The translations under genes were made by a program, and so were the position numbers. A model generated the notes under the pieces. That model did not search any database and had not been told where the DNA came from. It saw nothing but the letters and a program-made list of their open reading frames with translations. From NCBI GenBank assembly GCA_030765805.1, contig JAVCDH010000111.1:5424-69423 (forward strand): DNA of 64,000 nt. The letters are read 5' to 3'. The DNA comes from Candidatus Euphemobacter frigidus. Lineage in GTDB: Bacteria; Auribacterota; Erginobacteria; Erginobacterales; Erginobacteraceae. How positions within the stretch are numbered: position 1 is the stretch's first letter; each line of letters begins with the position of its first letter. Of this stretch, positions 1 to 64,000 are shown one piece after another.

Positions 1-1
1 T

Positions 2-529
2 ATCTTCGTTCCCGGCACCCCCCGTTTTCAGGATATCGAGAGCGTCCAAAAACTCACGAAACTTCTCCCCCCTGATCTTCGGTCGGTAGGGGTCTTCTTG
101 GATGAAGAACCGGCGAAAGTTCGAAAGGCGGCGGAGATCTGCGGTCTCGACATTCTCCAGTTTCACGGCCGGGAAACGCCGGAGTACTGCAGTCAGTTCG
201 GCCTCCCCTACTTCAAGGTGATCAGGATTACCGGGGCGATTGACGTCGAACTCTTAACCGGATACCACCCGGAGGCTTTTCTTCTGGATACATTCTCCAA
301 AGAGAACGCGGGAGGTACCGGCCGAACCTTTGACTGGACCGTGGCCCGCCGGGTGATACAATCCGGTACCAGGGTCATCCTGGCCGGCGGGCTCAACCCG
401 AAAAATGTCGCCCGGGCAATTAGAGAGGTCCACCCGTGGGGTGTGGATGTCTCTTCCGGAGTCGAGATTGCTCCGGGCGTAAAAGATCACGATAAGATGA
501 GACAATTCATAGAGGCAGCGCGAAGTTAA
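2..529 (+). CDS. trpF: phosphoribosylanthranilate isomerase, 5'-truncated by window edge
   Basis: Frame 2 is open from the window start. The translation GVFLDEEPAKVRKAAEICGLDILQFHGRE...ILAGGLNPKNV is the conserved TrpF core. It sits directly upstream of trpB-trpA. Confidence 0.85.
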   Translation: MFVPGTPRFQDIESVQKLTKLLPPDLRSVGVFLDEEPAKVRKAAEICGLDILQFHGRETPEYCSQFGLPYFKVIRITGAIDVELLTGYHPEAFLLDTFSKENAGGTGRTFDWTVARRVIQSGTRVILAGGLNPKNVARAIREVHPWGVDVSSGVEIAPGVKDHDKMRQFIEAARS

Positions 530-544
530 GACGCTGAATAAGAA

Positions 545-1741
545 ATGAATAAAGAACAGCGTAAAATCCCCGGCGATTATAAGTCCGCGCACCTGCTTGG
601 ACGTTTCGGGGGGCAGTACGTTCCCGAAACTTTGATGGCCCCACTTCGGGAACTTGAAGAAGCCTACCGCCTATTCAGCCGGGACCCCGGCTTCCGTAAC
701 CGCCTAAAATATCTCCTCTCCGATTACGCGGGGCGGCCGACTCCTCTTTACTTCGCCGAGAGGCTCTCGAAATATGCCGGAGGAGCGCGCATCTACCTGA
801 AGCGGGAAGACCTCTGCCATACCGGCGCTCATAAGATCAATAACTGTCTCGGCCAGGCTCTGCTGGCTAAGATGATGGGGAAGAAGCGGGTCATCGCCGA
901 GACCGGGGCGGGTCAGCATGGTGTCGCCACGGCTACCGCCTGCGCCCTGCTGGAACTCACCTGCGAGGTCTACATGGGAAGTGTGGATATCGAACGGCAG
1001 GCCCTCAATGTCTTCCGGATGGAGTTGCTCGGAGCCCGGGTCATCCCCGTCACCACCGGAAGCAGAACCTTGAAAGACGCTTGCAATGAAGCGCTCCGGG
1101 ACTGGGTCACCAATGTGGGAAACACTTACTATCTATTAGGCTCAACCGTCGGTCCCCGCCCCTACCCGATGATGGTCAGGAACTTTCAGACGGTGATCGG
1201 GAAGGAAGCAAAAGCCCAGTATAAAAAAGCCGAGGGCGGCCTCCCTGATTATCTGGTCGCCTGCGTGGGAGGAGGGAGCAACTCACTGGGGCTCTTTTAT
1301 CCCTTTATCAAGGACCCGGTCCGTTTCATCGGGGTGGAAGCGGGAGGCCGGGGACTGAAAACCGGGGAACACGCCGCCACCCTTCTCAAGGGCCGGCCGG
1401 GAGTACTCCACGGAAGCTTCAGCTATCTCCTTCAGGACCGAGACGGACAGGTGCGGCCGACCCATTCCATCTCGGCGGGCCTTGATTATCCCGGGGTGGG
1501 ACCGGAGCACAGCTACTTCAAAGAGAGCGGTCGAGCCGAATATGTGTCGGTGACCGATCGGCAGACCCTCCGGGCGGCGATCCTCTTAAGCCGCCGGGAA
1601 GGGATTATCCCCGCCCTGGAGAGCGCTCATGCTATTGCTTACGCGGTAAGACTGGCCCGGCGCTTAAAGCGTAATCAATCCATCATCGTCTGCTTATCCG
1701 GCCGGGGTGATAAAGATCTGGAGATTATACAAAAAGCATGA
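545..1741 (+). CDS. trpB: tryptophan synthase beta chain
   Basis: Carries the PLP-site motif HTGAHKINN and [10 protein letters not shown]. Length of 398 aa is typical for TrpB. Confidence 0.95.
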
Positions 1742-1753
1742 ACATCGAACGTC

Positions 1754-1791
1754 CAACTTTCAACTTCGAACTTCGAACTTCGAACTTTTTT
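1754..1791. repeat. tandem heptamer array (CGAACTT x4-5) in the trpB-trpA spacer
   Basis: caactttcaacttcgaacttcgaacttcgaactt is read directly from the sequence between the trpB stop (1741) and the trpA start (1829). Confidence 0.9.
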
Positions 1792-1828
1792 CCTATCTTA
1801 TTACCCCTCTATTTTTTCAAGGCTTGAC

Positions 1829-2620
1829 ATGAATAAGATCGATGCCACATTTCAAAAACTCCGTTCAGAAAAATCAAAAGCCTTCATCGCCTATCTCACC
1901 GTCGGATTCCCGGATCTCGAGACCAATCTCAAGCTGATCCTGGAGATGGAGAGGCGGGGGGTTGACATCATCGAACTGGGGGTCCCCTTCTCCGATCCTA
2001 TCGCCGACGGCCTAACTATCCAGGCTTCCTCCCAGGCAGCTCTGGAACAAGGGACCACTCCCGGGGACGCTCTCAGATTGGCCTCCGAGATTCGATCCCG
2101 TTCATCCCTCCCCCTGGTCCTGATGGGCTACCTCAATCCCTTCCTCAGTCACCCGCCGGAACGATTGGCCGGCGAACTCTCCCGGGCCGGCATCGACGGG
2201 GTTATTATCCCGGACCTTCCCCCGGAAGAATCCGATTTCATTCTTGACCCTCTCAAGGAACAAGGTATCCACACAATCTCCCTGTTGGCTCCGACCAGCG
2301 GTATTGAGAGAATAAAACTGGTCAGCCGGAAGAGCGGAGGGTTTATCTATTACGTCTCCCGAACCGGGGTAACCGGGGCGCGAAAAGACCTCTCAAAGGG
2401 ATTAGTGGAGAGAATAATTGAGATCAAGAAGCTGGCCAACCTCCCCGTCTGCGTCGGCTTCGGCATCTCCACTCGGAGCCAGTTGCTCAAGATCTGGGAA
2501 GTAGCCGACGGCGTCGTCATAGGCAGCGCTCTGATCAGACCGTTTCTGGAGAGTTCGACAGCGTCGGGAGGGCTGAAAAAAAGTATCCAGGTGCTGGACC
2601 GGCTGCTTGGCAACGATTAA
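1829..2620 (+). CDS. trpA: tryptophan synthase alpha chain
   Basis: AYLTVGFPD...ELGVPFSDPIADG is the TrpA signature. 263 aa, immediately after trpB. Confidence 0.95.
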   Translation: MNKIDATFQKLRSEKSKAFIAYLTVGFPDLETNLKLILEMERRGVDIIELGVPFSDPIADGLTIQASSQAALEQGTTPGDALRLASEIRSRSSLPLVLMGYLNPFLSHPPERLAGELSRAGIDGVIIPDLPPEESDFILDPLKEQGIHTISLLAPTSGIERIKLVSRKSGGFIYYVSRTGVTGARKDLSKGLVERIIEIKKLANLPVCVGFGISTRSQLLKIWEVADGVVIGSALIRPFLESSTASGGLKKSIQVLDRLLGND

Positions 2621-2642
2621 TTTTTGCCTGAACCCCTGTTTG

Positions 2643-4016
2643 CTACTCTGCAGTTTGAATTGGCGCCAGCAGGAGTTTGATCTCGATCATGTCCTGGCAG
2701 GGATTCAGTATCGAGATTATGCCTGTCTCGCTCTCGAGCTCGCCTTCCGGCACCAGACTTTCTGCTTCGAAGCCTTCCGGAACGGCAATTCTGATCCGGG
2801 CAAAGTTGGTCTTCCGCTCGAAGTGCAACCGGCCGTCATCGTCAAGAAAGTATGACTCCGGCTTGATGAAGATACTCTCCATCACATACCGGTCCTTCTC
2901 CCGGGGATAAACTTTCCCCCCCCAGCTCCGCACCTCCACTGCCGGGGGTTCATCCGGGACCAACCTCTCGATAAGCGCGTCAAGGCTTTCCTTGTCGTAG
3001 GCCACGATATCTTCGATCGAGGTGGAACGGGTGGAAGAACCAACCTTGAAATCCGGGTGGTGGAACGAGGTGATAACCCCGAAGCTCCCGACATCATCCA
3101 GCAGCTCGTACTCCACCAGCGGCTTCCACTGCAGCGCCTCGAACGCCGCCGCCTCCATCACCTGGAGATAGACCGGGAGAGGTAAAGACGCCGGGAAGGC
3201 CGGTCCGATCCCGGCAGCCAGCTCTTCCGGGAGCCCCTCGACCGGGACCCCCATCGTTTTGACCGGCGAGTCTTCCGGAAGTCGGCAGACTCCCTCCTCC
3301 GTCTTTAAAAGCGGATCGAGGAATAGATTCTCACCATCGGGGGCTTCCGGCCGGAAGTCTTCCTCGTTCTCCCATAATATATTATTGAAAATATCCGGTT
3401 GGGACTCTTCGTCCCGGTTGATCCCGATTTCACAGAAGGCGATGATATTGTTCGCAATGGTGGAACGTGGTGACTTCCAGAACTTGAAACCTTCCCTCCC
3501 CGTGCAGACAAGATTATTAACCGCCAGAAGATACGCGGGGGCGCCATCGACCCCAACCGTCTTCCGATTTACCAAGATGATGTTGTTAATAATAACACAA
3601 TCCGCGGCGCATGCGCGGATCCCGCTCCCACTGTTTCCGGTGATGATATTCTCAAAGACACCTATCAGGCCACCGCTGATCTTAACCCCCTCGAGCCCGT
3701 TGGTGATGGTGAATCCCTTGATAACACTGCCGTCCTCGCCGACCACCACCGGCCCGGTCCCGCCGCCGTCCAGGATGGAGAGATCGGCCCCCGCTCCTTC
3801 CAGGATCACCCCCTTTCTCAGGATCAGGTTCACCCGGTAGGTCCCGGCCGGAACCCGGACAATATCCCCGGGGGCTGCTTCATCGACCAGTTCCTGGAGG
3901 TCAACAATCTGCCCCGGAAGCAAAGTTGATGCCGCCAGAAAGAACAAAACCACCGCAATTGTAAGAAGAGCATGCTTTATCATAATTCCAATACCTCCCA
4001 AGGTATTAATTTGCAT
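2643..4016 (-). CDS. secreted right-handed parallel beta-helix repeat protein (pectate-lyase/NosD-like fold)
   Basis: Has an N-terminal signal peptide followed by repeated G-x-G/N-N-I-I motifs (GFTITNGLEGVKISGG, NIITGNSGSGI, NNIILVN, IANNIIAF) typical of PbH1 beta-helix repeats. Confidence 0.6.
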   Translation of the reverse strand: MQINTLGGIGIMIKHALLTIAVVLFFLAASTLLPGQIVDLQELVDEAAPGDIVRVPAGTYRVNLILRKGVILEGAGADLSILDGGGTGPVVVGEDGSVIKGFTITNGLEGVKISGGLIGVFENIITGNSGSGIRACAADCVIINNIILVNRKTVGVDGAPAYLLAVNNLVCTGREGFKFWKSPRSTIANNIIAFCEIGINRDEESQPDIFNNILWENEEDFRPEAPDGENLFLDPLLKTEEGVCRLPEDSPVKTMGVPVEGLPEELAAGIGPAFPASLPLPVYLQVMEAAAFEALQWKPLVEYELLDDVGSFGVITSFHHPDFKVGSSTRSTSIEDIVAYDKESLDALIERLVPDEPPAVEVRSWGGKVYPREKDRYVMESIFIKPESYFLDDDGRLHFERKTNFARIRIAVPEGFEAESLVPEGELESETGIISILNPCQDMIEIKLLLAPIQTAE

Positions 4017-4082
4017 TTATTTAATATAACCTGTTGATTGTCAGAATGCAAGTAAAATAAATCGAAAAAAGAGTGACCGGTA

Positions 4083-7046
4083 TCATTCTCCTATCATCTG
4101 CTTCATCAACTCTTCAAAATCCCAGTCACCTATGGTTACCTCGACCTCTTCTTCCTTGCCGCTCCCTCCCCTCTCCACCGTGATTTTGATGCTGGTCCCC
4201 GGCTTACTCATCAAACCTTTCAAGAAACCGCCGGGGTCTTCGGAGAAAGTCTTGCCGTTGATCTTCAAGATCGCGTCCCCGGCGGTTAAGCCGCCTCTTT
4301 CGGCAGCTGACCCCGGCATGACTTCGGCGATCGGCAGCGATTTAAAAAATTGCTCACCTTCCATCTCCCCTATCCTGATCCCCAGGGAGGGAACAATATT
4401 CTGACGGCGCTCCCGTTCTTCTTTCTCCTCCGGGGTCAGCCTCTCAAGAGTGATCACGGGGATCTCCTTCTCTTCCCCGGCGGAGAGTAATATACCAGGA
4501 ACCTCCTCTGCCTTATAATCCTTCGCGCTCACGGTCAATGTGTAATCTCCCGGTGAGAGACCCTCCAGGCTGAAGCTTCCTTCCGCGTCGGTCATATCCA
4601 TACTGCCAGAAGAAAAGTCTCCCAACCCCATCCCTTTAATCCATACCCGGGCTTCTTCCAGCGGAGTGCCGTTCAGAATGCCGAACACCCGGCCGGTTAT
4701 CATGCTCTCCGGCTCGAGCGTGATCTCACCCAGGTCGGTCTCCTGCCCGGGTTCTATCTCAATCCCCTCAATCTTCTGGGTGGCCAGGCCGGGTGACCTG
4801 ACTGTCAGGTCATAGACACCGGGTCCCAGATTAGTGATTTTAAAGATACCGTCCCCCAGCTCAATGGTCTGGCGGGAGGAAAAGAAGATGAAGTCAAAAT
4901 CAAAGGGCCCCGCCTTCTGCTTTCGGGGGATCAGCGTTACCTCGGAGACCGGTTTCTTCCCGGCTCTCAGGAAGCGACCCCGGATAGAACCCGCGTCTTT
5001 CAATATAACAATAACCTCGTCTTGATCCACATCAACTCGCTGCCGCCGGGCGGTGACATATTCTTCGGCTTGAACTGAAATATATAATGGTCCGGCGGGT
5101 TCGTCCCGGAGGATGAAAGAACCCTGGGAGTCAGTGCTATTATCTCTTTCCATCGAGCTCATGATTACTGTAAAACCGTGCCCCTCTTCCTGGACGGAGA
5201 CCCGAGCCCCTTCCACCGCCTCACCACGGACATTCTTGACCAGAACCCGGAGATCACGCCCTTCTTTTAATACGATCCTGACTGTGCCCTTCGATTCTCC
5301 TTCTTCAAGCTTTACCTTCCGCCGCGACTCCATGCCGTAGCCGTCTTTCGAGACCTCGATCTTATAGTCAGCCGGAGGGAGATGATCGAAGCGGCAACTT
5401 CCCTTGACATCGGTGAGCTTCTTCCGTGCACTGATCGAGATGACCGACTCGCGGCGCGATGACCAATCGTCATCCAGAGAGACCATGGCTCCGACTACCG
5501 ACTCTCCTTCCTCGTTCTCCACCTCCACTTGCAGTGAACGCCCCGAACTTAATATTAAAACAATTCCTTCTACGGAATCCCGTTCCGGGGAGATGGAGAT
5601 CAACTCTCCCCGCGTTTGAGCGAACCCCTTCTTCCGGGCGGCTAATTTTATCTCCCCCTCCCCTTCCGAAAAGAAGGGCAATGTGAAACAACCGGCGTCA
5701 TCGGATTGAGTTTTTTGTCTATAGTTGCGTTGAAACCTTTTCTTGCCCGGCCGCCGGAAGAAGACCATAATCTCCGAGCCGGAGACCGCTTCTCCTTCTT
5801 CATCAACGACCATACCGTTGAAGGTTATCTTCCGTCCGGGATCGAACTCCAATCGCACACCGGTCAGATTCTCCCCGGCGGTTAGCCGGATTTTCTTCTC
5901 AACCCGGTATTTCGAATAAGGATCCGACCACCAACGAGCTTTTAATTCATATTCCCCTCCCGGCATCGCCCGAAATTGGAACTCTCCTTCTTCATCGGTA
6001 GTATCGCTTTCTTTTTTCGTACTATCGACGGGAGAGAGCACAACTCTCACATTATTCAAGGGTAGTTCGGTTTCGGCCCCGGTAACCCGGCCGGAGATAC
6101 TCGCGCCCCTATAGACGGTCAATATAACCGGGACGGCCTCCTCGAGAGATACCGCTTCGATGTTTCTGACCCAATCGGATGTGTAATCTCTGTCTTTCAG
6201 ACGAAGATCATAGCCGCCTTTCTTTAAATCGGACACGCAGTAATTCTTCTCCGGGTCAATGGGTACCTTCCTGGAAGATGACTCCCACTTCCCTTTTCTG
6301 AACTCCAGTCTGACCGGAGATTCCAGACCATCAAGATCGCCCCGGAGGCTTCCCTTGATGACAAATCCTTCTCTCAGTGCTAGTCTGGTATCCTCCGTCC
6401 CGGTCCCCACATCTCTTTCTGTGCACTTGATATAACCGGGGAGGGAAGCACTGAGAGAGTAGATCCCTTCTTTCAAGCTTTTTATATCAAACCGCCCGCC
6501 TCCATCGGATACAATTTTCCGGTCGGTTGAACGAAAGAAGGGGATACTATCTTCTCCTACGGCCCAGTAGTTAATCTTGACTCCTGCCAGTGGCTGCCCT
6601 TTCTCATCCACCACCTGGCCGGAGATCACCCGCCCCGGATTCAACTTTATCTCCAGTTCCTTCATCTCCCCATCGCTCAAGACGGTTTCTTTCACCACCT
6701 CTCCTACCCAACCCTCCGCCGTGACCTCCACCCGGTAAGGACCCGGAGCAAGCTCCTTCTCAAAAAGGGTAGCGGAGAGCGCCTCGGGTTTAATCTCTCC
6801 AGACACGCCAGACACGCGGTAGGAAATTATCTTTTCTCTCTCCGGGCCTTTTAAAGCGAACAGAGAGACATTCACACCGGGCACCGGCTGGTCTAAAGTG
6901 GAGAGGACCTTGATCCGGAGCGTCGCGGAGACCGGTGGGGGCCCCGGCGAGGGGGATGCCAATGGTATGGGCCCGGTTAAACCGGTGGGGGAGATCAATA
7001 AGCCAAGTAACAGACAGGTATTACAACAGATGAAAATTTTATTCAT
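4083..7046 (-). CDS. large secreted protein with multiple carboxypeptidase-regulatory-like (CarboxypepD_reg) domains and a C-terminal PDZ domain
   Basis: Signal peptide MNKIFICCNTCLLLGLL. Contains repeated about 80-aa modules such as GxVVDEKGQPLAGVKI and GRVFG...ARVWIKG...GDYTLTVSAKDYK. The C-terminal PDZ is PGSAAERGGLTAGDAILKINGKTF. Confidence 0.6.
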   Translation of the reverse strand: MNKIFICCNTCLLLGLLISPTGLTGPIPLASPSPGPPPVSATLRIKVLSTLDQPVPGVNVSLFALKGPEREKIISYRVSGVSGEIKPEALSATLFEKELAPGPYRVEVTAEGWVGEVVKETVLSDGEMKELEIKLNPGRVISGQVVDEKGQPLAGVKINYWAVGEDSIPFFRSTDRKIVSDGGGRFDIKSLKEGIYSLSASLPGYIKCTERDVGTGTEDTRLALREGFVIKGSLRGDLDGLESPVRLEFRKGKWESSSRKVPIDPEKNYCVSDLKKGGYDLRLKDRDYTSDWVRNIEAVSLEEAVPVILTVYRGASISGRVTGAETELPLNNVRVVLSPVDSTKKESDTTDEEGEFQFRAMPGGEYELKARWWSDPYSKYRVEKKIRLTAGENLTGVRLEFDPGRKITFNGMVVDEEGEAVSGSEIMVFFRRPGKKRFQRNYRQKTQSDDAGCFTLPFFSEGEGEIKLAARKKGFAQTRGELISISPERDSVEGIVLILSSGRSLQVEVENEEGESVVGAMVSLDDDWSSRRESVISISARKKLTDVKGSCRFDHLPPADYKIEVSKDGYGMESRRKVKLEEGESKGTVRIVLKEGRDLRVLVKNVRGEAVEGARVSVQEEGHGFTVIMSSMERDNSTDSQGSFILRDEPAGPLYISVQAEEYVTARRQRVDVDQDEVIVILKDAGSIRGRFLRAGKKPVSEVTLIPRKQKAGPFDFDFIFFSSRQTIELGDGIFKITNLGPGVYDLTVRSPGLATQKIEGIEIEPGQETDLGEITLEPESMITGRVFGILNGTPLEEARVWIKGMGLGDFSSGSMDMTDAEGSFSLEGLSPGDYTLTVSAKDYKAEEVPGILLSAGEEKEIPVITLERLTPEEKEERERRQNIVPSLGIRIGEMEGEQFFKSLPIAEVMPGSAAERGGLTAGDAILKINGKTFSEDPGGFLKGLMSKPGTSIKITVERGGSGKEEEVEVTIGDWDFEELMKQMIGE

Positions 7047-7064
7047 TGGACACCCTCGAGTGAG

Positions 7065-7093
7065 TTGAGGTTTCCTTCTATCTGTATTATTAT
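7065..7093 (+). promoter_or_regulatory. candidate sigma70 promoter (TTGAGG-17-TATTAT) upstream of the DUF362 gene
   Basis: Read from the sequence. The 17-nt spacing is exact and the hexamers are plausible. No other support. Confidence 0.3.
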
Positions 7094-7152
7094 ATTCAAC
7101 CGGATAATTAAATCCATGTTAATATGTTAAAATCTTTCAATGGGAAAATCTT

Positions 7153-8292
7153 ATGCTCGTGACCATCGAACGCTGCTCGGCTTATTACGGGGATAATCCC
7201 CGACGGGCCTTATTGCGCGCGCTTGAGCCCCTGGGAGGAATCGAAGAGTTCGTCAAACCCGGGCAGAAGGTTCTGCTCAAGCCTAACCTGCTGAGAAAGG
7301 CGCGTCCGGAAGAAGCGGTGACCACCCATCCCTTGCTGATCAAGGCGGTGGTGGAGCTGGTCCAGGGGGCCGGAGGGAAAGCCGTGATCGGGGACAGTCC
7401 GGGGGCCGCTCTGGCCCACACCCGCAATACCTTGATCAAGCTCTACCGGGGGTGCGGCCTGGACCGCGTGGCGGATGAGACCGGGGCCGAACTTTCTTTT
7501 GATACCGGTTATCGGATAATCCCCCTGCCAAACGGCAAGACGGTGAAACGGATCGAGATTATTGACGCGGCCCTGAACGCCGATGTCATCATCAACCTCC
7601 CCAAATTCAAGACCCATAATTTCACCCTTCTGACCGGGGCCGTGAAAAATTGTTTCGGCCTGGTGCCCGGTCTGATCAAACCCGCCTACCACGCCAAGCT
7701 TCCGGACCTGGACGACTTCTCCTCGATGCTGGTGGATCTGATGGAGTTTGCCGATCCGGCCCTGACCATCGTAGATGGAGTCTGGGGGATGGAGGGGGAA
7801 GGGCCCGGGGCCGGAAAGTTCAGGGAGATGGGATTGATTGTGGCCGGCCGATCCCCGGCCGCGGTTGATGTCGTGCTGAGCCGGATCATGGGGATCGATC
7901 CCCTCTCGATCGCCACCATCCGGCAGTGCGTGGAGCGGGGATTGCTTCCGGAAGATCTCTCAGAAGTCGAGATCCGCGGGCTGGAACTTTCCGAAGCGAT
8001 TCAGAAGAACTTCGCGGTCCCGCCGGGAAAACCAATGGCCTTCCCTGCCTGGACCCGGCCCTTCATGCCAATTGCCAAATATCTCCTCACCACCCGGCCC
8101 CGGATCAATAAGAGACGATGTATCGGCTGCGGTGACTGCGAACGGGTCTGCCCGGTCGATATGATTACCATGGAGAATGGAAAGGCCCGGATTCACCTCT
8201 CCGGGTGCATCCGCTGCTACTGCTGTCACGAGACCTGCGCTCACCACGCCATCGACCTCATCCACCCCCTCTTCCAGCGCCTCTTCGTTTAA
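7153..8292 (+). CDS. DUF362 domain protein with C-terminal 4Fe-4S dicluster ferredoxin domain
   Basis: N-terminal region (MLVTIERC...KVLLKPNLL) resembles DUF362. The C-terminus carries two CxxCxxCxxxCP-type clusters (CIGCGDCERVCP, CIRCYCCHETC). Confidence 0.6.
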   Translation: MLVTIERCSAYYGDNPRRALLRALEPLGGIEEFVKPGQKVLLKPNLLRKARPEEAVTTHPLLIKAVVELVQGAGGKAVIGDSPGAALAHTRNTLIKLYRGCGLDRVADETGAELSFDTGYRIIPLPNGKTVKRIEIIDAALNADVIINLPKFKTHNFTLLTGAVKNCFGLVPGLIKPAYHAKLPDLDDFSSMLVDLMEFADPALTIVDGVWGMEGEGPGAGKFREMGLIVAGRSPAAVDVVLSRIMGIDPLSIATIRQCVERGLLPEDLSEVEIRGLELSEAIQKNFAVPPGKPMAFPAWTRPFMPIAKYLLTTRPRINKRRCIGCGDCERVCPVDMITMENGKARIHLSGCIRCYCCHETCAHHAIDLIHPLFQRLFV

Positions 8293-8338
8293 TCCCGGAG
8301 AAGACTACTCACCACTGACAAAAATTAGAGGCTGGCTG

Positions 8339-9709
8339 TTAGCTGGATTGGAAAGAAGGAGCAGATGATGAAGCCGATCCCAGGAGGTCTTCCATGGTCA
8401 GGTCGGCGGCGCCCTCGGCTAGAGATTTGTCCAGGATCTCTTCGATCCGCCAGACGGCCGGGGACTTTTTAAGCGTCGGGGGGATGATCTCGGGGCCTCC
8501 GGAATTACGGAGAACCTCTATTACCGTCTTGACCGTTAAAGCGCTTAGATCACGGGCCGGCTGATAGAGACGCTGGTTACCGGAAACCTCGTTGATCAAC
8601 CCTCCTTCCACCATCTCCTGGAGTACTTGATTGACCAGCCTGATCGGCACATCGAGTTCACCGGCCAGTTCCTCCACCCCGCCGGGAGGCTTGCCCTGCA
8701 AGAAACGGGAGCCGATCCGGACCAGGAGGTTGAGCGCCACCAGTTCCTGGTACGCCCAGCTCCGGGAGAGCGCGGTCTCTTCACCGTGGAAGGTGCGGAT
8801 ATTCTGAACCGCGAAGGAGATCTCCGCCCCTAAAAGGACGATATTCCAGCTGATATATAGCCAGACCAGGTTGATCGGGATCGAGGCCAGGGCCCCGTAG
8901 ATGTTGGCGTACTTCACGAAACCAACCTGAAAGGTTATGTACCCCCAGAGAGCAGCCTGCCAGACCAGGCCGGCGACCAGGCCCCCGATCAACGCGGCGT
9001 GGACCTTCACCCGGGTATTGGGCATAAAGATATACAGGAAAGAAAATCCCAGACAGATAAGCAGCCTATTGAGTGTCGCCCAGAATAAGACCTGAAGGGT
9101 GTGAAAATGCAGCACGGTGGCGAACAACTGGTTGGAGCGCAATACTCCGCCGATCGTGACTCCGGCCGCGATAAAAAGAGGCACGATCAGCAGCACGCTC
9201 AGATAGTCGCTGAACTTCCGCCAGATGGTGCGGGACCTTTGTACCCCCCAGATATGATTGAAGGAGAGCTCGATATTCCCCATCACAGAGATGATCGTCA
9301 CCACCAGCAGGACCAGGGCGGGGGGCCCCAGGGTTCCGGCCTTGATATTGTCGACGAAGGTGAATAAACGGGACCCGATCTCCTCATTCCCGAGAGCGAC
9401 TTTCTCGATCAAGAATGACTTCAGGGGGCTGATGTCCACTCCGAAGCCACCCCGGGCCAGGGAGAAAGCAAACGCCAGGAGTGGGACCACGGCGAGGAGA
9501 CTGGCAAAGGTGAGGGCGGAGGAGCGGAGCGGGCAACTGTCCTTCAAGAAACCCCTGACCACCAGGTAGACGATCTTGATCAGGCGGACCAGGAGCCGCC
9601 GGGCCCAGGAGAGAGTCGTGAGCTCAAGGGCCCAGATATCCCGGGTAAAGAAGTTAATATACCGGGTAATTGGAGAGACTGGATCGTTCTTTTTAGTTGA
9701 ATTTTCCAT
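8339..9709 (-). CDS. YihY/BrkB-family membrane protein with C-terminal winged-helix-like extension
   Basis: Multipass membrane protein with the YihY-family N-terminal stretch (RDIWALELTTLSWARRLLVRLIKIVYLVVRGFLKD...ALTFASLLAVVPLLAF). Start chosen at MENSTKK (9709). The longer ORF extending to 9964 overlaps the convergent dehydrogenase gene and is probably spurious. Confidence 0.6.
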   Translation of the reverse strand: MENSTKKNDPVSPITRYINFFTRDIWALELTTLSWARRLLVRLIKIVYLVVRGFLKDSCPLRSSALTFASLLAVVPLLAFAFSLARGGFGVDISPLKSFLIEKVALGNEEIGSRLFTFVDNIKAGTLGPPALVLLVVTIISVMGNIELSFNHIWGVQRSRTIWRKFSDYLSVLLIVPLFIAAGVTIGGVLRSNQLFATVLHFHTLQVLFWATLNRLLICLGFSFLYIFMPNTRVKVHAALIGGLVAGLVWQAALWGYITFQVGFVKYANIYGALASIPINLVWLYISWNIVLLGAEISFAVQNIRTFHGEETALSRSWAYQELVALNLLVRIGSRFLQGKPPGGVEELAGELDVPIRLVNQVLQEMVEGGLINEVSGNQRLYQPARDLSALTVKTVIEVLRNSGGPEIIPPTLKKSPAVWRIEEILDKSLAEGAADLTMEDLLGSASSSAPSFQSS

Positions 9710-9760
9710 GATATAATAAATGTCGCTTTCTCTTAATAATAAATATACATCTGGGGTGTT

Positions 9761-10723
9761 ATGAAGACAACCGTTTTTGTGAGCCGGAAGATCCCGCGAG
9801 CCGGGATCGATATCCTGGAAGAGGCTGGAATGGCAGTGGAAGTGAACCCGGAAGACCGGGTCCTGACGGCGGAAGAACTGATGGTGGGCTGCCGGGGTAA
9901 GGACGGCCTCCTCTGCCTCCTGACTGATACGATCGACCGGGCTTTTCTCAAAAAGATGTCCCAACTAAAAGGAATCGCCAACATGGCGGTCGGCTACAAC
10001 AACATCGATGTAAACGCGGCCGCCGAGAGGGGTATCCCGGTCAGCAACACCCCCGGGGTTCTCACCGAGGCTGCTGCCGACCTGACCTGGGCGCTCCTGG
10101 TGGCCACCGCCCGGCGGTTATCGGAAGCGGAACGCTACCTTCGGGCCGGAGAGTTCACCGGCTGGGGGCCGCTCCTCTTCCTGGGGGGCGATCTCCCCGG
10201 CCGGACACTGGGGATTATCGGAGCGGGGAGGATCGGGACCGCGGTCGGCGTGCGGTCACAAGGCTTCAGGATGAAGATTATCTATACCGACCCCAACCGT
10301 AACATGGTCCTGGAAGAAGAACTCGATGGACGGAGAGTTGAATTGGATACCCTCCTCGCGCAATCCGATTTCATCACCCTCCACGTCCCACTCACCGAAG
10401 AGACCCGGCACCTGATCGGGAGCCGGGAGTTGCGCCGGATGAAGAAGACGGCTTACCTGATCAACACCTCCCGAGGACCGGTGGTTGATGAAGAAGCCCT
10501 GGTCGAGGCCCTCCAATCGGGGGAGATCGCCGGGGCCGGGTTGGACGTCTTTGAGAAGGAACCCCATATTCATCCGGGGCTCTTATCACTCCCCAGCGCC
10601 GTCCTCCTCCCCCATATCGGAAGCGCCACCATCGAGACCCGGACCCGGATGGCGGAGATGGCGGCCCGGAACCTGGTGGCGATGATGAAGGGCGAACGTC
10701 CTCCCGACTGCGTCAATCTATAA
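9761..10723 (+). CDS. D-isomer-specific 2-hydroxyacid dehydrogenase (glyoxylate/hydroxypyruvate reductase-like)
   Basis: NAD-binding GIIGAGRIGTAVG motif. Catalytic-domain motifs HVPLTEETRHLIG and NTSRGPVVDE. 320 aa. Confidence 0.85.
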   Translation: MKTTVFVSRKIPRAGIDILEEAGMAVEVNPEDRVLTAEELMVGCRGKDGLLCLLTDTIDRAFLKKMSQLKGIANMAVGYNNIDVNAAAERGIPVSNTPGVLTEAAADLTWALLVATARRLSEAERYLRAGEFTGWGPLLFLGGDLPGRTLGIIGAGRIGTAVGVRSQGFRMKIIYTDPNRNMVLEEELDGRRVELDTLLAQSDFITLHVPLTEETRHLIGSRELRRMKKTAYLINTSRGPVVDEEALVEALQSGEIAGAGLDVFEKEPHIHPGLLSLPSAVLLPHIGSATIETRTRMAEMAARNLVAMMKGERPPDCVNL

Positions 10724-10886
10724 CCTATCCCCATCCCTTATTAGAATTAGATATTTATAGCATTGCTGTTTTTGTCTAATTCTGGAAAACATGCGCTTTA
10801 TTTGAACAGGCTTTCTCTTCCTTAAGTCTAATTAAATGTTAAATATCTTCAATCCATATCCCGAACAAAAGAATGCCTTGACAATG

Positions 10887-10895
10887 TGGTATATT
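10887..10895 (+). promoter_or_regulatory. possible extended -10 promoter element (TGgTATATT) in the 250-bp AT-rich leader of the GH5/GH18 gene
   Basis: Seen in sequence at 10887-10895. An imperfect inverted repeat tagaattaga/tctaattctg (10741-10750 and 10774-10783) lies upstream and may be an operator. Confidence 0.25.
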
Positions 10896-10973
10896 TAATT
10901 GAGGGAAGACGGGTGGGGGCGAGCATGGTCGGGCGGCGGAGGTTACCGGTAATCAAAATTCAGGGGATCAAAA

Positions 10974-13424
10974 ATGACAAAAAAACCCCGAATTAATCAT
11001 CCTGAGAACAGCAAATCGTCGAACCCTCCCGGAAGACTATCTTGGTTCGCGGCAATTTTAGTTCTTGTACTTCTTGTCCTGTTGATCTTCGTGGAAGGGG
11101 TGGAATCCAACCCGGTCTGCAGCGGCGGTAGCGCCCACTGGTGGGGCGGCAATTTAGAGCCCCAGGCTTGTTATCCTCTCGACATTCCGGCTGACAAGCT
11201 GGTGCTGAGCCCCCATGTCTACGGCCCCGACGTTTACCCCCAGGAATATTTCAATGATCCTGATTTCCCCGAAAACATGGGAGCGATCTGGGAGGCCCAC
11301 TTCGGCTTCCTGGTGAACGAGAGTTACGCGGTGGTCCCGGGCGAGTTCGGCGGCAAGTACGGCCACGGCGGCAATCCCCGCGATCCGATACTCCAGGACT
11401 CCCTGGTCGATTATTTCCTGGAGAAAGATATCCCCGGATTCTTCTACTGGTGCTGGAACCCGAACAGCGGGGACACGGGGGGGATACTCAAGGACGACTG
11501 GACAACGGTCTGGGATGACAAGGTCGTTCTCCTCCACCGGATGATGGCTGATGGTGATCCGACCCCCACTCCGGTCTGCGGACCGGGTTTTCCGGACCGG
11601 GTCTTCGCCCCTTACGTGGATGTCTGCATCTACCCGCGGTTCTTCATCACCGAGATGAACACGGCGATGGGGACGAAGTACTACACCCTGGCCTTCGTCG
11701 TCAGCGCCAATGACGGAATCGGACGGCCGGCCTGGGGCGGCTATCCGGAATATCTGGTGGAGGGTGACTGGTACCGGGACGAGATCGACGAGATCCAGGC
11801 GCGGGGAGGAGACGTGATCGTCTCCTTCGGCGGCGAGGCGAGCTCGGAACTCGCCCTGGCCCATGACAATGTCGAGGATCTCCGGGCCGCCTACCAGTCG
11901 GTGATCGACAGATATCACCTGACCCGGGTCGACTTCGACATCGAGGGCGCGGCAGTCGCCCATACGGAATCAATCGACCGGCGCAACAAGGCCATCAAAC
12001 TCCTCCAGGACCAGAACCCCGATCTGACGGTGGCTTACTGTCTCCCGGTCATCCCCTCGGGGCTGACCCAGGACGGGATAAATCTTCTCCAGAACGCCAT
12101 CGACAACGGGGTGAGGGTGGATGCGGTCAACATCATGGCCATGTTCTTCGGGGCCGGTGCCGCGCCGAACCCGGATGGACAAATGGCGGAGTACGCGATC
12201 GAGGCGGCGGAGAGCCTCTTCGATCAGCTAAAAAGCCTCTACCCGGAAAAGTCTGACAGCCGGCTGTGGCGAATGGTCGGGATAACCCCGATGATCGGCC
12301 GGGGCGGCATCACAACCGAGGTCTTCTATCTGGAGGACGCGGAACAGCTCCTGGCTTTCGCCCGCGAGAAGAACATCAACCTGATCTCCATGTGGTCCGC
12401 CAACCGGGACAACGGTTCCTGCGGAGCGGCATCCTACTCCTCACCGCTCTGCAGCAGCCTCGAGCAGGACGACTTCGCGTTCTCGGAGATCTTTGAGCAG
12501 TTCACGGGCGCGGTGGTGCCGACCCCCACCCCGGCTGCTACCGGGACACCGGAGCCCACGGCCACTGCCCCGCCGGCACCGAGCCCGAGCGTTCCGGCGG
12601 TCCCCACCCCCACTCCAGGTGACCCGGGACCGACAGTTCCTCCGACGCCGGCTCCCCCGATTCCGCCGGCTGCCCGGCAGCTCCCGGTTATCGAATCCGG
12701 AGACTACGACGGAGACGGGAGTTCCGATGTTGCCCTCTTCCGGCCCTCCACCGGCTTCTGGGCGGTGAGAGGGATTACGGCCTGTTACTTTGGAAAGGAG
12801 GGAGACATCCCGACCCCAGGCGACTGGAACGGGGATGGGACCACCGAGATCGCCCTCTTCCGGCCTTCCACGGGCCTCTGGTCCGTCAGAGACGGAGACC
12901 GGCTCTACTTCGGAAAGGAGGATGACATCCCGGTCCCCGCAGACTACGACGGAACCGGAGCCTCGGAGATCGCCGTCTTCCGGCCCGCTTCCGGTCTCTG
13001 GGCGGTGAGGGGCGTCACCCGGGACTATTTCGGCCAACCGGATGACAGGCCGCTCCCGGGCGACTACAATGGAGATGGGACCGCCGAGATCGCCCTCTTC
13101 CGGCCCTCCACCGGCCTCTGGGCCGTCAGAGACGGGGGCCGGCTCTACTTCGGGGGAGAGGGGGATATCCCGGTCCCGGCCGACTACGATGGGAACTGGG
13201 AACTGGACGCGGCCATCTTCCGGCCCGCTTCCGGCCTCTGGGCCGTCAGAGGCGGGGACCGGCTCTACTTCGGGGGAGAGGATGATATCCCGGTCCCGGC
13301 CGACTATAATGGTGACGGGACCGCCGAGTTCGGCCTCTTCCGGGAAAGTTCCGGTCTATGGGCGGTGAGTGGAGTATCCCGTCTCTACTTCGGCATCGAT
13401 GGGGATATCCCCGTTACCCGGTAG
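10974..13424 (+). CDS. membrane-anchored chimeric glycoside hydrolase: truncated GH5 C-terminal half + GH18 chitinase-like domain + Pro/Thr linker + six FG-GAP-like repeats
   Basis: N-terminal TM anchor. GH5 C-terminal motifs are present (SPHVYGP, VVPGEFGG nucleophile region, FFYWCWNPNSGDTGG). The GH5 acid/base NEP region is absent. The GH18 catalytic motif DxDxE appears as RVDFDIEG. The linker PTPTPAATGTPEPTATAPPAPSPS is followed by six repeats of about 40 aa, consensus NGDGxxEIALFRPSTGLWAVR...YFGxxxDIPVPxDY, ending GDIPVTR. Confidence 0.7.
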   Translation: MTKKPRINHPENSKSSNPPGRLSWFAAILVLVLLVLLIFVEGVESNPVCSGGSAHWWGGNLEPQACYPLDIPADKLVLSPHVYGPDVYPQEYFNDPDFPENMGAIWEAHFGFLVNESYAVVPGEFGGKYGHGGNPRDPILQDSLVDYFLEKDIPGFFYWCWNPNSGDTGGILKDDWTTVWDDKVVLLHRMMADGDPTPTPVCGPGFPDRVFAPYVDVCIYPRFFITEMNTAMGTKYYTLAFVVSANDGIGRPAWGGYPEYLVEGDWYRDEIDEIQARGGDVIVSFGGEASSELALAHDNVEDLRAAYQSVIDRYHLTRVDFDIEGAAVAHTESIDRRNKAIKLLQDQNPDLTVAYCLPVIPSGLTQDGINLLQNAIDNGVRVDAVNIMAMFFGAGAAPNPDGQMAEYAIEAAESLFDQLKSLYPEKSDSRLWRMVGITPMIGRGGITTEVFYLEDAEQLLAFAREKNINLISMWSANRDNGSCGAASYSSPLCSSLEQDDFAFSEIFEQFTGAVVPTPTPAATGTPEPTATAPPAPSPSVPAVPTPTPGDPGPTVPPTPAPPIPPAARQLPVIESGDYDGDGSSDVALFRPSTGFWAVRGITACYFGKEGDIPTPGDWNGDGTTEIALFRPSTGLWSVRDGDRLYFGKEDDIPVPADYDGTGASEIAVFRPASGLWAVRGVTRDYFGQPDDRPLPGDYNGDGTAEIALFRPSTGLWAVRDGGRLYFGGEGDIPVPADYDGNWELDAAIFRPASGLWAVRGGDRLYFGGEDDIPVPADYNGDGTAEFGLFRESSGLWAVSGVSRLYFGIDGDIPVTR

Positions 13425-13476
13425 CCGCCTTCGCAATTAAACCCGGATTGTGTGGTCGGTGTGGCTGAGATATCTT

Positions 13477-15363
13477 TTACCAGAAGTAGGCAACGCTGAG
13501 GGTAAACTGGCGGCCCGGGCAGGGAACGCCGGGGATCTCCTCGAAGCTGACCTTGAAGGGGTTGTCGATGGTGGCGGTCACCTTCAGTCCCGGAAGGATT
13601 CGGGGAAGATAGGAGAGTCCCAGATAGGTAAGACAGGCGTTCCTCCTTCCTCCGCGCAGATAATTATCTTCCTGCATGCGGTACTCGTTTTCGGAACGCA
13701 GCTCAAAGTCTTCAAGAAAACGCCAGACCAACGTTCCGGTAAAGCGATGGCGGGGAAAATTAATGGCGTAGAAACTGGCATCTACATCCGGGGTTTTATA
13801 ATCATGGGATTTTTTTAAGCAGGTGTAACCAGCCTGGAGATAGAGATCCCGCCACTTTTTATCGAGAATGATCTCGGCGCCCCAGGTCTTGATATCAACG
13901 GCGGAGGCGGTGCGGGCATTGGGAGAACCTTCCTCATAAGTCCAGTCAACCAGGTCATTCTCGATCCGGTAGAATACGGCCCCATGGAGACTCCATGATT
14001 CTCGGAGCAGTTCGATTCCCGCTTCCAGGTTATGGCTCCGTTGCAGTCCCAGGTCCGGGTTGCCCCCGAAGAGCCCTTCGGGGGGTGAGCCGAGAGCCGT
14101 ATAACTGGGTAACTGGTCGGCCGAGGCGTAGCTGCAATAGTAGCGGTTCTCTCCTCGACCGGGAAGGAGCTGGAGCAGGGCAACGCCCGCCAGGGGAGAG
14201 AGAGAAGAAGCAGAGCGGTTGGAATCGTCAAAGGCGGCTCCGCAGCTTAATGAGAAAGACAGTTCAGGATTAAGCTCCACGATCTTCCGCGGCAGGACGG
14301 CCAGCTTACCGATCGTCCGTGAATAGTAAGGGCTGAAGGTCAGGGCGGTTGAAGTGAGGGTGTCGGCGGCAAGCCGGCCCGAGTAGTTCAGATCGAAGAA
14401 ATTAAACGCGTGCCATCCGTTAAAGCCGGCCGTCCAGACCTGGGTTCGATGGAAGGCCTGGTAGATCTCCGGATCGGAACGCTGCAGAATATAATGATCC
14501 CGGTTCCGGCGATAGCATCCGCTCAATTCCAGGTAATTCTGCCCGGAATATTCCACCCGGTGGTTGAGAATGACCAGGGTAGTGTGAAGGCTCTCGGTCT
14601 CATCGGTATCATAATAATCTTTCGGGGTATACATATCGGGCCAGCCGAAAAACTTGGACTGGTAGCCGCAGAAGAGATCGCTCTGGTAATCTCCTCCCTG
14701 AAACTGGAGCCGGCCGCCGATCCGGCGGAAGTTGTAGTCTCCCTGCGGGCGGGTGCCGTCAGACTCCGATCGGGCCAGATCGAGGTCGAAGGCGATCTTC
14801 TCCGTCAGGCCGGCGAGCAGTTCGGGGGGATCGGTGAGATAGGCCGCGTAGGCGTGCTGGAGGTTGAGACGGTGCTCCCCCAGTCCGGCTCGGGCCACAC
14901 CCCCGGTCTCGATCAGCATCCATTGATAATCAACCGTGCCGACCAGGGAGTTGAACCCGAACAGTTTACTATCAATCCCGGTCAGGATCCGGGGCGTGGT
15001 GAGCATGCCGGGGGGGATCGGAATCTCCGCGGCGTAATGCCCGGTCTGAGGGTCAAGCAGGGTTATCGCCCCCACCGCGAAACCGGTCGTGGAGAAGATC
15101 CCGCCCCGGATAGAAAGATCAGCCTGGGCTTCCGCCATGTTCCGGCTCTGAAGATCGACCTGGGGATTAAACCGTAGGAGAGAAACAGGGGCGGCAAAGG
15201 TTCCGGCCGGAGCGGCGGCCGGGGGGCCTCCCGCGCAGACAACAACCGCGGGGAGTTCTAGAGCTGCCTCCTGCTCATCCGCCGCCCCAGCCTTCTTCAT
15301 GGTTGCCAGAGACAGTAAACCGATTAACCCCGCGCCGGTTAACATGCTCTTTCGGAATTTCAC
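13477..15363 (-). CDS. TonB-dependent outer-membrane receptor (small, BtuB/CirA-size)
   Basis: Signal peptide, plug-like region (DLSIRGG), a long beta-rich body and a C-terminal aromatic end ...SVAYFW, as expected for OMP/TonB-dependent barrels. Confidence 0.6.
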   Translation of the reverse strand: MKFRKSMLTGAGLIGLLSLATMKKAGAADEQEAALELPAVVVCAGGPPAAAPAGTFAAPVSLLRFNPQVDLQSRNMAEAQADLSIRGGIFSTTGFAVGAITLLDPQTGHYAAEIPIPPGMLTTPRILTGIDSKLFGFNSLVGTVDYQWMLIETGGVARAGLGEHRLNLQHAYAAYLTDPPELLAGLTEKIAFDLDLARSESDGTRPQGDYNFRRIGGRLQFQGGDYQSDLFCGYQSKFFGWPDMYTPKDYYDTDETESLHTTLVILNHRVEYSGQNYLELSGCYRRNRDHYILQRSDPEIYQAFHRTQVWTAGFNGWHAFNFFDLNYSGRLAADTLTSTALTFSPYYSRTIGKLAVLPRKIVELNPELSFSLSCGAAFDDSNRSASSLSPLAGVALLQLLPGRGENRYYCSYASADQLPSYTALGSPPEGLFGGNPDLGLQRSHNLEAGIELLRESWSLHGAVFYRIENDLVDWTYEEGSPNARTASAVDIKTWGAEIILDKKWRDLYLQAGYTCLKKSHDYKTPDVDASFYAINFPRHRFTGTLVWRFLEDFELRSENEYRMQEDNYLRGGRRNACLTYLGLSYLPRILPGLKVTATIDNPFKVSFEEIPGVPCPGRQFTLSVAYFW

Positions 15364-15896
15364 AATATTGTATTTTCTTCCAGAGCCGTTTTATATACCC
15401 GGTAAGCGTGATCGGAGAAGAGGACGAAACGGACCAGTTCAATCTCCGGGTGATCAGTCAGATACTCCCTCACCGTGGAGAGGGCAATGCCGGCCGCTTC
15501 CTCGATCGGGTAGCGATATGCCCCCGTGCTGATCGAGGGGAAGGCCACCGTCTTCAGCCCATGCTCGGAGGCTAGCTTCAAGCTCTCCCGGTACGCGGAG
15601 GCCAGAAGCCGCGCTTCACCGCGGTTGCCCCCCCGATAGATCGGACCGACAGTATGAATCACATACCTCGCCGGCAGGCGGAAGCCTTCGGTCAGCCGGG
15701 CCTGACCGGTCGGACAACCGTTCAGTCTCCGGCACGCTTCTAAAAGTTCCGGCCCGGCCACCCGGTGGATCGCTCCGTCCACCCCTCCGCCGCCGAGCAG
15801 AGAAGAGTTGGCGGCGTTGACGATGGCCTCGGTTCCCTGTTCCGTGATGTCCCCCCGAACCAGTTCGAGGGTGGAGTCATCAACCTTGATCTTCAT
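15360..15896 (-). CDS. macro-domain protein (O-acetyl-ADP-ribose deacetylase, YmdB-like)
   Basis: GDITEQ...AIVNAAN...LLGGGGVDGAIHRVAG...AFPSISTGAYRYP is the canonical macro-domain signature. 178 aa. Confidence 0.9.
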   Translation of the reverse strand: MKIKVDDSTLELVRGDITEQGTEAIVNAANSSLLGGGGVDGAIHRVAGPELLEACRRLNGCPTGQARLTEGFRLPARYVIHTVGPIYRGGNRGEARLLASAYRESLKLASEHGLKTVAFPSISTGAYRYPIEEAAGIALSTVREYLTDHPEIELVRFVLFSDHAYRVYKTALEENTIL

Positions 15897-15942
15897 CTAT
15901 CTCTCCTTGTTTGCAGTTAAAAAAAATAATCTTCGAGTTGTC

Positions 15943-15971
15943 TTGAAAATCCATAAAAACTCTTATATAAT
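15943..15971 (+). promoter_or_regulatory. near-consensus sigma70 promoter (TTGAAA-17-TATAAT) driving the GH38-like gene
   Basis: TTGAAA at 15943-15948, an exactly 17-nt spacer, then TATAAT at 15966-15971. A strong SD aggagg lies at 16012-16017, 7 nt before ATG 16026. Confidence 0.5.
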
Positions 15972-16025
15972 ATTTTTAACTCATCACTATAACTTTATCA
16001 ATAAATAAACCAGGAGGGGAAACCA

Positions 16026-19000
16026 ATGCACATCGGGCAAGCGTTTATCTGCCTGGCAAATATCGAACAATCTCACACAATCCAGTCTTCCTTGCCCCGG
16101 GGGAGGAAAGCCCTTTTGCGGGGCAGCCGCCTCATGGCGCTCGTTCTGGCCGGATGCCTGCTATCCTTATTCTCGGCAGCGGGGACAGTATCGGCCCAGG
16201 ATTGGGGACTCCTTACCGACGGCACTGTTCACGTCATGCTCTCCTCTCACCAGGATCTGGGATGGGAGGACTCTATTGCAGTGTGCAACGAAATTAGAAA
16301 CGACAAAATTATCAAGCCCGTTCTGGAGTGGATGGGGCAGACCGATACCAACTATCGTTACACCTTTGAATACGTTTACGCCCTGATGCATTATCTAGAT
16401 ACCTATCCGGAGGCTCTCCCGACGGTCCGGGAACACACGGCATCCGGCCGCTTCCAGTGGGGCGCCGCTTACAACGATTTTTATGAATCGCTCTTTTCGA
16501 GCGAGGGGCTGGTCCGCCAGTTCTACCTGGGCAAGAAGTGGATGAAGACCACGCTGGGGGAAGGCTGCGAGTCCCGCACCTATATCAACATGGACCCACC
16601 CCAACGGGCGCTCCAGATACCGCAGATTCTCAACAAAGCCGGCATCGACTTCCTGGTGACCAGCCGAACGAATGCGAGTTTGTTCAAATGGTCGAGTCCC
16701 AACGCCCATACAGATTCCCCGGATGATTACAGCGTGCTGGTATTTTCCAACGGGCTCTATGGCATTCCCTGGCTCTGGTATAGCAGCAAGGGGATGCTGA
16801 CCCCCTATTCCAACGCATGGAAAAATGAAACAGGGCCTGTCCCCAACTATCCTTCAGCTCTTTTTCACGCCGAGACAAGTGTTTGGGATTACTGGAGCCA
16901 GTATACTGACCCGTCGGCTCACCAGGGTTCGCCGGAAGGCATGACCTGGGAGGAGTATTTCCAGGGCAACAATTTTCCGGCTCAGTTCCCGCTTTTATAC
17001 ACTAACGACATGGCCAAACCATCACCATACCTCGGTGTCCTAACAGCTGAATACAACTCCGATCTTATTCAGGATTGGAACCAATGGGAGGAGTACACCG
17101 CCCGCGACTGGCCGGAGATACGATTATTCACCTGCGACCAGGCCCTGGGGGCATTCTGGTCCGCCGCCACCCAGTCGGGAGTAATTTTCGAAGAGTGGAG
17201 GGGGGAACGCCCGAACCTGTGGTTATACAGCCACGGTCCCGGGCATCACTGGGCGGGCAGCGCCATCCGTGAAGCCGGCCGGCTCCTTCCGGCAGCGGAG
17301 ACCTTTGCCACCATCGAGTGCCTGCTGGCCGGGGATTTCAGTTCTTACCCAAGCAATGATCTTTTGAATGGGTGGAAGGGCGCCATCTTCCCAGGTCATG
17401 GTTGGGGTGGTGAAGATGGCGAAGATACCGATAACCGCTTCCTCTGGGCGGCCCAGACCGGAGAGCGGGTGGGACGGGAGGTCCTCGCGAACGCCCTGGA
17501 ATCGATCGCGGCACGGGTGGATACCGAAGGCTTCGGGGGGGAGCCGATCATCATCTTCAACATGCTCCCCTGGGAACGGAGCGACCCGGTAATCTGCCGG
17601 ATTGAACCGGAGGGAGAGAACTGGTCCATCGTTGACAGCGACTGGGCCCCGGTCACCCGCCAGGTGCTGGATGACGCCGATGGGAGTAAGGAGGTCGTCT
17701 TTATCGCCCGGGACGTGCCTTCCCTGGGATATCGGACCTATTACCTGGTGGAAGACGGCGCGGGCGCGCCACCCGCTCGGAGCGCGGTATCGGGTGAGAA
17801 CCAATATTACCGGTGGGAACTGAGCCCGGGCGGTTTCACCAGCCTCACCGACCGGGAACTGAATCTGGAGATCCTGGCCGCGACCAAATCATACGGCGGT
17901 AAGACATTCCGCGGCGCCGAATTCTTCTCCATGTCCGCCTGCTGTGCCTGCGCCACCTATCCAACCTGCTGCTGCGGGGCTTTCGAACAACAGACAATCA
18001 TGCAACCCGACCCGAACTCTTACTTTCAACAGATGAGGGATTACGGGGCCGGGTGGACAGAGGTCGAGGCGGGTCCGGTCCGGGACTCGTTTGAATACGA
18101 AGTAGTGGTAGATGACTGGACCGCCCGCCAGAAACTTATCTTCTACCGGGATCTGAAGCGGATCGACTGCGAGTTCTCGATGCAGTCGTGGCCCGGCACC
18201 CACTGGCGGGAGTGGAGAATGGCACTGCCGGTGAACCTGGATTCGGGTTTCGTGAGCTACGAGGTCCCCATGGGTGTGGTCCAGGTCGGCCGGGATGAGC
18301 TGCCGTTTCCGGCGGGGGGGCATTACAACGAGCAGACCTGCAGCTACGTCACTCCCCGGGAGGTCCAGAACTTCATCAGCGTCTGCGGTCTGAACCCGGC
18401 TTTCGGAGAGCAGACCTTCGGGGTAACGATGAGTTCCAGTGTAGCCGTCTGCAATTATATCTTCCCCCCCAGCACCTATGTCGGCCCCGACTCACAGGGG
18501 AGAATAAGCGATCCGATCCTCCAGCCGATTCTCCTGGCTACCCGTCACAGCAATAAAGATGATGGGAATTGGTGGTCACAGGAGGGAGATCACAATTATT
18601 ACTTCTCTATATTCTCCCACGAGGGCGACTGGAGAAACGGATGGAGGAGCGCCGCCCAGGCCAACAGCCCCCTAGTACCGGTTGTGGGGGTCGCGCCTGC
18701 CGCCGGTGCCAATCTCCCGGAGGAGAAGAGTTTCTGCTCGGTCGCCCCCGACAACATCGTCCTCACCGCTTTTAAGAAACGTGAAGATGATATCTTCACC
18801 CCAGAAGGCACGGTTGACGAAGATGTTATCGTGCGCTTTTACGACATTGAAGGCCGACACACATCCGACGCCGAGATCAGATTCTTTTTCACGGTGGAAG
18901 GGGCCGAAAAGACGAACATCCTCGAAGAACCGCTGGCGGGGGGTGGATCCGGCATCTCTGTTTCCGGGCAGTCGGTGAGACTGGATGTCGGCCACCACTC

Positions 19001-19820
19001 CATCGAGACGCTGCGAATAGTTCCCGGGCCCATCCCTCAACCCACTCCGGACTATATAGTTCTCAAATCCGGCGATTACAACGGTGACGGTAAATCGGAT
19101 ATCGCCGTCTTTAGGCAGTCCACCGGACTCTGGGCGGTGAGGGGATTGGGGCGGATCTATTTCGGCACCACCGGCGACATTCCGGTGAGCGGAGATTACG
19201 ATGGCGACGGCATCACCGACGTCTCGATCTTCCGGCCCTCAACGGGCCTTTGGGCGGTCAAAGGGATCACCCGGCTATATTTTGGGGGCTCAAACGATCT
19301 TCCAATTCCCGGCGATTATAACGGGAACGGATTATGTGATATCGCCGTCTTCGGAAATACAAGCGGTTGGTGGAGCGTGAAGGGTCTCACACAGGTTTAT
19401 TTCGGAATCTTGAACGATCGGCCGGTTCCGGGAGACTTCAATGGAGATGAAAAGGCGGAGATCGCCATATTCCGGCCCTCCTCCGGTCTCTGGGCGCTTC
19501 GGGACATTACCCGCTGTTATTTCGGTGGAGGTGATGACATACCAGTCCCCGGTGTGTATGAATGGTACGGTGCTGCCCGGGCGTCGGGCACCTTTAAAAG
19601 CCGGATCGCCGTCTTCCGGCCAGACAGCGGGTTATGGGCCATTCGGGGTTTCACCCGTTATTATTTTGGGGCGGTCGATGACAGGCCGGTCATAGGTGAC
19701 TTTACGGGCAATTCCCTGGATGATATCGCTATATTCCGGCAAGGTACCGGTCTCTGGGCGGCAAAAGGGATTACCCGGGCTTACTTTGGCACTTTTGGGG
19801 ATATTCCGGTGACACGCTAA
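16026..19820 (+). CDS. secreted GH38-like (alpha-mannosidase family) glycoside hydrolase with a C-terminal tail of FG-GAP-like repeats
   Basis: Signal peptide RLMALVLAGCLLSLFSAAGTVSA after a 36-aa N-terminal extension. The GH38 N-domain-like motif is MLSSHQDLGWEDS (compare HSHxDxGW). An unusual Cys cluster ACCACATYPTCCCG is present. The C-terminal about 280 aa are six or seven 40-aa repeats (DxNGDGxxDIAVFRxSTGLWAV...YFGxxxDIPVPGDY) ending GDIPVTR. Confidence 0.55.
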   Translation: MHIGQAFICLANIEQSHTIQSSLPRGRKALLRGSRLMALVLAGCLLSLFSAAGTVSAQDWGLLTDGTVHVMLSSHQDLGWEDSIAVCNEIRNDKIIKPVLEWMGQTDTNYRYTFEYVYALMHYLDTYPEALPTVREHTASGRFQWGAAYNDFYESLFSSEGLVRQFYLGKKWMKTTLGEGCESRTYINMDPPQRALQIPQILNKAGIDFLVTSRTNASLFKWSSPNAHTDSPDDYSVLVFSNGLYGIPWLWYSSKGMLTPYSNAWKNETGPVPNYPSALFHAETSVWDYWSQYTDPSAHQGSPEGMTWEEYFQGNNFPAQFPLLYTNDMAKPSPYLGVLTAEYNSDLIQDWNQWEEYTARDWPEIRLFTCDQALGAFWSAATQSGVIFEEWRGERPNLWLYSHGPGHHWAGSAIREAGRLLPAAETFATIECLLAGDFSSYPSNDLLNGWKGAIFPGHGWGGEDGEDTDNRFLWAAQTGERVGREVLANALESIAARVDTEGFGGEPIIIFNMLPWERSDPVICRIEPEGENWSIVDSDWAPVTRQVLDDADGSKEVVFIARDVPSLGYRTYYLVEDGAGAPPARSAVSGENQYYRWELSPGGFTSLTDRELNLEILAATKSYGGKTFRGAEFFSMSACCACATYPTCCCGAFEQQTIMQPDPNSYFQQMRDYGAGWTEVEAGPVRDSFEYEVVVDDWTARQKLIFYRDLKRIDCEFSMQSWPGTHWREWRMALPVNLDSGFVSYEVPMGVVQVGRDELPFPAGGHYNEQTCSYVTPREVQNFISVCGLNPAFGEQTFGVTMSSSVAVCNYIFPPSTYVGPDSQGRISDPILQPILLATRHSNKDDGNWWSQEGDHNYYFSIFSHEGDWRNGWRSAAQANSPLVPVVGVAPAAGANLPEEKSFCSVAPDNIVLTAFKKREDDIFTPEGTVDEDVIVRFYDIEGRHTSDAEIRFFFTVEGAEKTNILEEPLAGGGSGISVSGQSVRLDVGHHSIETLRIVPGPIPQPTPDYIVLKSGDYNGDGKSDIAVFRQSTGLWAVRGLGRIYFGTTGDIPVSGDYDGDGITDVSIFRPSTGLWAVKGITRLYFGGSNDLPIPGDYNGNGLCDIAVFGNTSGWWSVKGLTQVYFGILNDRPVPGDFNGDEKAEIAIFRPSSGLWALRDITRCYFGGGDDIPVPGVYEWYGAARASGTFKSRIAVFRPDSGLWAIRGFTRYYFGAVDDRPVIGDFTGNSLDDIAIFRQGTGLWAAKGITRAYFGTFGDIPVTR

Positions 19821-19905
19821 AAACCAGTACGGGTCGGACCTGCGTAACTTGTTTAATATCAATTAGTTAGATCCTCAAAATAGCTGTTTTCAGGGCTTAG
19901 AGGTC

Positions 19906-19937
19906 CAGTTTTGGGGTCAAAACTGACACTGTAATAG
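19906..19937 (+). terminator. hairpin (cagtttt-ggggtc-aaaactg) followed by T-rich tract; likely terminator of the GH38-like gene and left REP-like element
   Basis: Seen in sequence 86 nt after the stop at 19820. The stem is 7 bp and is followed by taatagattttt. Confidence 0.3.
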
Positions 19938-20068
19938 ATTTTTGGCTCCCTCAATACACCGATTCCATTCTCTTCGGCTATCTCTCGATCCATAGCCTCA
20001 ACACCCAACCTATCCATAACATCTTTTACAAAAGTATGATCTCCCACTGCAATACTTTCGGTACATTT

Positions 20069-20198
20069 TTAATGACGCACCTTTCCATCACCTTCCAGAA
20101 CAGCTTCTATCCAGGCTCTCTGTTGTTGCGCCAATTCCTCCACGCTATTGAGATGCCAGATAAAACCGGGAATATGATGTCTGTTTGCCCTAGGCATA
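20069..20198 (-). pseudogene. truncated RayT/IS200-like transposase N-terminal fragment (43 codons)
   Basis: Translation is MPRANRHHIPGFIWHLNSVEELAQQQRAWIEAVLEGDGKVRH followed by a stop. Only the N-terminal motif is recognisable. The adjacent ORF 19859..20047 may be a frameshifted continuation. Confidence 0.3.
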
Positions 20199-20211
20199 AG
20201 AACCAACTTTC

Positions 20212-20254
20212 CTTAGAGGTCCAGTTTTAACCCTAAAACTGGACCTCTAAGCCC
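20212..20254 (-). terminator. perfect 17-20-bp stem hairpin (cttagaggtccagtttt/aaaactggacctctaag) downstream of pckG; REP-like element copy and possible terminator
   Basis: Perfect palindrome read from the sequence, located 45 nt beyond the pckG stop on the minus strand. Confidence 0.35.
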
Positions 20255-20298
20255 TGTGAGAGGCCGTAAATATATGTTACCTGTTTGTATATAGTGCG

Positions 20299-22206
20299 TT
20301 ACGTAGGTCCGACCCCAACGAACAACGAAAATGGGGAGATATAGTCTCCGTGCTCGGCCCTGGCCTCCTCCAACCTTCTCTTCTGCTCCTCGAAGACCCG
20401 ATAAAATATCTCCGGGGGGGGTACCTCTTCATCGTTATAAATCTTGAGCATCCTCTCGATCTTGGCCAGGCACTCCGGAACCCGGATCTTAAACTGCTCG
20501 ATGTAATCTTCTTCGGAGTAATCCTTATCCAGCACTTCCCGGAAGAGACGCTTCAGATCCGGATAGCGGGGGATGTATCCGGTGGGAGACTGGATCATCT
20601 CCAGGTCGTTATTTATCGATAGTTCCATCCACTTCAGCCAGACTCGCTTATCTTCATGGCCGTTCAGGTACTCACCGTCACCGCCCCGGAGGAAGTAGTT
20701 AACGGAGAAGATGACCGGCGGCTTACTGAGCCTTTCTCCGAAAGCGAGGTATTTCTTAACGTAATCAGACAGGGAGACGGGCAAGAAATCCAGATTCGAC
20801 ATAATGTTGAACTTCCTCACCCCCTCCTCCCCGAGGGTGGCGGCGGTGGTCTCCGACTCGATAGCCGCGCCCTTGGTAATAACCCCGTGGTTCCAATCAA
20901 AAGCTCTCTCGACCGGTACCCAGGTATCGGAGTCCCGGCCTCCGTAAAGGATGCCGCCCAGTTCCACACCGTTGGGATCGTCTCCCAGAGGATCGCGGTT
21001 GCTGAGCCGGGAGAGACTGACCGTATAGCGGGCGTTCTTATGGGCGCAGGGGATCGGCTTGCCTTCTTCATCAGTTTTCCCCTTCTGCCAGCGGCCGGAA
21101 AAATTGGTTCCCCGTTCTGGGGTCTCCCGCCCGTCTCCCAGCCAGTACGGCACTCCATCATCGGTGATGAGTACGTTGCTGAAGATCACCTCTCCGGGTG
21201 TCGTCAGGACATCCCAGATCACCGGATCATCTTTCCGGCTGACATCCCGGATGATCCCGAATATCCCCGCCTCCACGTTGGCGGCGAAACATCTCCCCCC
21301 CCTCTCTCGCAGGTAGGCTATATCATCCCCCACGATCGTCTCCCCGGCGCACATGGCGGTGGAGGTCTTCCCGCAGGCGCTGGGAAATGCGCCGGAGAAA
21401 TAAGTCACCCTCTCCCCCGGTCCGTGGACCCCCATCAGGAGCATATGCTCGGACAGCCATCCTTGACGTAAGGCCCTCCGGATGGCAAGGCGGAGGGCCG
21501 GTTTCTTTAAGCCGATCGTATTGCCGGCATACTGGGTATTGGTGCTGAAGACGATGTCCTCTTCGAGATCGATGTAGATCCGCCTACCATCGACGTCCGC
21601 GCTGACATTATCTTCCAGTCTTCCGGCGCTGTGAATGAACCGGAAGAAATCGACGGCATCACCGATGCTCTGGAAATAATCGTATCCCTTCCGGTAGAGA
21701 ATAGTCTCGGAGTGGGCCACATAGCTGGAATCGGTGATCTGGACGCAGGGGATGGAGAACCCGGAGAAGGTCGGTCCAAGACAGAAGAAGAGAATAAGCG
21801 CTTCCTTCCCCCGCATACTGTCTCTCAGTAGATCCTCTACTTCCTTCAACCCGGCCGCCTTTTCGATTGAGTTGATCCGGGAGCCCAGGTCCACCCCGGG
21901 AGGGAGAAGATATTTGGTCCGGGCCTTGTCCCGGGCCTGATCACCGGGACCGTCAAAGTGGATGGTATGGCCCTCAATGGCAAGCTCTCTCTCTTCGTCA
22001 GCCTTTAGAGCCAGACTACGGATGTACGCCGTATTCTTCTCGGAGTCGTCGGCCACATAGACGGAATCGGGATTACAAAGCTCCAGGTAATGAGCGACGA
22101 ATTCGTGCATCTTCGGATTGGCCAGGATCATTAATCTCTCGAAACCGGCGGGCGTACATTTTTCTTTTAGAATCTCAGGTGCAGACTTCACGTTGTTTCT
22201 CTCCAA
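20299..22206 (-). CDS. pckG: phosphoenolpyruvate carboxykinase (GTP)
   Basis: Kinase-1a motif GAFPSACGKTS. 635 aa, the typical GTP-PEPCK length. Overall collinearity with PckG. Confidence 0.95.
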   Translation of the reverse strand: MERNNVKSAPEILKEKCTPAGFERLMILANPKMHEFVAHYLELCNPDSVYVADDSEKNTAYIRSLALKADEERELAIEGHTIHFDGPGDQARDKARTKYLLPPGVDLGSRINSIEKAAGLKEVEDLLRDSMRGKEALILFFCLGPTFSGFSIPCVQITDSSYVAHSETILYRKGYDYFQSIGDAVDFFRFIHSAGRLEDNVSADVDGRRIYIDLEEDIVFSTNTQYAGNTIGLKKPALRLAIRRALRQGWLSEHMLLMGVHGPGERVTYFSGAFPSACGKTSTAMCAGETIVGDDIAYLRERGGRCFAANVEAGIFGIIRDVSRKDDPVIWDVLTTPGEVIFSNVLITDDGVPYWLGDGRETPERGTNFSGRWQKGKTDEEGKPIPCAHKNARYTVSLSRLSNRDPLGDDPNGVELGGILYGGRDSDTWVPVERAFDWNHGVITKGAAIESETTAATLGEEGVRKFNIMSNLDFLPVSLSDYVKKYLAFGERLSKPPVIFSVNYFLRGGDGEYLNGHEDKRVWLKWMELSINNDLEMIQSPTGYIPRYPDLKRLFREVLDKDYSEEDYIEQFKIRVPECLAKIERMLKIYNDEEVPPPEIFYRVFEEQKRRLEEARAEHGDYISPFSLFVGVGPT

Positions 22207-22281
22207 TAATTTTAAGATAGTTATACGGGAGATATCCGATCTCTGTATAGTGAAATTTTATAGAAGAGATATATAGCCCGG

Positions 22282-23679
22282 TTAGATTAAAATTATCCGG
22301 CCGGCCAGGACTTCCCGCAGGCGGGGAACCACGATCGGGATATCCTCGCGTTTCTTCACCGGGAAGAACCGGCCGGATGTCTTCACCGCCAGAGGCTTCA
22401 GGAGTCGGGTGAGGTCTCCCTGGAGACGCTCGAACTGTACGACCGGCAGAACGGTCTCTTGCTCATCGGCCACCTGCTTCAATTCCTTGATCGCCACGTA
22501 GACGGGCAATCGGTCGGTCACTCTCCTTACTTTCTCCACCAGATCTTTCTGGACCAGGTTTTCCAGCTCTTCCCGGTTAATATCGAACAACTGGAGCAGC
22601 GTCTTCACGGATATCGTATAGGCGGCGTTATTGAACTCGGGGATCCGGTCCTGATCGAAATCCAGAGGAAAGGCGAACTCCTCGATCAACTGGGTCCATT
22701 CTTTTCCCCGGACCGGGTCATAGACCCGGGCGAGGGCTCCCCCCTTCTGGCCAGGTGGCTTGGTGGAGACCTCACAGAGAATCCGGATCCCTTCGTCGTG
22801 TCGGAAGGAGAGGAGCCCCGGGAGGACCGGATCGACCAGCGCTCCCAGGTTGTCGATGTTGGAGATCATGATGTATTCCACACCCAGTTTCAACATTTTG
22901 AGGAGCGGGCGGCTCCGGTCCAGAACCAGCCAGAGGGTGGTATCAAGGTGCCCGGGAGGATTATACCGCTTCTTCTCATCCATCGCCTCGATCTCGTCTC
23001 CCGTCCGGCCGCGGAGCTCTTCTATCCAGCCGGCAAGATCGTCTTCGAGAAGCCGTTTCTCCTCTGATAGTGCCTCCCGATCGGCACCGGGAGAAACAGA
23101 GTCGATCTTCCTGGTCAGCCTGGTGATCCTCTTGCCGTAATGGAGTTTCAGATCCGCCTCCGAGGGGATAATTCGTTTCATGATCCCCTGGCAATAGGTA
23201 AAGAGATCGGCCGAGCCGAAATTTTCGTTCTCCCGCAGGATGGCCTTCGTTCTCTCCTCGGTAAAGTAGCTGTTGAGAATCCAGACCGGGATCGCGCCCC
23301 CGAACTCCCGCTCGGCAAACCGGGCATTGGCCAGCTTCAGTTCCATGAAACTGCGCGGACGCCCCTCCATTTCCATGATCGGGAAGGCTCCTTTGGGCAG
23401 GCTCTCCCCCGGCTTCTGAAACCGGGTGGCGGCCCCCCCGTTCATGAAGATGAGGCCGAGTTTTCCCTGCGCGATTATCTCTCTCCCCCGCTCGTACTCT
23501 TCACTCCGGGTTGAGGGGAAATCAGTGCTGTCGGTGGGGAGAGGAAGCCGGACTTCCCAGGGATTATCGTGATTGATCACGTTGCTCCGGAGGCTGAGCC
23601 GGCCTTCGCGGTACTCCTCCTGGAGATAGAGGAATTCACCTTTGTTAAAGCCATATCTTTTGAGCAAGTTTTCCTTCAT
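22282..23679 (-). CDS. UDPGP-family sugar-nucleotide pyrophosphorylase (UTP-glucose-1-phosphate uridylyltransferase / UDP-sugar pyrophosphorylase-like)
   Basis: Nucleotide-binding loop LGLIFMNGGAATRF (compare LNGGLGTxMG). 465 aa, eukaryotic-type UDPGP length. Confidence 0.65.
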   Translation of the reverse strand: MKENLLKRYGFNKGEFLYLQEEYREGRLSLRSNVINHDNPWEVRLPLPTDSTDFPSTRSEEYERGREIIAQGKLGLIFMNGGAATRFQKPGESLPKGAFPIMEMEGRPRSFMELKLANARFAEREFGGAIPVWILNSYFTEERTKAILRENENFGSADLFTYCQGIMKRIIPSEADLKLHYGKRITRLTRKIDSVSPGADREALSEEKRLLEDDLAGWIEELRGRTGDEIEAMDEKKRYNPPGHLDTTLWLVLDRSRPLLKMLKLGVEYIMISNIDNLGALVDPVLPGLLSFRHDEGIRILCEVSTKPPGQKGGALARVYDPVRGKEWTQLIEEFAFPLDFDQDRIPEFNNAAYTISVKTLLQLFDINREELENLVQKDLVEKVRRVTDRLPVYVAIKELKQVADEQETVLPVVQFERLQGDLTRLLKPLAVKTSGRFFPVKKREDIPIVVPRLREVLAGRIILI

Positions 23680-23729
23680 CTAATCCTCCAAGCTAATAAT
23701 ACAAAAACGGTACAACGTGTTTTGTATCA

Positions 23730-24434
23730 TTAGGTGAATTTTAATTTCCAGACTCGGAAAAGGTAGGTGATGAGCACCAAGGAGTTGAGCTTGGAGACAT
23801 CCCGCTCCCTCCGGCGAAAGACAATCGGAAGCTCCACGATCCGGAGGCCGGCCCGGTGACAGCGGTAGAGCACCTCGGTGACGATGAAGGGGTCGGAAGC
23901 CCGCAGGGTCTCCGGTTTGAGCGCCTCCAGCGCCTTCCTTCGGAAGACGCGGTAGCCGGAGGTGGGATCGTTGACCGCGATCCCGAGGATGGTCCGGATA
24001 TAAGACCGAGCCCATCCGCTGATACAATCGCGGAACCATTGCCGGCCCTCCACCGCCCCTCCCGGTATGAACCGCGAGCCGATCACCAGATCGGCTTCGT
24101 CTCGGATGATCGGCTCCAGCAGACGGGGGAGCTCGGCGGGGTTGTGCGATCCGTCCCCGTCCATCTCCACGATACAGTCCGCGCCCAGGTCCAGGGCCCG
24201 GAGAAACCCCTCTCTTCCGGCCCACCCGCGGCCCCGCGGTCCGGGGCGGGAGATGAGATGAACTCTATGGTCGCGAACGGCAATCTTTTTGACAATCTCC
24301 CCGGTCCCATCCGGAGAATTATCATCGACAACCAGGATCTCACAATTATCCAGCGGAAGAGCGAGCAGTTCGGAGATCAGTGAATCGATACTGCCGGCCT
24401 CGTTATAGGTCGGAATCATGACAACGGTCTTCAT
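23730..24434 (-). CDS. GT2-family polyprenol-phosphate mannosyltransferase-like glycosyltransferase (DPM1/Ppm1-like)
   Basis: MIPTYNEAGSI...ILVVDDNSPDGT...VEMDGDGSHNP is the classic DPM-synthase-like GT2 signature. Start taken at MKTVVMIPTYNE (24434). It overlaps the upstream GT9 stop by 1 nt. Confidence 0.8.
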   Translation of the reverse strand: MKTVVMIPTYNEAGSIDSLISELLALPLDNCEILVVDDNSPDGTGEIVKKIAVRDHRVHLISRPGPRGRGWAGREGFLRALDLGADCIVEMDGDGSHNPAELPRLLEPIIRDEADLVIGSRFIPGGAVEGRQWFRDCISGWARSYIRTILGIAVNDPTSGYRVFRRKALEALKPETLRASDPFIVTEVLYRCHRAGLRIVELPIVFRRRERDVSKLNSLVLITYLFRVWKLKFT

Positions 24435-25546
24435 TATATAATTTTCTGAATAGCGTCGAAGACCATTTGCGGAGTAATACTCTCCATGCAGTTCGGCTTC
24501 ACATCGCAGTCGGGAAGATAACAGCATTGGCAGGGGACGGGCGCGACAATCTTCTCCCCCCGTCCGTAGAGCTCTATCTCCGCGGCGGAGGTCGGGCCGA
24601 AGAAGGCCACCACCTTCTTCCCCAGGCCGACCGCGGCATGGAGGGCCAGGGTGTCGGAGGTGACGAGGAGATCGGAGAGGCTCAGCCGGGCAAAGAACGT
24701 CCTCAGGTCGTTATGGCAGCCAGTATCAATGAAGATTCCCCCTCCCCGCTCCAACAGCCAGGCATTCCTCTCTTCTTCCGCCGGGCCCCCGTAGAGGAGA
24801 AGCCGCGCTTCCAACCTTTCCGCACACCGGCGTCCCAGTTCCAGGGTAGCTTCCCGGCTCCATTTTTTGTACTTCCACCGGCGACCGGCACCGGTATTAA
24901 AACCGATAACCGGCTTCTCCCGGCCCAATCGGGCCTCCTCGGCGAACAACTCGGCGCCGCGCATCTCTTCCGGCGTAAGCCTGAGCACGATCTCACCGAC
25001 GGGCGGCGGGAGCCCGACGATCTCGGCCATAATAGCCTGCGCGGTTTTACGGTTGGCTTTCTTCGCGTCGTCGAAGACGCTCATCCTCAGCCATTCCTCC
25101 GCCTCCGGGTTGCAGGTGGAAACGCGTCCCCGTTCATCCAGGGTGAACCCCTTCTTCTCGCCGGACCGCACCAGATTCTGGAGGGATGAACTGAGCGGGG
25201 AGGTGTCCAGATTAATAGAGAGATCAAAACTCTCGGCCAGACAACTTACCAATCCATCCGGCTGCAGGGGAAGTATCCGATCTACATAAGGATTATTAAG
25301 AAAAAGCGGCCGCGATTCCGCGGCGCTTATCCAGGTCAGGTGGCTATCGGGATATTTTTTCTGCAGGCCGGGCAGAATCGAGGTCGTCCGCAGCACATCC
25401 CCTACCGCGTCCAGTTTGATAACCAGTATCTTAATCGAGAACGGGGAGTAATGGGGACAGTCGGCGCATTTGACTCCCTCCCGCTTATGGAAGACGCAGG
25501 GCCGGTCTCCCCGGTAATAGCGGCAGTCTTGGTTAATTATGTCCAT
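24434..25546 (-). CDS. GT9-family (heptosyltransferase-like) glycosyltransferase with Cys-rich N- and C-terminal extensions
   Basis: LVIKLDAVGDVLRTTSILPGLQKKYP...LTWI matches the GT9 N-domain. The N-terminal CRYYRGDRPCVFHKREGVKCADCPH and C-terminal PVPCQCCYLPDCDVKPNC clusters are not usual for RfaC/RfaF. Confidence 0.7.
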   Translation of the reverse strand: MDIINQDCRYYRGDRPCVFHKREGVKCADCPHYSPFSIKILVIKLDAVGDVLRTTSILPGLQKKYPDSHLTWISAAESRPLFLNNPYVDRILPLQPDGLVSCLAESFDLSINLDTSPLSSSLQNLVRSGEKKGFTLDERGRVSTCNPEAEEWLRMSVFDDAKKANRKTAQAIMAEIVGLPPPVGEIVLRLTPEEMRGAELFAEEARLGREKPVIGFNTGAGRRWKYKKWSREATLELGRRCAERLEARLLLYGGPAEEERNAWLLERGGGIFIDTGCHNDLRTFFARLSLSDLLVTSDTLALHAAVGLGKKVVAFFGPTSAAEIELYGRGEKIVAPVPCQCCYLPDCDVKPNCMESITPQMVFDAIQKII

Positions 25547-25581
25547 TAACTTTATTCCGTAATTTCTAACTGAAATAGCGG

Positions 25582-28500
25582 CTACAACCCCCGGAAGATA
25601 GTGGTGATGGTCCCGGGGGCGGAGCGGTAAAGTTTTACCTCCCGGTCAGGGTCGCCGGAGTAGCACCACCGGTGGACGGGATTCGGGTCCGACCAGCTGG
25701 TCCGGTCCCGATGGGTGGCCCGCTCGACGCCTGCCCAGGTCACCTGCAGGCTGGTCCCGTTCACATCCAAGACCACGCCGTTACCCCGCCATTGGGGGAT
25801 CCCCTGGAAGTGCCAGTAAACACTCCCCCGCCGGGAGAGAGTGTCTTTTACCTCGATCCGGCGGTCCCCCTGCTTATAGAGAGTGATCTCCCTGGTCCAG
25901 GTCTTCTTCCCATCCTTAAGTCGGGTAACGCTGCGGGAAAACTTCTCGTTGTTCACCCAGCTTACAAGCTGCGCCGAGGAATATTTTCCCAGGATATCGG
26001 AGATATTGGCTTTTGTCTTGCCGTGGTTAAAGAAGGTCATGGTCAATCCGGTCATGAACTCTTCCGGCCCGTAAGAGAGACTGACAATGTTGTTGGCAAA
26101 GCCGCACTTTCCCGACTTGGCGGCCGGATAAGCCGGGTCCAGCATCAGGAAGAGGGCGTTATCCTCCCAGCCGGTACGGTGAATGATCTTGTCGAGCTGG
26201 ATCTTGAAGGATTTCAGGCTCTCGTCATAGCCATCGGCGATGCTCTTCTTGATCGCCATCGGCCGGTAGATGGCCCGGCTGCCGGTGCGGGCGAGACCGG
26301 GGCGCTGGGGCTGAAGTCCTTCGTTCAGATACCAGTAAAGATAAAGCGGGTTGAGGAGGATCGCGAACGGCCCCCACTGGGGGGCCTCATAGCCGTAGGT
26401 GTTGCGGCCGAAGTCGCCGACCCGGTGGGTCGTCCCGTAGCCGAACATCTCCTGGAGGAGCCACTTGGCCTCCCGGGCCAGCCGGATATGGTCGGGGTTG
26501 CCGTCATCGAGAACCGTGGTGGCCACGGCCAGGGGGGCCATGTAGTGATCGACGTAGTTCTGACGATAGTCCCGCCCATAGGCCGGGTTATAGCCGTTGT
26601 GGGGAAAGGTATCGATAATCCATTCCACCTGGCGGATAAAGTTGCTCTTCCAGGCCACTCCCCACTCGTCCAGATCCGGGATGGTCATCCGGTTGGAGTA
26701 GAGCGCCACCCGGAGCATCTCCCGGATGAAGAGCCCCTGGTAGTGGCGGGAGTTATACGGCAAGGTCCAGGTGTCGTCGTAGCTGAGGAGACGGTTGGCC
26801 CAGGAGATCATCTTGTCTCCCCGCTTGCCGCCGACGATATAACCGACTACGGCGTTGAGGCCGCAGACGATCCCCTGGGCATAGTTGCCGTGATTATAGA
26901 AGCCCCGTTTTTCGATCGCCAGCCGGTAGAACTTCTCTTCAATCTCTACCCGCTCTTCCTTGCTGAAGAACCCCTCACCCAGCATCGCCAGGTAGGCCTC
27001 GGCCACATCGGCGATGTAGCGACAGTGCTCCTCGCCCCCCCAGTCGAATTTCGTGTCCCGGATCAACTCCAGAAGCTTCTCCTTGAAGTATCTCCCGGTC
27101 GGTTTATAGCCGGTAACCAGGTATATAAACGCGGTGTTGGGGAGGTAGTCGTAGAGGGCATACTTCTTATCCACCTTGCTGAGATCCCATTCATAGATCT
27201 TGAAGTAATGACCATTCGCAAAATCGATCCAGTCGACGTAATCCTGGAGCCGGAGGTCCACATCGTAAGCGGAAGCCCCGGCAACGAGGCCGTAGGCGGA
27301 TCCGAGCGGCTGCTGGCTGTTCCTCGCGCCCGGTGTCCCGTAACTTCCGGAGGAGCCGTAGACCTTGCTGGTCGGCGCCGTGTTCCAGTTACCGGCGCTC
27401 CCGGGGATTGCCGGGTCGATCCGCTCCATCGAGTACCCCGGATCCCCCGCGAACCAATTGCCGGCGCAGTTGACCGTGTCCACGCTGGCGGCGCTTGAAT
27501 CCACCAGAACCAGATGGCCCCCGCTGCTGTTCATCTGCTTATTGAGATAGGTCATGTTGCCGATTGCACCGCTGGGAGAGTTGGTCGACAGGACAAAGTA
27601 CCCGCCGCCTGCAATCGAATAAGAGCTGGAGAACGATATAGGAGACCAGGCAGCGGAGTCATCCCTCAGCTTCCATCCGTCCAGGCTGACAGTGGAGGTT
27701 CCGTTATTATAAAGCTCGATCCACTGCTGGTCGGTACCGTCGAAAGTCCCACCCCAGGCGATCTCGTTGATGACCACATCCCCGGTGGTTCCGGGGGAAC
27801 CGGTGGGACCAGGGACCGCCGACGGCGTCGGAACCGGTGTCGGGGGCGGCGAGGGCGTGGTGAGGAGGATGTTGAAGAACTCAAGGTAGACCTTCTTGTA
27901 GGTCTCCTGGAGAAGCGGGTAGTTGAGTGTCTCCTTGTGCGGGTCATACGGCTCCGCCGGGGGCTTCCACTCGTAGACGGGTGGGGTGGGGTTCAGGACC
28001 GGGAACGCGTCCTCCTCGTCCCCGCCGGAGGGTGATCCCTCTCCTGAAGGGGTGGGACCCGGGATCCAGTCGGATGGATCCTTCGATGCCGGCGTCGGAG
28101 TCGTCACCACCTCGGCCCGGGATCCCGCGGGGGGGGCTTGCCAGACGTAGATGTTCCCGTCCCGGGCCGCCCCGAAGATCTGCTCCCCGTCGAGATAGAC
28201 CCACTGCATCGACTGCTTGGCCTCGTCGATCACTCCGTAGAGGCTCAGTCCCGGCTTCCGCCAGATGTAGATACCGTTATCGAGGCTCGACCCGTAGATA
28301 TAATTACCGCCGGAGACGACGGAAGTCACCTGGTTGAGGGGCTCGGCCAGGATCTTCTCCAAACGAAACGATCCATAATCCCAGAGGTAGATATTGCTGT
28401 CCGCTGAAGCTCCGTAGATGTAATCATTATCCGCCCGGACCGCGTTCAGGTCGTCGGTCGGGCCGGCCAGGATCTTTTTCAGGTTGAAGGTTGTCCGATC

Positions 28501-30852
28501 CCAGATATTGACATTGTAATCCCTTCCCCCGCTCCCCGCGTAGATCCGGGAGGTGTCGGCGAATACCGAGTTCAGCCACCCCCCGGACCCGGAGAGCCTG
28601 GTCTGGAGATTGAAGTCGGACCGGTTCCAGATATAGAGAGACCGGTCATAGTTGGCGGAATATAGGTAGTCGGCGTCCGCGTAGACCGACTCGGCGAAGT
28701 ACTGCCCATCCCCCAGGACATGGAGCAGCTCGAAGGTCCGCCGGTCCCAGACGTAGACCCGGCTGTCGTCGTTCGAGCCGTAGATATAGTCGCCATCGGC
28801 ATAGACCGAGAGCATCTCCTTGCAATCGGGGACGGTAAGACTCGTCACCGGCCGGTAGGACGACCGGTCCCAGATATATATATGCTTATCTTCACTGGCT
28901 CCGTAGATATAGTCACCGTCGGCATAGACCCCGAGCATCCAGCCCTTTCCCCGGGAGAGAACAGCCAGAAGCGTGAACTCAAGCGGAGTCGGTGAGGGGG
29001 CCGGAGTCGGAGTCGTGAAAAACCGGATTCCAAAGGTAGGCGAGGGCGAAGGCAGCCGGGTTAGGAGCACTTCCGGTGTACCGGTCGGAACCGCGGTAGG
29101 AGGGGGCGGCGGAGTATGGAACCCTTTCGGAGAGGGCGTCGTCGAGGGCGGCGGTGTCGGCGTTCGGTAATCCGCCGGCGTGGCGGAAGGCGGCGGGGTC
29201 GGGGTCGGAGTGGGAGACGGCGACGGCGTGGGGGTCGGGGTTCTCTCAGCCAGCCAGAGATATATATTGCCGTCGGCATTGGCCCCGTAGATATAATGGG
29301 TAAAGGAATCTCCGGGCCGGTAGCGGTCGGCAAAGACACCATTCATCGGCAACCCGCTCGCCTTCAGTTTCGTCTGGGGGGAGAAGTCCGTGAGTCTCCA
29401 GGCGTTGATTGCACCGTCGGGACCGGCGCCATACAGGTAGTTCCGGTCGTCGGAACTGAGACTCCCGATCGGACCGGGCGCCCCGCGGAGAGCGGTCTGG
29501 AGATTGAAAGAGCCTTTCACCCAGGCAGCGGCGGCCGGGGCGGACCCTCCGCCGTAGCAGTAAGAACTGTCAACGGCCGCCGCCCACATAATATCCGTGC
29601 TCTCGGAGAAGGCACCGGCCGGAACAAAGGTCTCTCTATCCCAGAGATAGAGAGACCCGTCCACGTTGGCCCCGTAAATATAATCGTCATCCAGGCAGAC
29701 CGAGAGCATCGGCCCCAGCCCCCGGTCAAGGACAGTCTGGAGGCTGAAATCGGAGGCAGCCCAGAGATAGATCCTCCCATCGTTGTTGGCCCCGCAGATG
29801 ATCTCGGAATCTCCGGCTACCGAGTACATGAAGCCCCCGCCCTGGTCGAGAACGGCCAGCAGAGAGAAGCCTCTCCCTCGAATGTCGTAGTCCCAGGCGT
29901 AGACGTTGCTGTCCGCGCTCGCTCCGTATAAACGCCGGTAAGATGACCCGCGGACAGACTGTATTCCATAGATATTCCCGGCGGTATACCCGCCAATAGT
30001 CTCCAGAAAATTGAAACCGGCCGGTCCCCTCTCCCAGATATAGACCCGGCCGTCCCCGGCTCCTCCGTAGAGATACCGGTCGTCCGCCCAGACCGACCAG
30101 ACCGGGCTGGCGACCGGGATGATATACACCAGATCGAAAGGCGCCGGACCGGGGATGGAGGCAGGAGAAGGCAGGGGGGACGGGGTTAAAGACCGGAGTT
30201 GCTTGCGAGAGGCGGTGGGTGTCGCAGTCGGGGTTGGGGTTGGGGTTGACGTCGGAGTGGGAGATGGTGTGGTGGATGGAGTTGGACTGGGCGCCGGGGT
30301 CGGGGTCTTCGGGGTACGGGTCGTGATGGTGGTCGGGGTAGGAGCCGGGGTGGGGGTCATAAAGGGGATACCGAACAACTCCAGGTAGACCGCTCGATAG
30401 GCCTTTTCAAGAAGGGAATAGGAGAGGCTCTTCTTATGGGGATCATACTTCGTCTCCGGATAAACATCATACTCGACCCTGGTCCGGTCGGGGTATATAA
30501 TGATGATCTCCTGCTTCTCGGACGTGTGATCGAAGATACCCCCCGCCGGCCGGATTTGCCGGGCCCCCGGGCCGAAGGCGGCAAAGAGCTCTTCCGGCGG
30601 GATCCAGGCCGCGGAGACCATCTTCGGGGTCGATGTCGGGGTCGGACTTGGAGTTCTATACGCATCCGGTGTCGGAGTCGGGTGGATCCGGAACCAGGTT
30701 CGGATCGGCGACGCGCCGACAACAACCGGGGATTCCGGGGGGAGGGGCATGGCCCCGTCACCCCACAGATCGGACAGAGAGAGGACCAGCCATACCCCTG
30801 AAATTATCGCGCCCGTGATCAGCGTCTTCATCATCTTCATTCTCACTCTCAT
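25582..30852 (-). CDS. giant (1756 aa) secreted multidomain protein: signal peptide, Pro/Thr-rich linkers, two WD40/PQQ-like beta-propeller repeat blocks, lamin-tail domain (LTD), and a C-terminal polysaccharide-lyase-like region (heparinase II/III- or alginate-lyase-like, tentative)
   Basis: Signal peptide MKTLITGAIISGVWLVLSL. There are about 14 repeats of the form D-G-x-IY-x-W-D...L-x-G (YIYGA.ADGNIYLW). The LTD signature is GDVVINEIAWGGT...QWIELYNNG...LDGWKL. Long PTPTPSPSPTP linkers separate the blocks. The C-terminal 600 aa are alpha-rich with an NHGNYAQG motif. The gene starts 32 bp downstream of gspM on the same strand. Confidence 0.75.
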   Translation of the reverse strand: MRVRMKMMKTLITGAIISGVWLVLSLSDLWGDGAMPLPPESPVVVGASPIRTWFRIHPTPTPDAYRTPSPTPTSTPKMVSAAWIPPEELFAAFGPGARQIRPAGGIFDHTSEKQEIIIIYPDRTRVEYDVYPETKYDPHKKSLSYSLLEKAYRAVYLELFGIPFMTPTPAPTPTTITTRTPKTPTPAPSPTPSTTPSPTPTSTPTPTPTATPTASRKQLRSLTPSPLPSPASIPGPAPFDLVYIIPVASPVWSVWADDRYLYGGAGDGRVYIWERGPAGFNFLETIGGYTAGNIYGIQSVRGSSYRRLYGASADSNVYAWDYDIRGRGFSLLAVLDQGGGFMYSVAGDSEIICGANNDGRIYLWAASDFSLQTVLDRGLGPMLSVCLDDDYIYGANVDGSLYLWDRETFVPAGAFSESTDIMWAAAVDSSYCYGGGSAPAAAAWVKGSFNLQTALRGAPGPIGSLSSDDRNYLYGAGPDGAINAWRLTDFSPQTKLKASGLPMNGVFADRYRPGDSFTHYIYGANADGNIYLWLAERTPTPTPSPSPTPTPTPPPSATPADYRTPTPPPSTTPSPKGFHTPPPPPTAVPTGTPEVLLTRLPSPSPTFGIRFFTTPTPAPSPTPLEFTLLAVLSRGKGWMLGVYADGDYIYGASEDKHIYIWDRSSYRPVTSLTVPDCKEMLSVYADGDYIYGSNDDSRVYVWDRRTFELLHVLGDGQYFAESVYADADYLYSANYDRSLYIWNRSDFNLQTRLSGSGGWLNSVFADTSRIYAGSGGRDYNVNIWDRTTFNLKKILAGPTDDLNAVRADNDYIYGASADSNIYLWDYGSFRLEKILAEPLNQVTSVVSGGNYIYGSSLDNGIYIWRKPGLSLYGVIDEAKQSMQWVYLDGEQIFGAARDGNIYVWQAPPAGSRAEVVTTPTPASKDPSDWIPGPTPSGEGSPSGGDEEDAFPVLNPTPPVYEWKPPAEPYDPHKETLNYPLLQETYKKVYLEFFNILLTTPSPPPTPVPTPSAVPGPTGSPGTTGDVVINEIAWGGTFDGTDQQWIELYNNGTSTVSLDGWKLRDDSAAWSPISFSSSYSIAGGGYFVLSTNSPSGAIGNMTYLNKQMNSSGGHLVLVDSSAASVDTVNCAGNWFAGDPGYSMERIDPAIPGSAGNWNTAPTSKVYGSSGSYGTPGARNSQQPLGSAYGLVAGASAYDVDLRLQDYVDWIDFANGHYFKIYEWDLSKVDKKYALYDYLPNTAFIYLVTGYKPTGRYFKEKLLELIRDTKFDWGGEEHCRYIADVAEAYLAMLGEGFFSKEERVEIEEKFYRLAIEKRGFYNHGNYAQGIVCGLNAVVGYIVGGKRGDKMISWANRLLSYDDTWTLPYNSRHYQGLFIREMLRVALYSNRMTIPDLDEWGVAWKSNFIRQVEWIIDTFPHNGYNPAYGRDYRQNYVDHYMAPLAVATTVLDDGNPDHIRLAREAKWLLQEMFGYGTTHRVGDFGRNTYGYEAPQWGPFAILLNPLYLYWYLNEGLQPQRPGLARTGSRAIYRPMAIKKSIADGYDESLKSFKIQLDKIIHRTGWEDNALFLMLDPAYPAAKSGKCGFANNIVSLSYGPEEFMTGLTMTFFNHGKTKANISDILGKYSSAQLVSWVNNEKFSRSVTRLKDGKKTWTREITLYKQGDRRIEVKDTLSRRGSVYWHFQGIPQWRGNGVVLDVNGTSLQVTWAGVERATHRDRTSWSDPNPVHRWCYSGDPDREVKLYRSAPGTITTIFRGL

Positions 30853-30884
30853 CTTCTTCCCCTCTCTTCTTTTAACCTATTCGA

Positions 30885-31421
30885 TTATTTCAAAGGCCGG
30901 GTGGAGACAACGGTAAAATCCACGTCCAAAAGATCTTCGGCATTTCGCCCCAGCTTGATCTTCAGTTGATTGACCTTCATTCCTTCCGGTGACGCCTCTA
31001 TCCCGGCCAGGATATTGACCAACTCCGGTACGGCAACTTTGCCCAGACGAACAGTCACAAATGTCTGGCGGTAGAGACCTTGGACAGTTTTATCCCGGGA
31101 CTCTATCATCTTATCTAATGCGACAGCCGGGGCTTCTTCCTTGATCAACTTTTCAAGAAATCCATACACCGACACGCCTTTCTTCCGGTCCCCCATCCCG
31201 GCTGTCAGAGCGCCGATCTCCTGTTGAAGGCGGCAATACCGCCCCCGAAGGCCGATCATCTTCAATAGGACGTTCTCCCGGGTCGTCACCTCGCTCCGAA
31301 AGGTTGTCCACCGGTTCCAGAGTGAGTTCTCCCAGAGGTAGAAATACCAGAGAAGGACGATGAGCAGCACAGCGAATCCGCCCATGATCAAGGCCCGTTT
31401 TTCTTGTTTCTTCAATTTCAT
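30885..31421 (-). CDS. gspM: type II secretion system protein GspM
   Basis: 178 aa with a single N-terminal TM helix (FAVLLIVLLWYF), then a coiled-coil and an alpha/beta domain. It occupies the last position of a canonical gspC-M operon. Assigned by position and topology. Confidence 0.55.
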   Translation of the reverse strand: MKLKKQEKRALIMGGFAVLLIVLLWYFYLWENSLWNRWTTFRSEVTTRENVLLKMIGLRGRYCRLQQEIGALTAGMGDRKKGVSVYGFLEKLIKEEAPAVALDKMIESRDKTVQGLYRQTFVTVRLGKVAVPELVNILAGIEASPEGMKVNQLKIKLGRNAEDLLDVDFTVVSTRPLK

Positions 31422-31491
31422 AAAATTTTTACTCCGTAAAAATTTTATTGAGTCAAAAAATAAAAATTCCTATCATTCATTCTGCTTTTCG

Positions 31492-33120
31492 CTATTTTAT
31501 GTGGGCAAGAGGAATATTGTACTCAAACTCCACGGTCACAAGCTGCCCCCCCTTTCTCCTGGTCTTCGAACCCTTGGCTTCGTGAATCTTGTCCCCCTCA
31601 AAATACCTGGATTTGGCTAACGCGTTCTTAATCAGGTCTACCGAACGGAAGCTATTGGTTCTCCCCCGGAAGAGGACACGCTTGTTGTTGATATCCATGG
31701 TTACAACCTGGACTTTAAGTGAATCGGGGATGATCCGGCTGATCTCCCGCAGGATATCCAGAGCGGAGACCGAGACCATGTCGTGGTAGAACTTTAACTC
31801 CCTCCCGGCCTGTTCCACCCCTTCCTTCATTGCTTTCAATTCGCTTTCCGTTTCCGGCTCCGGTTGATCGGGGAAGGTCCGGCGCACGATCAGACTGATT
31901 CTCCGGGCCAGGTTCTGGGACGTGATCTCTTCCAGCCGTATCTTCCAGAACAATCCCGCCGCCAGCACGACAATCAACCCCACAACAAGGCCGGCGGTCA
32001 ACAGGAGGCGGCGGCGGGTCTTCTCCCAGTACCCTTCAAAGGCAAACTCGGCTATGCGAAAATCAAGCCGGGCCCGGATCGGCGTAACTTCTCCCAGGGC
32101 CAGTCCCAGCGCCGGCAAGGCTGCGGCGGGATGATCGGGGAACTTCTTCGCTTTGAGCGAACTCCAGGGGTCGAGGTCCAGCACCTTCAGATCGAGCTTC
32201 CGGCCCAGATACTCCTTCAACCCCGCCTGACGGGTGGCGTCCCCGGCCAGGATGAGATTTAGCGGAGCGCGCCCACCCGTGACCGTGATCGCTGAATCCA
32301 CCGTTCTGAGCAACTCCGCCTCCAACCGGGAGAAGGCGTCTCCGCAAACGGAGATGATCCGGTCCCGGAGGGAAGAATCCTCAGCGGCGGCGGCTTTCAT
32401 CGACTCCGCCTCCATGAATTCGCATCCCATCTTCTCCATTATCGCCGCGGTCACCACATCTCCTCCCCACGAAAAACTCCTCAAGGAGACCACTGTGCCC
32501 CCCAGTAAAAATGCCACGCCGGTATGAACGGCCCCAATCTCCAGAAGCATCGTCACCTCGTCGGGGGGGAGAGTGGGCAAGTAGGTATAGGCCCGGCAGC
32601 TTCCCAGAAGATCAATGCTCACTTTAGTCGGATCCAGGCCGACCTCGGAGAGCAAGCCGAGGTGAGCTTCCAGGACCACTTTTTTTACGGCAACCATTAT
32701 TACCCTGGTCTTTCCTTCCGCCAGCTCTTCCGCCGGCCAGAAATCCATCACAACCTGCTCCAGGGGGAAAGGGACATGAATCTCGGCCTCCGCCGCTATC
32801 ACCTGTCTGATCTGAGAAAGTCGGGCAAAGGGCATCTCCAGGGACCGGACGAAGACCCGATGGACGGGGAGGGTACTGCAGATAACCTCTTCTTTCCATC
32901 CGACCTCACTGACCAACCGCCGCAACTGTTCCAGCACCACTTCCGGCGGCGCGGGGCCCGGCCTTTCCCGGGGGATGATGCATTCCCGCAGATCGGAGAG
33001 ACGGATCCTTTTGCCGCTCCTCTTCAGGGCTACCATCCGGATGCCCGTCGTCCCGATCTCGATCGCCCGGCAGCTATAAACCGATGCCGATCCTTTCTGG
33101 AATAGATCTTTTATGTTCAT
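31492..33120 (-). CDS. gspL: type II secretion system protein GspL (PilM-like actin-fold cytoplasmic domain fused to PilN-like TM/periplasmic domain)
   Basis: N-terminal region SCRAIEIGTTGIRMVAL is PilM/GspL-cyto-like. There is a central TM helix (LLLTAGLVVGLIVVLAAGLFW) and a periplasmic C-terminal domain. Operon position between gspK and gspM. Confidence 0.65.
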   Translation of the reverse strand: MNIKDLFQKGSASVYSCRAIEIGTTGIRMVALKRSGKRIRLSDLRECIIPRERPGPAPPEVVLEQLRRLVSEVGWKEEVICSTLPVHRVFVRSLEMPFARLSQIRQVIAAEAEIHVPFPLEQVVMDFWPAEELAEGKTRVIMVAVKKVVLEAHLGLLSEVGLDPTKVSIDLLGSCRAYTYLPTLPPDEVTMLLEIGAVHTGVAFLLGGTVVSLRSFSWGGDVVTAAIMEKMGCEFMEAESMKAAAAEDSSLRDRIISVCGDAFSRLEAELLRTVDSAITVTGGRAPLNLILAGDATRQAGLKEYLGRKLDLKVLDLDPWSSLKAKKFPDHPAAALPALGLALGEVTPIRARLDFRIAEFAFEGYWEKTRRRLLLTAGLVVGLIVVLAAGLFWKIRLEEITSQNLARRISLIVRRTFPDQPEPETESELKAMKEGVEQAGRELKFYHDMVSVSALDILREISRIIPDSLKVQVVTMDINNKRVLFRGRTNSFRSVDLIKNALAKSRYFEGDKIHEAKGSKTRRKGGQLVTVEFEYNIPLAHIK

Positions 33121-33180
33121 TAGAACTTATCCCTCACTAAGCTTACACTGAGGGACTCGAATGTGTTCGGGCAACGTTCT

Positions 33181-33224
33181 GAAGTGCCTAAAGTGAACTA
33201 AAGTGAGCTAAAGTGACTAAAGTT
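33181..33224. repeat. tandem 9-mer array (CTAAAGTGA x3-4) in the gspL-gspK spacer
   Basis: gaagtgcctaaagtgaactaaagtgagctaaagtgactaaagtt is read directly from the sequence. Confidence 0.9.
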
Positions 33225-33230
33225 AAAAAA

Positions 33231-34610
33231 CTAACGGCCTTCGAACCGCCAATAGCAGACCACTATCCGGTTCTTCCGGCGCTGTACCACGGCTCGCACC
33301 CGGGCGGTTGTCTCCCCTACCCTCCCTTCAGAGAGGATGGTGAAATATTCACTCTGGACTTTGAAATGTTCGAGAAACTTGTCTTGCATCTCCTCGCTTA
33401 AAAACTCGTCGTTGTTGATATCTTCAATCGCCTGAAAGGGGAGCTCCTCCCGGGCATCGATAATATCGCCGGCCAGTGTCATCTGATCGTCGTTATCATC
33501 CTGAAGCATTACTTCCAGCACCTCCCTCGAGGCGGTGTTGATGTTGACCTTGCCGTCTCCGTAGACCGTCAGGTATCCCCGCAGCCCCGGGAACGGTTTC
33601 CTGGCCCAGGGATCGATCAACTGGAGCTCGCTCTCTTCCTTCTCTATCTCGATCTCTTCCCGCCCGGGCGCCCCCATAAGCCAGGTCCGGGTCATATCTT
33701 TTATCAACGCCAGTTCCCCGATCGTCTCCATGGGGCCGCTCCGTGAGATGCCATCCGGATCGGAGCCCTCGTCTTCCTCGAACCAGTCAACGATCGCATC
33801 CATGGTCCCTTTCGGCGTATCGAAGAGCGCTTTGGCGAAGGGGTCGATCCCATCCGCCGCATCAGCCAGGGCCCGGATCTTCTCCAGCAGAAGCTTAAGG
33901 GCCAGATACTCCGTCGATTCATCGTCTATCTCTATCTCCTCATCCTCCTTATCGTCCTCTTCCCTGTCATTCTCCTTCTTCTCCTCTTTCTCTGCTCGCT
34001 CTTTTTGCTTTCTCTTCTCCTTATCCCCCTCCTTCTTTTTTTCGGACTCGTCCTCTTCTTCCGCTGACTCGCCGCCGGCAAGCCCCTCCCGGGCCGCCGC
34101 GATCTCCTTGACGGCATCCTCCAGGAGGAGATTCAGGTTGAACTTTCGTTCCTCGTCGATGATCATAAAGTAGTAGGTTCCCGAGCCGAGCGTTGCCGGA
34201 GATTGAGGACGCGCCCAATCTTCATCGAGACTGTCAATCCCATCTTCTTCTTCCTCGGACCGGCTACCTCCCGCCTGGTTTCCCACCACCTCCTCGCCTT
34301 CACCGGAACCCAGGTCGACCAGCTTATCTTCTTCCAGCAACGCGATAGCCTGACTAATACCGGCCCGGGCCAGATAATACGCTTCCAGATTATCCCGAAA
34401 ACCGGCCGCCATCCGCACATCCAGGGTACTGAGATAATTATACTGCATGACCAGCACCCCCAGGAGGACGATCACCAGAACGACCGTCAGCAGAACCACG
34501 CCGGACTGCGCCTCTGCCCGGGCCCCTTTTCTGGCGGGGTTCACGGGCCATAGCCCCGATACATCGGGGCTATGGCCCGCGACGGCAGGATTAACAGGGT
34601 CATTACGCAT
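33231..34610 (-). CDS. gspK: type II secretion system minor pseudopilin GspK with a large E/K-rich low-complexity insertion
   Basis: Prepilin-like N-terminus ...AQSGVVLLTVVLVIVLLGVLV. The C-terminal motifs NINTASREVL and YFTILSEGRVGETTARV are typical of GspK. An insertion of about 110 aa runs EEEDESEKKKEGDKEKRKQKERAEKEEKKENDREEDDKEDEE. An alternative GTG start at 34544 would give a 15-aa leader. Confidence 0.7.
   Translation of the reverse strand: MRNDPVNPAVAGHSPDVSGLWPVNPARKGARAEAQSGVVLLTVVLVIVLLGVLVMQYNYLSTLDVRMAAGFRDNLEAYYLARAGISQAIALLEEDKLVDLGSGEGEEVVGNQAGGSRSEEEEDGIDSLDEDWARPQSPATLGSGTYYFMIIDEERKFNLNLLLEDAVKEIAAAREGLAGGESAEEEDESEKKKEGDKEKRKQKERAEKEEKKENDREEDDKEDEEIEIDDESTEYLALKLLLEKIRALADAADGIDPFAKALFDTPKGTMDAIVDWFEEDEGSDPDGISRSGPMETIGELALIKDMTRTWLMGAPGREEIEIEKEESELQLIDPWARKPFPGLRGYLTVYGDGKVNINTASREVLEVMLQDDNDDQMTLAGDIIDAREELPFQAIEDINNDEFLSEEMQDKFLEHFKVQSEYFTILSEGRVGETTARVRAVVQRRKNRIVVCYWRFEGR
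34545..34578. repeat. perfect 16-bp-stem palindrome (gggccatagccccgat-ac-atcggggctatggccc) at the gspJ-gspK junction
   Basis: Seen in sequence. It lies immediately 5' of the candidate GTG start of gspK, and inside the coding sequence if the ATG at 34610 is used. Confidence 0.9.
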
Positions 34611-34712
34611 CCACCTCGGCCCCTTTCCTGAAACCGCGGATTATGCTGATTAAGCGGATTATATCCCTCTACTCCGGCCTCCGTGTCACGTTCGACGTTC
34701 ATTCGTTATTAG

Positions 34713-35438
34713 TCATTCCTCCATCTCCTCTTCATCCTCTTCCATCCGGGGGATCATCGGCAGGGAGGCGACAGTACTGAATCGGGTCGTCTCCTTCTCG
34801 CCTTCCAGGCCCATGGAGATGGTTATCCTCACCCCATAGGGGAGCGCCGGCGCCTCCGATTCTTCCGCCACATTCTCCTCCTCCACTTCCCACGCTTCTA
34901 CCCACTCGCCTTCTGCGTCAAAGTATTTAAAATCAAGCGCCCGGACGTTCTCCGCCAGAATGATCTCTTCTCCTTCCTGGAACAATTCCTCCGCCTCCAG
35001 GATAAAATAGGGCGCTGTCTTCATGAAGAGCAACCCATCCTGGCGCCCGTGGCCAAGGTAATAACTGACCTCGAACGAGTCATATCCGATCTCATCTTCT
35101 TCCCCCCGAAGACAGGTCGTCGTCACCATGTTCAGGGTATCGTTCTCGAATCCGCCGTACCATTCATCCTTTCCCAGAAACTTCGTCCCTTGTTCGGCAA
35201 AGAGGGGCTGGTAGGCTCCGCTGATCTCCTTTGCCATGGTGTCCAGGACAATCCGGGCGGTCTGATAGATATCGGAGACCCGGCTATAGTTTCGAGTTGT
35301 CTTCATTACCGTATAATAGGCCCCGTAGACTGAAGCCAGAACCACCGCTCCCAGAGTGATGGCGATCAGGATCTCGATGATGGTGAACCCCCCGTTCCGC
35401 TCCTGAGCTAAAACCCGGCCTGCTCTTCTCCCGATCAC
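34713..35438 (-). CDS. gspJ: type II secretion system minor pseudopilin GspJ with acidic C-terminal tail
   Basis: Prepilin motif GGFTIIEILIAITLGAVVLAS. 241 aa. Acidic tail PRMEEDEEEMEE. Operon position. Confidence 0.7.
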   Translation of the reverse strand: MIGRRAGRVLAQERNGGFTIIEILIAITLGAVVLASVYGAYYTVMKTTRNYSRVSDIYQTARIVLDTMAKEISGAYQPLFAEQGTKFLGKDEWYGGFENDTLNMVTTTCLRGEEDEIGYDSFEVSYYLGHGRQDGLLFMKTAPYFILEAEELFQEGEEIILAENVRALDFKYFDAEGEWVEAWEVEEENVAEESEAPALPYGVRITISMGLEGEKETTRFSTVASLPMIPRMEEDEEEMEE

Positions 35439-35920
35439 AGGTCTTCTTCCTCTTCTTCCTCTTCTTCAAAATAGAGGTTCACAATGTATGAGACGATATC
35501 AACACCCGGGCGCCCTTTCTCGCCCGCGGGAGCAGCGAACCGCGCCGAGACCTCGACTTCCGCCTGAAGCAGGGCGCCGGAGTCGGCCTCCGTTATCTCC
35601 TCCTTCACCTTGAGAAAGGGATGCTCCTCATCTTCTTGCGCATTCGCCATACCCGTCTCATAAGAGGCGTCATCACCCGAGAGCGCCATGAAGCCGAGAG
35701 ATTCCAGTGTGCCGATCCGGCTCTGGGCCAGAAGCCCGGCCTGAGTCAACTCCTTGGCCCGTCGCAGATTTCGGACGGTGGTGGCATGCGTCACCAGGAG
35801 CGGGACCATCCCCACGGCCAACAAGGCCACGGAGATCATCACCTCCAGGAGGGTAAAACCTCCGCTCTTCTCCTTCGGAAAGAGCTTCCTGCTTGCGTGG
35901 ATAATAGATAAGAGAGCCAT
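35435..35920 (-). CDS. gspI: type II secretion system minor pseudopilin GspI with poly-Glu C-terminal tail
   Basis: Prepilin motif GGFTLLEVMISVALLAVG. 161 aa, ending YFEEEEEEEEDL. The 4-bp overlap with gspJ suggests translational coupling. Confidence 0.7.
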   Translation of the reverse strand: MALLSIIHASRKLFPKEKSGGFTLLEVMISVALLAVGMVPLLVTHATTVRNLRRAKELTQAGLLAQSRIGTLESLGFMALSGDDASYETGMANAQEDEEHPFLKVKEEITEADSGALLQAEVEVSARFAAPAGEKGRPGVDIVSYIVNLYFEEEEEEEEDL

Positions 35921-36010
35921 AATGACAGCTAATTTATTGCTTCCGAGTCACAATATTTAAATTCCAGATAAATGTCTCTACACAGATACTCGTCCCCTGT
36001 GCGAGCACCC

Positions 36011-36529
36011 CTACTCCATGGCTATGACCTCCGATCGCCCGGTATACGGCTTGACCTTGATCTTGACTTTATCCCCCTGGTCTGTCTCCAGGAAGATCTC
36101 GGCACCGTTCGAGTTTCCCCGGGGATAGAACCGGACAACCGGTTCGAACCACTCGACAACGCGGCGGCCCAGTTTCAGGCGCCGGACGCTGATTCCATCT
36201 GGAATCTTCCGCTTCTTCGGTTCCTCGCTTTCTTCTCCGCGACCGTAGTAATCGCTCTCTTCGTCAAGGCTCGTGATCCAGTATTCATTCTCTTCCCGGT
36301 TAATATGAAAGGTATATATCCGACCGTCAATCACCGCCCGGGAACGGGCGTAATCAAGCGAACCGGCAAGTTCCCGGCAGAAGCCCAAAAGCTTTCGGCC
36401 CGAGAAGAGCCCGGCGAGCTTCGGGAAGGTCACCATGAATACCACCCCGATCAAAATCAGGACCACTGAAAGCTCGATCAGCGTAAAACCGCTATGCCGG
36501 GTTGACGGCCGTATAATATTCATTGACAT
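36011..36529 (-). CDS. gspH: type II secretion system pseudopilin GspH
   Basis: Prepilin motif SGFTLIELSVVLILIGVV. 172 aa. Operon position. Confidence 0.7.
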   Translation of the reverse strand: MSMNIIRPSTRHSGFTLIELSVVLILIGVVFMVTFPKLAGLFSGRKLLGFCRELAGSLDYARSRAVIDGRIYTFHINREENEYWITSLDEESDYYGRGEESEEPKKRKIPDGISVRRLKLGRRVVEWFEPVVRFYPRGNSNGAEIFLETDQGDKVKIKVKPYTGRSEVIAME

Positions 36530-36556
36530 TAGTCACCAGTCACCGGTCACCAGTCC

Positions 36557-36967
36557 CTATTCCCCACTTCCCCCTTCTATATCCCAGTTCATGATGTCGG
36601 CGTTATCCCCCGTCCCCCCCGCCACCCCATCTTTCCCGTAGGATGCGATATCCACTTCCTGGCTATGCTGGCTGACCGATGAATAGAAGTAGGGATTGCC
36701 CCAGGGATCTTTGGGGACCTTCGGCAAGTACTTGGGGACCAGGGGCGACAGGGAATCGGGGTATGAGTAATGGTCGGCGAAATACATCCCCAGCGCCAGC
36801 TCGATATTCTTGATCCCGGCCTGGGCGGCGCCCCGCTGCCCTTTCCCGATTGCCTGAAAAAGCTTGGGGGCGATAACGGCAGCCAGAAAGCCGATAATCG
36901 CGATCACCACCAATAACTCCACCAGTGTAAAGCCCCGGGACATTTTGAGTCTGGTTCTTGAACTCAT
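36557..36967 (-). CDS. gspG: type II secretion system major pseudopilin GspG
   Basis: RGFTLVELLVVIAIIGFLAA followed by the GspG-specific DPWGNPYFY motif. 136 aa. Confidence 0.9.
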   Translation of the reverse strand: MSSRTRLKMSRGFTLVELLVVIAIIGFLAAVIAPKLFQAIGKGQRGAAQAGIKNIELALGMYFADHYSYPDSLSPLVPKYLPKVPKDPWGNPYFYSSVSQHSQEVDIASYGKDGVAGGTGDNADIMNWDIEGGSGE

Positions 36968-37016
36968 TTTAAAAAATCTCCCTGTGTTTGATTTTTTATA
37001 AACTCAATTTTGATTT

Positions 37017-37086
37017 ACAACTTTAGTCACTTTTCCGCCGGAGGCGGATCAGCCTCTGGCTGAAGTTCACTTTAGTCACTTTATTC
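37017..37086. repeat. TCACTTTAG-type tandem repeats flanking a short GC hairpin in the gspG-gspF spacer
   Basis: caactttagtcactttt ... ccgccggaggcgg ... gaagttcactttagtcactttatt, read directly from the sequence. Confidence 0.85.
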
Positions 37087-38307
37087 CTATGCTACCACCT
37101 GGCTCATCTGAAAGATGGGCAGGAGAATTGAGAGAACGATATATCCGATCACTATCCCCATGGTCACTATCATGATCGGCTCCAGCAGCGAGGTCATCGC
37201 GCTGACCGACGTCTCGACCTCATCCTCATAAGACTGGGCGATCTTCTCCAGCATCGCCTCCAGGGCTCCGCTGGTCTCTCCCACCGAGATCATATGCACC
37301 ACGATCGGGGGAAAGACCCGGCTCTTTCGGAAGGGACCGGCGACGGATTGACCGGCCCGTATCGCTTCAATGGCTTTTCCGATCGCTTGAGCGATCGAGG
37401 TGTTATTTACTATATTCCTGACAATGCCCAGCGACTCGATCAGGGGGGCTCCGCTTGAGAGCAGGGTGGCCAAGGTCCGGCTGAACCTGACCACCGCGAT
37501 CTTCCTGATCAGGGGACCAAAGAGGGGGAGACGAAGTTTGAGTCGGTCGAGAAAGAACCTTCCCCGGGGCCCTTTCTTCCAGAAAGCGAAAAGAAAATAC
37601 AGCCCTCCGGCGATGAGGATGATCACCCACCAGTACCCCCGGATAAAATCGCTGATATTAAGGAGGATGACGGTGGGAAGAGGCAGGGCCTGCTGGGTCT
37701 CGGCAAAGATGCTGGTAATGGTGGGGACTACATTTACTAAAAGAAAGATGATCACCGCAACGCTGATAAAGGCCACCAGGATCGGATATACCATCACACT
37801 CCTGATATGATTACGCATCTTTACGTTCTTCTCGGTGAGGTCGGCCAGCCGCTCCAGAACCACGTCCAGAGCGCCGGCCGCTTCCCCGGCCTGAATCATG
37901 TTGGTATAAAGAGGAGAGAAGACCCGGGGGAATCGCCGGAGTGATTCGGCGAAGTTTTTCCCGGCATTGACATCGTCGCGAACTTTGATGATCACCCGCT
38001 TCAGGGGACTCTTCTCCAGCTGATCGATCAGAGCGTTCAGTGACTGGACCAACTGGAGGCCGGAACTGAGAAGCGTAGCCATCTGGCGGGTAAAGACCGC
38101 CACATCCCCGGCCTTGACCCGGTGGAGAAGCCGCGAGAGAGCCAGGTCGCTTCTCAGATCAACCTTCTCTCCCGACTCCCGGACCTCGGTCGGAAAGATC
38201 CCCTGCCGGCGCAATTTGGCCCGGGCATCGGCGGAGCTGTCGGCATCGATGATGCCGGTTACCTGCTCGCCCCCGCTGTTCAATGCTTTGTAGTCGAAGA
38301 CTGGCAT
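37087..38307 (-). CDS. gspF: type II secretion system inner-membrane platform protein GspF
   Basis: 406 aa with two GspF-domain repeats and three TM segments. The N-terminus MPVFDYKALNSGGEQVTGII is a classic GspF/PilC start. Confidence 0.9.
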   Translation of the reverse strand: MPVFDYKALNSGGEQVTGIIDADSSADARAKLRRQGIFPTEVRESGEKVDLRSDLALSRLLHRVKAGDVAVFTRQMATLLSSGLQLVQSLNALIDQLEKSPLKRVIIKVRDDVNAGKNFAESLRRFPRVFSPLYTNMIQAGEAAGALDVVLERLADLTEKNVKMRNHIRSVMVYPILVAFISVAVIIFLLVNVVPTITSIFAETQQALPLPTVILLNISDFIRGYWWVIILIAGGLYFLFAFWKKGPRGRFFLDRLKLRLPLFGPLIRKIAVVRFSRTLATLLSSGAPLIESLGIVRNIVNNTSIAQAIGKAIEAIRAGQSVAGPFRKSRVFPPIVVHMISVGETSGALEAMLEKIAQSYEDEVETSVSAMTSLLEPIMIVTMGIVIGYIVLSILLPIFQMSQVVA

Positions 38308-38314
38308 GATAGAT

Positions 38315-38394
38315 AAGTGAGCTAAAGTGAACTAAAGTGACTAAAGTGAGCTAAAGTGAACTAAAGTGACTAAAGTGAACTAAAGTTTAAAGTT
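38315..38394. repeat. tandem 9-mer array ([ACG]CTAAAGTGA, about 8 copies) filling the gspF-gspE spacer
   Basis: aagtgagctaaagtgaactaaagtgactaaagtgagctaaagtgaactaaagtgactaaagtgaactaaagtt is read directly from the sequence. It has no spacers, so it is not CRISPR. Confidence 0.9.
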
Positions 38395-38423
38395 AGACTT
38401 ACGCTTTGTTTTAACATTTTGTC

Positions 38424-40142
38424 TCAAGCTTCTATGATATCCTCCTGGGTTACCCGGATAACCTCTTCGATAGTCGTGATCCCTTCAACGACCTTCCGGG
38501 CCCCGTCCATCCGGAGAGTCAACATCCCCTTCTTCAGGGCCACTTTCTTGATCTCTCCGGTATTGGTCCGCTCCAGGATCATCCGGCGGATATCCTCGTC
38601 CACCAGGAGGATCTCGAAGATACCGCTCCTCCCCATATAACCGGATTGAAAGCACTTATCGCATCCCTTCCCCCGGTAGAGTTTCCCCTCCGAGATATCA
38701 TCCGGGGAGAGCCCGATCTCGCGGAGGGACTCTTCACCGGGATGATAGCTTTCCCGGCAGTGCGGACAGATCATCCGAACCAACCGTTGAGCCATGATCC
38801 CTACCACCGAGGATGAGACCAGGTACGGCTCCACCCCCATATCGATGAGCCGGGTTATCGCCCCCGCCGCGTCGTTGGTATGGAGGGTGGAGAAGACCAG
38901 ATGCCCGGTGAGACTGGCCTGGATCGCGATCTCGGCGGTCTCATTATCCCGCATCTCCCCGATCAGGACCACGTCGGGGTCTTGCCGGAGGATCGAGCGG
39001 AGTCCGTTGGCGAAGGTGAGACCGATCTTGGGTTTTACCTGAATCTGGCCGATCCCGGGGATCTGATACTCAATCGGATCCTCGACCGTGATGATATTCT
39101 GCTCCATCGAGTTCACGTTGCTCAAGGCCGCGTATAGGGTGGTAGTCTTGCCGGAACCGGTCGGGCCGGTTACCAGGATGATGCCGTGGGAGAGCTTGAT
39201 CAGCCGGGAGAAGAGCGCCAAGCGATCATCACTCATTCCCAGATCGTGAAGGCTGTAAAGCTGGGCGGACCGGTCCAGCAACCGGAGTACGATTCTTTCC
39301 CCGAATGAGATCGGGATTGTGGAAACACGCAGGTCAATCTCCCGGTCGGTGATCTTAATTTTAATCCGGCCGTCCTGGGGAAGGCGTTTCTCGGCGATAT
39401 TCAGGTTAGCCATGATCTTAACCCGGGAAGTGATCGCGGACTGGTACTGCTTGGACGGCTTGATCGATTCATAGAGGATGCCGTCTATCCGGTAACGCAC
39501 CCGGAGCTCTTTTTCATAGGGCTCGATGTGGATATCGCTGGCCCGGACTTTGACGGCTTCAAAGAGAATCAGATTGACCAGCTTGATCACCGGAGCCTTG
39601 GTGGCGATGTCCAGGAGATCTTCCGCCTCATCAGTCAGGGTCACCAGTTCAGTGATTTCCTCTTCCTCCATCCCCTCCAGCATCGCCTCGGCGGCGCCGT
39701 CGGCATGGCCGTATGAATGGTTGGCGACCCTGATGATCTCATCAGGGGCACAGACGACCGGGTGCACTTCCTTCTCCAGCAAAAGACGGAGGTCGTCCAG
39801 GGGCTGAAGCTCGAGAGGGTTGGCCATGGCCACGGCGACCGTTCCCTTCTCTTCCTTAAGCGGGATCAGCTGATGGGCCAACAAAAAATTCAGCGGGATG
39901 CGGGAGACGATCTCCTTATCCACCATCTCCACCGAGAGCGAATCGAGATAGGGGAGATTCAGATGACGGCTCAGCGCCCGACGATACTGTTCCTGATTGA
40001 TAACCCCCATCCCGAACAAGATATCACCCAGTTGTTTCCCCTGGTCAGGGCCTTCCTGGCGCGACCGGGCCGTATCGAGGACCGCCCGATCCACCACTTT
40101 ATCGGCCAGTAAAATCTCTTCGATTGATTGATTCGCAATCAT
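38424..40142 (-). CDS. gspE: type II secretion system ATPase GspE
   Basis: Walker A motif LVTGPTGSGKTTTLYAAL. N-terminal MshEN/T2SE_N domain. C-terminal zinc-binding tetracysteine CPHC...CDKC. 572 aa. Confidence 0.95.
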   Translation of the reverse strand: MIANQSIEEILLADKVVDRAVLDTARSRQEGPDQGKQLGDILFGMGVINQEQYRRALSRHLNLPYLDSLSVEMVDKEIVSRIPLNFLLAHQLIPLKEEKGTVAVAMANPLELQPLDDLRLLLEKEVHPVVCAPDEIIRVANHSYGHADGAAEAMLEGMEEEEITELVTLTDEAEDLLDIATKAPVIKLVNLILFEAVKVRASDIHIEPYEKELRVRYRIDGILYESIKPSKQYQSAITSRVKIMANLNIAEKRLPQDGRIKIKITDREIDLRVSTIPISFGERIVLRLLDRSAQLYSLHDLGMSDDRLALFSRLIKLSHGIILVTGPTGSGKTTTLYAALSNVNSMEQNIITVEDPIEYQIPGIGQIQVKPKIGLTFANGLRSILRQDPDVVLIGEMRDNETAEIAIQASLTGHLVFSTLHTNDAAGAITRLIDMGVEPYLVSSSVVGIMAQRLVRMICPHCRESYHPGEESLREIGLSPDDISEGKLYRGKGCDKCFQSGYMGRSGIFEILLVDEDIRRMILERTNTGEIKKVALKKGMLTLRMDGARKVVEGITTIEEVIRVTQEDIIEA

Positions 40143-40152
40143 TTTTTGTAAC

Positions 40153-42417
40153 TTATTTATGGAACCGCCCGGTGCCTTTCTGATCTTCCTCGCTCTCGTC
40201 GTGACGCCCGAAAGAGATATTCGGGAGACTGTCCAGGAAGGAGCGCGAGGTAGAACTTTTCCCGACGGGTTTCATTTCAGAGTCCCCACCGGCAGGAGCG
40301 ATGGGAAGTTCATCTGGAGGCGGGAGGGCGCGGTGCGCTTCTTCATAATCCTTCATAGCCCCCAGTTGCAAGGCGTAACTGGCCTTCAGATCCTGGTATT
40401 TCATTGCTTCTTTCTTCTGCGTTTCTCTCTCCCGGTCGGCCATCTCGGACTCCCGTCCCTTTATCCGGGAGTCGAGCTCCGGAGCCTGATGACGCTTGAG
40501 ATTGGTCAGGTCGGCAATCTGCTGGGTGGTCCGCACCACTCGGGGGGTAATAAAGATCAGGAGGTTATTCTTCTCCTTCCGGGTGGAGGTCTGCCGGAAG
40601 AGGTTGCCAATAAGCGGGATGTCACCCAGGATCGGAATCTTGCTTTCGGCCTCGTACCAGTCGTCCCGAATCAGCCCCCCGATCACTATGGTATGGTTGT
40701 CCTTCACGATCACCGATGTCTCGGTCTCCCGGTCGAAGGTCTCCGGAGTAAGAGTTACCCCGCCACTCACTTCACCACTGGTCAGGCTGGATATCTTCTG
40801 GTGGATCTCCATCCGCACCATCTGGGCCTTGCTGATATGGGGGGTTATCGTCAGCTCAATCCCGACATCCTTGTATTCGATATCCTGATAATCACGGCTA
40901 TCAGTACTCCCGATCTCGATCTTGCTCACGTAGGGAATGTTCCGTACCACCTTGATCTTTGCCTCCTCGTTGTCCATCGTCAGGACCTGGGGGGTGGCCA
41001 GGATGTTGACGTCCGAGTTGGTCTGGAGGGCGTGGAGCATGACCGCGAAGTCGGGAAGGCTGGTGCCCGTGCCGGCCATCTTCTGAATAAACCCCAGTGA
41101 GAGGCCGTCTATACCCGGTGATTGGTGCCCTCCCTCAGCGTCGGTGGCCCAGCTGGAAAGGGCGCCGCTAAAGACCGACTGGGCCATCCCCTCCGCGTTG
41201 TTCCGGCCGGTTCCCATAGTCGCGATATCAGGAAATCCGGTGCCGTCATTGTCCATGTCGATCCAATCCACACCCAGCTCGAATGTCTTATCATAGGCGA
41301 TCTCGGCGATCAGAACCTCCACCAGGACCTGGTCGCGGACCACGTCCAGCTTCTGGATGATCTTAATCAGGTCGGCGTAGGCTTCCTGGGTGGCATCGAT
41401 GATCAGGGCGTTGGTCCCCTTGTCTTCGCTGATCAGGGCCGGCTCCTCTCCGCCTTTTGGTTTGCGCTTGGAGACGATGCTGTTGAGGACCTTGGCCATA
41501 TCCTCGGCATTAGTATTTTTAAGAAAGTAGACATGGATATTGCTCCGTTCGGTCTCCACATCCAGCCGTTTGATCAGGTCCAGAACCCGCTTGGTGTCTT
41601 CATCGTTGGCCAGGATAATCAGGGAGTTGGTCCGTTCGTCGGGGATAATCTTGAGATTCTTCTCACTGGTCTGGAGCTGGCCGGCCTTCTGCCGTCTGCG
41701 GGGGGTGGGGGGAGCGCCCGGGACCTTGCCCGCTTCCTCGATCACCTGCGAGAGCTCCCCGGCCAGGATGTCGGCCGCCGCGTAACGGATGGGGACAACG
41801 GTGATCCTGGTTTCATAACCGGGGATATCGAGCTCCTTGATGATCTTGACGAGGCGGTGGATATTGGAGGAGATGTCGGTGACGATCAGGGTGTTGGTAA
41901 CCGGGTAGGCGATCACGCTGGAATCTTTCGAGAAGAGCTGGCCCAGCGCCGTCCGTACTTTCTGCACGTCCGCGTACTGGAGGGGGATGAGCTGAGTAAT
42001 GATCGTGTCCTCCGGAACGATCTGCTCCAGATTATCTCCCACCGACATGGCGATATTCCTCTTGCTCGCTTCCTTCTTGGTGGAGATTTTGATCACCTTG
42101 CCGGAGGGGACGGTGACAAAGCCGCGAACCTCCAGGATCGACTCGAATACTTTATAGACTTCGTCCAGGGGGATCTTGGTTGGGGAGATGACCGTAACCG
42201 GACCGCGGACGTTCTGATCGATAATGAAGTTCTTTCCGGTCAGGTCACTGATATACTTAATCACCACTCGGATCTCGGTATTTTCAAAGTCCATGCTGAC
42301 GAGCCCATCTTCCTCCTCAAACCCGCCGGTTTGAGCCCGCCCCAAGCCTTGAGATATCAGTAACCCGAGGAGAAGCCCCAGCCAGATCGCAACAATCAAT
42401 TTTCGCAAATATTTCAT
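40153..42417 (-). CDS. gspD: type II secretion system secretin GspD
   Basis: 754 aa with signal peptide, N0-N3 domains and the C-terminal secretin domain (ILGDIPLIGNLFRQTSTRKEKNNLLIFITPRVV). Confidence 0.9.
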   Translation of the reverse strand: MKYLRKLIVAIWLGLLLGLLISQGLGRAQTGGFEEEDGLVSMDFENTEIRVVIKYISDLTGKNFIIDQNVRGPVTVISPTKIPLDEVYKVFESILEVRGFVTVPSGKVIKISTKKEASKRNIAMSVGDNLEQIVPEDTIITQLIPLQYADVQKVRTALGQLFSKDSSVIAYPVTNTLIVTDISSNIHRLVKIIKELDIPGYETRITVVPIRYAAADILAGELSQVIEEAGKVPGAPPTPRRRQKAGQLQTSEKNLKIIPDERTNSLIILANDEDTKRVLDLIKRLDVETERSNIHVYFLKNTNAEDMAKVLNSIVSKRKPKGGEEPALISEDKGTNALIIDATQEAYADLIKIIQKLDVVRDQVLVEVLIAEIAYDKTFELGVDWIDMDNDGTGFPDIATMGTGRNNAEGMAQSVFSGALSSWATDAEGGHQSPGIDGLSLGFIQKMAGTGTSLPDFAVMLHALQTNSDVNILATPQVLTMDNEEAKIKVVRNIPYVSKIEIGSTDSRDYQDIEYKDVGIELTITPHISKAQMVRMEIHQKISSLTSGEVSGGVTLTPETFDRETETSVIVKDNHTIVIGGLIRDDWYEAESKIPILGDIPLIGNLFRQTSTRKEKNNLLIFITPRVVRTTQQIADLTNLKRHQAPELDSRIKGRESEMADRERETQKKEAMKYQDLKASYALQLGAMKDYEEAHRALPPPDELPIAPAGGDSEMKPVGKSSTSRSFLDSLPNISFGRHDESEEDQKGTGRFHK

Positions 42418-42428
42418 TATAAATAAGA

Positions 42429-43403
42429 TTATTCCAGCTCCAAAAGCTCAACCTGAACCATGTACTCCAGTTGGAGGAGTTCTGATTGCCTTTTTATCTC
42501 CACGATCACGGTCTTTTCGGTCTGAACCTCCTGGAGCAGTTCCAGGGCTCTCTTCTTCCCGGTGATCATCTTCTCGTTTACCGTACGAATAATGTCTCCC
42601 TTCTTGATCCCCAGATAGGTCGAGAGATGGCGCGGAGGCAGAATCAGTATCTCGTACCCCTCGGAGTCTCCCCGCCGGGGTTTTCCCGGCGGATAATACG
42701 GGCGGCAACCGACACCGCTCAACGCCTTCATAATCTGGGCGACCACTTCATCGACCTTGACCTTGATCTGATCTACTTTGATATATTTCCAGAGACCTTT
42801 CTTGCTGACGAGCCATTTATTATTAGCGATCAACTGCCAGAGACCTTTCTTGCTGATCAGCCATTTGTTCTTACCGACCGGGCGAAGAATGCGAGAGAGG
42901 GGAATGGATCCCTTATTAACCTTGATGCTATCTTTAAACGCGGTTAAGGTAAAGACATTCCCCTTGAAATCCATGACTACCTGGTTTCGCTCGATCTCCA
43001 GCACTACCGCCTCGGCTACCGAGTCTCCCACCCGGTAAGAGTCCTGTTTTTTATTCACAACCTCCTCAATAAAGGCCAAACTTTTCGACTGATCGGCCCG
43101 GACCGTCGTTCCCAGTAGATTTAATTTGGGGGGAGGAACTTCCTGCGGCCTGGGGGTGGGCGGAGGCGCTTCCTCCGGGGCGGCAAACTTCTCTCTCCAA
43201 AGATCGCGGGAAACGATTACTTCATAATACGATTCCCCGGGCGGAGTAGGGACCGCCTCGGCCTCTATCGATTGGTCGGGGGAAGCCCAGTCATCTTCAA
43301 CCGGTCGGTCCTGGTAATACGTCCAGGCCAGGTAACCGCTTCCGGTCACCAGCAGGACAGCCAGTACCAGGTTGATCAACATTATTTTTCTTCGAGACAA
43401 CAT
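42429..43403 (-). CDS. gspC: type II secretion system protein GspC (TM anchor, HR domain, C-terminal PDZ-like domain) with an internal 11-aa tandem duplication
   Basis: N-terminal TM helix, a Pro-rich linker, an HR-like domain (LNLLGTTVRADQSKSLAFIEE...YRVGDSV) and a C-terminal PDZ (GYEILILPP...GIKKGDIIRTVN). Contains the duplicated peptide NKWLISKKGLW/NKWLVSKKGLW. Confidence 0.6.
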   Translation of the reverse strand: MLSRRKIMLINLVLAVLLVTGSGYLAWTYYQDRPVEDDWASPDQSIEAEAVPTPPGESYYEVIVSRDLWREKFAAPEEAPPPTPRPQEVPPPKLNLLGTTVRADQSKSLAFIEEVVNKKQDSYRVGDSVAEAVVLEIERNQVVMDFKGNVFTLTAFKDSIKVNKGSIPLSRILRPVGKNKWLISKKGLWQLIANNKWLVSKKGLWKYIKVDQIKVKVDEVVAQIMKALSGVGCRPYYPPGKPRRGDSEGYEILILPPRHLSTYLGIKKGDIIRTVNEKMITGKKRALELLQEVQTEKTVIVEIKRQSELLQLEYMVQVELLELE

Positions 43404-43421
43404 AAGTTGATCCAGGTCAGC

Positions 43422-44156
43422 TCAATTTAGGTTAAATTTGTCGATCTCATCCAGCAGCGCCACCGGGTCTACTTCCGGAGGTAGACTGAGTGCTTCCTCC
43501 TCCCGTCCCCGTCCGCTCCGGAGAATCAGCCAGAATTTATCGTGCAGATCCCTCACTATTAAACGGGACGCCGGAGGGAGATCTGAATTTTCCAGGAGAT
43601 AATTCGCCCGCCCCTGGAGGTCCCGGGAGACAATCTCCGACAGAACCGATCCCCAGGTATTATAAGTCCCTTCCCGGATCCCGCCAAGAATATTCCTGGT
43701 CTCTTTTAGGTAATCTTTCAGAGTTTTCGTCGGATCGGGCAGCGGCAGTAACTGCCGTGAAAACGCACTGGCCGAGCGCGCAGCCGCCGGGCCTTCCGTC
43801 CGGTCCGGTCCGGAGGATTCCCGAAGGAAAAGAAAGAGGCCAACCCCCGCGATCAAGGCTGCCGCCGCGGCCAGGGGGGAGAGGTGCCGAAAGTTAAGAA
43901 GGAGGTCCGATAACCGGAGTCCACCGGGCCGGGGGCGAGAGGCGGCTTCCCGGAGCACATTACGGGAAAGGCGAAGAGGAAAAGACAGTCGTTCCAGGGC
44001 CTCCAGGGACTGCCAAGCAGCCCGGGTCTCCTCATAGCACCGGCGGCACTGTGAGCAGCGCGCCAGATGTTTCCGGATCTCATCTTCCACCGAATCCGGT
44101 AACGGCTCTCCCAGGACCCGGTCAAGCAAGTATTCTCTTATCCTGTCACATTTCAT
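43422..44156 (-). CDS. anti-sigma factor, zinc-finger (zf-HC2) type, membrane-spanning
   Basis: The N-terminus CDRIREYLLDRVLGE...HLARCSQC matches the C-x27-H-x3-C-x2-C zinc finger of RsrA/ChrR-like anti-sigma factors. A central TM helix (AAAALIAGVGLFLFL) is present. The start overlaps the sigma-factor stop by 11 bp. Confidence 0.65.
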   Translation of the reverse strand: MKCDRIREYLLDRVLGEPLPDSVEDEIRKHLARCSQCRRCYEETRAAWQSLEALERLSFPLRLSRNVLREAASRPRPGGLRLSDLLLNFRHLSPLAAAAALIAGVGLFLFLRESSGPDRTEGPAAARSASAFSRQLLPLPDPTKTLKDYLKETRNILGGIREGTYNTWGSVLSEIVSRDLQGRANYLLENSDLPPASRLIVRDLHDKFWLILRSGRGREEEALSLPPEVDPVALLDEIDKFNLN

Positions 44157-44742
44157 TATGATCTTCCCCGGTGAACATTTTCTTTCTCAGATGCTCCAGC
44201 GCGTAATGAAGCCGGGAGCGGACCGTCCCGGAGGGAATCCCCAGAATCCGCGCGATCTCACGGTACTTCAGCCCGCTGAGACGGTTCATGATCACCACCT
44301 GCCGATGTTCCTCGGAGAGGCCGGCCAGCTTACGCCGGAAGATAGCCTCCAGTTCCCTCCCTCCGGCCTCTTCACGGGGTCCGGGCCCCTCTCCGCCGAC
44401 GGTTTCGATCATTCTACCTACCGGAACGCCGTCCGGCCCCTTTATCTCGGTCTCCAGAGAGAGGGTGGGCTTCCGCCTCGACTTCCGGAGAGCGTCCCGG
44501 CAGCGGTTCATGGCAATCGCGTAAAGCCAGGTTTTGAAGCCGGCACCGGACCGGAACCGCCGCGCTTCGCGATAAATCCGGATAAAAGTTTCCTGAAATA
44601 TGTCCTCCGCCAGGTGATAGTCTCTAACTACGGAACAAATAAAGGCCATCAAAGGATTGCGATATTGGTTCAGAAGTTCTTCCAAAGCAGAGAGATCTCC
44701 ATTTTTGCATAACTCAATTAATTGCTCATCCGTTTGAGCCAT
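44146..44742 (-). CDS. ECF-subfamily RNA polymerase sigma-70 factor
   Basis: Region 2 (LMAFICSVVRDYHLAEDIFQETFIRIY, FKTWLYAIAMNRCRD) and region 4 (VVIMNRLSGLKYREIARILGIPSGTVRSRLHYAL) are both recognisable. Start taken at MAQTDEQ, with SD aaggagag 5 nt upstream. Confidence 0.85.
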   Translation of the reverse strand: MAQTDEQLIELCKNGDLSALEELLNQYRNPLMAFICSVVRDYHLAEDIFQETFIRIYREARRFRSGAGFKTWLYAIAMNRCRDALRKSRRKPTLSLETEIKGPDGVPVGRMIETVGGEGPGPREEAGGRELEAIFRRKLAGLSEEHRQVVIMNRLSGLKYREIARILGIPSGTVRSRLHYALEHLRKKMFTGEDHNEM

Positions 44743-44756
44743 TATCTCTCCTTTAA

Positions 44757-44784
44757 TACGCCCAGTATGGGAATTAAGTTCAAA
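44757..44784 (-). promoter_or_regulatory. candidate ECF-type autoregulatory promoter (TGAACTT-N16/17-CGTA) upstream of the sigma-factor gene
   Basis: The minus-strand sequence reads tttgaacttaattcccatactgggcgtatt, ending 14 nt before the SD. It resembles SigW/ECF consensus promoters (TGAAAC-N16-CGTA). Confidence 0.4.
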
Positions 44785-44981
44785 ACTAAAATCTATATCT
44801 TTCTGTACCGGAACTTCAACGGAAAAAATCGCGATTTCTCCTCTTTTCGTTCTTCTCACCGGGGGGAACGCTCAGGGACAGGAGCGGCTCAATGGAGCTG
44901 GAAGAGAATATTCCGGAGATAGACGGAGGAGATCCTCGGACACCTCCATCCGATGAATGGGAAGCGCCCCATGATTACTGA

Positions 44982-46493
44982 TTATTTTTTCGAAGAGAAA
45001 ATAATCAGCTCGTCTAAGTAACCGTCCCGGTTGGCGTCAAGGCCTCCCATCCGCGCGGGGAGAACGCTTAACAGTTTCTCCGGCAGGGGGGCCGAGGTGA
45101 GATAGGAGATCTCATAGCCGAAGCCCGATCCGTTCAAACGGAAAGCGTGGAGCCAGTATTCGCCGGACGGAGTCAGCTCTAAGAAGACCGGATCCCGCTC
45201 CTCCCCGTCCCCATCCGCGTCCAGAACCGCCAGGCCCAGCAACCGGGAGCCTTCCTGGAGCCCGGGTACGTTGATCTCAGTCCCGGAATCCGGTTCTTCG
45301 ATCTCTTCGCCCACCGGGGGAGCGGTATGTAGATAGAGGGTGTAACCCGCTGGGGTCGCCCGGAGCAATAGAAGCTCATCCTTGATCCCGTCGCCGTCCG
45401 CGTCCAGGGAACCCATCCCTATTAGATTATTGGCCCCGGGGGCCGCGACCCCCAATGACGCAATCGGGGTTAGCGCCGCCTCCGTTTCGGGTTCAAGGGA
45501 GTAAAAATAAAGCACCTCCTGTTCATCGTCCCGGAGGAGAACCACCGCTTCTCCGCAGATGCCGTCCCGGCCGAGGTCAATCCCGCAGACAGCCGTGATC
45601 TTTCCCTCCAGAACGATCTCCCGGGGGGAGGCGAGCCGGGCCACGGAACCGGTCTCAGCATTGATCAGGCCCCACCCCTCCAGGGTCTTTTGCCCGTCCT
45701 CCTCCCGACAAGACGCCAACAGCTCGGAGCAGTAGCCATCCCGGTCAAAATCTATCGTCCCCAGGGCGCTTACCCAGCAGTCGGGGCCCGGGTCCAATTC
45801 CGGAGTCAGGGGGTGGGAGGATGACTCTCCCGGGAAATCACCGGGATAGAAGAGAACGGGTAGATCAAAACTACTCACCTTCCGGGAGGAGTGGGGATAG
45901 AGAAAGAGGAGGGCTTCCACCTCGTCCCGGCTCAACGTCCGCCGGGCTGGACTGGCCGGGGTGATGGTGTCATACATCACGGCGCCGGGGTTGAAGGAGT
46001 GGCCGATCCCCAGGAGATGGCCGATCTCATGGAGAGCGGTCTCAAGAATGCCGGGGGAACCGGGTGACGACCAATCAAAGTCTCTGGTATTGAACTCGAT
46101 ATCGACCTCTTCAATTATTCCCCCCTCGTTCGAATACCAGATAGTCGCGATAGCCACAATCTCCGATCCATACTTCCATCCGTCCCCAACCCAGAGGATA
46201 ATATTGGTTTCATCCTTTACGGCTTCTCCATCTTCAAGACGACCGGCATAGATAAACGCGAGCTCTCCCTGTGACTTCTCTTCCCAAACTTGAAAAGCGC
46301 GGGCCAGATCCCTGGCCGCCACGGGGGTTGGGCCCTCTTGGTAAGAACCGATCATGTAGAAGATGGTGGTGCGGTCCGGGGGCCATTGGAGCATGGTTCC
46401 ATCGTCCACGGTCTTGATGGTAAATGAGAAGACCCCGGATGTGGGAATAAGGACAATAAAGGATAATATCGTTGTTAACAGTACACTCTTCAC
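44982..46493 (-). CDS. secreted metzincin (M10/matrixin-like) zinc metalloprotease with C-terminal FG-GAP/calcium-binding-like repeat region
   Basis: Signal peptide. Zinc motif HEIGHLLGIGHS followed by the Met-turn AVMYD. The C-terminal half contains repeated D-x-D-x-D-G motifs (LDADGDGIKDELL, LDANRDGYLDELI, FDRDGYCSELL). Confidence 0.75.
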   Translation of the reverse strand: MKSVLLTTILSFIVLIPTSGVFSFTIKTVDDGTMLQWPPDRTTIFYMIGSYQEGPTPVAARDLARAFQVWEEKSQGELAFIYAGRLEDGEAVKDETNIILWVGDGWKYGSEIVAIATIWYSNEGGIIEEVDIEFNTRDFDWSSPGSPGILETALHEIGHLLGIGHSFNPGAVMYDTITPASPARRTLSRDEVEALLFLYPHSSRKVSSFDLPVLFYPGDFPGESSSHPLTPELDPGPDCWVSALGTIDFDRDGYCSELLASCREEDGQKTLEGWGLINAETGSVARLASPREIVLEGKITAVCGIDLGRDGICGEAVVLLRDDEQEVLYFYSLEPETEAALTPIASLGVAAPGANNLIGMGSLDADGDGIKDELLLLRATPAGYTLYLHTAPPVGEEIEEPDSGTEINVPGLQEGSRLLGLAVLDADGDGEERDPVFLELTPSGEYWLHAFRLNGSGFGYEISYLTSAPLPEKLLSVLPARMGGLDANRDGYLDELIIFSSKK

Positions 46494-46568
46494 GCTACTA
46501 TTCCTAATGTATATGGAGTAGATTATTTAATAAAACTTACTATAAAAACTCATCTTCCACAAGCTAAA

Positions 46569-47423
46569 TTAATTCGCGGAGTTAGCTTTCAGTATCTTCT
46601 GCTCGGCTTTCGGGCGGGCGCCGGGACCGGTCGGGGTCCGCTCGATCGCCTTCACCACATCGTACCCTCCGGTCACCTCCCCGAAGATGGTGTGATGGTT
46701 GTTCAGCCACGGAGTAGGCGCCACCGTAATAAAAAATTGGGAGCCATTGGTATCCGGGCCGGAATTGGCCATGGCCAGAAGACCCGGTTTATCAAACTGA
46801 AGACCGGGGCTGAACTCGTCCTTAAAGGGCTTACCCCAGAGCGAAGAACCACCCCGGCCGGTCCCGGTCGGGTCACCCCCCTGGATCATGAAACCCGGGA
46901 TCACCCGGTGAAAGATAATCCCGTCGTAGTATCCCTTCTTGACCAGGCCGATAAAATTCTCCACCGTTTTCGGGGCTTTCTCCGGGTAGAGTAACAACTC
47001 TATCCGCCCCCGGGTAGTCTCCAGGATGACCCGCGGCGGGGGCGCTGGCGTCGCTTTTTTCAAAGGTGTCTCCGACGGTTCCGAGACCTTTTCCAGGGCC
47101 GCGACTACCGCCTGAGAGATCAATTTACTGGTATCCGTAGCCCCGGTCACGGCATCGACCCGGGGTGACTGTTCTCTTACGATCCTCTCGCGCATCGTCT
47201 TCTTTACCTCCTCGGTTTGCCAGTCAGGGATCTCTATATATTGAATATCCTTGATCATCCCGTTCTCTATCACCACTTTCAGCCGGACCTGGCCCCAAAC
47301 AATTTTTGGAGACACCCCCTCATAGATCCCGTCCCGGTATGACTGTGCCCGGGCGGATGAGAATATTACCGACAATACCCCAAGAGTGGTAATAGTTAAC
47401 CGGAGCAACTGCTTAAATCTCAT
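46569..47423 (-). CDS. fusion protein: N-terminal FMN-binding domain + C-terminal cyclophilin-type peptidyl-prolyl cis-trans isomerase
   Basis: Signal peptide. FMN_bind-like VDAVTGATDTSKLISQAV. The cyclophilin core is FHRVIPGFMIQGGDPTGTGRGG...GLLAMANSGPDTNGSQFFIT...HHTIFGEV. Confidence 0.8.
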   Translation of the reverse strand: MRFKQLLRLTITTLGVLSVIFSSARAQSYRDGIYEGVSPKIVWGQVRLKVVIENGMIKDIQYIEIPDWQTEEVKKTMRERIVREQSPRVDAVTGATDTSKLISQAVVAALEKVSEPSETPLKKATPAPPPRVILETTRGRIELLLYPEKAPKTVENFIGLVKKGYYDGIIFHRVIPGFMIQGGDPTGTGRGGSSLWGKPFKDEFSPGLQFDKPGLLAMANSGPDTNGSQFFITVAPTPWLNNHHTIFGEVTGGYDVVKAIERTPTGPGARPKAEQKILKANSAN

Positions 47424-47425
47424 AT

Positions 47426-49267
47426 TTATTCTCCATAATGAGATTTGGGATTTTCAGCCATAGGCTGATCAGCCTCCGGCGGAAGGATCTCAAAGAACCT
47501 CACCATCACCTCTCGCTCAAGATCGATCTTCTCATAGATCGGCCGGAAGAACCTCAACTTCTTCGGTTCATAGATGAGGCGAAAGAGAAACGTCCGGCGC
47601 ATCCTCGATAAGCGGCGGATATGATCGGGACGGGGACCGATGCTGGTACTGCCCCGCATGTTGAAAGTGTCATTTTTTTGATCGACGCCGGTTACGCTGA
47701 AGTAGCGGGTACAGATATGAACATACCTTACTCCGCGCCCGATTAATTCCCGGGCTGCGTCCTCCTCATCTTCCCAGTAGAGCCGGGAGAGGGAGAGATC
47801 TATCCGCGCCGGGGTGGTAATAGGAACCAGGTGGGTGACCGCTTCGATAAAATAGCCCTGGTTCCAGGACGCGAAGATCTTCTCTCCCGGCCGGGAATGG
47901 TCGTTCAACCATCGATAAGCCTCGTATTCAACCTGATCACTACTGGTCCGGGCAGCCAGCAGGACCCAGCCGCCCTGAAGAAAGGCAATGATCAGGAGTA
48001 AAGCGAAGGCCGGCCGGCTTCTTTTCCAGACCGGCAGAAGAACCCAGATGATGGTCACGACAAAGAATCCGGCGAACAACCAGCCGCAGCGCAGAAGAAC
48101 CGGATTGGGCCGAAACACCGGATCGGACAATGTCCTGCCGATCGTCTCCCACAATTGAGAAAGGCTGTAGGGAAGCCCGACATACAGTCGGGCGGCGATC
48201 CCCGGGAATAAAAGGTCAATCGCCAGATAGAGAAGAACTGTGGCCACGGTCACCAGGGCGGCGGTTTTCTTCCAATGCGCGAGTCCCAGCGCCGTCAGCA
48301 TCACCACCGAGAGATCGAGGAGCCGGGCTCCCCGGTTCACGACCAGGGCCAGGGCCATACTGAAGCAGAAGAGACTCAACCCAAAAAACTCCTTCTTCTT
48401 CAAGGCCGTCCAGAACCCCCAGGGAAGGAAGAAGATGAAGAGAGTGTACCGGCCCCAGAAGGCGTCCCGGGGCAGCGGCTGGAGATCGCCGACGACAATC
48501 TTGACCTGCGCCGTGAGATCGATCCCCCTGAACTTCAGGGCCAGGGGGGCGATCCACTCCAGCAGGTGCGCCTTCATGATCCTGAAGAGGGCATAATTCA
48601 ACAGGAGGAGCCCGAGCAGAAAGAGAGCGGCCGCCCATAACGACGGGTTACCTCCCAGCCGGAGACGGAAAAAATACCAGAGGCAGTAGAGGATGACAAT
48701 GACCAGGGCGCCGGCCATCAAGGGCCCGATCTCCAACCCCAGAAGCAGGCAGAGGACCGCGAGAAACGCCGCCGGCGCACGCCTCCCGGGCCTTTTCGCT
48801 CCCCGGATAGCCGTGCCGGTCGACCAGAAGAAGAGGACCATCAGGGGAACCTGAACCAGGTCGTGAGAGAAGTTGACCAGCGAGAGGGTCAGGGGCGCGG
48901 GCAGCAGGGCGAAGACCACCCCGCCCCAAAAACCCGTCTCCCGGCCGGCCCAGCTATCGAGCCAGAAGAAGATCAGAACCGCGGTAACGGCGGAGATAAG
49001 GGCCGCCTCGAAGGCCACTGCCTGATAAAGAACCGCTCCGGGCAGGAGCAAACCGGGGACCCGAAGCAGAAGAAAAGTGGGATCGAGTGTGGAGAGGGTA
49101 AACACTCCCCGGGCGACACCGTAATAAAACCAGATCTCGATCAGGTGAGAAGAGTGCCAGCCGAAGCGGAAGAAGAAGACGAGATCAAGGACAAGGCGGA
49201 GAAGAAAGGCAGCCAGGAAGACGGTGAGTGCAAGCAGGACTTTACGCTGTTTATGGGAGTCGGACAT
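47426..49267 (-). CDS. polytopic membrane protein, GT-C-fold glycosyltransferase-like (ArnT/PMT-like), with C-terminal soluble domain
   Basis: At least 12 predicted TM helices over the N-terminal 430 aa, then a soluble domain of about 180 aa. No catalytic motif was confidently recognised. Confidence 0.35.
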   Translation of the reverse strand: MSDSHKQRKVLLALTVFLAAFLLRLVLDLVFFFRFGWHSSHLIEIWFYYGVARGVFTLSTLDPTFLLLRVPGLLLPGAVLYQAVAFEAALISAVTAVLIFFWLDSWAGRETGFWGGVVFALLPAPLTLSLVNFSHDLVQVPLMVLFFWSTGTAIRGAKRPGRRAPAAFLAVLCLLLGLEIGPLMAGALVIVILYCLWYFFRLRLGGNPSLWAAALFLLGLLLLNYALFRIMKAHLLEWIAPLALKFRGIDLTAQVKIVVGDLQPLPRDAFWGRYTLFIFFLPWGFWTALKKKEFFGLSLFCFSMALALVVNRGARLLDLSVVMLTALGLAHWKKTAALVTVATVLLYLAIDLLFPGIAARLYVGLPYSLSQLWETIGRTLSDPVFRPNPVLLRCGWLFAGFFVVTIIWVLLPVWKRSRPAFALLLIIAFLQGGWVLLAARTSSDQVEYEAYRWLNDHSRPGEKIFASWNQGYFIEAVTHLVPITTPARIDLSLSRLYWEDEEDAARELIGRGVRYVHICTRYFSVTGVDQKNDTFNMRGSTSIGPRPDHIRRLSRMRRTFLFRLIYEPKKLRFFRPIYEKIDLEREVMVRFFEILPPEADQPMAENPKSHYGE

Positions 49268-49433
49268 GGGACTTTCAAGTGCGAAGTGCGAAGTGACTAA
49301 AGTTCGAAGTTGTCGCCTCGCATGGACGGCCGTTGAACGCTGGATGTTGAAAGTTGAGCTCCTGCCCGCCGAAACCTTAGCTGATGAGTGTTGAATGTTC
49401 GGTCTTTAAATGTTCGAAGTTCAGTCTTTCCCA
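49268..49433. repeat. spacer rich in GTGCGAA/GTTCGAA/GTTGAA-type short tandem repeats
   Basis: caagtgcgaagtgcgaagtgactaaagttcgaagtt ... gttgaacg ... gttgaaagttgagc ... gttgaatgttcgg ... aatgttcgaagttcag, read directly from the sequence. Confidence 0.8.
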
Positions 49434-50417
49434 TCACCCCGCCTCTCCTCTCCGGAAGAGGTCGAGGAACCGGTCTTCATAGATATGGTAGACCCCCCAT
49501 TTATCCAGCTCTTCCTTGAGCCGGGGCGCCCGCAAGGGATCTTGCTTGACCTGACGGAAGAGTTCTTCAATTCGCAGCCGGGCGGTATCGGAGAGCGGCT
49601 TACTCTCCTCCTCCTCTTCTTCTTCCTCCTCTTCATCCTCGACCAACCCGCCGAATTCCATCGAATCCTCGTCGGAGTGGATAAATGTCTCCATTGTCTC
49701 CTGGGTTTTCTTCCCGATCCGGGAAATTTCACGGTCGAATTTTTTAATATCATCTTCAAGAGAGTGAAAGTCAATTCGAAGAGAGAGCAGGGTCTGGAGG
49801 AGGTGGAGGACAGACCAGGCGGCCCGCGGGTTCTCGAGGTTAACGGTATAGTAGGGGATCTCTCCCAGCAGGCATATCCCGGAGATGCCGGTTTGAGAAG
49901 CTACCCCTATCAACAGACCGTTCAGGCCGCTGATATTTCCCATCTCCAGCATATCAACATTCTGCCCGATCAGGTACTCCTTCAAGGACACGTGATTGGC
50001 AACCCCCCAGACCCGGGGGGTATCTTTATGCTGGATGGGGGCCGGGGCGGCGGCAAAGGTCCAGAGCCGGAAGACGTTCATCCGGGCAGCCAGACCGAGT
50101 ACCTCTCGGGCCATCCGGAACTGGAGCGGAGTGGAGGGCTGGGAATCACCCAAAAAGAAGATCAGATCGCTCCCCGAGTACGGGTTCTTCCAGAAGTAGA
50201 AATTACTGGCCGGCAGGGAAGGGATCCGGGCCACGCTATCTTCAACAACCACACTCGAGGGAGAGAAATAATCCCCGGGATGGATAAAAGCAAACCGTTC
50301 CGCTTCCAAGGAATCCACCAGGTAGGAGACCGTCTTGGAAGCGACATAACCCATCCCCGGCCAGGCGATCAGCAGCTGGGGATGATCCAACCGGGGCTGT
50401 TTGAGATAGGTGATCAT
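49434..50417 (-). CDS. PAC2-family (proteasome-assembly-chaperone-2-like, COG1938) protein with poly-Glu segment
   Basis: N-terminal LLIAWPGMGYVASKTVSYLVDSL resembles the PAC2/DUF75 family. Contains EDEEEEEEEEEES. Confidence 0.45.
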   Translation of the reverse strand: MITYLKQPRLDHPQLLIAWPGMGYVASKTVSYLVDSLEAERFAFIHPGDYFSPSSVVVEDSVARIPSLPASNFYFWKNPYSGSDLIFFLGDSQPSTPLQFRMAREVLGLAARMNVFRLWTFAAAPAPIQHKDTPRVWGVANHVSLKEYLIGQNVDMLEMGNISGLNGLLIGVASQTGISGICLLGEIPYYTVNLENPRAAWSVLHLLQTLLSLRIDFHSLEDDIKKFDREISRIGKKTQETMETFIHSDEDSMEFGGLVEDEEEEEEEEEESKPLSDTARLRIEELFRQVKQDPLRAPRLKEELDKWGVYHIYEDRFLDLFRRGEAG

Positions 50418-50477
50418 TTAAGGTTCTCGGAGGGGGTGGGCTCTCCACAGTGAGAACAGGTGATCAGTCCGTCGTTT

Positions 50478-51845
50478 TTATGCGCGTCCACCGGATAGAA
50501 GCTTCTTCACGCGGCGTTCGTAATCCCGCGCGGCGCCTTCCAGGCCGCTCGCTCGGCTGACCCGGACCAGCAGCTTCAGTGCCTTGATCTTATCCTGGAT
50601 AAAGCTCCCCTCGGAACCTTCGGCGGCCGCCCGGGCCAGCTGGACGGCGGACCGGGTCATCCCCCGCCGGAACTGGGCCTCGGCAAGGTTGAGCAAGGTC
50701 AGGATATTACCCGGAAAAGTGATCAGCAACTGTTCCAGGACTTCCTTCGCCTCGGCCAGTTTCTTCTCCTTCTCCAGTTGATGGGCCAGATCGATAAAAG
50801 CGTTGAAGGCGTCCGAATCGGCAATCAGCGCTTTCTCGATCCGGGAGTGGACTTCCGCTTTGAATTCGTCATCCAGAGCCCGGTACCCCTCCGCCAGAAT
50901 CGCATGGGCATGGACCAGTTCCATCGGATAATAGAACGGGGTCTCGCTCAGTCCATCAACCGCCAGCTCGACCGCTTTTTTATGGTTGCCTTTCCTCAGA
51001 TAATATTCCGCCAGCGCCAGTTTGGATCGGGAATCCCAGGGCTCGCGCTTCTTCTTCTGGACCCGGAGGATCTGATCCACCCACTTCTTCGCTTCATCCA
51101 GCTTGTCCTGGCGGAGGGCCAGCTCGGCCAGCTCGATGTGAGCCTGGTAGGAATCACGATCTTGCTCCAGAATCTTAAAGAACCAGTTCCGGGCCAGGCC
51201 GTATCTGCCCAGGTCGAGATTGGCCAGGCCGATCAGCTTTACGGCGTCCAGATCATCGGGTTTGTACCGGAGAGCCTTCTTCAGAAACTTGATCCCTTCC
51301 ACTTTTTGGCCGTCCTTCATATAAAGCCGCCCCAGCTTCTTTACCAGCTGATGAGAAGGCCCGCAGTGACGGATGGCTGCCTTGATGTTCTGGATGCCCC
51401 TTTTATGAGCGCCCATCGCGAAGAGGAGATCATAGAGGGGGATATATGATCTCTCCTTGAAGGGATGCCGGGAAGGAATGCTTTTCAGGATGGCGACCGC
51501 GCCTTCATAATCCCCTTTCTTCTGGTGGATGCGGGACAGGCGAAGATAAGCCGGCCAGCTCTCACCCTCTTTAATCAGCTTTCGGTAGATCTCGGCCGCG
51601 CGGGCCGTCCGCCCCATATCTTCGTAGAGACCGGCCAGCTGCTCGCGAGTCAAGCGATCTTTGGGAAAATAGGTCAGGGCCAACCGCAAGACCTTTTCCG
51701 CTCCCTCCGTATCTCCTTCCCGGGCCAGGAGCCGGGCCAGGTGTTTATATCCCTCCAAACGAGAAGGATGGAGAACAAGCCTCTCCAAGACCTTTCTCTG
51801 CTTGGGGGTCTTCAACCGCAATTTCAAATCTTTAATCGTCTTCAT
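50478..51845 (-). CDS. tetratricopeptide (TPR) repeat protein
   Basis: 455 aa, alpha-helical throughout, with recurring 34-aa W-LG-Y/A-F-A-P TPR-like units (YEGAVAILK, EGIKFLKKALRYKPDD, WFFKILEQDRDSYQAHIELAEL). Confidence 0.75.
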   Translation of the reverse strand: MKTIKDLKLRLKTPKQRKVLERLVLHPSRLEGYKHLARLLAREGDTEGAEKVLRLALTYFPKDRLTREQLAGLYEDMGRTARAAEIYRKLIKEGESWPAYLRLSRIHQKKGDYEGAVAILKSIPSRHPFKERSYIPLYDLLFAMGAHKRGIQNIKAAIRHCGPSHQLVKKLGRLYMKDGQKVEGIKFLKKALRYKPDDLDAVKLIGLANLDLGRYGLARNWFFKILEQDRDSYQAHIELAELALRQDKLDEAKKWVDQILRVQKKKREPWDSRSKLALAEYYLRKGNHKKAVELAVDGLSETPFYYPMELVHAHAILAEGYRALDDEFKAEVHSRIEKALIADSDAFNAFIDLAHQLEKEKKLAEAKEVLEQLLITFPGNILTLLNLAEAQFRRGMTRSAVQLARAAAEGSEGSFIQDKIKALKLLVRVSRASGLEGAARDYERRVKKLLSGGRA

Positions 51846-51980
51846 TCGTTAAATTTTCCTCCGGAAAATTTAAATTGGTTTGAGGTCAACTATAACCGGG
51901 ATAACCATGTCCTTATAATAATAAATGATCGGTAAGAAGTAAATGTATTAATCAGCCGTCGCCCTTCGGGCTTTGGCGGA

Positions 51981-53114
51981 TTAATATATGCTCCCCCCGA
52001 TGAACTCACGGATCAGAGAGGAGGGCGAGATAACCGAGTCATCTTCCAACACGTCGATCTCCTCCAGATAGTTGAGACACCGGGCCCCTCTCCGGCGAGC
52101 GTCCTCTTTTCCGGTCTGGCCGGCGTACTCTTCCACGGCCGCCTTCAACGATTCATAGAGATACTTCTTATAGACCGGGAGCTCATAAGGGAGATAGCCG
52201 TTGATCACCGCCTCCGCCTGTCCGATGAACGGTACGATAAACTCCTTCTCCGCTTGCCGGACGTAATGCCAGTGTCCGAGCGTCCTGACCGGGGTATAGT
52301 TGCGCTGAAGGTTATCCCGGACCATTCTGCGCAGGAGACGGATGTCCGTCCAGGGGATGAAGTTATCCGCCCCGTCCTGGAGCTGGCAGACGGTCTCGAT
52401 ATAGACCCGGAACTGTATCTCCCCCGGGATACCGGCCGTCATCGGTTGATAAAAGGCGTGCAGTCCTTCCATGACCAGCAGTTGACCGTCCAAAAGTTTC
52501 ATCTTCTCCCACTTTTCCTTCCGGCCGCCGGCCATGAAGTCGTAAACCGGGACCGTGGTTTCCTTCCCGGCCAGAAGGTCCCGGAGGTTCTGGTTGATCG
52601 TCTCGATATCCAGGGCCTGGGGGGATTCGAATTGATAATCCCCGAATTCGTCCTGGGGCTGGTCCTTCAGGTTCCAGAAGTAGTTATCCAGGGACAGTAG
52701 CTGCGGATCCTCGCCCATGGCCCGGAGAGCTTCACAGAGTTTGAGGGTGGTGGTAGTCTTGCCGGATGAACTGGGGCCGGCCACGATCACCAGCCGGATG
52801 GTGTCGCGCCTCTCCATGATCTCCCCCGCTATCTTCCAGATTGACCCTTCATAGGCCCGGTCGGCGTCGCGGATAACATCCCGGTATCCCCCGAACGCCA
52901 TCCGGCGATTGATGCCCTCGATCGTGCCCATGTCCCGGGCGCGGTTCCAGGCCCGGGCTCGGGTAACTATCTCCATCTCATAGATTTTTTCCCACTCGAG
53001 CTGTTCCGGCCCCGGAAGCGGCGGCATCACTACTTCTTTCTTCTTTCGCTTTGGGCTCTTTCGGGCAGTTAGTTTCTTCGGCGGCCGGGCGAAGGTTTTC
53101 TTCTTCTCATTCAC
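51981..53114 (-). CDS. P-loop NTPase of the uridine-kinase/phosphoribulokinase-like family with Lys-rich N-terminus
   Basis: Walker A motif IVAGPSSSGKTTTT. Downstream LLSLDNYF is uridine-kinase-like. Exact substrate unknown. Confidence 0.45.
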   Translation of the reverse strand: MNEKKKTFARPPKKLTARKSPKRKKKEVVMPPLPGPEQLEWEKIYEMEIVTRARAWNRARDMGTIEGINRRMAFGGYRDVIRDADRAYEGSIWKIAGEIMERRDTIRLVIVAGPSSSGKTTTTLKLCEALRAMGEDPQLLSLDNYFWNLKDQPQDEFGDYQFESPQALDIETINQNLRDLLAGKETTVPVYDFMAGGRKEKWEKMKLLDGQLLVMEGLHAFYQPMTAGIPGEIQFRVYIETVCQLQDGADNFIPWTDIRLLRRMVRDNLQRNYTPVRTLGHWHYVRQAEKEFIVPFIGQAEAVINGYLPYELPVYKKYLYESLKAAVEEYAGQTGKEDARRRGARCLNYLEEIDVLEDDSVISPSSLIREFIGGSIY

Positions 53115-53209
53115 AATCAGTTACTCCTTTTACAATTTGCTATTTTAGGGGGTGGAGTCTATTCACTCGCCCGGGAAAGTCAACTGAAAATAAATTTGTG
53201 AGCATTATA

Positions 53210-54220
53210 TCAGTAAAACTTTTTCACCACCTTACCGGTCCGGGCGGACCGGTAAAGTGCCGCGATTACCTCCGCGTTCTCCCGGCTCTCCTCCAGGTTA
53301 TAGGCCGGCGGCACCCCGTCCAGGACGGCGGATTCCAGCGTTTCGATCTCACAGAGGTAGGGGTCTCTGGCCAAGGTGGAGATCTCGGTCTCGGTATCGT
53401 CGGGGGCGACGTGAACCAGGTCGCTCACTTTTCCGTCGAGATCGGGCTGCCAGGGGTTAAGGACCCGGAGCAGGCCTTTCTCCCCCACGACTTCCGCTCC
53501 CACTCCGTAAGGAAGAGAGAAGGCGCAGTCGATCTGGGCGATAATATCGTTGGAGTAATTCAGCTGGCAGGCCGATATGACATCAACACCGGTGGGGCCA
53601 GTCTGTTGTCGGGCGAAGACTTCGACCGGTGGCGCGCCGATGATCGCCCGGCAGAAACTCACCGGATAGCAGCCCACGTCCCACAGGACACCGCCTCCCA
53701 GTTCTTTCGACCAGCGGATGTTACTTCCCCGGGGGAGGAAAAAACGAAACCAGGCCCGGATCAACCGCACCCTCCCGATCAACCCATCGGCGATGAAAGA
53801 TTTCAACCGCAAGAACTGCGGGTGCATCAGATAGGCCATGGCCTCGATCACTACTAATTTCCTTCCGCGGGCCTCCGCCGCCATCCGCTCGACTTCCGTC
53901 CCGGAAAGAGCCAGGGGTTTCTCGCAGAGGACATGCTTGCCGGAACGGCCCGCCCGGAGCACCCACTCACCGTGAAGGCTGTTAGGGAGGGAGATATAGA
54001 CGACGTTAATCCCGGGATTGGCCAGAAGCTCCTCATAGGAGTTAAAGGCCCGGGGAATCTCCCACCGGGAAGCGAACCGCCGGGTCCGCTCGGGGTCCCG
54101 GCCGGCCACCCCCACCAACTCGGAGCGGGAAGCCTTCTTGATCTGAGGGATAATCCTCCGGTTGATCCGGGCAGTGGAGAGGATCCCCCAGTTAAGTTTA
54201 TCAAGCGGGCGGTTATTCAT
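53210..54220 (-). CDS. Gfo/Idh/MocA-family NAD(P)-dependent oxidoreductase
   Basis: LNWGILSTARINRRIIPQ Rossmann start and the EKP motif (HVLCEKPLAL). 336 aa. Confidence 0.85.
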   Translation of the reverse strand: MNNRPLDKLNWGILSTARINRRIIPQIKKASRSELVGVAGRDPERTRRFASRWEIPRAFNSYEELLANPGINVVYISLPNSLHGEWVLRAGRSGKHVLCEKPLALSGTEVERMAAEARGRKLVVIEAMAYLMHPQFLRLKSFIADGLIGRVRLIRAWFRFFLPRGSNIRWSKELGGGVLWDVGCYPVSFCRAIIGAPPVEVFARQQTGPTGVDVISACQLNYSNDIIAQIDCAFSLPYGVGAEVVGEKGLLRVLNPWQPDLDGKVSDLVHVAPDDTETEISTLARDPYLCEIETLESAVLDGVPPAYNLEESRENAEVIAALYRSARTGKVVKKFY

Positions 54221-54759
54221 TTTATTGCGCGGGACCAGCTATTGAACCAGGCTCTCTCCCCGAAGGGCTTCTTATCTTTTCGCGGGCCTTCCTCGACGGG
54301 AACGCCAACCGGGAGGATAACCCGGACGATCTTCTCCGCCGGGACCCCCAGGAGTCCCCCGATCTTCTCCGCCCGTCCCTCCAGACGCAGCCAGCCGTCT
54401 ATCCACACCGAACCATATCCGAGCGCCGTGATTGCCAGTAACATATTCTCCACCGCCGCCGCGCAATCCTCTATCTGGAAGGAGTATCCCTCATAAATCG
54501 CCTCGGGCTTTCGGTCGATGACGCAGGCAATCAGGGCCCGGGCCTCGCGCAGGGCCCGGTTCTTCAGGTGCATCATGCCAATCTCCCGAACCAGGACCAG
54601 GTCATCAACAATAATAAAGGTGGTAGTCTGGCCGTTCACGCCCGAGGGGGCCTTGAGACCGGCTTCCACTATCTTCTTCAGATCCTCGCGCGGAACTTCT
54701 TTATCCTCAAAGGCACCACGATAGCTGTAACGCCGTCTGATCGCTTCAAACAGTTCCAT
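54217..54759 (-). CDS. nitroreductase-family protein
   Basis: MELFEAIRRRYSYRGAFEDKEVPREDLKKIVEAGLKAPSGVNGQTTTFIIV is the nitroreductase signature. SD gaggagg lies 5 nt before this ATG. The longer ORF to 54804 is unlikely. Confidence 0.8.
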   Translation of the reverse strand: MELFEAIRRRYSYRGAFEDKEVPREDLKKIVEAGLKAPSGVNGQTTTFIIVDDLVLVREIGMMHLKNRALREARALIACVIDRKPEAIYEGYSFQIEDCAAAVENMLLAITALGYGSVWIDGWLRLEGRAEKIGGLLGVPAEKIVRVILPVGVPVEEGPRKDKKPFGERAWFNSWSRAIK

Positions 54760-54850
54760 AACAACCTCCTCAATAGGGGACTGCTGCCTCGTCTGTCCAA
54801 ACACACAAAATAACTAAAAATTAACTCCCAGGGAACTCACTATATATATA

Positions 54851-55744
54851 TCATTCTTCTTCTTCCCGGAGGCCGGGCGGTTGTTGTACCGGTCGGAGAA
54901 GGTGGCCGTCAGGTAGAGATTGGAAGAGAGGCTGAAGAAGACCGATCGAACCGTCGAGGAAGTAATCATCAAAGCCCTTCAGTTTCGGCTTATAGGAAGC
55001 GCTATGCATAAGAGTCAGAATCGAGGTCAGGGCCAGTTCTCCGCTCTCAGCGATCCGGAGATAAGTTCCATGATCTTTTCTGTCCTTGTCGATGTCAGTG
55101 TTGTACTTGCTATCGATATAGGAAGCCCCCATTTCAAGATCCAGGAATGTGCCGTTTACCCGGAAGAGCTCATAACCGAAGCCGGGACCGTTCTCGAGCC
55201 GGCGTTCCAGGTCCTGTTTCCGGTCATATCCGATTTCGGACCGGAAATAACAATAAATATCCCGAAACCAGAATAGATCCGCCTGGAGCGACGCAGCGCC
55301 CCGGTTGGCGGTCCGTTCTTTAGCCCCCGAGTCTTTCTTCTTGGTGCCCCAGACATAAGACCCGTCCGCGGTGAGGCGGTATTCATCTTTCACGAACCGG
55401 ACGATGGTGGCCCGGGCGTTGACATCCCCCGTGTTCGAGTTCCCTTCCTGGAATTGATAACCGGCGGAGGCACTGAAGCTCCATTCCTGGGGGATAGGGG
55501 GATTAACCTCTTTGATCTTTCTGAAGTCCGGTTGACCAAGGGTTAATTTCGTGATCTTCTTCTCGGTTCCGTCATCCAGGATCAGGGGTACCGGCCGGTC
55601 GAAATCAATCCCCTGGACGGAACCGAGATTGATCTCAACTGTCCGGGCGTAATCCGTCGTTAAAAAGACCTTCCCCCCTCTCACCGAACAGGCCGTCCCG
55701 GTTATCTGATCGCCATTCTTTAAGTAAACCGTCTCCGCGGCCAC
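54851..55744 (-). CDS. DUF481-family outer-membrane beta-barrel protein (YdiY-like); true start probably upstream of first ATG
   Basis: Beta-rich, with a C-terminal aromatic-rich barrel-like region. The frame stays open for 34 codons upstream of the first ATG and encodes a signal peptide (KLQSKYCLIISVFCGLAAGSVAA). A strong SD ggaaggag lies at 55815-55822, so the annotated ATG at 55744 is probably not the real start. Confidence 0.55.
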   Translation of the reverse strand: MAAETVYLKNGDQITGTACSVRGGKVFLTTDYARTVEINLGSVQGIDFDRPVPLILDDGTEKKITKLTLGQPDFRKIKEVNPPIPQEWSFSASAGYQFQEGNSNTGDVNARATIVRFVKDEYRLTADGSYVWGTKKKDSGAKERTANRGAASLQADLFWFRDIYCYFRSEIGYDRKQDLERRLENGPGFGYELFRVNGTFLDLEMGASYIDSKYNTDIDKDRKDHGTYLRIAESGELALTSILTLMHSASYKPKLKGFDDYFLDGSIGLLQPLFQSLPDGHLLRPVQQPPGLREEEE

Positions 55745-55972
55745 CGAGCCGGCGGCCAGACCGCAGAAGACCGAGATGATCAGGCAGTATTTAGATTGTA
55801 ATTTTATAACGTTTCTCCTTCCCGGAAAGATCGTTAAGCCAGAATATTATACACCTTCACAACAATCAAGAGGATATTAACCTTGCTCGACTCTTCTTCC
55901 GGAGTAATCACCTTTACTTTTTTCAATTAACCAGGTACTGTTTATTTAAAACCTAAACAAGGAGGTAATATT

Positions 55973-56398
55973 ATGAATGACGAGAGAGCACAACCCACGA
56001 GCGACCCGGAAGCAATTACACCCGTACCGAAGCCGTCTCCTCCGGCGCCGGATTCCCGGGAAGTGGAGGAGGGAAAGGTCTTCGCCATCCTCTCCTACGC
56101 GTTAAGCATTATCGGGCTCCCTTTCTTTCTTATCCCCCTGATCATGCGCAACAATGAATTCTCCCTATATCACGCCAAACAGACACTCATAATCTGGCTG
56201 GCAGGTATCGCGGCGGGGATCGTCAGCGGAATCCTGTCCTTTATCTGTATCGGGATCGTTCTTGGTGTCGCCGCGGCAATATTTCTGTTGGTCCTTACCA
56301 TCATGGGTCTGATCAACGCCGCCCAGGGAGAAGAGAAACCGCTCCCGCTCATCGGGCAATGGGGAGAAGAGTGGTTCAAGGGGATAACGAAGGTATAG
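55973..56398 (+). CDS. DUF4870-family small membrane protein
   Basis: KVFAILSYALSIIGLPFFLIPLIMRNNEFSLYHAKQTLIIWLAGI matches the conserved DUF4870 core. SD aaggagg is 7 nt upstream. Confidence 0.6.
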   Translation: MNDERAQPTSDPEAITPVPKPSPPAPDSREVEEGKVFAILSYALSIIGLPFFLIPLIMRNNEFSLYHAKQTLIIWLAGIAAGIVSGILSFICIGIVLGVAAAIFLLVLTIMGLINAAQGEEKPLPLIGQWGEEWFKGITKV

Positions 56399-56427
56399 TT
56401 CTCGCTTGCTTCTCTCTCCTTGGGGCA

Positions 56428-56769
56428 ATGAAGCTCTGCTGGCACAGGTTGGGGCCGGGTGAGCAGGATTATGAAACCATCTTCGGGGTCTTATTCCTGA
56501 CCCTTCTGCTGATTGTTTCCTTCGTGGTCACCCGGATTCCGGAGGAGAAGCTCCCGGTCTGCCGATTCAGAGCAGCTACGGGTATCCCGTGCCCCGCCTG
56601 CGGCATTACGCGGGCCGTCAAGCTCTTCTGGGCCGGAGACTTGTGGGGAGCGACCACCACTCATCCGCCCGGGACTTTCCTGCTGGTAGTGGGGATCGTC
56701 TACCTGGTCTACTCCTGGGTGGTGGTGATATTCAAACTCCCCCGGATCCGGCTTGACCCGGCCAATTGA
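56428..56769 (+). CDS. DUF2752-family membrane protein
   Basis: Contains the hallmark CPACGITRA motif (CPxCGxTR) between TM helices. Start placed at MKLCWH. Confidence 0.5.
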   Translation: MKLCWHRLGPGEQDYETIFGVLFLTLLLIVSFVVTRIPEEKLPVCRFRAATGIPCPACGITRAVKLFWAGDLWGATTTHPPGTFLLVVGIVYLVYSWVVVIFKLPRIRLDPAN

Positions 56770-57752
56770 CCGCAGGCGGCTTTTATCTCCCGGCCGAAGC
56801 GGTATCTCCGGGTCACGGAGATGCCCCTGCTCTCCAGGATACGCTGGAACTCCCTGATCCGCTCCGGGGGTGAAGGCAAGTACTTCCCGGTGGGATTATA
56901 ATAGATAAGGTTGACGAAGAAGAGCCAACCAAGAGATCTCCGAAGAAGCACCGCTAATCGCTCGGCCGCCGCGGGAGAATCATTGAGATCCCGGAGCAGG
57001 AGATACTCGATCATCACCCGGCGGCGGGTCAGCCGGATGTACTCCGCGACCGCGTCCAATATCTTCTCGATCGGATACTGTCTATTAACCGGCATCAAGC
57101 GGGACCGCAGCCGGTCGTCGGGGGCGTGGAGGGAGATGGAGAGGTTCAACTGCAATGGCTCCCTTGACAGCTTACGGATGCCTTCAATAATCCCGACCGT
57201 GGAGATGGAGATCCGCCTCGCGCCGATCTTCAGGCCGTCCCGGTTGTTCATCAGTCGGATTGCTTTCATTACCGCTTCATAGTTAAGAAACGGCTCGCCC
57301 ATCCCCATGAAGACCACGTTCTTCACCCGCTCCCCTTCCGTCTTCAACCGCCGCGCGAAGAGCAGGACCTGGCCAACGATCTCTCCCGCCGTCAGGTCCC
57401 GCATAAACCCCCTCGCCCCGGTCAGGCAGAAATCGCAGGCCAGGGAACAGCCGGCCTGGGAGGAGACACAGACCGTGTTCCGCCCATCCTGATGGCGCAT
57501 CAGGACGGTTTCAATGGCTACACCATCATCAAGTTGGATAACGGCTTTTACCGTCTTCCCATTGCCGGATTCATGCATCTCCGCGTCGATCTGAAGCGGG
57601 CATTCCCGCGCCAGTATCGCGCGGAAGGCCTTCGGCAGGTTGGTCGCCTCTTCCCAGGACGAGAATAAATTATCAAAGACAACCGAGTAAGCCTGCCGGG
57701 ACCGGTAAGGCGGATATTGTTCAAGAATATTATTCAATCTCCCAAGATTCAT
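56709..57752 (-). CDS. rlmN: 23S rRNA (A2503-C2)/tRNA (A37-C2) methyltransferase, radical SAM
   Basis: Radical-SAM motif CSLACDFCLTG. Conserved GMGEPFLNYE and SISLHAPDD. 347 aa. Confidence 0.9.
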   Translation of the reverse strand: MNLGRLNNILEQYPPYRSRQAYSVVFDNLFSSWEEATNLPKAFRAILARECPLQIDAEMHESGNGKTVKAVIQLDDGVAIETVLMRHQDGRNTVCVSSQAGCSLACDFCLTGARGFMRDLTAGEIVGQVLLFARRLKTEGERVKNVVFMGMGEPFLNYEAVMKAIRLMNNRDGLKIGARRISISTVGIIEGIRKLSREPLQLNLSISLHAPDDRLRSRLMPVNRQYPIEKILDAVAEYIRLTRRRVMIEYLLLRDLNDSPAAAERLAVLLRRSLGWLFFVNLIYYNPTGKYLPSPPERIREFQRILESRGISVTRRYRFGREIKAACGQLAGSSRIRGSLNITTTQE

Positions 57753-57800
57753 CGCGCCCCTTCTTTGGAATAAGTAAGCGGTAAGTGATTGCTGACTGGG

Positions 57801-57876
57801 GACTGGTGATTGGTTACTGGTTACTGATTACTGATTACTGATTACCGATTACCGATTACCGATTACCGATTACCTT
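57801..57876. repeat. tandem heptamer array (TTACTGA/TTACCGA, about 11 copies) between rlmN and arfB
   Basis: gactggtgattggttactggttactgattactgattactgattaccgattaccgattaccgattaccgattacc is read directly from the sequence. Confidence 0.9.
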
Positions 57877-57890
57877 CTATTCACCATCCA

Positions 57891-58316
57891 TCACTCCTCC
57901 TCCGGCAATACCGGCCGTCTCAAACGCTTGGCGCGGCTCCGGAGGCGCTTGGACTCCAGCCGTTGTTCCCGGGACGCCCGGGTCGGCCGGGTCTTTCGAC
58001 GCGGCCGGGGAGGTCGGGCCGCCCGGCGAAGAAGAGCGACCAACCGTTCCCTCGCGTCCCGGCGGTTACCAGCCTGGGTCCGAAATCTCCCGGCGTCAAT
58101 GATCAGTATTCCGTCCGCGTTGATTCGCCGGCCGGCCAGCCGGGTCAAACGTTCCCGAAGATCATCGGGCAGTGAAGGGGAGTTCCTGGCATCGAAGCGG
58201 AGCTGGACGGCCGTCGCTACCTTATTGACATTCTGACCGCCCGGACCGGAACTTCGGATGAACTCCTCTTTAATCTCGTTCTCCGGAATTGCTATGGCCG
58301 GGGTAATATATATCAT
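57891..58316 (-). CDS. arfB: alternative ribosome-rescue factor ArfB (peptidyl-tRNA hydrolase, GGQ-domain)
   Basis: SGPGGQNVNKVATAV GGQ motif plus a basic C-terminal tail (RPPRPRRKTRPTRASREQRLESKR), collinear with E. coli ArfB/YaeJ. 141 aa. Confidence 0.9.
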   Translation of the reverse strand: MIYITPAIAIPENEIKEEFIRSSGPGGQNVNKVATAVQLRFDARNSPSLPDDLRERLTRLAGRRINADGILIIDAGRFRTQAGNRRDARERLVALLRRAARPPRPRRKTRPTRASREQRLESKRLRSRAKRLRRPVLPEEE

Positions 58317-58319
58317 TTT

Positions 58320-59177
<858 letters not shown>

Positions 59178-60230
59178 CTAAGCAACCGTTATCTCCGGGG
59201 ACAGATAGACGTCCTGAATCGCGTTCAGGATCTCGATCCCTTCCTCCATCGGCTTCTGAAAAGCCTTTCTTCCGGAGATCAGGCCCATCCCGCCGGCGCG
59301 TTTGTTGATCACGGCGGTTGTGACCGCTTGCTTAAGGTCGTTCTCTCCCGAGGCGCCGCCGGAATTAATCAGGCCGGACCGGCCCAGGTAACAGTTCGCG
59401 ACCTGGTAACGGGTCAGGTCGATCGGATGGTCTGAGGACAAGTTCTCATACATCAGGGGATGGGTTTTGGAAAAACCGATCTCGAGGAAACCCCGGTTGG
59501 TGGTGGGCAGTTTCTGCTTGATGATGTCCGCTTCGATGGTTACCCCCAGGTGATTGGCCTGACCGGTCATGTCGGCGGAAGTATGATAATCAACGCCTTC
59601 TTTCTTAAAGCCATCGTTCCGCAGATAACACCAGAGAACGGCAAATAAACCCAGGCTGTGGGCATACTCAAATGCCTCCGAGATCTCCTCGATCTGGCGC
59701 CTTGATTCAGGAGAGCCGAAATAGATGGTGGCCCCAACCCCCATCGCCCCCATTTCGAAAGCCTGGTCGACCGAGGCGAAGATTCGCTGATCATAGGTGT
59801 TGGGATAAGATAAAAGCTCATTATGATTTATCTTCAGAATAAACGGGATCCGGGGGGCGTACTTTCTCGCTACCGAGCCCAGAACTCCCAGGGAGGATGC
59901 AACCGCGTTGCATCCCCCCTTGATAGCCAGTTTGACGATATTCTCCGGGTCGAAGTAAATCGGATTGGGGGCGAAGGACGCTCCCGCGGTATGCTCGATC
60001 CCCTGGTCAACCGGCAGGATCGAGAGATAGCCGGTCCCGGCCAGACGGCCATGATCGAAGACCGCCTGGAGGTTCCTGAGAACCGGAGCGGGACGATCGG
60101 TCTGGATACAAACCCGTTCGATGAAATCCGGGCCGGGCAGATGAAGCATATCTTTCGGGATGGTAGTACATTCGTGGGTAAGGAGGCCTTCCGCCTCGGC
60201 ACCCAATATTTTCCGGATCTTTTCAATCAT
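59178..60230 (-). CDS. fbaB: class I fructose-bisphosphate aldolase (FbaB/DhnA type)
   Basis: Near-collinear with E. coli FbaB: LRN.Q...[56 protein letters not shown]. Start at MIEKIRKIL with SD ggaga. Confidence 0.9.
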
Positions 60231-60264
60231 GATATTCTCCTCAATGAAAAATATTTTTAATTTG

Positions 60265-60398
60265 AACCGCAAAGGCGCAGAGGACGCAAAGAAAAAATAT
60301 ATTTAATGCCGGACAGAGACGTAAAATATACCCGGATTACCGCTAAATTATCTTCAACAATTCTCTGCGTTCTCCGCGTTCTCTGCGTCTTTGCGGTT
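60265..60398. repeat. long-range inverted repeat built from tandem 9-mers (AACCGCAAAGGCGCAGAGGACGCAAAG / CTCTGCGTTCTCCGCGTTCTCTGCGTCTTTGCGGTT) flanking an AT-rich 80-nt core, upstream of fbaB
   Basis: The arms (60265-60291 and 60363-60398) are about 24 of 27 complementary. Each arm is itself a tandem of TTCTCTGCG-like 9-mers. Confidence 0.8.
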
Positions 60399-60422
60399 AT
60401 TAAAAAACAACAGCGCTGCTGT

Positions 60423-60857
60423 TCAGCTTCCGCACCACCTGGACCCGAAGATCGCGGCCAGCAGGATGAAGACCCCCACCAGCAACCCGATGAAGCTGAG
60501 AACCCGGACGATAAATTCTCCCCGGTCGACCAGCAGTCCCTTTAACACCCGAGGGAACCATTCGGGATGAAAAACAAAGGCGCCGGAGAGTAAGAGGAGC
60601 AGCCCGATCAGGAGACCTAAGACCAGAAAGACCGGCACCTGACTGAAGATAATGGCCAGGGCGGAGTAGAGAATCCATATCCCGACCAGCCCGAGAATTA
60701 CATAAAAAGTCCGGATCCAGCCCTTCCCGAGCCGGGCGAGTTTGGCCCCGATATCTTTTGCCGGGCCCGGTTTGATAACCCCGTAAAGTTTGGTGACGAT
60801 AATAAGTCCTCCCAAAATACCAACCACAATCCTTAAAGTTTCCTGCGTCATTCCCAT
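60423..60857 (-). CDS. small hydrophobic membrane protein (3-4 TM), function unknown
   Basis: 144 aa, highly hydrophobic, with no recognisable motif. Confidence 0.4.
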   Translation of the reverse strand: MGMTQETLRIVVGILGGLIIVTKLYGVIKPGPAKDIGAKLARLGKGWIRTFYVILGLVGIWILYSALAIIFSQVPVFLVLGLLIGLLLLLSGAFVFHPEWFPRVLKGLLVDRGEFIVRVLSFIGLLVGVFILLAAIFGSRWCGS

Positions 60858-60876
60858 GCTGACCTCCTTTTGGCCA

Positions 60877-60925
60877 AGTTCACTTTAGTCACTTTAGCTC
60901 ACTTTAATCACTTTAGTTCACTTCA
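60877..60925. repeat. tandem 9-mer array (TCACTTTAG-type, 5 copies; opposite orientation to the 38315 array)
   Basis: agttcactttagtcactttagctcactttaatcactttagttcacttc is read directly from the sequence. Confidence 0.9.
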
Positions 60926-60929
60926 TCTT

Positions 60930-62261
60930 CTACTTCCCTTTCCCAATCCCCCGATAGATAAAGCCGGCGGCCTCGACCTGCTCTTTAGCAAGTACATTGC
61001 GGCCATCGATCAAGATGGGGGTTCTCATCAATGATTTCACCTTTTTCAGATCAAGGCTGAAATAGGGCTTGTGCTTGGTTACGATCACGGCGCAGTCGGC
61101 GCCTTTCAATGCTTCATCCAGGTCACGGGTAAGTTCGGCTTCCGGAAATTCCCGGACATGGGGATCATGGGCGATGATCTCGGCGCCGCGTGATTTTAAT
61201 TCATAGATCAAGCTATAGGCGGGCGTATTGCGGGTATCGTCGGAATCCTCGAGATAGGCCACCCCCAGGATCGCGACCCGGGCGGATACCAGTTCCCGCC
61301 CTTCCTCCTTGAGCGCGCTCTGAATCAGCTCCACCAAGTGGAGCGGCATCAGGTCATTGATCTTACGGGCCAGGCAGACAAATTCGGTCTCCATGGTGGG
61401 AGCCCAGTACTTCCTCAAGCCATAGCGAAGCAGCCAGGTGTCCTTGGGCAGACAGTGCCCTCCCACCCCGGCCCCGGGGAGATGCATGTTCCTTTCCGAA
61501 CGGGAGTTAATCAACCGCTGGATCTCGTATATATCCACCCCCAGTTTCTCGGCGATCATGGCCATCTCATTGGCGAAAGCGATATTCACGTCCCGGTAAG
61601 CATTCTCCATCGTCTTGGAAGTCTCAGCGGTTAAAACATCGGTCGAGTAGATCTTCTTCTTTACTATCTTGCTGTACATCTTCACCGCCCGCTCTTCACT
61701 CCGCTTGTCGATCCCCCCGACGATTCTCGGAAGATTGACTATATACTCGATCAGCTTGCCCGGCATTACCCGTTCGTACGAATAGGCAAGGGAAAAGTCC
61801 CGGCCGGCTTTCAAACCCGACTCGCTCTCCAGGATCGGCTGTACAATATGCCGGGTAGTGCCGGGGGCGACCGTCGACTCGGTAATAACCAGGACACCTT
61901 TCTTCATATACTTCCCGACCCGGGCGGATACCTCCTTCAAGGATTCATACCTGGGCTGGTGGTCGTGCCCCTCGGTCGGAGTTTGAACATCGAGCAGGAT
62001 AATGTCCATCTCCTTAAGGACAGAGTAATCATCCGTAACCCGGAAAGTCCCCTTCTCAACCACCCGGGCGATCAGTTCATCCAGGCCCGGTTCATTCCCT
62101 TCAAACGGGCAGCGCCCGGAGTTCAAGACCTCGATCTTCCAGCCGGAGCGTTTTGACCGGCGCTGAAGTCCGGTCACCTCGAAATCCGCCACATCGGCAA
62201 GCAACGCCGCCGCGGGAATCCCTACGTATCCCATCCCGATAACTGCGATCTTCGTATTCAT
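60930..62261 (-). CDS. UDP-sugar/nucleotide-sugar 6-dehydrogenase (UDP-ManNAcA/UDP-GlcNAcA-forming WecC/WbpA-like)
   Basis: N-terminal Rossmann motif KIAVIGMGYVGIPAAALLA. Catalytic Cys region GAGVGGHCLPKD. C-terminal UDP-binding domain. Has an atypical insertion of about 45 aa after the first Rossmann strand. Confidence 0.85.
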   Translation of the reverse strand: MNTKIAVIGMGYVGIPAAALLADVADFEVTGLQRRSKRSGWKIEVLNSGRCPFEGNEPGLDELIARVVEKGTFRVTDDYSVLKEMDIILLDVQTPTEGHDHQPRYESLKEVSARVGKYMKKGVLVITESTVAPGTTRHIVQPILESESGLKAGRDFSLAYSYERVMPGKLIEYIVNLPRIVGGIDKRSEERAVKMYSKIVKKKIYSTDVLTAETSKTMENAYRDVNIAFANEMAMIAEKLGVDIYEIQRLINSRSERNMHLPGAGVGGHCLPKDTWLLRYGLRKYWAPTMETEFVCLARKINDLMPLHLVELIQSALKEEGRELVSARVAILGVAYLEDSDDTRNTPAYSLIYELKSRGAEIIAHDPHVREFPEAELTRDLDEALKGADCAVIVTKHKPYFSLDLKKVKSLMRTPILIDGRNVLAKEQVEAAGFIYRGIGKGK

Positions 62262-63043
62262 CCTTCCTCTTTCTCACGGTACTGCGCCAGAAGATCGGGA
62301 TTGGCAATAAGATCCGTGGCGCTCCAGGCATCCAGACAGTGCCGGTCCATATACTCATAGGAAAGATACCCGAAGCCATGGTCCCCCCATCCGGTACCCC
62401 AGGAATTCTTGAACTTGAAATAGTTGCCGGAACGGCTGTACCCCATGATACAGATGGCATGGCCGCCCAGGGAAGACTCATCCTTCGGGGGCAGTGGGAT
62501 CTTTCCTCCGTGATCTTCGAACCAGTCGGAGAAGACATTCACCCCGGCCAGAAACGGACCGTTGATAGAGAGGCTCCGCTCCATCTCCACTATTTCATTC
62601 AGGCGGGCGTAAGTCCGGATCTTAAACGGGAGCGCTTCTTCATCCGCGGTCGGACAGGAATGATCGGTCTGATACGGCTGATAGGGCCAACATTCTTCCG
62701 GACAGACCCCATTCTGAGCCAGGGCCTTCATCGCTATCCGAGGGAAGGTCCCTTCCTGGCCCGGGACGCCATCCATCCGCTTGCAGAGATGGTAGAGATA
62801 ACGGGGGGAGAGCTCAATCAACCGTCGGCGCTCTGCCTGCTCCTGGTATTCCTTTATCCCCACTACCGAGGCGAAGGCCACACAGGTGCCTTCCTCACCC
62901 TGGTTCCGGACCGGACTCATCAGCCCGGTATAATCAACCCGGGGAGGGGCGGTAATTCTGGGGAGCACCAATTGCATCGGCACATCCCGGTTGTCCGCCG
63001 GATCTTTTAAACAACCTAATCCATATCGCGGTCTTTCAGGCAT
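62258..63043 (-). CDS. papain-like cysteine peptidase (C1 family) without signal peptide or propeptide
   Basis: Catalytic triad context NQGEEGTCVAFAS (Cys), LGGHAICIMGYS (His), KFKNSWGTGWGDHGFGYLSY (Asn/Trp). 261 aa with no signal peptide. The stop overlaps the dehydrogenase start by 4 bp. Confidence 0.8.
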   Translation of the reverse strand: MPERPRYGLGCLKDPADNRDVPMQLVLPRITAPPRVDYTGLMSPVRNQGEEGTCVAFASVVGIKEYQEQAERRRLIELSPRYLYHLCKRMDGVPGQEGTFPRIAMKALAQNGVCPEECWPYQPYQTDHSCPTADEEALPFKIRTYARLNEIVEMERSLSINGPFLAGVNVFSDWFEDHGGKIPLPPKDESSLGGHAICIMGYSRSGNYFKFKNSWGTGWGDHGFGYLSYEYMDRHCLDAWSATDLIANPDLLAQYREKEEG

Positions 63044-63087
63044 CTTGTCTCCTTTGTCTCCCGTTGCTCAGATCATTGTGAGTATTA

Positions 63088-63303
63088 CGTAACTACTCAG
63101 GTTGTCAGGTTCAACGTTCACGGTTCACGGTTTATTACCTTGCGCGCTTCATATGTCTTGAGATAGTTGATGAATCGTAACTACTCGGGTTGTCAGGTTC
63201 AACGTTCACGGTTCACGGTTTGTTGCCTTGCGCGCTTCAATATCTTCAAACCGTTTAATCTTCATCACTCTCTAACCGTGAACCCCTAAACCTGAGTAGT
63301 TAC
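63088..63303. repeat. two 64-bp direct repeats (63088-63151 and 63176-63239, about 95 percent identical) plus a partial inverted copy (63274-63303) in the leader of the C1-peptidase/dehydrogenase operon
   Basis: The unit cgtaactactcaggttgtcaggttcaacgttcacggttcacggtttattaccttgcgcgcttca occurs twice in tandem with an 88-bp period. aaccgtgaacccctaaacctgagtagttac is the reverse complement of part of the unit. Confidence 0.9.
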
Positions 63304-63340
63304 AGTATTACTATATAAAAAATCGCGGCCTCGATCAAGC

Positions 63341-64000
63341 TTACTCTAAAACGACTTGAAATATTTTCAAGGCTATAGTTCCATCCGGAGCCTGATCGTC
63401 CAGCCGACCCGGAAGATGATCACCGCTGCGCTCAAATAGTACCGCGTGGTAGAAGATATTTCCTCCCGGAAGAAGGTCGGGCCGGCGGTCCGGGCCCGGG
63501 TTCTGATCGGTGAGGAGATAGACCACCGGGTCTTCCCCGACACCTTGTGCCCGGTCCCGCTTCATTCGCCGTATGATATTCTTGAGAATCGGCCACCGGT
63601 TCGGTTTGTTGCCGTAGACCGGCAGAACAGTCAGGCCATAGGTCAATTCCAGGGGAGTGGGCAGTTTGTCAACCGCTCTCCCCTCCACTATGACTAGATC
63701 GGCCCCCCGAACCCGACCGGCCACTTTATCCATGAACTCGGCCGCCCCCCGGTATTCCCGGTGCGCGAAGACGACCCGGCCGGCCGAGATCTCACAGAAT
63801 ATGAGAAGGAGAAAGATCACAACCGCAGCCTCCCGGGAGAACCGCGGGCGACTGCGTCCCAGGCGAACAATCGTCCAGGCCGCGCAGATCAGGAAACCCG
63901 GAATGGTCACGACCGCGAAACGGCGCGCGGCCCACATATAGTAAGGGTGGATCAACTGGCGCCAGAGGAAGATCCCGGCAAAGATAAGCGTTATCAGCAG
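63341..64000 (-). CDS. C-terminal part of a membrane protein (possibly GT-C/ArnT-like); N-terminus lies beyond the window
   Basis: The ORF is open to the window end. Hydrophobic segments are followed by a soluble C-terminal domain. No motif was recognised. Confidence 0.35.
   Translation of the reverse strand: MLITLIFAGIFLWRQLIHPYYMWAARRFAVVTIPGFLICAAWTIVRLGRSRPRFSREAAVVIFLLLIFCEISAGRVVFAHREYRGAAEFMDKVAGRVRGADLVIVEGRAVDKLPTPLELTYGLTVLPVYGNKPNRWPILKNIIRRMKRDRAQGVGEDPVVYLLTDQNPGPDRRPDLLPGGNIFYHAVLFERSGDHLPGRLDDQAPDGTIALKIFQVVLE

What the first reader, a model, noticed from the sequence alone, without database searches (positions are those of the whole stretch)
33231..35920. Poly-acidic tails on minor pseudopilins GspI and GspJ and a 110-aa E/K-rich insertion in GspK
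GspI ends YFEEEEEEEEDL. GspJ ends PRMEEDEEEMEE. GspK carries EEEDESEKKKEGDKEKRKQKERAEKEEKKENDREEDDKEDEEIEIDDE. The three proteins form the pseudopilus tip complex, so a highly charged tip is not a described T2SS feature. It may bind Ca2+ or interact with the (Pro/Thr-rich, possibly basic) cargo.
Basis: seen in the sequence. Interest (0 to 1): 0.5.

Follow-up and report, generated by a model that had tools for sequence, protein, structure and literature searches.

The report
Acid-coated tip of a secretion piston
In an uncultured bacterial phylum (Auribacterota), the three proteins that cap the type II secretion "piston" carry conserved glutamate-rich tails and inserts that make the tip very negatively charged; this is a real, undescribed variant whose function is still unknown.

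Summary
GspI ends in EEEEEEEEDL, GspJ ends in EEDEEEMEE, and GspK carries the quoted E/K-rich tract. The window is Candidatus Euphemobacter frigidus (Auribacterota), and the genes sit in a complete gspC-D-E-F-G-H-I-J-K-L-M operon.

These features are neither chance nor an assembly artefact.
- All 40 GspJ homologues and 37 of 37 clade GspI homologues carry acidic tails after conserved anchors.
- Tail length is tightly fixed: the GspI tail is exactly 10 residues in 27 of 37 sequences.
- All 10 GTDB clade loci have an acidic GspJ tail; about 55 outgroup T2SS loci have none.
- GspK has three clade-specific, net-acidic insertions (24, 68 and 28 aa), not one 110-aa insert.
- Tip net charge is −14/−27/−50 (I/J/K), against outgroup medians of −1/−4/−10.
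- Acidic tails on GspI and GspJ together recur in at least two unrelated lineages.

The conserved giant protein downstream is acidic, as is the secretin, and no basic periplasmic partner was found. Ca2+ binding remains untested.

My best reading is a selected, mostly disordered polyanionic crown that acts electrostatically. I rate it a new variant of a known kind, of moderate interest.

The parts
35435..35920 (-). gspI: minor pseudopilin, 161 aa, prepilin site KSG|GFTLLEV, net charge -14
   Evidence: ORF. N_methyl domain scores 29 bits, above the 21.2 cutoff. XpsI and TIGR01707 hits are below their cutoffs. The gene lies between gspH and gspJ. The 100%-identical NCBI protein is P0158.
35438..35467 (-). 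GspI acidic C-terminal tail, aa 152-161 (EEEEEEEEDL), encoded by a 9-bp x 2.9 GAAGAAGAG repeat; the gspI stop codon overlaps the gspJ GTG start (GTGA)
   Evidence: An acidic tail is present in 37 of 37 clade homologues, and it is exactly 10 aa in 27 of 37.
34713..35438 (-). gspJ: minor pseudopilin, 241 aa, prepilin site RNG|GFTIIEI, net charge -27
   Evidence: In the AF2 model, the top 19 Foldseek hits are all XcpW/EpsJ/GspJ chains.
34716..34742 (-). GspJ acidic C-terminal tail, aa 233-241 (EEDEEEMEE), after the conserved LPM(T/I)PR anchor
   Evidence: Present in 40 of 40 homologues. AF2 pLDDT is below 50 for residues 230-241.
34851..34889 (-). GspJ internal acidic loop, aa 184-196 (EVEEENVAEESEA), variable in length across the clade
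   Evidence: Alignment A2. pLDDT is below 50 for residues 186-196. P0200 has an acidic loop at the same position.
33231..34610 (-). gspK: minor pseudopilin, 459 aa (NCBI annotates 437 aa from a later GTG start), net charge -50
   Evidence: NF037980 scores 105 bits, below the 130 cutoff. The clade profile hits XcpX 5vtm_X at E=2.7e-22. Foldseek matches 6utu_C and 3ci0_K at E about 1e-10.
34251..34322 (-). GspK insertion 1, aa 97-120, acidic and Gly-rich, net -5
   Evidence: Present in all 24 clade sequences and absent from the 6 outgroups in alignment A1. pLDDT is below 50 for residues 99-122.
33912..34115 (-). GspK insertion 2, aa 166-233: a conserved helix (AVKEIAAAREG), then the E/K-rich tract, ending at the conserved EIEIDDES motif; net -14
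   Evidence: The insertion lies between XcpX residues 75 and 77. In the clade it is 62-98 aa long and always net negative, from -1 to -43. AF2 predicts a low-confidence helix at 196-218 flanked by segments with pLDDT below 50.
33582..33665 (-). GspK insertion 3, aa 316-343 (GREEIEIEKEESELQLIDPWARKPFPGL), net -4
36011..36967 (-). gspG (36557-36967) and gspH (36011-36529): major pseudopilin and adaptor pseudopilin
   Evidence: TIGR01710 scores 109.5 bits, above the 88.85 cutoff. The Pfam GspH domain scores 26.2 bits, above the 21 cutoff.
37087..43403 (-). gspC (42429-43403, T2SSC + PDZ), gspD secretin (40153-42417, net -20), gspE (38424-40142), gspF (37087-38307)
30885..33120 (-). gspL, a PilM/PilN-like fusion (31492-33120), and gspM (30885-31421)
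   Evidence: The basic shift of clade GspL lies in its cytoplasmic domain only.
25582..30852 (-). Giant 1756-aa protein: signal-peptide-like N-terminus, Pro/Thr-rich linkers, two beta-propeller regions, a lamin-tail domain and an unannotated 620-aa C-terminal domain. pI 5.5, net -25. Conserved immediately after gspM; putative dedicated substrate or tip-associated protein
   Evidence: An orthologue follows gspM in the 7 GTDB clade loci that reach past gspM (partial at the contig end in L007) and in L084. None was found in 69 outgroup loci.

Best explanation
Shown. These are genuine GspI, GspJ and GspK minor pseudopilins of a complete type II secretion system in Candidatus Euphemobacter frigidus. 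Throughout the Auribacterota clade they carry lineage-specific acidic additions:
- a glutamate-rich tail of about 10 residues on GspI;
- a glutamate-rich tail of about 9 residues on GspJ;
- an acidic internal loop in GspJ;
- three net-acidic insertions in GspK.
Sequence turns over freely, but position, net negative charge and (for the tails) length are conserved. AlphaFold2 gives these segments low confidence. The tip complex therefore carries roughly -90 net charge, against about -15 in ordinary T2SSs.

Inferred. These segments form a selection-maintained, largely disordered polyanionic crown on the pseudopilus tip, and it works electrostatically. Its likely neighbours are also acidic: the secretin, the conserved giant downstream protein, and other candidate exoproteins. 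The most likely role is therefore a like-charged, non-stick or repulsive piston face. Such a face would push or release very acidic substrates and pass the secretin vestibule without adhering. Bound Ca2+ or Mg2+ ions could tune or bridge these contacts. The central E/K(R) stretch of the GspK insert may form a short charged helix that acts as a spacer.
For: Identity:
- GspK fold and profile match XcpX/GspK.
- GspJ fold matches XcpW/EpsJ/GspJ.
- Prepilin motifs are present in GspI and GspJ, and the gene order is that of a full gspC-M operon.

Specificity:
- Only GspI, GspJ and GspK stand out among 48 window ORFs, and the proteome is not acidic overall.

Conservation:
- 40 of 40 GspJ homologues and 37 of 37 clade GspI homologues have acidic tails.
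- All 10 GTDB clade loci have an acidic GspJ tail, against 0 of 57 outgroup GspJ and 0 of 49 outgroup GspI (Fisher p=2e-10 and 5e-6, not corrected for phylogeny).
- The GspK inserts are present in 24 of 24 clade members and absent from outgroups, and insertion 2 is always net negative.

Selection rather than drift:
- Tail length is tightly fixed even though the codons are slippage-prone.
- The DNA differs between relatives.

Disorder:
- pLDDT is below 50 for the tail and the insert segments.

Whole-tip acidification:
- Net charge is -14/-27/-50 in the window and -9/-21/-42 as clade medians, against outgroup medians of -1/-4/-10.

Like-charged surroundings:
- The secretin has a clade median of -17, against -4 in outgroups.
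- The giant downstream protein is net -25, and its orthologues are -58 to -101.
- FG-GAP-tagged hydrolases in the window have pI 4.3-4.7.

Convergence:
- Acidic tails on GspI and GspJ together occur in L080 and L081, and on GspH, GspI and GspJ in L082. These lineages are about 35% identical or less to the clade in GspJ (P0200 35%, P0310 38% over its best stretch).
Against: - There is no experimental evidence of any kind; the organism is uncultured.
- The electrostatic mechanism is inferred from charge bookkeeping only.
- Low pLDDT is not proof of disorder.
- The very tight tail length and the semi-conserved hydrophobic pair in the GspI tail (IV, DW, LV, DL at positions -4/-3) look more like a specific docking peptide than a generic brush.
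- The last two Glu codons of gspI overlap the likely ribosome-binding site of gspJ.
- The clade-versus-outgroup contrast is essentially one evolutionary event, plus 2-3 convergent cases.
- Where the GspI and GspJ C-termini and the GspK inserts sit in the assembled tip could not be computed here.
Confidence: 0.4

Rival explanations
1. Specific docking motifs. The length-constrained acidic tails, with a hydrophobic pair near the end, are short linear motifs. They would bind a defined groove in a partner: another tip subunit, the GspC PDZ or HR domain, the secretin N-domains, or the giant downstream protein. The tails would stabilise the tip complex or couple it to cargo.
For: - The GspI tail is exactly 10 aa in 27 of 37 homologues and follows the pattern E-x-E-E-E-[E/F/L]-[I/D/T]-[V/W/L]-E-E.
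- The anchors YIVNLYF and LPMTPR are conserved.
- GspC carries a PDZ domain.
- Several tails end in [D/E]-x-hydrophobic-COOH: EDL in the window's GspI, and EEL, EVF, EEF or GEI in GspJ homologues.
- The giant protein co-occurs with the acidic tip in every clade locus that extends far enough.
Against: - No conserved basic shift was found in the periplasmic domains of GspL (p=0.7), GspM or GspC.
- The C-terminal residue is not consistently hydrophobic. Many tails end in -EE, including the window's GspJ.
- The tails do not covary with the K/R content of the GspK insert (L084).
- The convergent tails in L082 are long, G/P/D/E-rich and unrelated in sequence.
Confidence: 0.2
2. Divalent-cation binding. 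The clustered carboxylates act as a low-affinity, high-capacity Ca2+/Mg2+ site at the tip. The bound ions would stabilise the pseudopilus, bridge to acidic Ca2+-binding substrates, or replace a remodelled GspK alpha-domain loop.
For: - There are about 20-40 extra carboxylates per tip.
- Established knowledge: GspG and GspK in model T2SSs bind Ca2+ structurally.
- The crown group of the clade lacks the conserved GAEDxYY...PxY segment of the GspK alpha-domain (columns 365-388).
- Candidate exoproteins carry FG-GAP repeats with DxDGDG loops.
- All potential partners are acidic, so any attraction would need cation bridges.
Against: - There is no recognisable Ca2+-binding motif (EF-hand or DxDxDG) in the tails themselves.
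- The tails use Glu rather than Asp.
- Clade members come from lake, groundwater, sediment and soil metagenomes with very different cation levels.
- The hypothesis is entirely untested here.
Confidence: 0.2
3. Neutral low-complexity expansion. GAA/GAG slippage produced tails and inserts at solvent-exposed, tolerant positions, and they persist by inheritance without function.
For: - The window's GspI tail is a perfect 9-bp x 2.9 repeat.
- Sequences turn over rapidly.
- GspK insertion 2 varies from 62 to 98 aa and contains an internal duplication in P0039.
Against: - The features are present without exception in 40 GspJ and 37 clade GspI homologues down to about 50% identity.
- The tail-length distribution is very narrow despite slippage-prone codons.
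- Net charge is always negative.
- The features are restricted to three functionally linked proteins out of 48 ORFs.
- Joint gain on GspI and GspJ recurs in other lineages.
Confidence: 0.1
4. Nucleotide-level by-product. The purine-rich Glu codons serve as ribosome-binding or translational-coupling sequences for the next gene, and the encoded amino acids are incidental.
For: - gspI ends in GAGGAA or GAGGAG plus a stop codon 0-7 nt before the gspJ start in the window and in L001-L006.
- The window's gspI stop codon overlaps the gspJ GTG start.
Against: - This explains at most the last two or three codons of a 10-codon tail.
- The gspJ tail is followed by a 40-260 nt spacer before gspK in most loci; the spacer is 102 nt in the window.
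- The GspK inserts and the GspJ loop are internal.
- The equally well-coupled gspH to gspI junctions have no poly-Glu.
Confidence: 0.05
5. Assembly or sequencing artefact in GAA/GAG repeats.
For: The stretches are repetitive and purine-rich.
Against: - The identical GspI and GspJ proteins were recovered on 12 and 9 contigs from NCBI, JGI, ENA and Logan assemblies.
- Dozens of diverged orthologues encode the same features with different DNA.
- The reading frames stay intact and end at conserved positions.
Confidence: 0.01

Closest known systems
Canonical T2SS pseudopilus tip complex GspI-GspJ-GspK (ETEC 3CI0; P. aeruginosa XcpV-W-X 5VTM/6UTU; XcpGHIJK filament model 9A1F)
   Same: The three genes sit in the same order within a gspC-M operon. 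GspI and GspJ have prepilin N-termini with E5, and GspK lacks E5. The GspK pilin fold plus alpha-domain and the GspJ fold are recovered by Foldseek and by profile search.
   Different: This clade adds Glu-rich C-terminal tails to GspI and GspJ, an acidic loop to GspJ, and three acidic inserts (about 120 aa) to GspK. It also remodels the GspK alpha-domain. Net tip charge is about -90 against about -15. Scores against the curated family HMMs fall below their cutoffs.
Type IV pilus tip complexes of minor pilins with a large beta-propeller adhesin (FimU-PilVWXE + PilY1; established knowledge)
   Same: A set of four minor (pseudo)pilins primes the filament and sits at its tip. A very large protein containing beta-propellers is encoded with the machinery.
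   Different: The giant protein here has no hit to the PilC/PilY1 propeller family. It follows gspM rather than lying among the pilin genes. The system has GspC, a GspG-type major subunit and a GspK, which makes it a T2SS. No link between the tails and the giant protein has been shown.
Acidic disordered C-terminal tails in other proteins (tubulin E-hooks, SSB C-terminal tail, HMGB1 and Hfq acidic tails; for HMGB1 and Hfq papers, the rest from established knowledge)
   Same: These are short, Glu/Asp-rich, disordered C-terminal extensions. Some have a terminal hydrophobic residue. Composition is conserved more than sequence, and they act electrostatically as docking sites or as autoinhibitory mimics.
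   Different: Those examples are cytoplasmic or nuclear proteins that bind nucleic acids or motors. Here the tails sit on periplasmic or extracellular filament subunits, and no basic partner was identified.
ER/K single alpha-helix (SAH) spacers (established knowledge)
   Same: The central part of GspK insertion 2 (KKKEGDKEKRKQKERAEKEEKKE; REREREARERAR... in P0017 and P0019) has ER/K-like composition. AF2 predicts a helix at residues 196-218.
   Different: The helix is short and of low confidence. Gly or Pro interrupts the tract in the window and in many homologues. One lineage (P0031) has almost pure poly-Glu in its place.

Membership tests
T2SS minor pseudopilin GspK | Match to GspK family profiles | tested here: inconclusive
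   NF037980 scores 105 bits, below the 130 cutoff. PF03934 scores 21.4 bits, below 24.2. However, the clade profile hits XcpX (5vtm_X) at E=2.7e-22 and GspK (3ci0_K) at 3.3e-9.
T2SS minor pseudopilin GspK | Pilin fold with an inserted alpha-domain | tested here: met
   The AF2 model (mean pLDDT 73) gives Foldseek top hits 6utu_C, 9a1f_T, 3ci0_K and 5vtm_X at E 1e-9 to 1e-10, with target TM-scores of 0.66-0.75.
T2SS minor pseudopilin GspK | Prepilin-type hydrophobic N-terminus without Glu5; gene follows gspJ and precedes gspL | tested here: met
   The sequence reads ...AQSG|VVLLTVVLVIVLLGVL.
T2SS minor pseudopilin GspJ | Prepilin N-methylation motif with Glu5, plus the GspJ fold | tested here: met
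   PF07963 scores 27.4 bits, above the 21.2 cutoff. The top 19 Foldseek hits are XcpW/EpsJ/GspJ chains at E 3e-8 to 1e-4.
T2SS minor pseudopilin GspJ | Score above the curated GspJ HMM cutoffs | tested here: not met
   PF11612 scores 23.3 bits, below 28. TIGR01711 scores 28.9 bits, below 64.85. The clade profile finds no PDB chain by sequence. This is a diverged member.
T2SS minor pseudopilin GspI | Prepilin motif with Glu5, small size, position between gspH and gspJ | tested here: met
   PF07963 scores 29 bits, above the 21.2 cutoff. The site is G|GFTLLEV and the protein is 161 aa.
T2SS minor pseudopilin GspI | Match of the globular domain to GspI/XpsI profiles or structures | tested here: inconclusive
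   XpsI scores 35.8 bits (cutoff 150) and TIGR01707 scores 22.8 bits (cutoff 44.35). The PDB profile search matches only the N-terminal helix. No structure model was made for GspI.
Complete type II secretion system (rather than type IV pilus) | GspC, a secretin with an N0 domain, a GspG-type major pseudopilin and GspK | tested here: met
   T2SSC + PDZ, Secretin + Secretin_N + GspD N0. TIGR01710 scores 109.5 bits, above 88.85.
ER/K single alpha-helix domain (for GspK insertion 2) | Long uninterrupted E/K/R helix (about 30 aa or more) without helix breakers | tested here: inconclusive
   AF2 predicts a helix at 196-218, with 10-residue block means of 46-70 pLDDT across that stretch and flanks below 50. 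Gly or Pro lies within the tract, and P0031 is nearly pure poly-Glu.
PDZ class III C-terminal ligand (for the tails) | [D/E]-x-hydrophobic-COOH at the extreme C-terminus, conserved across orthologues | tested here: not met
   The window's GspI ends -EDL, which fits. GspJ ends -MEE, and most GspI homologues end -EE. Binding itself is not testable here.
Ca2+-binding acidic region | Measurable divalent-cation binding by the tails or inserts | not testable with these tools
   Only composition is available.
PilY1-like tip adhesin (for the giant downstream protein) | PilC/PilY1-type beta-propeller domain | tested here: not met
   Pfam reports WD40/PQQ-like propellers and a lamin-tail domain only. 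NCBIfam gives no hit.

The most novel reading that the evidence does not exclude
The polyanionic crown is a co-evolved substrate-handling surface. It would push or dock, through electrostatics or Ca2+ bridges, the very acidic Ca2+-binding exoproteins of these bacteria. These are the conserved giant beta-propeller protein encoded right after gspM and the FG-GAP-tagged hydrolases. Charge matching between the piston tip, the cargo and the secretin would then be a previously unrecognised design principle of type II secretion, one that has evolved convergently in several uncultured lineages.
Probability: 0.15. Interest if true: 0.7.

Novelty: new variant of a known kind. Interest (0 to 1): 0.45.

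Why it matters
How the T2SS pseudopilus tip engages substrates and the secretin gate is still unresolved. All structural work comes from a few Proteobacteria whose tips are not notably charged. This clade is a natural variant in which all three tip subunits were acidified in parallel. The extra charge amounts to tens of units, with fixed tail lengths. The same solution arose again on GspI and GspJ, and on GspH, GspI and GspJ, in unrelated lineages. That points to charge at the tip as a selectable functional parameter. The hypothesis is easy to test by adding or neutralising tails in model systems. The finding also flags a conserved T2SS-plus-giant-protein cassette as a signature of Auribacterota, a phylum known only from metagenomes.

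Tried and rejected
1. Basic cargo. The giant downstream protein has pI 5.5 and net -25, and its orthologues are net -58 to -101. Rejected.

2. A compensating basic periplasmic partner. Clade GspL is more basic (pI 9.2 against 6.1), but the shift lies in the cytoplasmic domain (p=1e-4), not the periplasmic domain (p=0.7). The periplasmic domains of GspM and GspC are not shifted, and the secretin is more acidic. Rejected as far as bulk charge can tell.

3. Tails zippering onto the Lys/Arg residues of the GspK insert. In L084 the insert is almost pure poly-Glu (GspK net -102), yet the GspI and GspJ tails remain acidic. Not supported.

4. Ribosome-binding-site by-product. This explains only the last 2-3 codons of gspI.

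5. A generally acidic proteome or a halophile adaptation. The window's proteins average E 7.2% and D 5.6%, and no other ORF has an acidic tail. Rejected.

6. Assembly artefact. Rejected on the independent assemblies.

7. A metagenome scan for the P0200/P0208 lineage found nothing. Exact-protein look-ups recovered only short contigs for those two, so their GspK could not be examined.

8. Sequence-profile searches of GspJ and GspI against the PDB reached nothing beyond the N-terminal helix. GspJ was then confirmed by fold.

9. The 620-aa C-terminal domain of the giant protein has no Pfam, NCBIfam or PDB match.

10. The seventeen mentions of 'acidic' in the XcpH-XcpJ interface preprint refer to a cross-linking chemistry, not to a charged tip.

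Full report
WHAT IS THERE

The region lies in a minus-strand operon that encodes a complete type II secretion system:
- an ECF sigma factor and anti-sigma factor (43422-44859);
- GspC with T2SSC and PDZ domains (42429-43403);
- the secretin GspD (40153-42417);
- GspE (38424-40142) and GspF (37087-38307);
- the major pseudopilin GspG (36557-36967) and GspH (36011-36529);
- GspI (35435-35920), GspJ (34713-35438) and GspK (33231-34610);
- a PilM/PilN-like GspL (31492-33120) and GspM (30885-31421);
- a 1756-aa protein (25582-30852).

GspK is 100% identical to a protein annotated as GspK of Candidatus Euphemobacter frigidus, phylum Auribacterota, PVC group. That organism was described from Ace Lake, Antarctica, in PMC9324843. 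The paper does not mention a T2SS or pseudopilins.

The three quoted sequences are exactly present. Among 48 non-overlapping ORFs of the window, only GspI (9 of the last 12 residues acidic) and GspJ (8 of 12) have acidic C-termini; all others have four or fewer. GspK reaches 41 charged residues in 50, against 27 or fewer elsewhere. The local proteome is not acidic (E 7.2%, D 5.6%). The corresponding binomial tail probabilities are 1.4e-6, 2.2e-5 and 1.4e-17.

One correction is needed. The GspK insertion at the quoted site is 68 aa (A166-T233). It begins with a conserved helix, AVKEIAAAREG, and ends at a conserved EIEIDDES motif. It lies between residues 75 and 77 of P. aeruginosa XcpX, that is, between the FNLN strand and the first helix of the alpha-domain. 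Two further clade-specific acidic insertions lie at L97-E120 and G316-L343. GspJ also has an internal acidic loop at aa 184-196.

IDENTITY OF THE PROTEINS

- GspK: an AlphaFold2 model (mean pLDDT 73) matches XcpX/GspK chains at Foldseek E about 1e-10.
- GspJ: a model (mean pLDDT 70) has XcpW/EpsJ/GspJ chains as its top 19 hits.
- GspI: the assignment rests on its prepilin motif, its size, sub-threshold GspI/XpsI profile hits and its position.
All three score below the curated family cutoffs, so they are diverged members.

NOT AN ARTEFACT AND NOT DRIFT

The identical GspI and GspJ proteins occur on 12 and 9 contigs from several assembly sources.

Conservation across database homologues is complete. 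All 40 GspJ homologues (50-100% identity) end in an acidic tail after a conserved LPMTPR-type anchor. All 37 clade GspI homologues end in an acidic tail after YIVNLYF.

In the 10 species-level GTDB loci of the clade, GspJ is acidic-tailed in all ten. GspI is acidic or E/K-tailed in nine; the exception, L008, has a Pro-rich extension. No outgroup tail is comparably acidic: none of 57 GspJ and none of 49 GspI reaches 6 D/E in the last 12 residues (maxima 5 and 4).

Tail length is strikingly constrained. The GspI tail is exactly 10 residues in 27 of 37 sequences (range 7-14). The GspJ segment after LPM is mostly 11-13 residues. This holds although the underlying DNA differs between relatives and is prone to slippage. 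The GspI tail also has a weak motif, E-x-E-E-E-[E/F/L]-[I/D/T]-[V/W/L]-E-E.

The GspK insertions are present in all 24 aligned clade members and absent from outgroups. Insertion 2 varies in length (62-98 aa) and in chemistry: E/K-rich, E/R-rich, or nearly pure poly-Glu in P0031. It is always net negative, from -1 to -43.

AlphaFold gives pLDDT below 50 for the GspJ tail, the GspJ loop and most of the GspK inserts. It predicts a low-confidence helix at residues 196-218 of the E/K tract.

Taken together, the tip proteins are net -14/-27/-50 here. The clade medians are -9/-21/-42 and the outgroup medians are -1/-4/-10.

BREADTH AND CONVERGENCE

In an exhaustive search of 1.84 billion representative proteins, the whole clade collapses into one 50%-identity cluster. 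The next GspJ is only 35% identical.

Of 149 such distant GspJ representatives, about five have acidic C-termini. Their loci gave the following:
- L080 (P0200): the adjacent GspI ends SPEDEDEQ.
- L081 (P0208): the adjacent GspI ends DPGEEEEEEEGGEEVSG.
- L082 (P0310): GspH, GspI and GspJ all carry long acidic extensions, while GspK is ordinary.
- L083 (P0306): only GspJ is extended.
Acidic tails on minor pseudopilins therefore recur, usually on several tip subunits at once. That argues for function.

TESTS OF MECHANISM

1. Basic cargo. The giant downstream gene follows gspM in every clade locus that extends far enough and in L084. It was not found in 69 outgroup loci. The protein is acidic: pI 5.5 and net -25 here, and -58 to -101 in orthologues. 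Attraction to a basic cargo is rejected.

2. A basic partner in the machine. The higher pI of clade GspL is due to its cytoplasmic domain (p=1e-4), not its periplasmic domain (p=0.7). The periplasmic domains of GspM and GspC are unchanged. The secretin is more acidic than in outgroups.

3. Tails pairing with the Lys/Arg residues of the GspK insert. In L084 the insert is poly-Glu (GspK net -102), yet both tails remain acidic. Not supported.

4. Ribosome-binding-site by-product. The terminal GAGGAA or GAGGAG of gspI lies 0-7 nt before the gspJ start, so the last two Glu codons may be doubly constrained. The gspJ tail, however, is followed by a 40-260 nt spacer in most loci, and the GspK inserts are internal.

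5. PDZ ligand. The [D/E]-x-hydrophobic-COOH pattern is present in some tails but not consistently.

INTERPRETATION

Shown:
- These are genuine tip pseudopilins.
- The acidic additions are clade-wide, constrained in position and charge, and (for the tails) constrained in length.
- They are predicted with low confidence.
- They recur convergently.
- The surrounding machine and the likely substrates are acidic.

Inferred:
- The additions form a selected polyanionic crown on the pseudopilus tip that works electrostatically.
- The most likely role is a like-charged, non-stick or repulsive piston face for very acidic substrates and an acidic secretin.
- Divalent cations may tune or bridge these contacts.

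The fixed tail length and the hydrophobic pair keep a specific-docking model alive (about 0.2). Neutral expansion, a ribosome-binding-site by-product and an assembly artefact are unlikely.

COMPARISON WITH KNOWN SYSTEMS

The closest known systems are the ETEC GspI-J-K and P. aeruginosa XcpV-W-X tip complexes (3CI0, 5VTM, 6UTU, 9A1F). Folds and gene order are shared. The tails, the inserts and the roughly -90 net charge are not.

I found no paper describing acidic tails on minor pilins or pseudopilins. That search covers only open-access text.

VERDICT

This is a real, conserved and apparently undescribed variant of a well-known machine. Its mechanism remains unproven. Interest is moderate.

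Noticed in passing
window 38317-38377, 33188-33215, 37068-37079, 60881-60921 (and 36530-36556): Tandem arrays of a 9-10 bp unit (CACTTTAG[T/C][T]CAC, i.e. TTTAGTCAC / TTTAGTTCAC / TTTAGCTCAC) fill several intergenic spacers. They occur in the gspE-gspF, gspK-gspL and gspF-gspG spacers and in one spacer outside the operon. There are 12 matches against 0.02 expected. The gspG-gspH spacer holds GGTGAC[C/T] x3. This may be a dispersed REP-like or regulator-binding element.
   Followed up: partly
window 25582-30852 (-); L001-L003, L007, L008, L011, L015, L084 downstream of gspM: A giant protein of 1510-2235 aa is conserved immediately after gspM throughout the clade and is absent from 69 outgroup T2SS loci. 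It has a signal-peptide-like N-terminus, Pro/Thr-rich linkers, two beta-propeller regions, a lamin-tail domain and an unannotated C-terminal domain of about 620 aa. It is strongly acidic.
   Followed up: partly
window 10974-13424 (+), 16026-19820 (+), 44982-46493 (-): A GH5 cellulase-like protein and a GH38 mannosidase-like protein share a C-terminal FG-GAP repeat module of about 260 aa (55% identity, DxDGDG-type loops) behind a Pro/Thr-rich linker. An M10 metalloprotease next to the T2SS sigma factor also has FG-GAP repeats. All three have pI 4.3-4.7. Together they look like a family of acidic exoproteins with a common module.
   Followed up: partly
L080 87-485, L081 1-156, L082 581-2525, L083 1414-2214: Acidic C-terminal extensions on minor pseudopilins arose independently in other uncultured lineages. 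GspI and GspJ carry them in L080 and L081; GspH, GspI and GspJ in L082; only GspJ in L083. In L082 and L083 GspK has no insertion.
   Followed up: partly
window 33231-34610 (GspK aa ~250-295); alignment A1 columns 331-388: The crown group of the clade lacks the widely conserved GAE(D/E)xYY...PxYxxxN segment of the GspK alpha-domain. It has instead a new conserved ADGIDPFAxxLFDTPxGT segment. The deeper subclade (P0029-P0039) keeps the canonical segment. Precomputed Pfam hits show the same split, PF03934 only versus PF21687.
   Followed up: no
window 31492-33120 (GspL): GspL is a PilM/PilN-like fusion. In the clade its cytoplasmic domain has shifted to net positive (median +7, against -4 in outgroups; p=1e-4). 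Its periplasmic domain has not shifted.
   Followed up: partly
window 43422-44859 (-): An ECF sigma factor and a zf-HC2 anti-sigma factor lie directly upstream of gspC on the same strand. This suggests envelope-signal control of the T2SS operon.
   Followed up: no
window 40153-40530 (GspD C-terminus, aa ~630-754): The secretin has a charged C-terminal extension of about 120 aa beyond the secretin domain (…KGRESEMADRERETQKKEAMKYQDLK…HDESEEDQKGTGRFHK). Clade secretins are more acidic than outgroup secretins, with a median of -17 against -4.
   Followed up: no
window 34611-34712; L002, L006, L011 gspJ-gspK spacers: The gspJ-gspK spacers carry short direct repeats: GCGGATTAA x2.9 on the plus strand in the window, and CGAATGA- or GCGGTAA-type repeats in relatives. 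Their meaning is unknown.
   Followed up: no
window 33730-34173 (+): A 147-aa Ser/Phe-rich ORF on the opposite strand is the antisense image of the GspK Glu/Lys tract. It is not a gene.
   Followed up: no

Follow-up and report, generated by a model that had tools for sequence, protein, structure and literature searches.

Repeat arrays within the gsp operon

The window analyzed here is a 64-kb stretch (64,000 nucleotides) from Candidatus Euphemobacter frigidus, a member of the phylum Auribacterota whose source is Ace Lake, Antarctic. Within its T2SS operon, gspE and gspF are separated by a 116-nt spacer, about 80 nt of which are occupied by a tandem repeat array. The features at this junction are:

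37087–38307, minus strand: gspF, 406 aa, T2SSF domains; start codon backed by 406-aa homologues at 100% coverage
38315–38395, plus strand: the reported array, six exact copies of CTAAAGTGA with degenerate end units
38396–38423, no strand: non-repeat remainder of the gspE–gspF spacer, compared with relatives
38424–40142, minus strand: gspE, 572 aa, T2SSE ATPase, operon-upstream of the array

The array is real. On the plus strand it opens with AAGTGAG, continues with exact copies of CTAAAGTGA at 38322, 38332, 38341, 38351, 38361 and 38370, and has aCTAAAGTTt and AAAGTTA on their 3' side. The exact units are spaced 10, 9, 10, 10 and 9 nt apart (linkers of A, none, G, A and none). A sequence-only reading had described eight tandem 9-mers at this place; the array holds up, the eight perfect units do not, there being six exact units with degenerate ends and a unit length of either 9 or 10 nt. 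Because units of both lengths occur, what is conserved is an octamer, CTAAAGTG, with a linker of 1–2 nt. TRF describes the stretch as 2.5 copies of a period of 29 (97% matches, score 137) or, as a period of 10, as 7.4 copies (89% matches). The array has an outer end or head, AAGTGAG (38315–38321), which lies 7 nt from the gspF start codon, and an inner end or tail, aCTAAAGTTtAAAGTTA, so that it runs from AAGTGAG to CTAAAGTTTAAAGTTA. The gsp mRNA, transcribed from the minus strand, reads it as (UCACUUUAG)n. In the remainder of the spacer, the 12 nt beside the gspE stop codon (GACAAAAUGUUA in mRNA) are similar to those of a 95%-identical relative, L150 (GAUAGAAUGUUA), which has a different element at this junction.

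A scan for sigma-70 promoters and terminators flagged none of the arrays, and the gspE–gspF array separates two cistrons of a single operon. One promoter-like site was seen beside it, at 38411–38438 on the plus strand, and is not evidence of function. Rfam 15 gave no matches in the window at the gathering score. The gspF gene has no Shine-Dalgarno sequence, its leader ending in CUCACUUAUCUAUC directly before the AUG. The earlier reading had remarked on this for repeat-containing leaders of both gspF and gspE. For gspF the observation is correct but not unusual, as a Shine-Dalgarno sequence is present in just 19 of the 48 crudely called ORFs of the window; for gspE it fails, because the gspD–gspE spacer is just 10 nt long and contains no repeat.

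The motif recurs elsewhere in the window, as the same reading had correctly noted for the gspL–gspK and gspG–gspF junctions and for a place near 60877, in both orientations:

32619–32627, minus strand: isolated single CTAAAGTGA within gspL, the sole genic copy in the window
33182–33225, plus strand: gspK–gspL array; AAGTGC, three CTAAAGTGA and a tail, CTAAAGTTA, 5 nt from the gspK stop codon
37019–37034, minus strand: inner half of the gspF–gspG array; AAAAGUGACUAAAGUUG in mRNA, ending in the family tail motif
37037–37060, no strand: 24-nt GC-rich hairpin GCCGGAGGCGGATCAGCCTCTGGC, nested within the gspF–gspG array
37066–37083, minus strand: outer half of the gspF–gspG array; AAUAAAGUGACUAAAGUGAA in mRNA, starting 3 nt past the gspF stop codon
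60879–60926, minus strand: array in sense orientation between a UDP-glucose dehydrogenase gene (60930–62261) and a 144-aa ORF (60423–60857), followed by AAGGAGG and then ATG

We counted 14 exact copies of the 9-mer in the window where 0.16 are expected, and none of 100 shuffles reached that count. Thirteen of the 14 copies are intergenic although intergenic DNA makes up 7.3% of the window (binomial 2e-14); since units within an array are not independent, it is fairer to count four separate arrays, each of them intergenic. The lone copy within gspL is probably a chance match. Short-read assemblers can in general collapse or expand short repeats, and to that extent chance similarity or an assembly artefact might be suspected. 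We give this practically no credence: the observed count is far from the expected one, different assembly pipelines give an identical sequence, and hundreds of arrays of the same family exist elsewhere. As an account of the array's existence it is already refuted.

The GC-rich hairpin has a second copy at 47458–47479 and others in two relatives (in the gspF–gspG spacer of L131 and the gspI–gspJ spacer of L133), and on the strength of these copies we classify it as a small dispersed repeat. It is nested in the gspF–gspG arrays of both the window and L131, which bears out an earlier suggestion that the arrays are recombination hotspots, in the sense of insertion targets. The window also holds heptamer arrays (1740–1787, 36531–36555, 57785–57874 and 63108–63220), and further tandem or foldback repeats lie in the trpB–trpA, gspG–gspH and gspJ–gspK spacers and at 57785–57874, 60265–60398 and 63089–63303. 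Repeats in spacers are a general habit of the E. frigidus genome. No transposase or recombinase genes are encoded in the 64-kb window.

A dispersed family with foldback form

Outside the window we found the CTAAAGTG core in tandem, with a linker of 1–2 nt, in at least 119 genome contigs. Going by the record titles of the contigs listed, 50 are from Desulfobacterota, 30 from Planctomycetota, 25 from Bacteroidota and a few from smaller phyla. Besides the host phylum Auribacterota, the family occurs in eight or more further bacterial phyla and in one tailed phage from Ace Lake; in several phyla there are many array copies per genome. The listed contigs contain 168 arrays of 2–12 units each, with three or more units in 114 of them. 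By our own estimate, chance would give about 35 two-unit matches in 596 Gb and next to no arrays with more units than that. The comparison establishes, at the level of sequence, that the gspE–gspF array is not T2SS-specific and belongs to a dispersed repeat family that crosses phyla. One match, in a Fontibacillus isolate, was not counted as a member: it is a 270-nt stretch of uniform 9-nt period, overlapped by ORFs and possibly coding. In the body of literature searched, no paper contained a tandem form of the unit, and single units turned up solely in unrelated primers. We know of no likeness, by eye, between the octamer and the DnaA box, parS, uptake sequences (USS/DUS) or Chi.

The arrays are polar. 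In most of 112 arrays listed, the outer end is AAGTG and the inner end is CTAAAGTT(A/G). Inverted units lie within 300 nt past the tail in 67 of these 112 (60%), compared to only four arrays with inverted units past the head, and direct copies are found in 6–7. The usual form is thus a tail-to-tail inverted pair of arms around a centre of 10–130 nt, with composite termini AAGTG...CACTT; about 40% of arrays are solo arms. A near-identical 128-nt centre is present at at least four loci of one MAG, CSMAG_456 (L019, L034, L037 and L056), and the centre AATAATCCACA is common to Planctomycetota MAGs and the phage. In every copy in the phage the left and right arms keep different linkers, around a centre that is common to the copies. 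None of the four window arrays has an inverted tail-to-tail partner nearby, so they are solo arms and the foldback form is absent locally. By comparison with family members, the (UCACUUUAG)n that the mRNA carries before gspF matches the right arm of the foldback form, the one proximal to the start codon; the gspK–gspL array is likewise a solo arm of the right type in mRNA, and the outer half of the gspF–gspG array is of the left type.

Nearly all arrays are intergenic: 164 of the 168 listed lie outside ORFs, using crude longest-ORF gene calls at the comparison loci, in agreement with the enrichment that the earlier reading had anticipated and that the window shows. That reading had also argued for a repeat acting as DNA, because its orientation is independent of transcription, and the family supports this. 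Among 116 listed arrays with both flanks called, both flanking genes are on the strand of the array in 46 cases and both are on the opposite strand in 40. The same 116 arrays lie between co-directional genes in 86 cases, convergent genes in 16 and divergent genes in 14.

Several known systems resemble the family in part. Cyanobacterial STRR heptamers reportedly have small dispersed repeats nested inside them. Our arrays share with STRR the presence of several short tandem intergenic families per genome and of hairpins inside arrays (as at 37037–37060), and share with both STRR and TAACTGA repeats the multi-copy, tandem, direct and intergenic arrangement (13 of 14 copies; four arrays in 64 kb). 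The units and lineages differ from those of STRR, and we know of no description of STRR in which arms with conserved outer and inner ends form a foldback. TAACTGA heptamer direct repeats are found in marine Beggiatoaceae, Cyanobacteria and Bacteroidetes (MacGregor 2015, PMC4679880). Like our arrays they have a short tandem unit, are almost wholly intergenic with many sets per genome, occur as an identical unit in distant phyla with no known vehicle, often end at start codons without an RBS, and differ between strains by unit-step indels (PMC4679880). In the Beggiatoa genome, however, 147 of the 170 sets are directed at a start codon and there is a single inverted repeat (PMC4679880), whereas here there is no such orientation bias (46:40) and the inverted pair is usual. 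The unit is also 9–10 nt here, not 7 nt as in TAACTGA and STRR, and the lineages are Desulfobacterota, Planctomycetota, Bacteroidota and Auribacterota.

REP, BIME and REPIN elements, with proposed roles in mRNA stability and termination (PMC3733652), are similarly extragenic, often intra-operonic, present in both orientations, commonly arranged as inverted hairpin pairs, and mosaic with other small motifs (PMC3733652, Di Nocera et al. 2013). But the REP unit is an imperfect palindrome of 20–40 nt with a GTAG or CGTC tag and ties to a RAYT transposase, whereas ours is a non-palindromic octamer in tandem, for which we saw no tag or RAYT. The RNA of the array also folds worse than shuffled sequences: the gspE–gspF spacer has a minimum free energy of −15.6 kcal/mol compared to −19.6 ± 3.2 kcal/mol for shuffles (z = +1.25), so it is less structured.

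The inverted termini of Drosophila foldback (FB) transposons consist of tandem short repeats, and with their arms of short tandem units these elements are the closest structural analogue. The family resembles MITEs and FB elements in being non-coding and dispersed, with inverted ends, a genome-conserved centre and variable tandem-repeat content; dispersed copies with a conserved core occur within one genome, both in CSMAG_456 and in the phage. Terminal inverted repeats like those of MITEs are present in the family and absent from the solo copies in the window. Differences from MITEs include the lack of an autonomous partner or demonstrated transposition, the large fraction of solo arms, and the lack of target-site duplications: we found no consistent direct repeat at 88 composites, whose boundaries are blurred by degenerate units, which makes this a weak test. 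A Porphyromonas gingivalis MITE carries a minisatellite (PMC4596501), which is internal and not in the arms.

The gspE–gspF junction in relatives and populations

Among three related species, the gspE–gspF junction contains eight units in the window, 3–4 in L152 and two in L132, with an identical array orientation and the head beside the gspF ATG. We conclude from this comparison of sequences that array length changes in steps of one or several units over evolutionary time. Other relatives have other elements at the junction–for example, L150 and L151 (95% GspF identity) have a GGTTCAC foldback instead, and L130, L131 and L133 have other elements again. Relatives have different elements at the same place, and among them we found neither an empty site nor a clean pair of filled and empty sites; it is dispersal and turnover alone that suggest mobility.

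Within the population we saw no variation. The gspE–gspF and gspF–gspG spacers each have one and the same sequence in 9 of 9 independent assemblies, and so does the gspK–gspL spacer in 7 of 7, the assemblies being from NCBI, ENA and JGI samples and made by different pipelines. Contigs from the same population are 99.97–100% identical overall, so the population is clonal and the 9/9 identity says little, the test being low in power. An anchored variable-gap pattern, which matches the window, and the junction 28-mer each gave no matches in public metagenome contigs, a collection from which the host is absent.

These results bear on the proposal that slipped-strand changes in unit number at gspE–gspF act within the population as a switch or a fine control for T2SS expression. 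The short tandem repeat and the unit-step differences between species are consistent with it, and there is a precedent in the heptanucleotide repeats upstream of hmw1A in Haemophilus influenzae (PMC8262952, PMC12721329), which like the window array are tandem short units, transcribed but non-coding, upstream of a surface or secretion gene. Unlike hmw1A-type repeats, the family is not locus-specific, occurs in hundreds of places in many phyla and adjoins housekeeping genes too, and shows no population polymorphism in our clonal sample. The array is moreover intra-operonic, in neither a promoter nor a reading frame. We consider phase variation very improbable. Of the slipped-strand length variation suggested earlier, the part between species survives and the part within a population finds no support, subject to the low power of the 9/9 comparison; of a T2SS-specific control element or phase-variable locus there is no sign, the family being cross-phylum and the spacers identical.

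Possible roles and origin of the arrays

The positions of the arrays next to gene ends raise the question of a role in RNA. In that case the element would be an intercistronic cassette, kept for its role in polycistronic mRNA, in which the foldback brings the stop codon of one gene and the start codon of the next together at the base of a long, periodically bulged hairpin. Its uses could be termination-reinitiation coupling, protection of 3' ends or RNase III-type processing, and the leader it gives would have no Shine-Dalgarno sequence; in the window, the gspF cistron would be looped by pairing between the right-type arm that precedes it and the left-type arm that follows it. The computed duplex between these two arms has an energy of −52.9 kcal/mol compared to −27.8 ± 4.8 kcal/mol for shuffles, and the layout of the gspF leader is alike in the window, L152 and L132. 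Among the arrays listed, heads abut gene ends: the median distance from the head to the stop codon of a same-strand upstream gene is 15 nt, a start codon lies within 25 nt of 21 of 69 heads compared to 6 of 72 tails, and the element's own TGA is the stop codon of 11 ORFs. The Ace Lake phage has at least eight array copies in 11 kb of a compact structural operon, between most of the genes there, and the elements fill at least eight intercistronic spacers of a one-directional cluster that includes packaging genes. Its right arms, ending in GGCACTCTAAAACTATAACT directly before ATG, lead into three successive genes with no Shine-Dalgarno sequence. TAACTGA repeats, of those described the nearest to ours, likewise end just 5' of start codons without an RBS (PMC4679880). 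Of the 25 ORFs starting within 25 nt of a head, 22 have no Shine-Dalgarno-like motif; the three that do compare with a background of 5–36%, a difference that is not significant and depends on crudely called starts. Against an RNA-level role, both orientations of solo arms are equally frequent; for 30 of the 116 listed arrays the flanking genes are convergent or divergent, so that coupling would make no sense; units of 9 nt in one arm often face units of 10 nt in the other, so the hairpin is imperfect; a hairpin does not require conservation of the octamer sequence; and unrelated elements occupy the same junction in relatives. We think such a role rather unlikely. Rfam searches with composites from eight loci gave sub-threshold matches to generic miRNA-precursor hairpins alone.

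What is conserved across the family is a word. The octamer is invariant, its core CTAAAGT accounting for 84–100% of units in each group, whereas linkers (A, C, AA, AG or AT) differ, with lineage-specific preference; and because the arms are not exact complements, it is the word rather than the stem that is conserved. ParR/parC and omega-heptad systems bind direct and inverted arrays of short repeats. The arrays could similarly be binding sites for a sequence-specific DNA-binding protein (nucleoid-associated, ribbon-helix-helix/ParR-like or HTH), which would coat the octamers on one helix face, with inverted arrays binding a symmetric oligomer. The period of the listed arrays fits this, 173 spacings being of 9 nt and 224 of 10 nt, as in the gspE–gspF array, or about one helical turn, as do the independence of orientation from transcription and the symmetry of the paired arrangement. 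But we found no candidate protein, and in contrast to parC or omega-heptad loci no par (partition), rep (replication) or regulator gene adjoins the window arrays. An array may have anything from 1 to 12 copies, none of these numbers being preferred, divergent (promoter) spacers are not enriched (14 of 116 listed arrays), a single protein would have to be common to many phyla and a phage, and the co-resident heptamer arrays, with their 7-bp period, clash with helical phasing. On these grounds a binding array is distinctly unlikely. A 214-aa phage protein, whose stop codon lies within an array, has a weak DnaA_C-like HTH (24.6 bits versus a cut-off of 31.5); on the weak evidence of this match it is a possible binder of the nonamer.

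On balance, and with reserve, we favor the reading that a dispersed intergenic family of foldback type, with arms built of tandem CTAAAGTG, is represented at gspE–gspF by a solo arm. The family's dispersal, polarity and foldback form point to it, as do the turnover at the junction and the duplication of a 29-nt block. The element or a seed of it would have reached the junction as DNA, by insertion or recombination, through a putative trans-acting factor that recognizes the octamer; the analysis turned up no such partner and no function. The arm would then have grown by slipped-strand or unequal exchange, most recently through a 29-nt duplication of three units, and may persist because operon spacers tolerate it. 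It would be co-transcribed as a structure-free gspF leader without a Shine-Dalgarno sequence, up to 7 nt from the start codon. Any effect on T2SS expression would be generic, in that gspF may be uncoupled from gspE and the arm may pair with the opposite arm after gspF; the array would not be a dedicated switch. Set against this reading are the lack of transposases or recombinases in the window, of target-site duplications and of a filled/empty pair, the occurrence of the window arrays as solo arms, and the crude gene calls at comparison loci. The exact octamer across phyla and the eight or more phage copies are also easier to reconcile with selection for a function than with neutral or selfish DNA.

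Cross-phylum short tandem intergenic repeats such as cyanobacterial STRR and TAACTGA have been known for decades. To these the present family adds a unit that is new and longer, a far broader host range, and a clear architecture of polar arms in a tail-to-tail foldback with ends abutting stop and start codons. Tentatively, the CTAAAGTG foldback might be the cis element of an undescribed, horizontally spread system, with phages as vehicles, in at least nine phyla of anaerobic aquatic and sediment bacteria–either a new class of prokaryotic foldback mobile element with arms of tandem octamers or an intercistronic expression cassette with a dedicated octamer-binding factor. The Ace Lake phage offers a concrete candidate for such a vehicle, as well as a compact system for testing function. 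The practical consequence for the T2SS itself is small. For annotation, where conserved operons in these uncultured lineages have long and seemingly odd spacers, these are inserted repeats and not regulators peculiar to a lineage.

The array between gspE and gspF

The type II secretion operon is encoded on the - strand, with four pseudopilin-type genes downstream of gspG; gspH, gspJ and gspK are assigned by weak Pfam matches. Immediately downstream of the operon is a gene for a 1756-aa WD40/LTD-domain protein (25582-30852), a position kept in relatives.

Genes of the operon and nonamer arrays in the window
42429-43403, - strand, gspC
40153-42417, - strand, gspD
38424-40142, - strand, gspE
37087-38307, - strand, gspF
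36557-36967, - strand, gspG
31492-33120, - strand, gspL, PilM/PilN-type, after the pseudopilin-type genes
38315-38395, E-F array; on the + strand AAGTGAG, six CTAAAGTGA, then aCTAAAGTTtAAAGTTA
37019-37034 and 37066-37083, F-G array, opposite to the E-F array, halves separated by a 24-nt GC hairpin
33182-33225, K-L array in the gspK-gspL spacer, same orientation as the E-F array
60879-60926, array opposite to the E-F array, flanked by a UDP-glucose dehydrogenase gene and a small ORF

The sequence-only reading had described eight perfect 9-mers in the gspE-gspF spacer. The array is confirmed from the sequence, Tandem Repeats Finder and shuffles, with three corrections: only six units are exact, unit length is both 9 and 10 nt, and the gspE leader, said to contain repeats, is only 10 nt long and repeat-free. 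Units of CTAAAGTGA start at 38322, 38332, 38341, 38351, 38361 and 38370. Tandem Repeats Finder gives a period of 29 (2.5 copies, 97% matches, score 137) and also a period of 10 (7.4 copies), and from these periods and the unit positions we conclude that 9- and 10-nt units are mixed in the order 10-10-9, with the triple block duplicated. The array occupies about 80 nt of the spacer. For the exact 9-mer, chance predicts 0.16 copies in the window; there are 14, a count reached in 0 of 100 shuffles, and 13 of them are intergenic (intergenic DNA is 7.3% of the window). The family also recurs, as had been claimed, at gspL-gspK, gspG-gspF and about 60877, in both orientations.

As mRNA, the E-F spacer is predicted to be less stable than shuffles (MFE -15.6 versus -19.6 +/- 3.2 kcal/mol, z = +1.25), and its centroid structure is unpaired. 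Its predicted pairing with the oppositely oriented F-G arm (an arm being one array) is -52.9 kcal/mol, versus -27.8 +/- 4.8 kcal/mol with shuffled partners. The claim that repeat leaders lack a Shine-Dalgarno sequence is right for gspF, but 29 of 48 crudely called ORFs in the window are likewise without one. A promoter scan of the window flagged none of the nonamer arrays. Directly past the tail (inner end) of the E-F array is a sigma-70-like site (38411-38438, + strand; TTAACA, 16-nt spacer, TATGAT; 10 of 12 matches, by consensus only), directed antisense into gspE.

Several other repeats are present in the window. Seven copies of GAACTTC (1740-1787), preceded by GAACATC/GAACGTC variants, fill the 87 nt that separate trpB (545-1741) from trpA (1829-2620); this heptamer family is also in the gspK-gspL spacer of L132, a relative's operon. 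GGTGACY (3.6 copies, 36531-36555) fills the entire 27-nt gspG-gspH spacer. Heptamer arrays at 57785-57874, between radical SAM and RF-1-domain genes, grade from GTGACTG through TTACTGA to TTACCGA; TTACTGA is one base apart from the Beggiatoa unit TAACTGA. Two foldbacks, in which inverted arms surround a centre, were also seen. One (60265-60398, downstream of a DeoC-family aldolase gene) has arms of about 9-nt units (GCAGAGGAC / TTCTCTGCG) and a 76-nt centre, and its TTCTCTGCG family is also in the gspF-gspG spacer of L132; the other (63089-63303) has termini GTAACTACTCAGG...CCTGAGTAGTTAC, (GGTTCAC)n arms and a duplicated left half. A GH5 protein (10974-13424) has 120/240-nt coding repeats at 12702-13411, which are FG-GAP repeats. 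The 24-nt GC-rich hairpin GCCGGAGGCGGATCAGCCTCTGGC is a small dispersed repeat (37037-37060, 47458-47479, and the F-G spacer of L131 and I-J spacer of L133 in relatives), twice nested within nonamer arrays. Cyanobacterial heptamer arrays have small dispersed repeats nested inside them, which this nesting recalls.

The same junctions in relatives and in the population

Related GspF proteins carry the labels PVC group, Auribacterota or Aureabacteria, and at the equivalent junction the spacer contents differ among their operons.

The gspE-gspF junction in the window and in relatives
Window: spacer 116 nt; 8 units (6 exact)
L152: GspF identity 88%; contig starts within spacer; ...AACTTTAGGCACTTTAAACTTTAGGCACTTTAGGCACTTAGTTATC followed by ATG, 3-4 units
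L132: GspF identity 83%; spacer 74 nt; 2 units
L150 and L151: GspF identity 95%; spacer 213 nt (L150); GTAACTACTCAGG...(GGTTCAC)n foldback
L130, L131 and L133: GspF identity 87%, 88% and 76%; spacers 283, 178 and 138 nt; other hairpin elements

Where the array is present (window, L152, L132) it has a common orientation, with its head (the outer, AAGTG end) adjoining the gspF ATG. All that L150 and the window have in common is about 12 nt following the gspE stop codon and about 7 nt preceding the gspF ATG; the element that replaces the nonamer array in L150 and L151 belongs to the same family as the GGTTCAC foldback at 63089-63303. Bases 1-213 of L151, upstream of gspF, include Illumina adapter sequence (AATGATACGGCGACCACCGAGATCTACACTCTTTCCCTACACGACGCTCTTCCGATCT), so this public assembly is chimeric at that end. 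At the F-G junction, AAGTG(A/C)CTAAAGT starts right after the gspF stop in the window, L130, L131, L150 and L151; L130 and L131 have a complete nonamer foldback there, and in L151 a GGTTCAC foldback sits between both arms of the nonamer element.

The species Candidatus Euphemobacter frigidus belongs to the Auribacterota and was described from the anoxic zone of Antarctica's Ace Lake (PMC9324843). Among 17 GspF-encoding contigs, 10 were retrieved, from assemblies of NCBI, ENA, JGI and Logan. All 9 contigs compared at the E-F and F-G spacers are identical there, as are all 7 compared at K-L, G-H and J-K. The copy-number polymorphism that phase variation would produce was thus not seen, in a comparison that has little power because the population is clonal: its contigs have 100% identity to the window over 1.3-21 kb, with a single exception (3 mismatches). 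A phase switch specific to type II secretion at the E-F array is very improbable, and the invariant spacer argues against it with this same low power. A metagenome collection without this organism gave 0 matches to the E-F junction, both with a variable-gap pattern that itself matches the window and with a plain 28-mer of the junction.

A nonamer family across phyla

A scan for pairs of adjacent units, which covered 596 Gb at one genome per species, matched at least 119 contigs, where about 35 chance matches are estimated if base frequencies are equal. Phyla were assigned from record titles, and several MAGs supply many contigs each.

Matched contigs, among the matches listed
Desulfobacterota: 50
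Planctomycetota (Pirellulales, Phycisphaerae, Sedimentisphaerales): 30
Bacteroidota (Prolixibacteraceae, Tangfeifania, Tenuifilaceae, Lentimicrobiaceae, others): 25
Calditrichaceae: 2; Aegiribacteria: 2
Zixibacteria, Verrucomicrobiota, Anaerolineales, Woesearchaeota, Fontibacillus: 1 each
Unclassified or labelled only Proteobacteria/Pseudomonadota: 5

The Fontibacillus match, a 270-nt region of uniform 9-nt period, was left out of the family because ORFs overlap it and it may be coding. The matched loci hold at least 168 arrays of 2-12 units, and at least 114 of these have no fewer than three. What does not vary is the octamer CTAAAGTG, joined by linkers A, C, AA, AG or AT whose preference follows lineage (AG and C in Planctomycetota, A in Bacteroidota, C in Auribacterota relatives). 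Arrays are polar, starting ...AAGTG(A/C) and ending nearly always CTAAAGTT(A/G).

Among the matches listed, 164 of 168 arrays lie outside ORFs (crude longest-ORF calls, >=80 aa). Array orientation is random relative to the flanking genes: both are on the array strand in 46 cases and opposite in 40, with 16 convergent and 14 divergent. These counts uphold the repeat-nature part of the earlier claim of a DNA-level function rather than an RNA motif. Inverted units occur within 300 nt past the tail of 67 of the 112 listed intergenic arrays of at least three units (175 7-mers) but past the head of only 4, with direct copies on either side in 6-7; two inverted arrays facing each other tail to tail, bounded by AAGTG...CACTT, are therefore the usual arrangement. 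Centre sizes cluster at 11-25, 45-62 and 100-130 nt. Copies in one genome have conserved centres, as in a MAG where a single 128-nt centre recurs at four loci (L019, L034, L037, L056), and within phyla the conservation is partial. A second element, GTCATTGCGAGCG(A/T)AGCGAAGCAATC with an inverted partner, is also widely shared and was seen within or beside nonamer foldbacks in Auribacterota and Planctomycetota (L133 F-G and L-M spacers, L068, L084, L101, L104).

The tandem unit is also present in 16 IMG/VR contigs. Two of them, L143 (1-11971) and L139, are the same tailed phage (GC 47%) from two metagenomes of Ace Lake (3300031227, 3300035698), encoding TerS and TerL (small and large terminase), a lambda-type portal and two DNA methyltransferases. 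A nonamer foldback occupies at least 8 of its intercistronic spacers over 11 kb, and three times the right (start-codon-side) arm, ...GGCACTTTAGGCACTCTAAAACTATAACT, joins the next ATG directly, as an identical leader without a Shine-Dalgarno sequence. Linkers are AG/AA in the left (stop-codon-side) arm and C in the right in every copy, from which we infer that the copies derive from one another; the arms are inexact complements. The centres of the phage copies (AATAATCCACA) have matches among the centres in Planctomycetota MAGs. A 214-aa phage ORF with a weak DnaA_C-like HTH terminates within one nonamer array.

Retention for an RNA-level intercistronic role is the main alternative, though an unlikely one. 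It is favoured by this compact phage, with the element between most genes of an 11-kb stretch, and by the location of element ends at stop and start codons: among the matches listed, heads lie a median of 15 nt from the stop codon of an upstream gene on the same strand, 11 ORFs terminate at the element's own TGA, and in 21 of 69 cases a start codon is no more than 25 nt from the head. Somewhat less likely still, the arrays may be binding arrays for a putative protein, a reading suggested by conservation of the octamer rather than of arm complementarity.

Relation to known repeats

No Rfam family matches the nonamer element (window and composite elements searched), and its tandem form does not occur in the literature searched. 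The nearest described family is the TAACTGA heptamer, common to Beggiatoaceae, Cyanobacteria and Bacteroidetes, whose 7-nt units in the Beggiatoa genome are directed toward start codons and almost never inverted (PMC4679880); the nonamer family, in contrast, has a 9-10-nt unit, random orientation and usually inverted pairs. The paired form resembles REP/BIME (PMC3733652) and MITE (PMC4596501) elements. However, REP/BIME elements are marked by a palindromic unit with a RAYT gene, whereas the nonamer unit is non-palindromic; MITE and foldback elements are marked by target duplication and a transposase, whereas no target-site duplication was seen flanking composite nonamer elements, whose degenerate end units blur the boundaries, and no transposase or recombinase is encoded within the 64-kb window. 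The paired form also has a likeness to the foldback transposons of Drosophila.

The evidence supports the nonamer family as a DNA-level dispersed repeat, because it is intergenic, blind to transcription direction, polar, usually paired and multi-copy with conserved centres, because its length changes in unit steps, and because, at one and the same junction, close relatives have other elements in its place. We therefore read the E-F array as a solo (unpaired), start-codon-proximal arm of the element, and consider it somewhat probable that the arm was brought to the gspE-gspF junction by insertion or recombination, lengthened by slippage after its arrival, and at present would form the unstructured leader of gspF, without a Shine-Dalgarno sequence.
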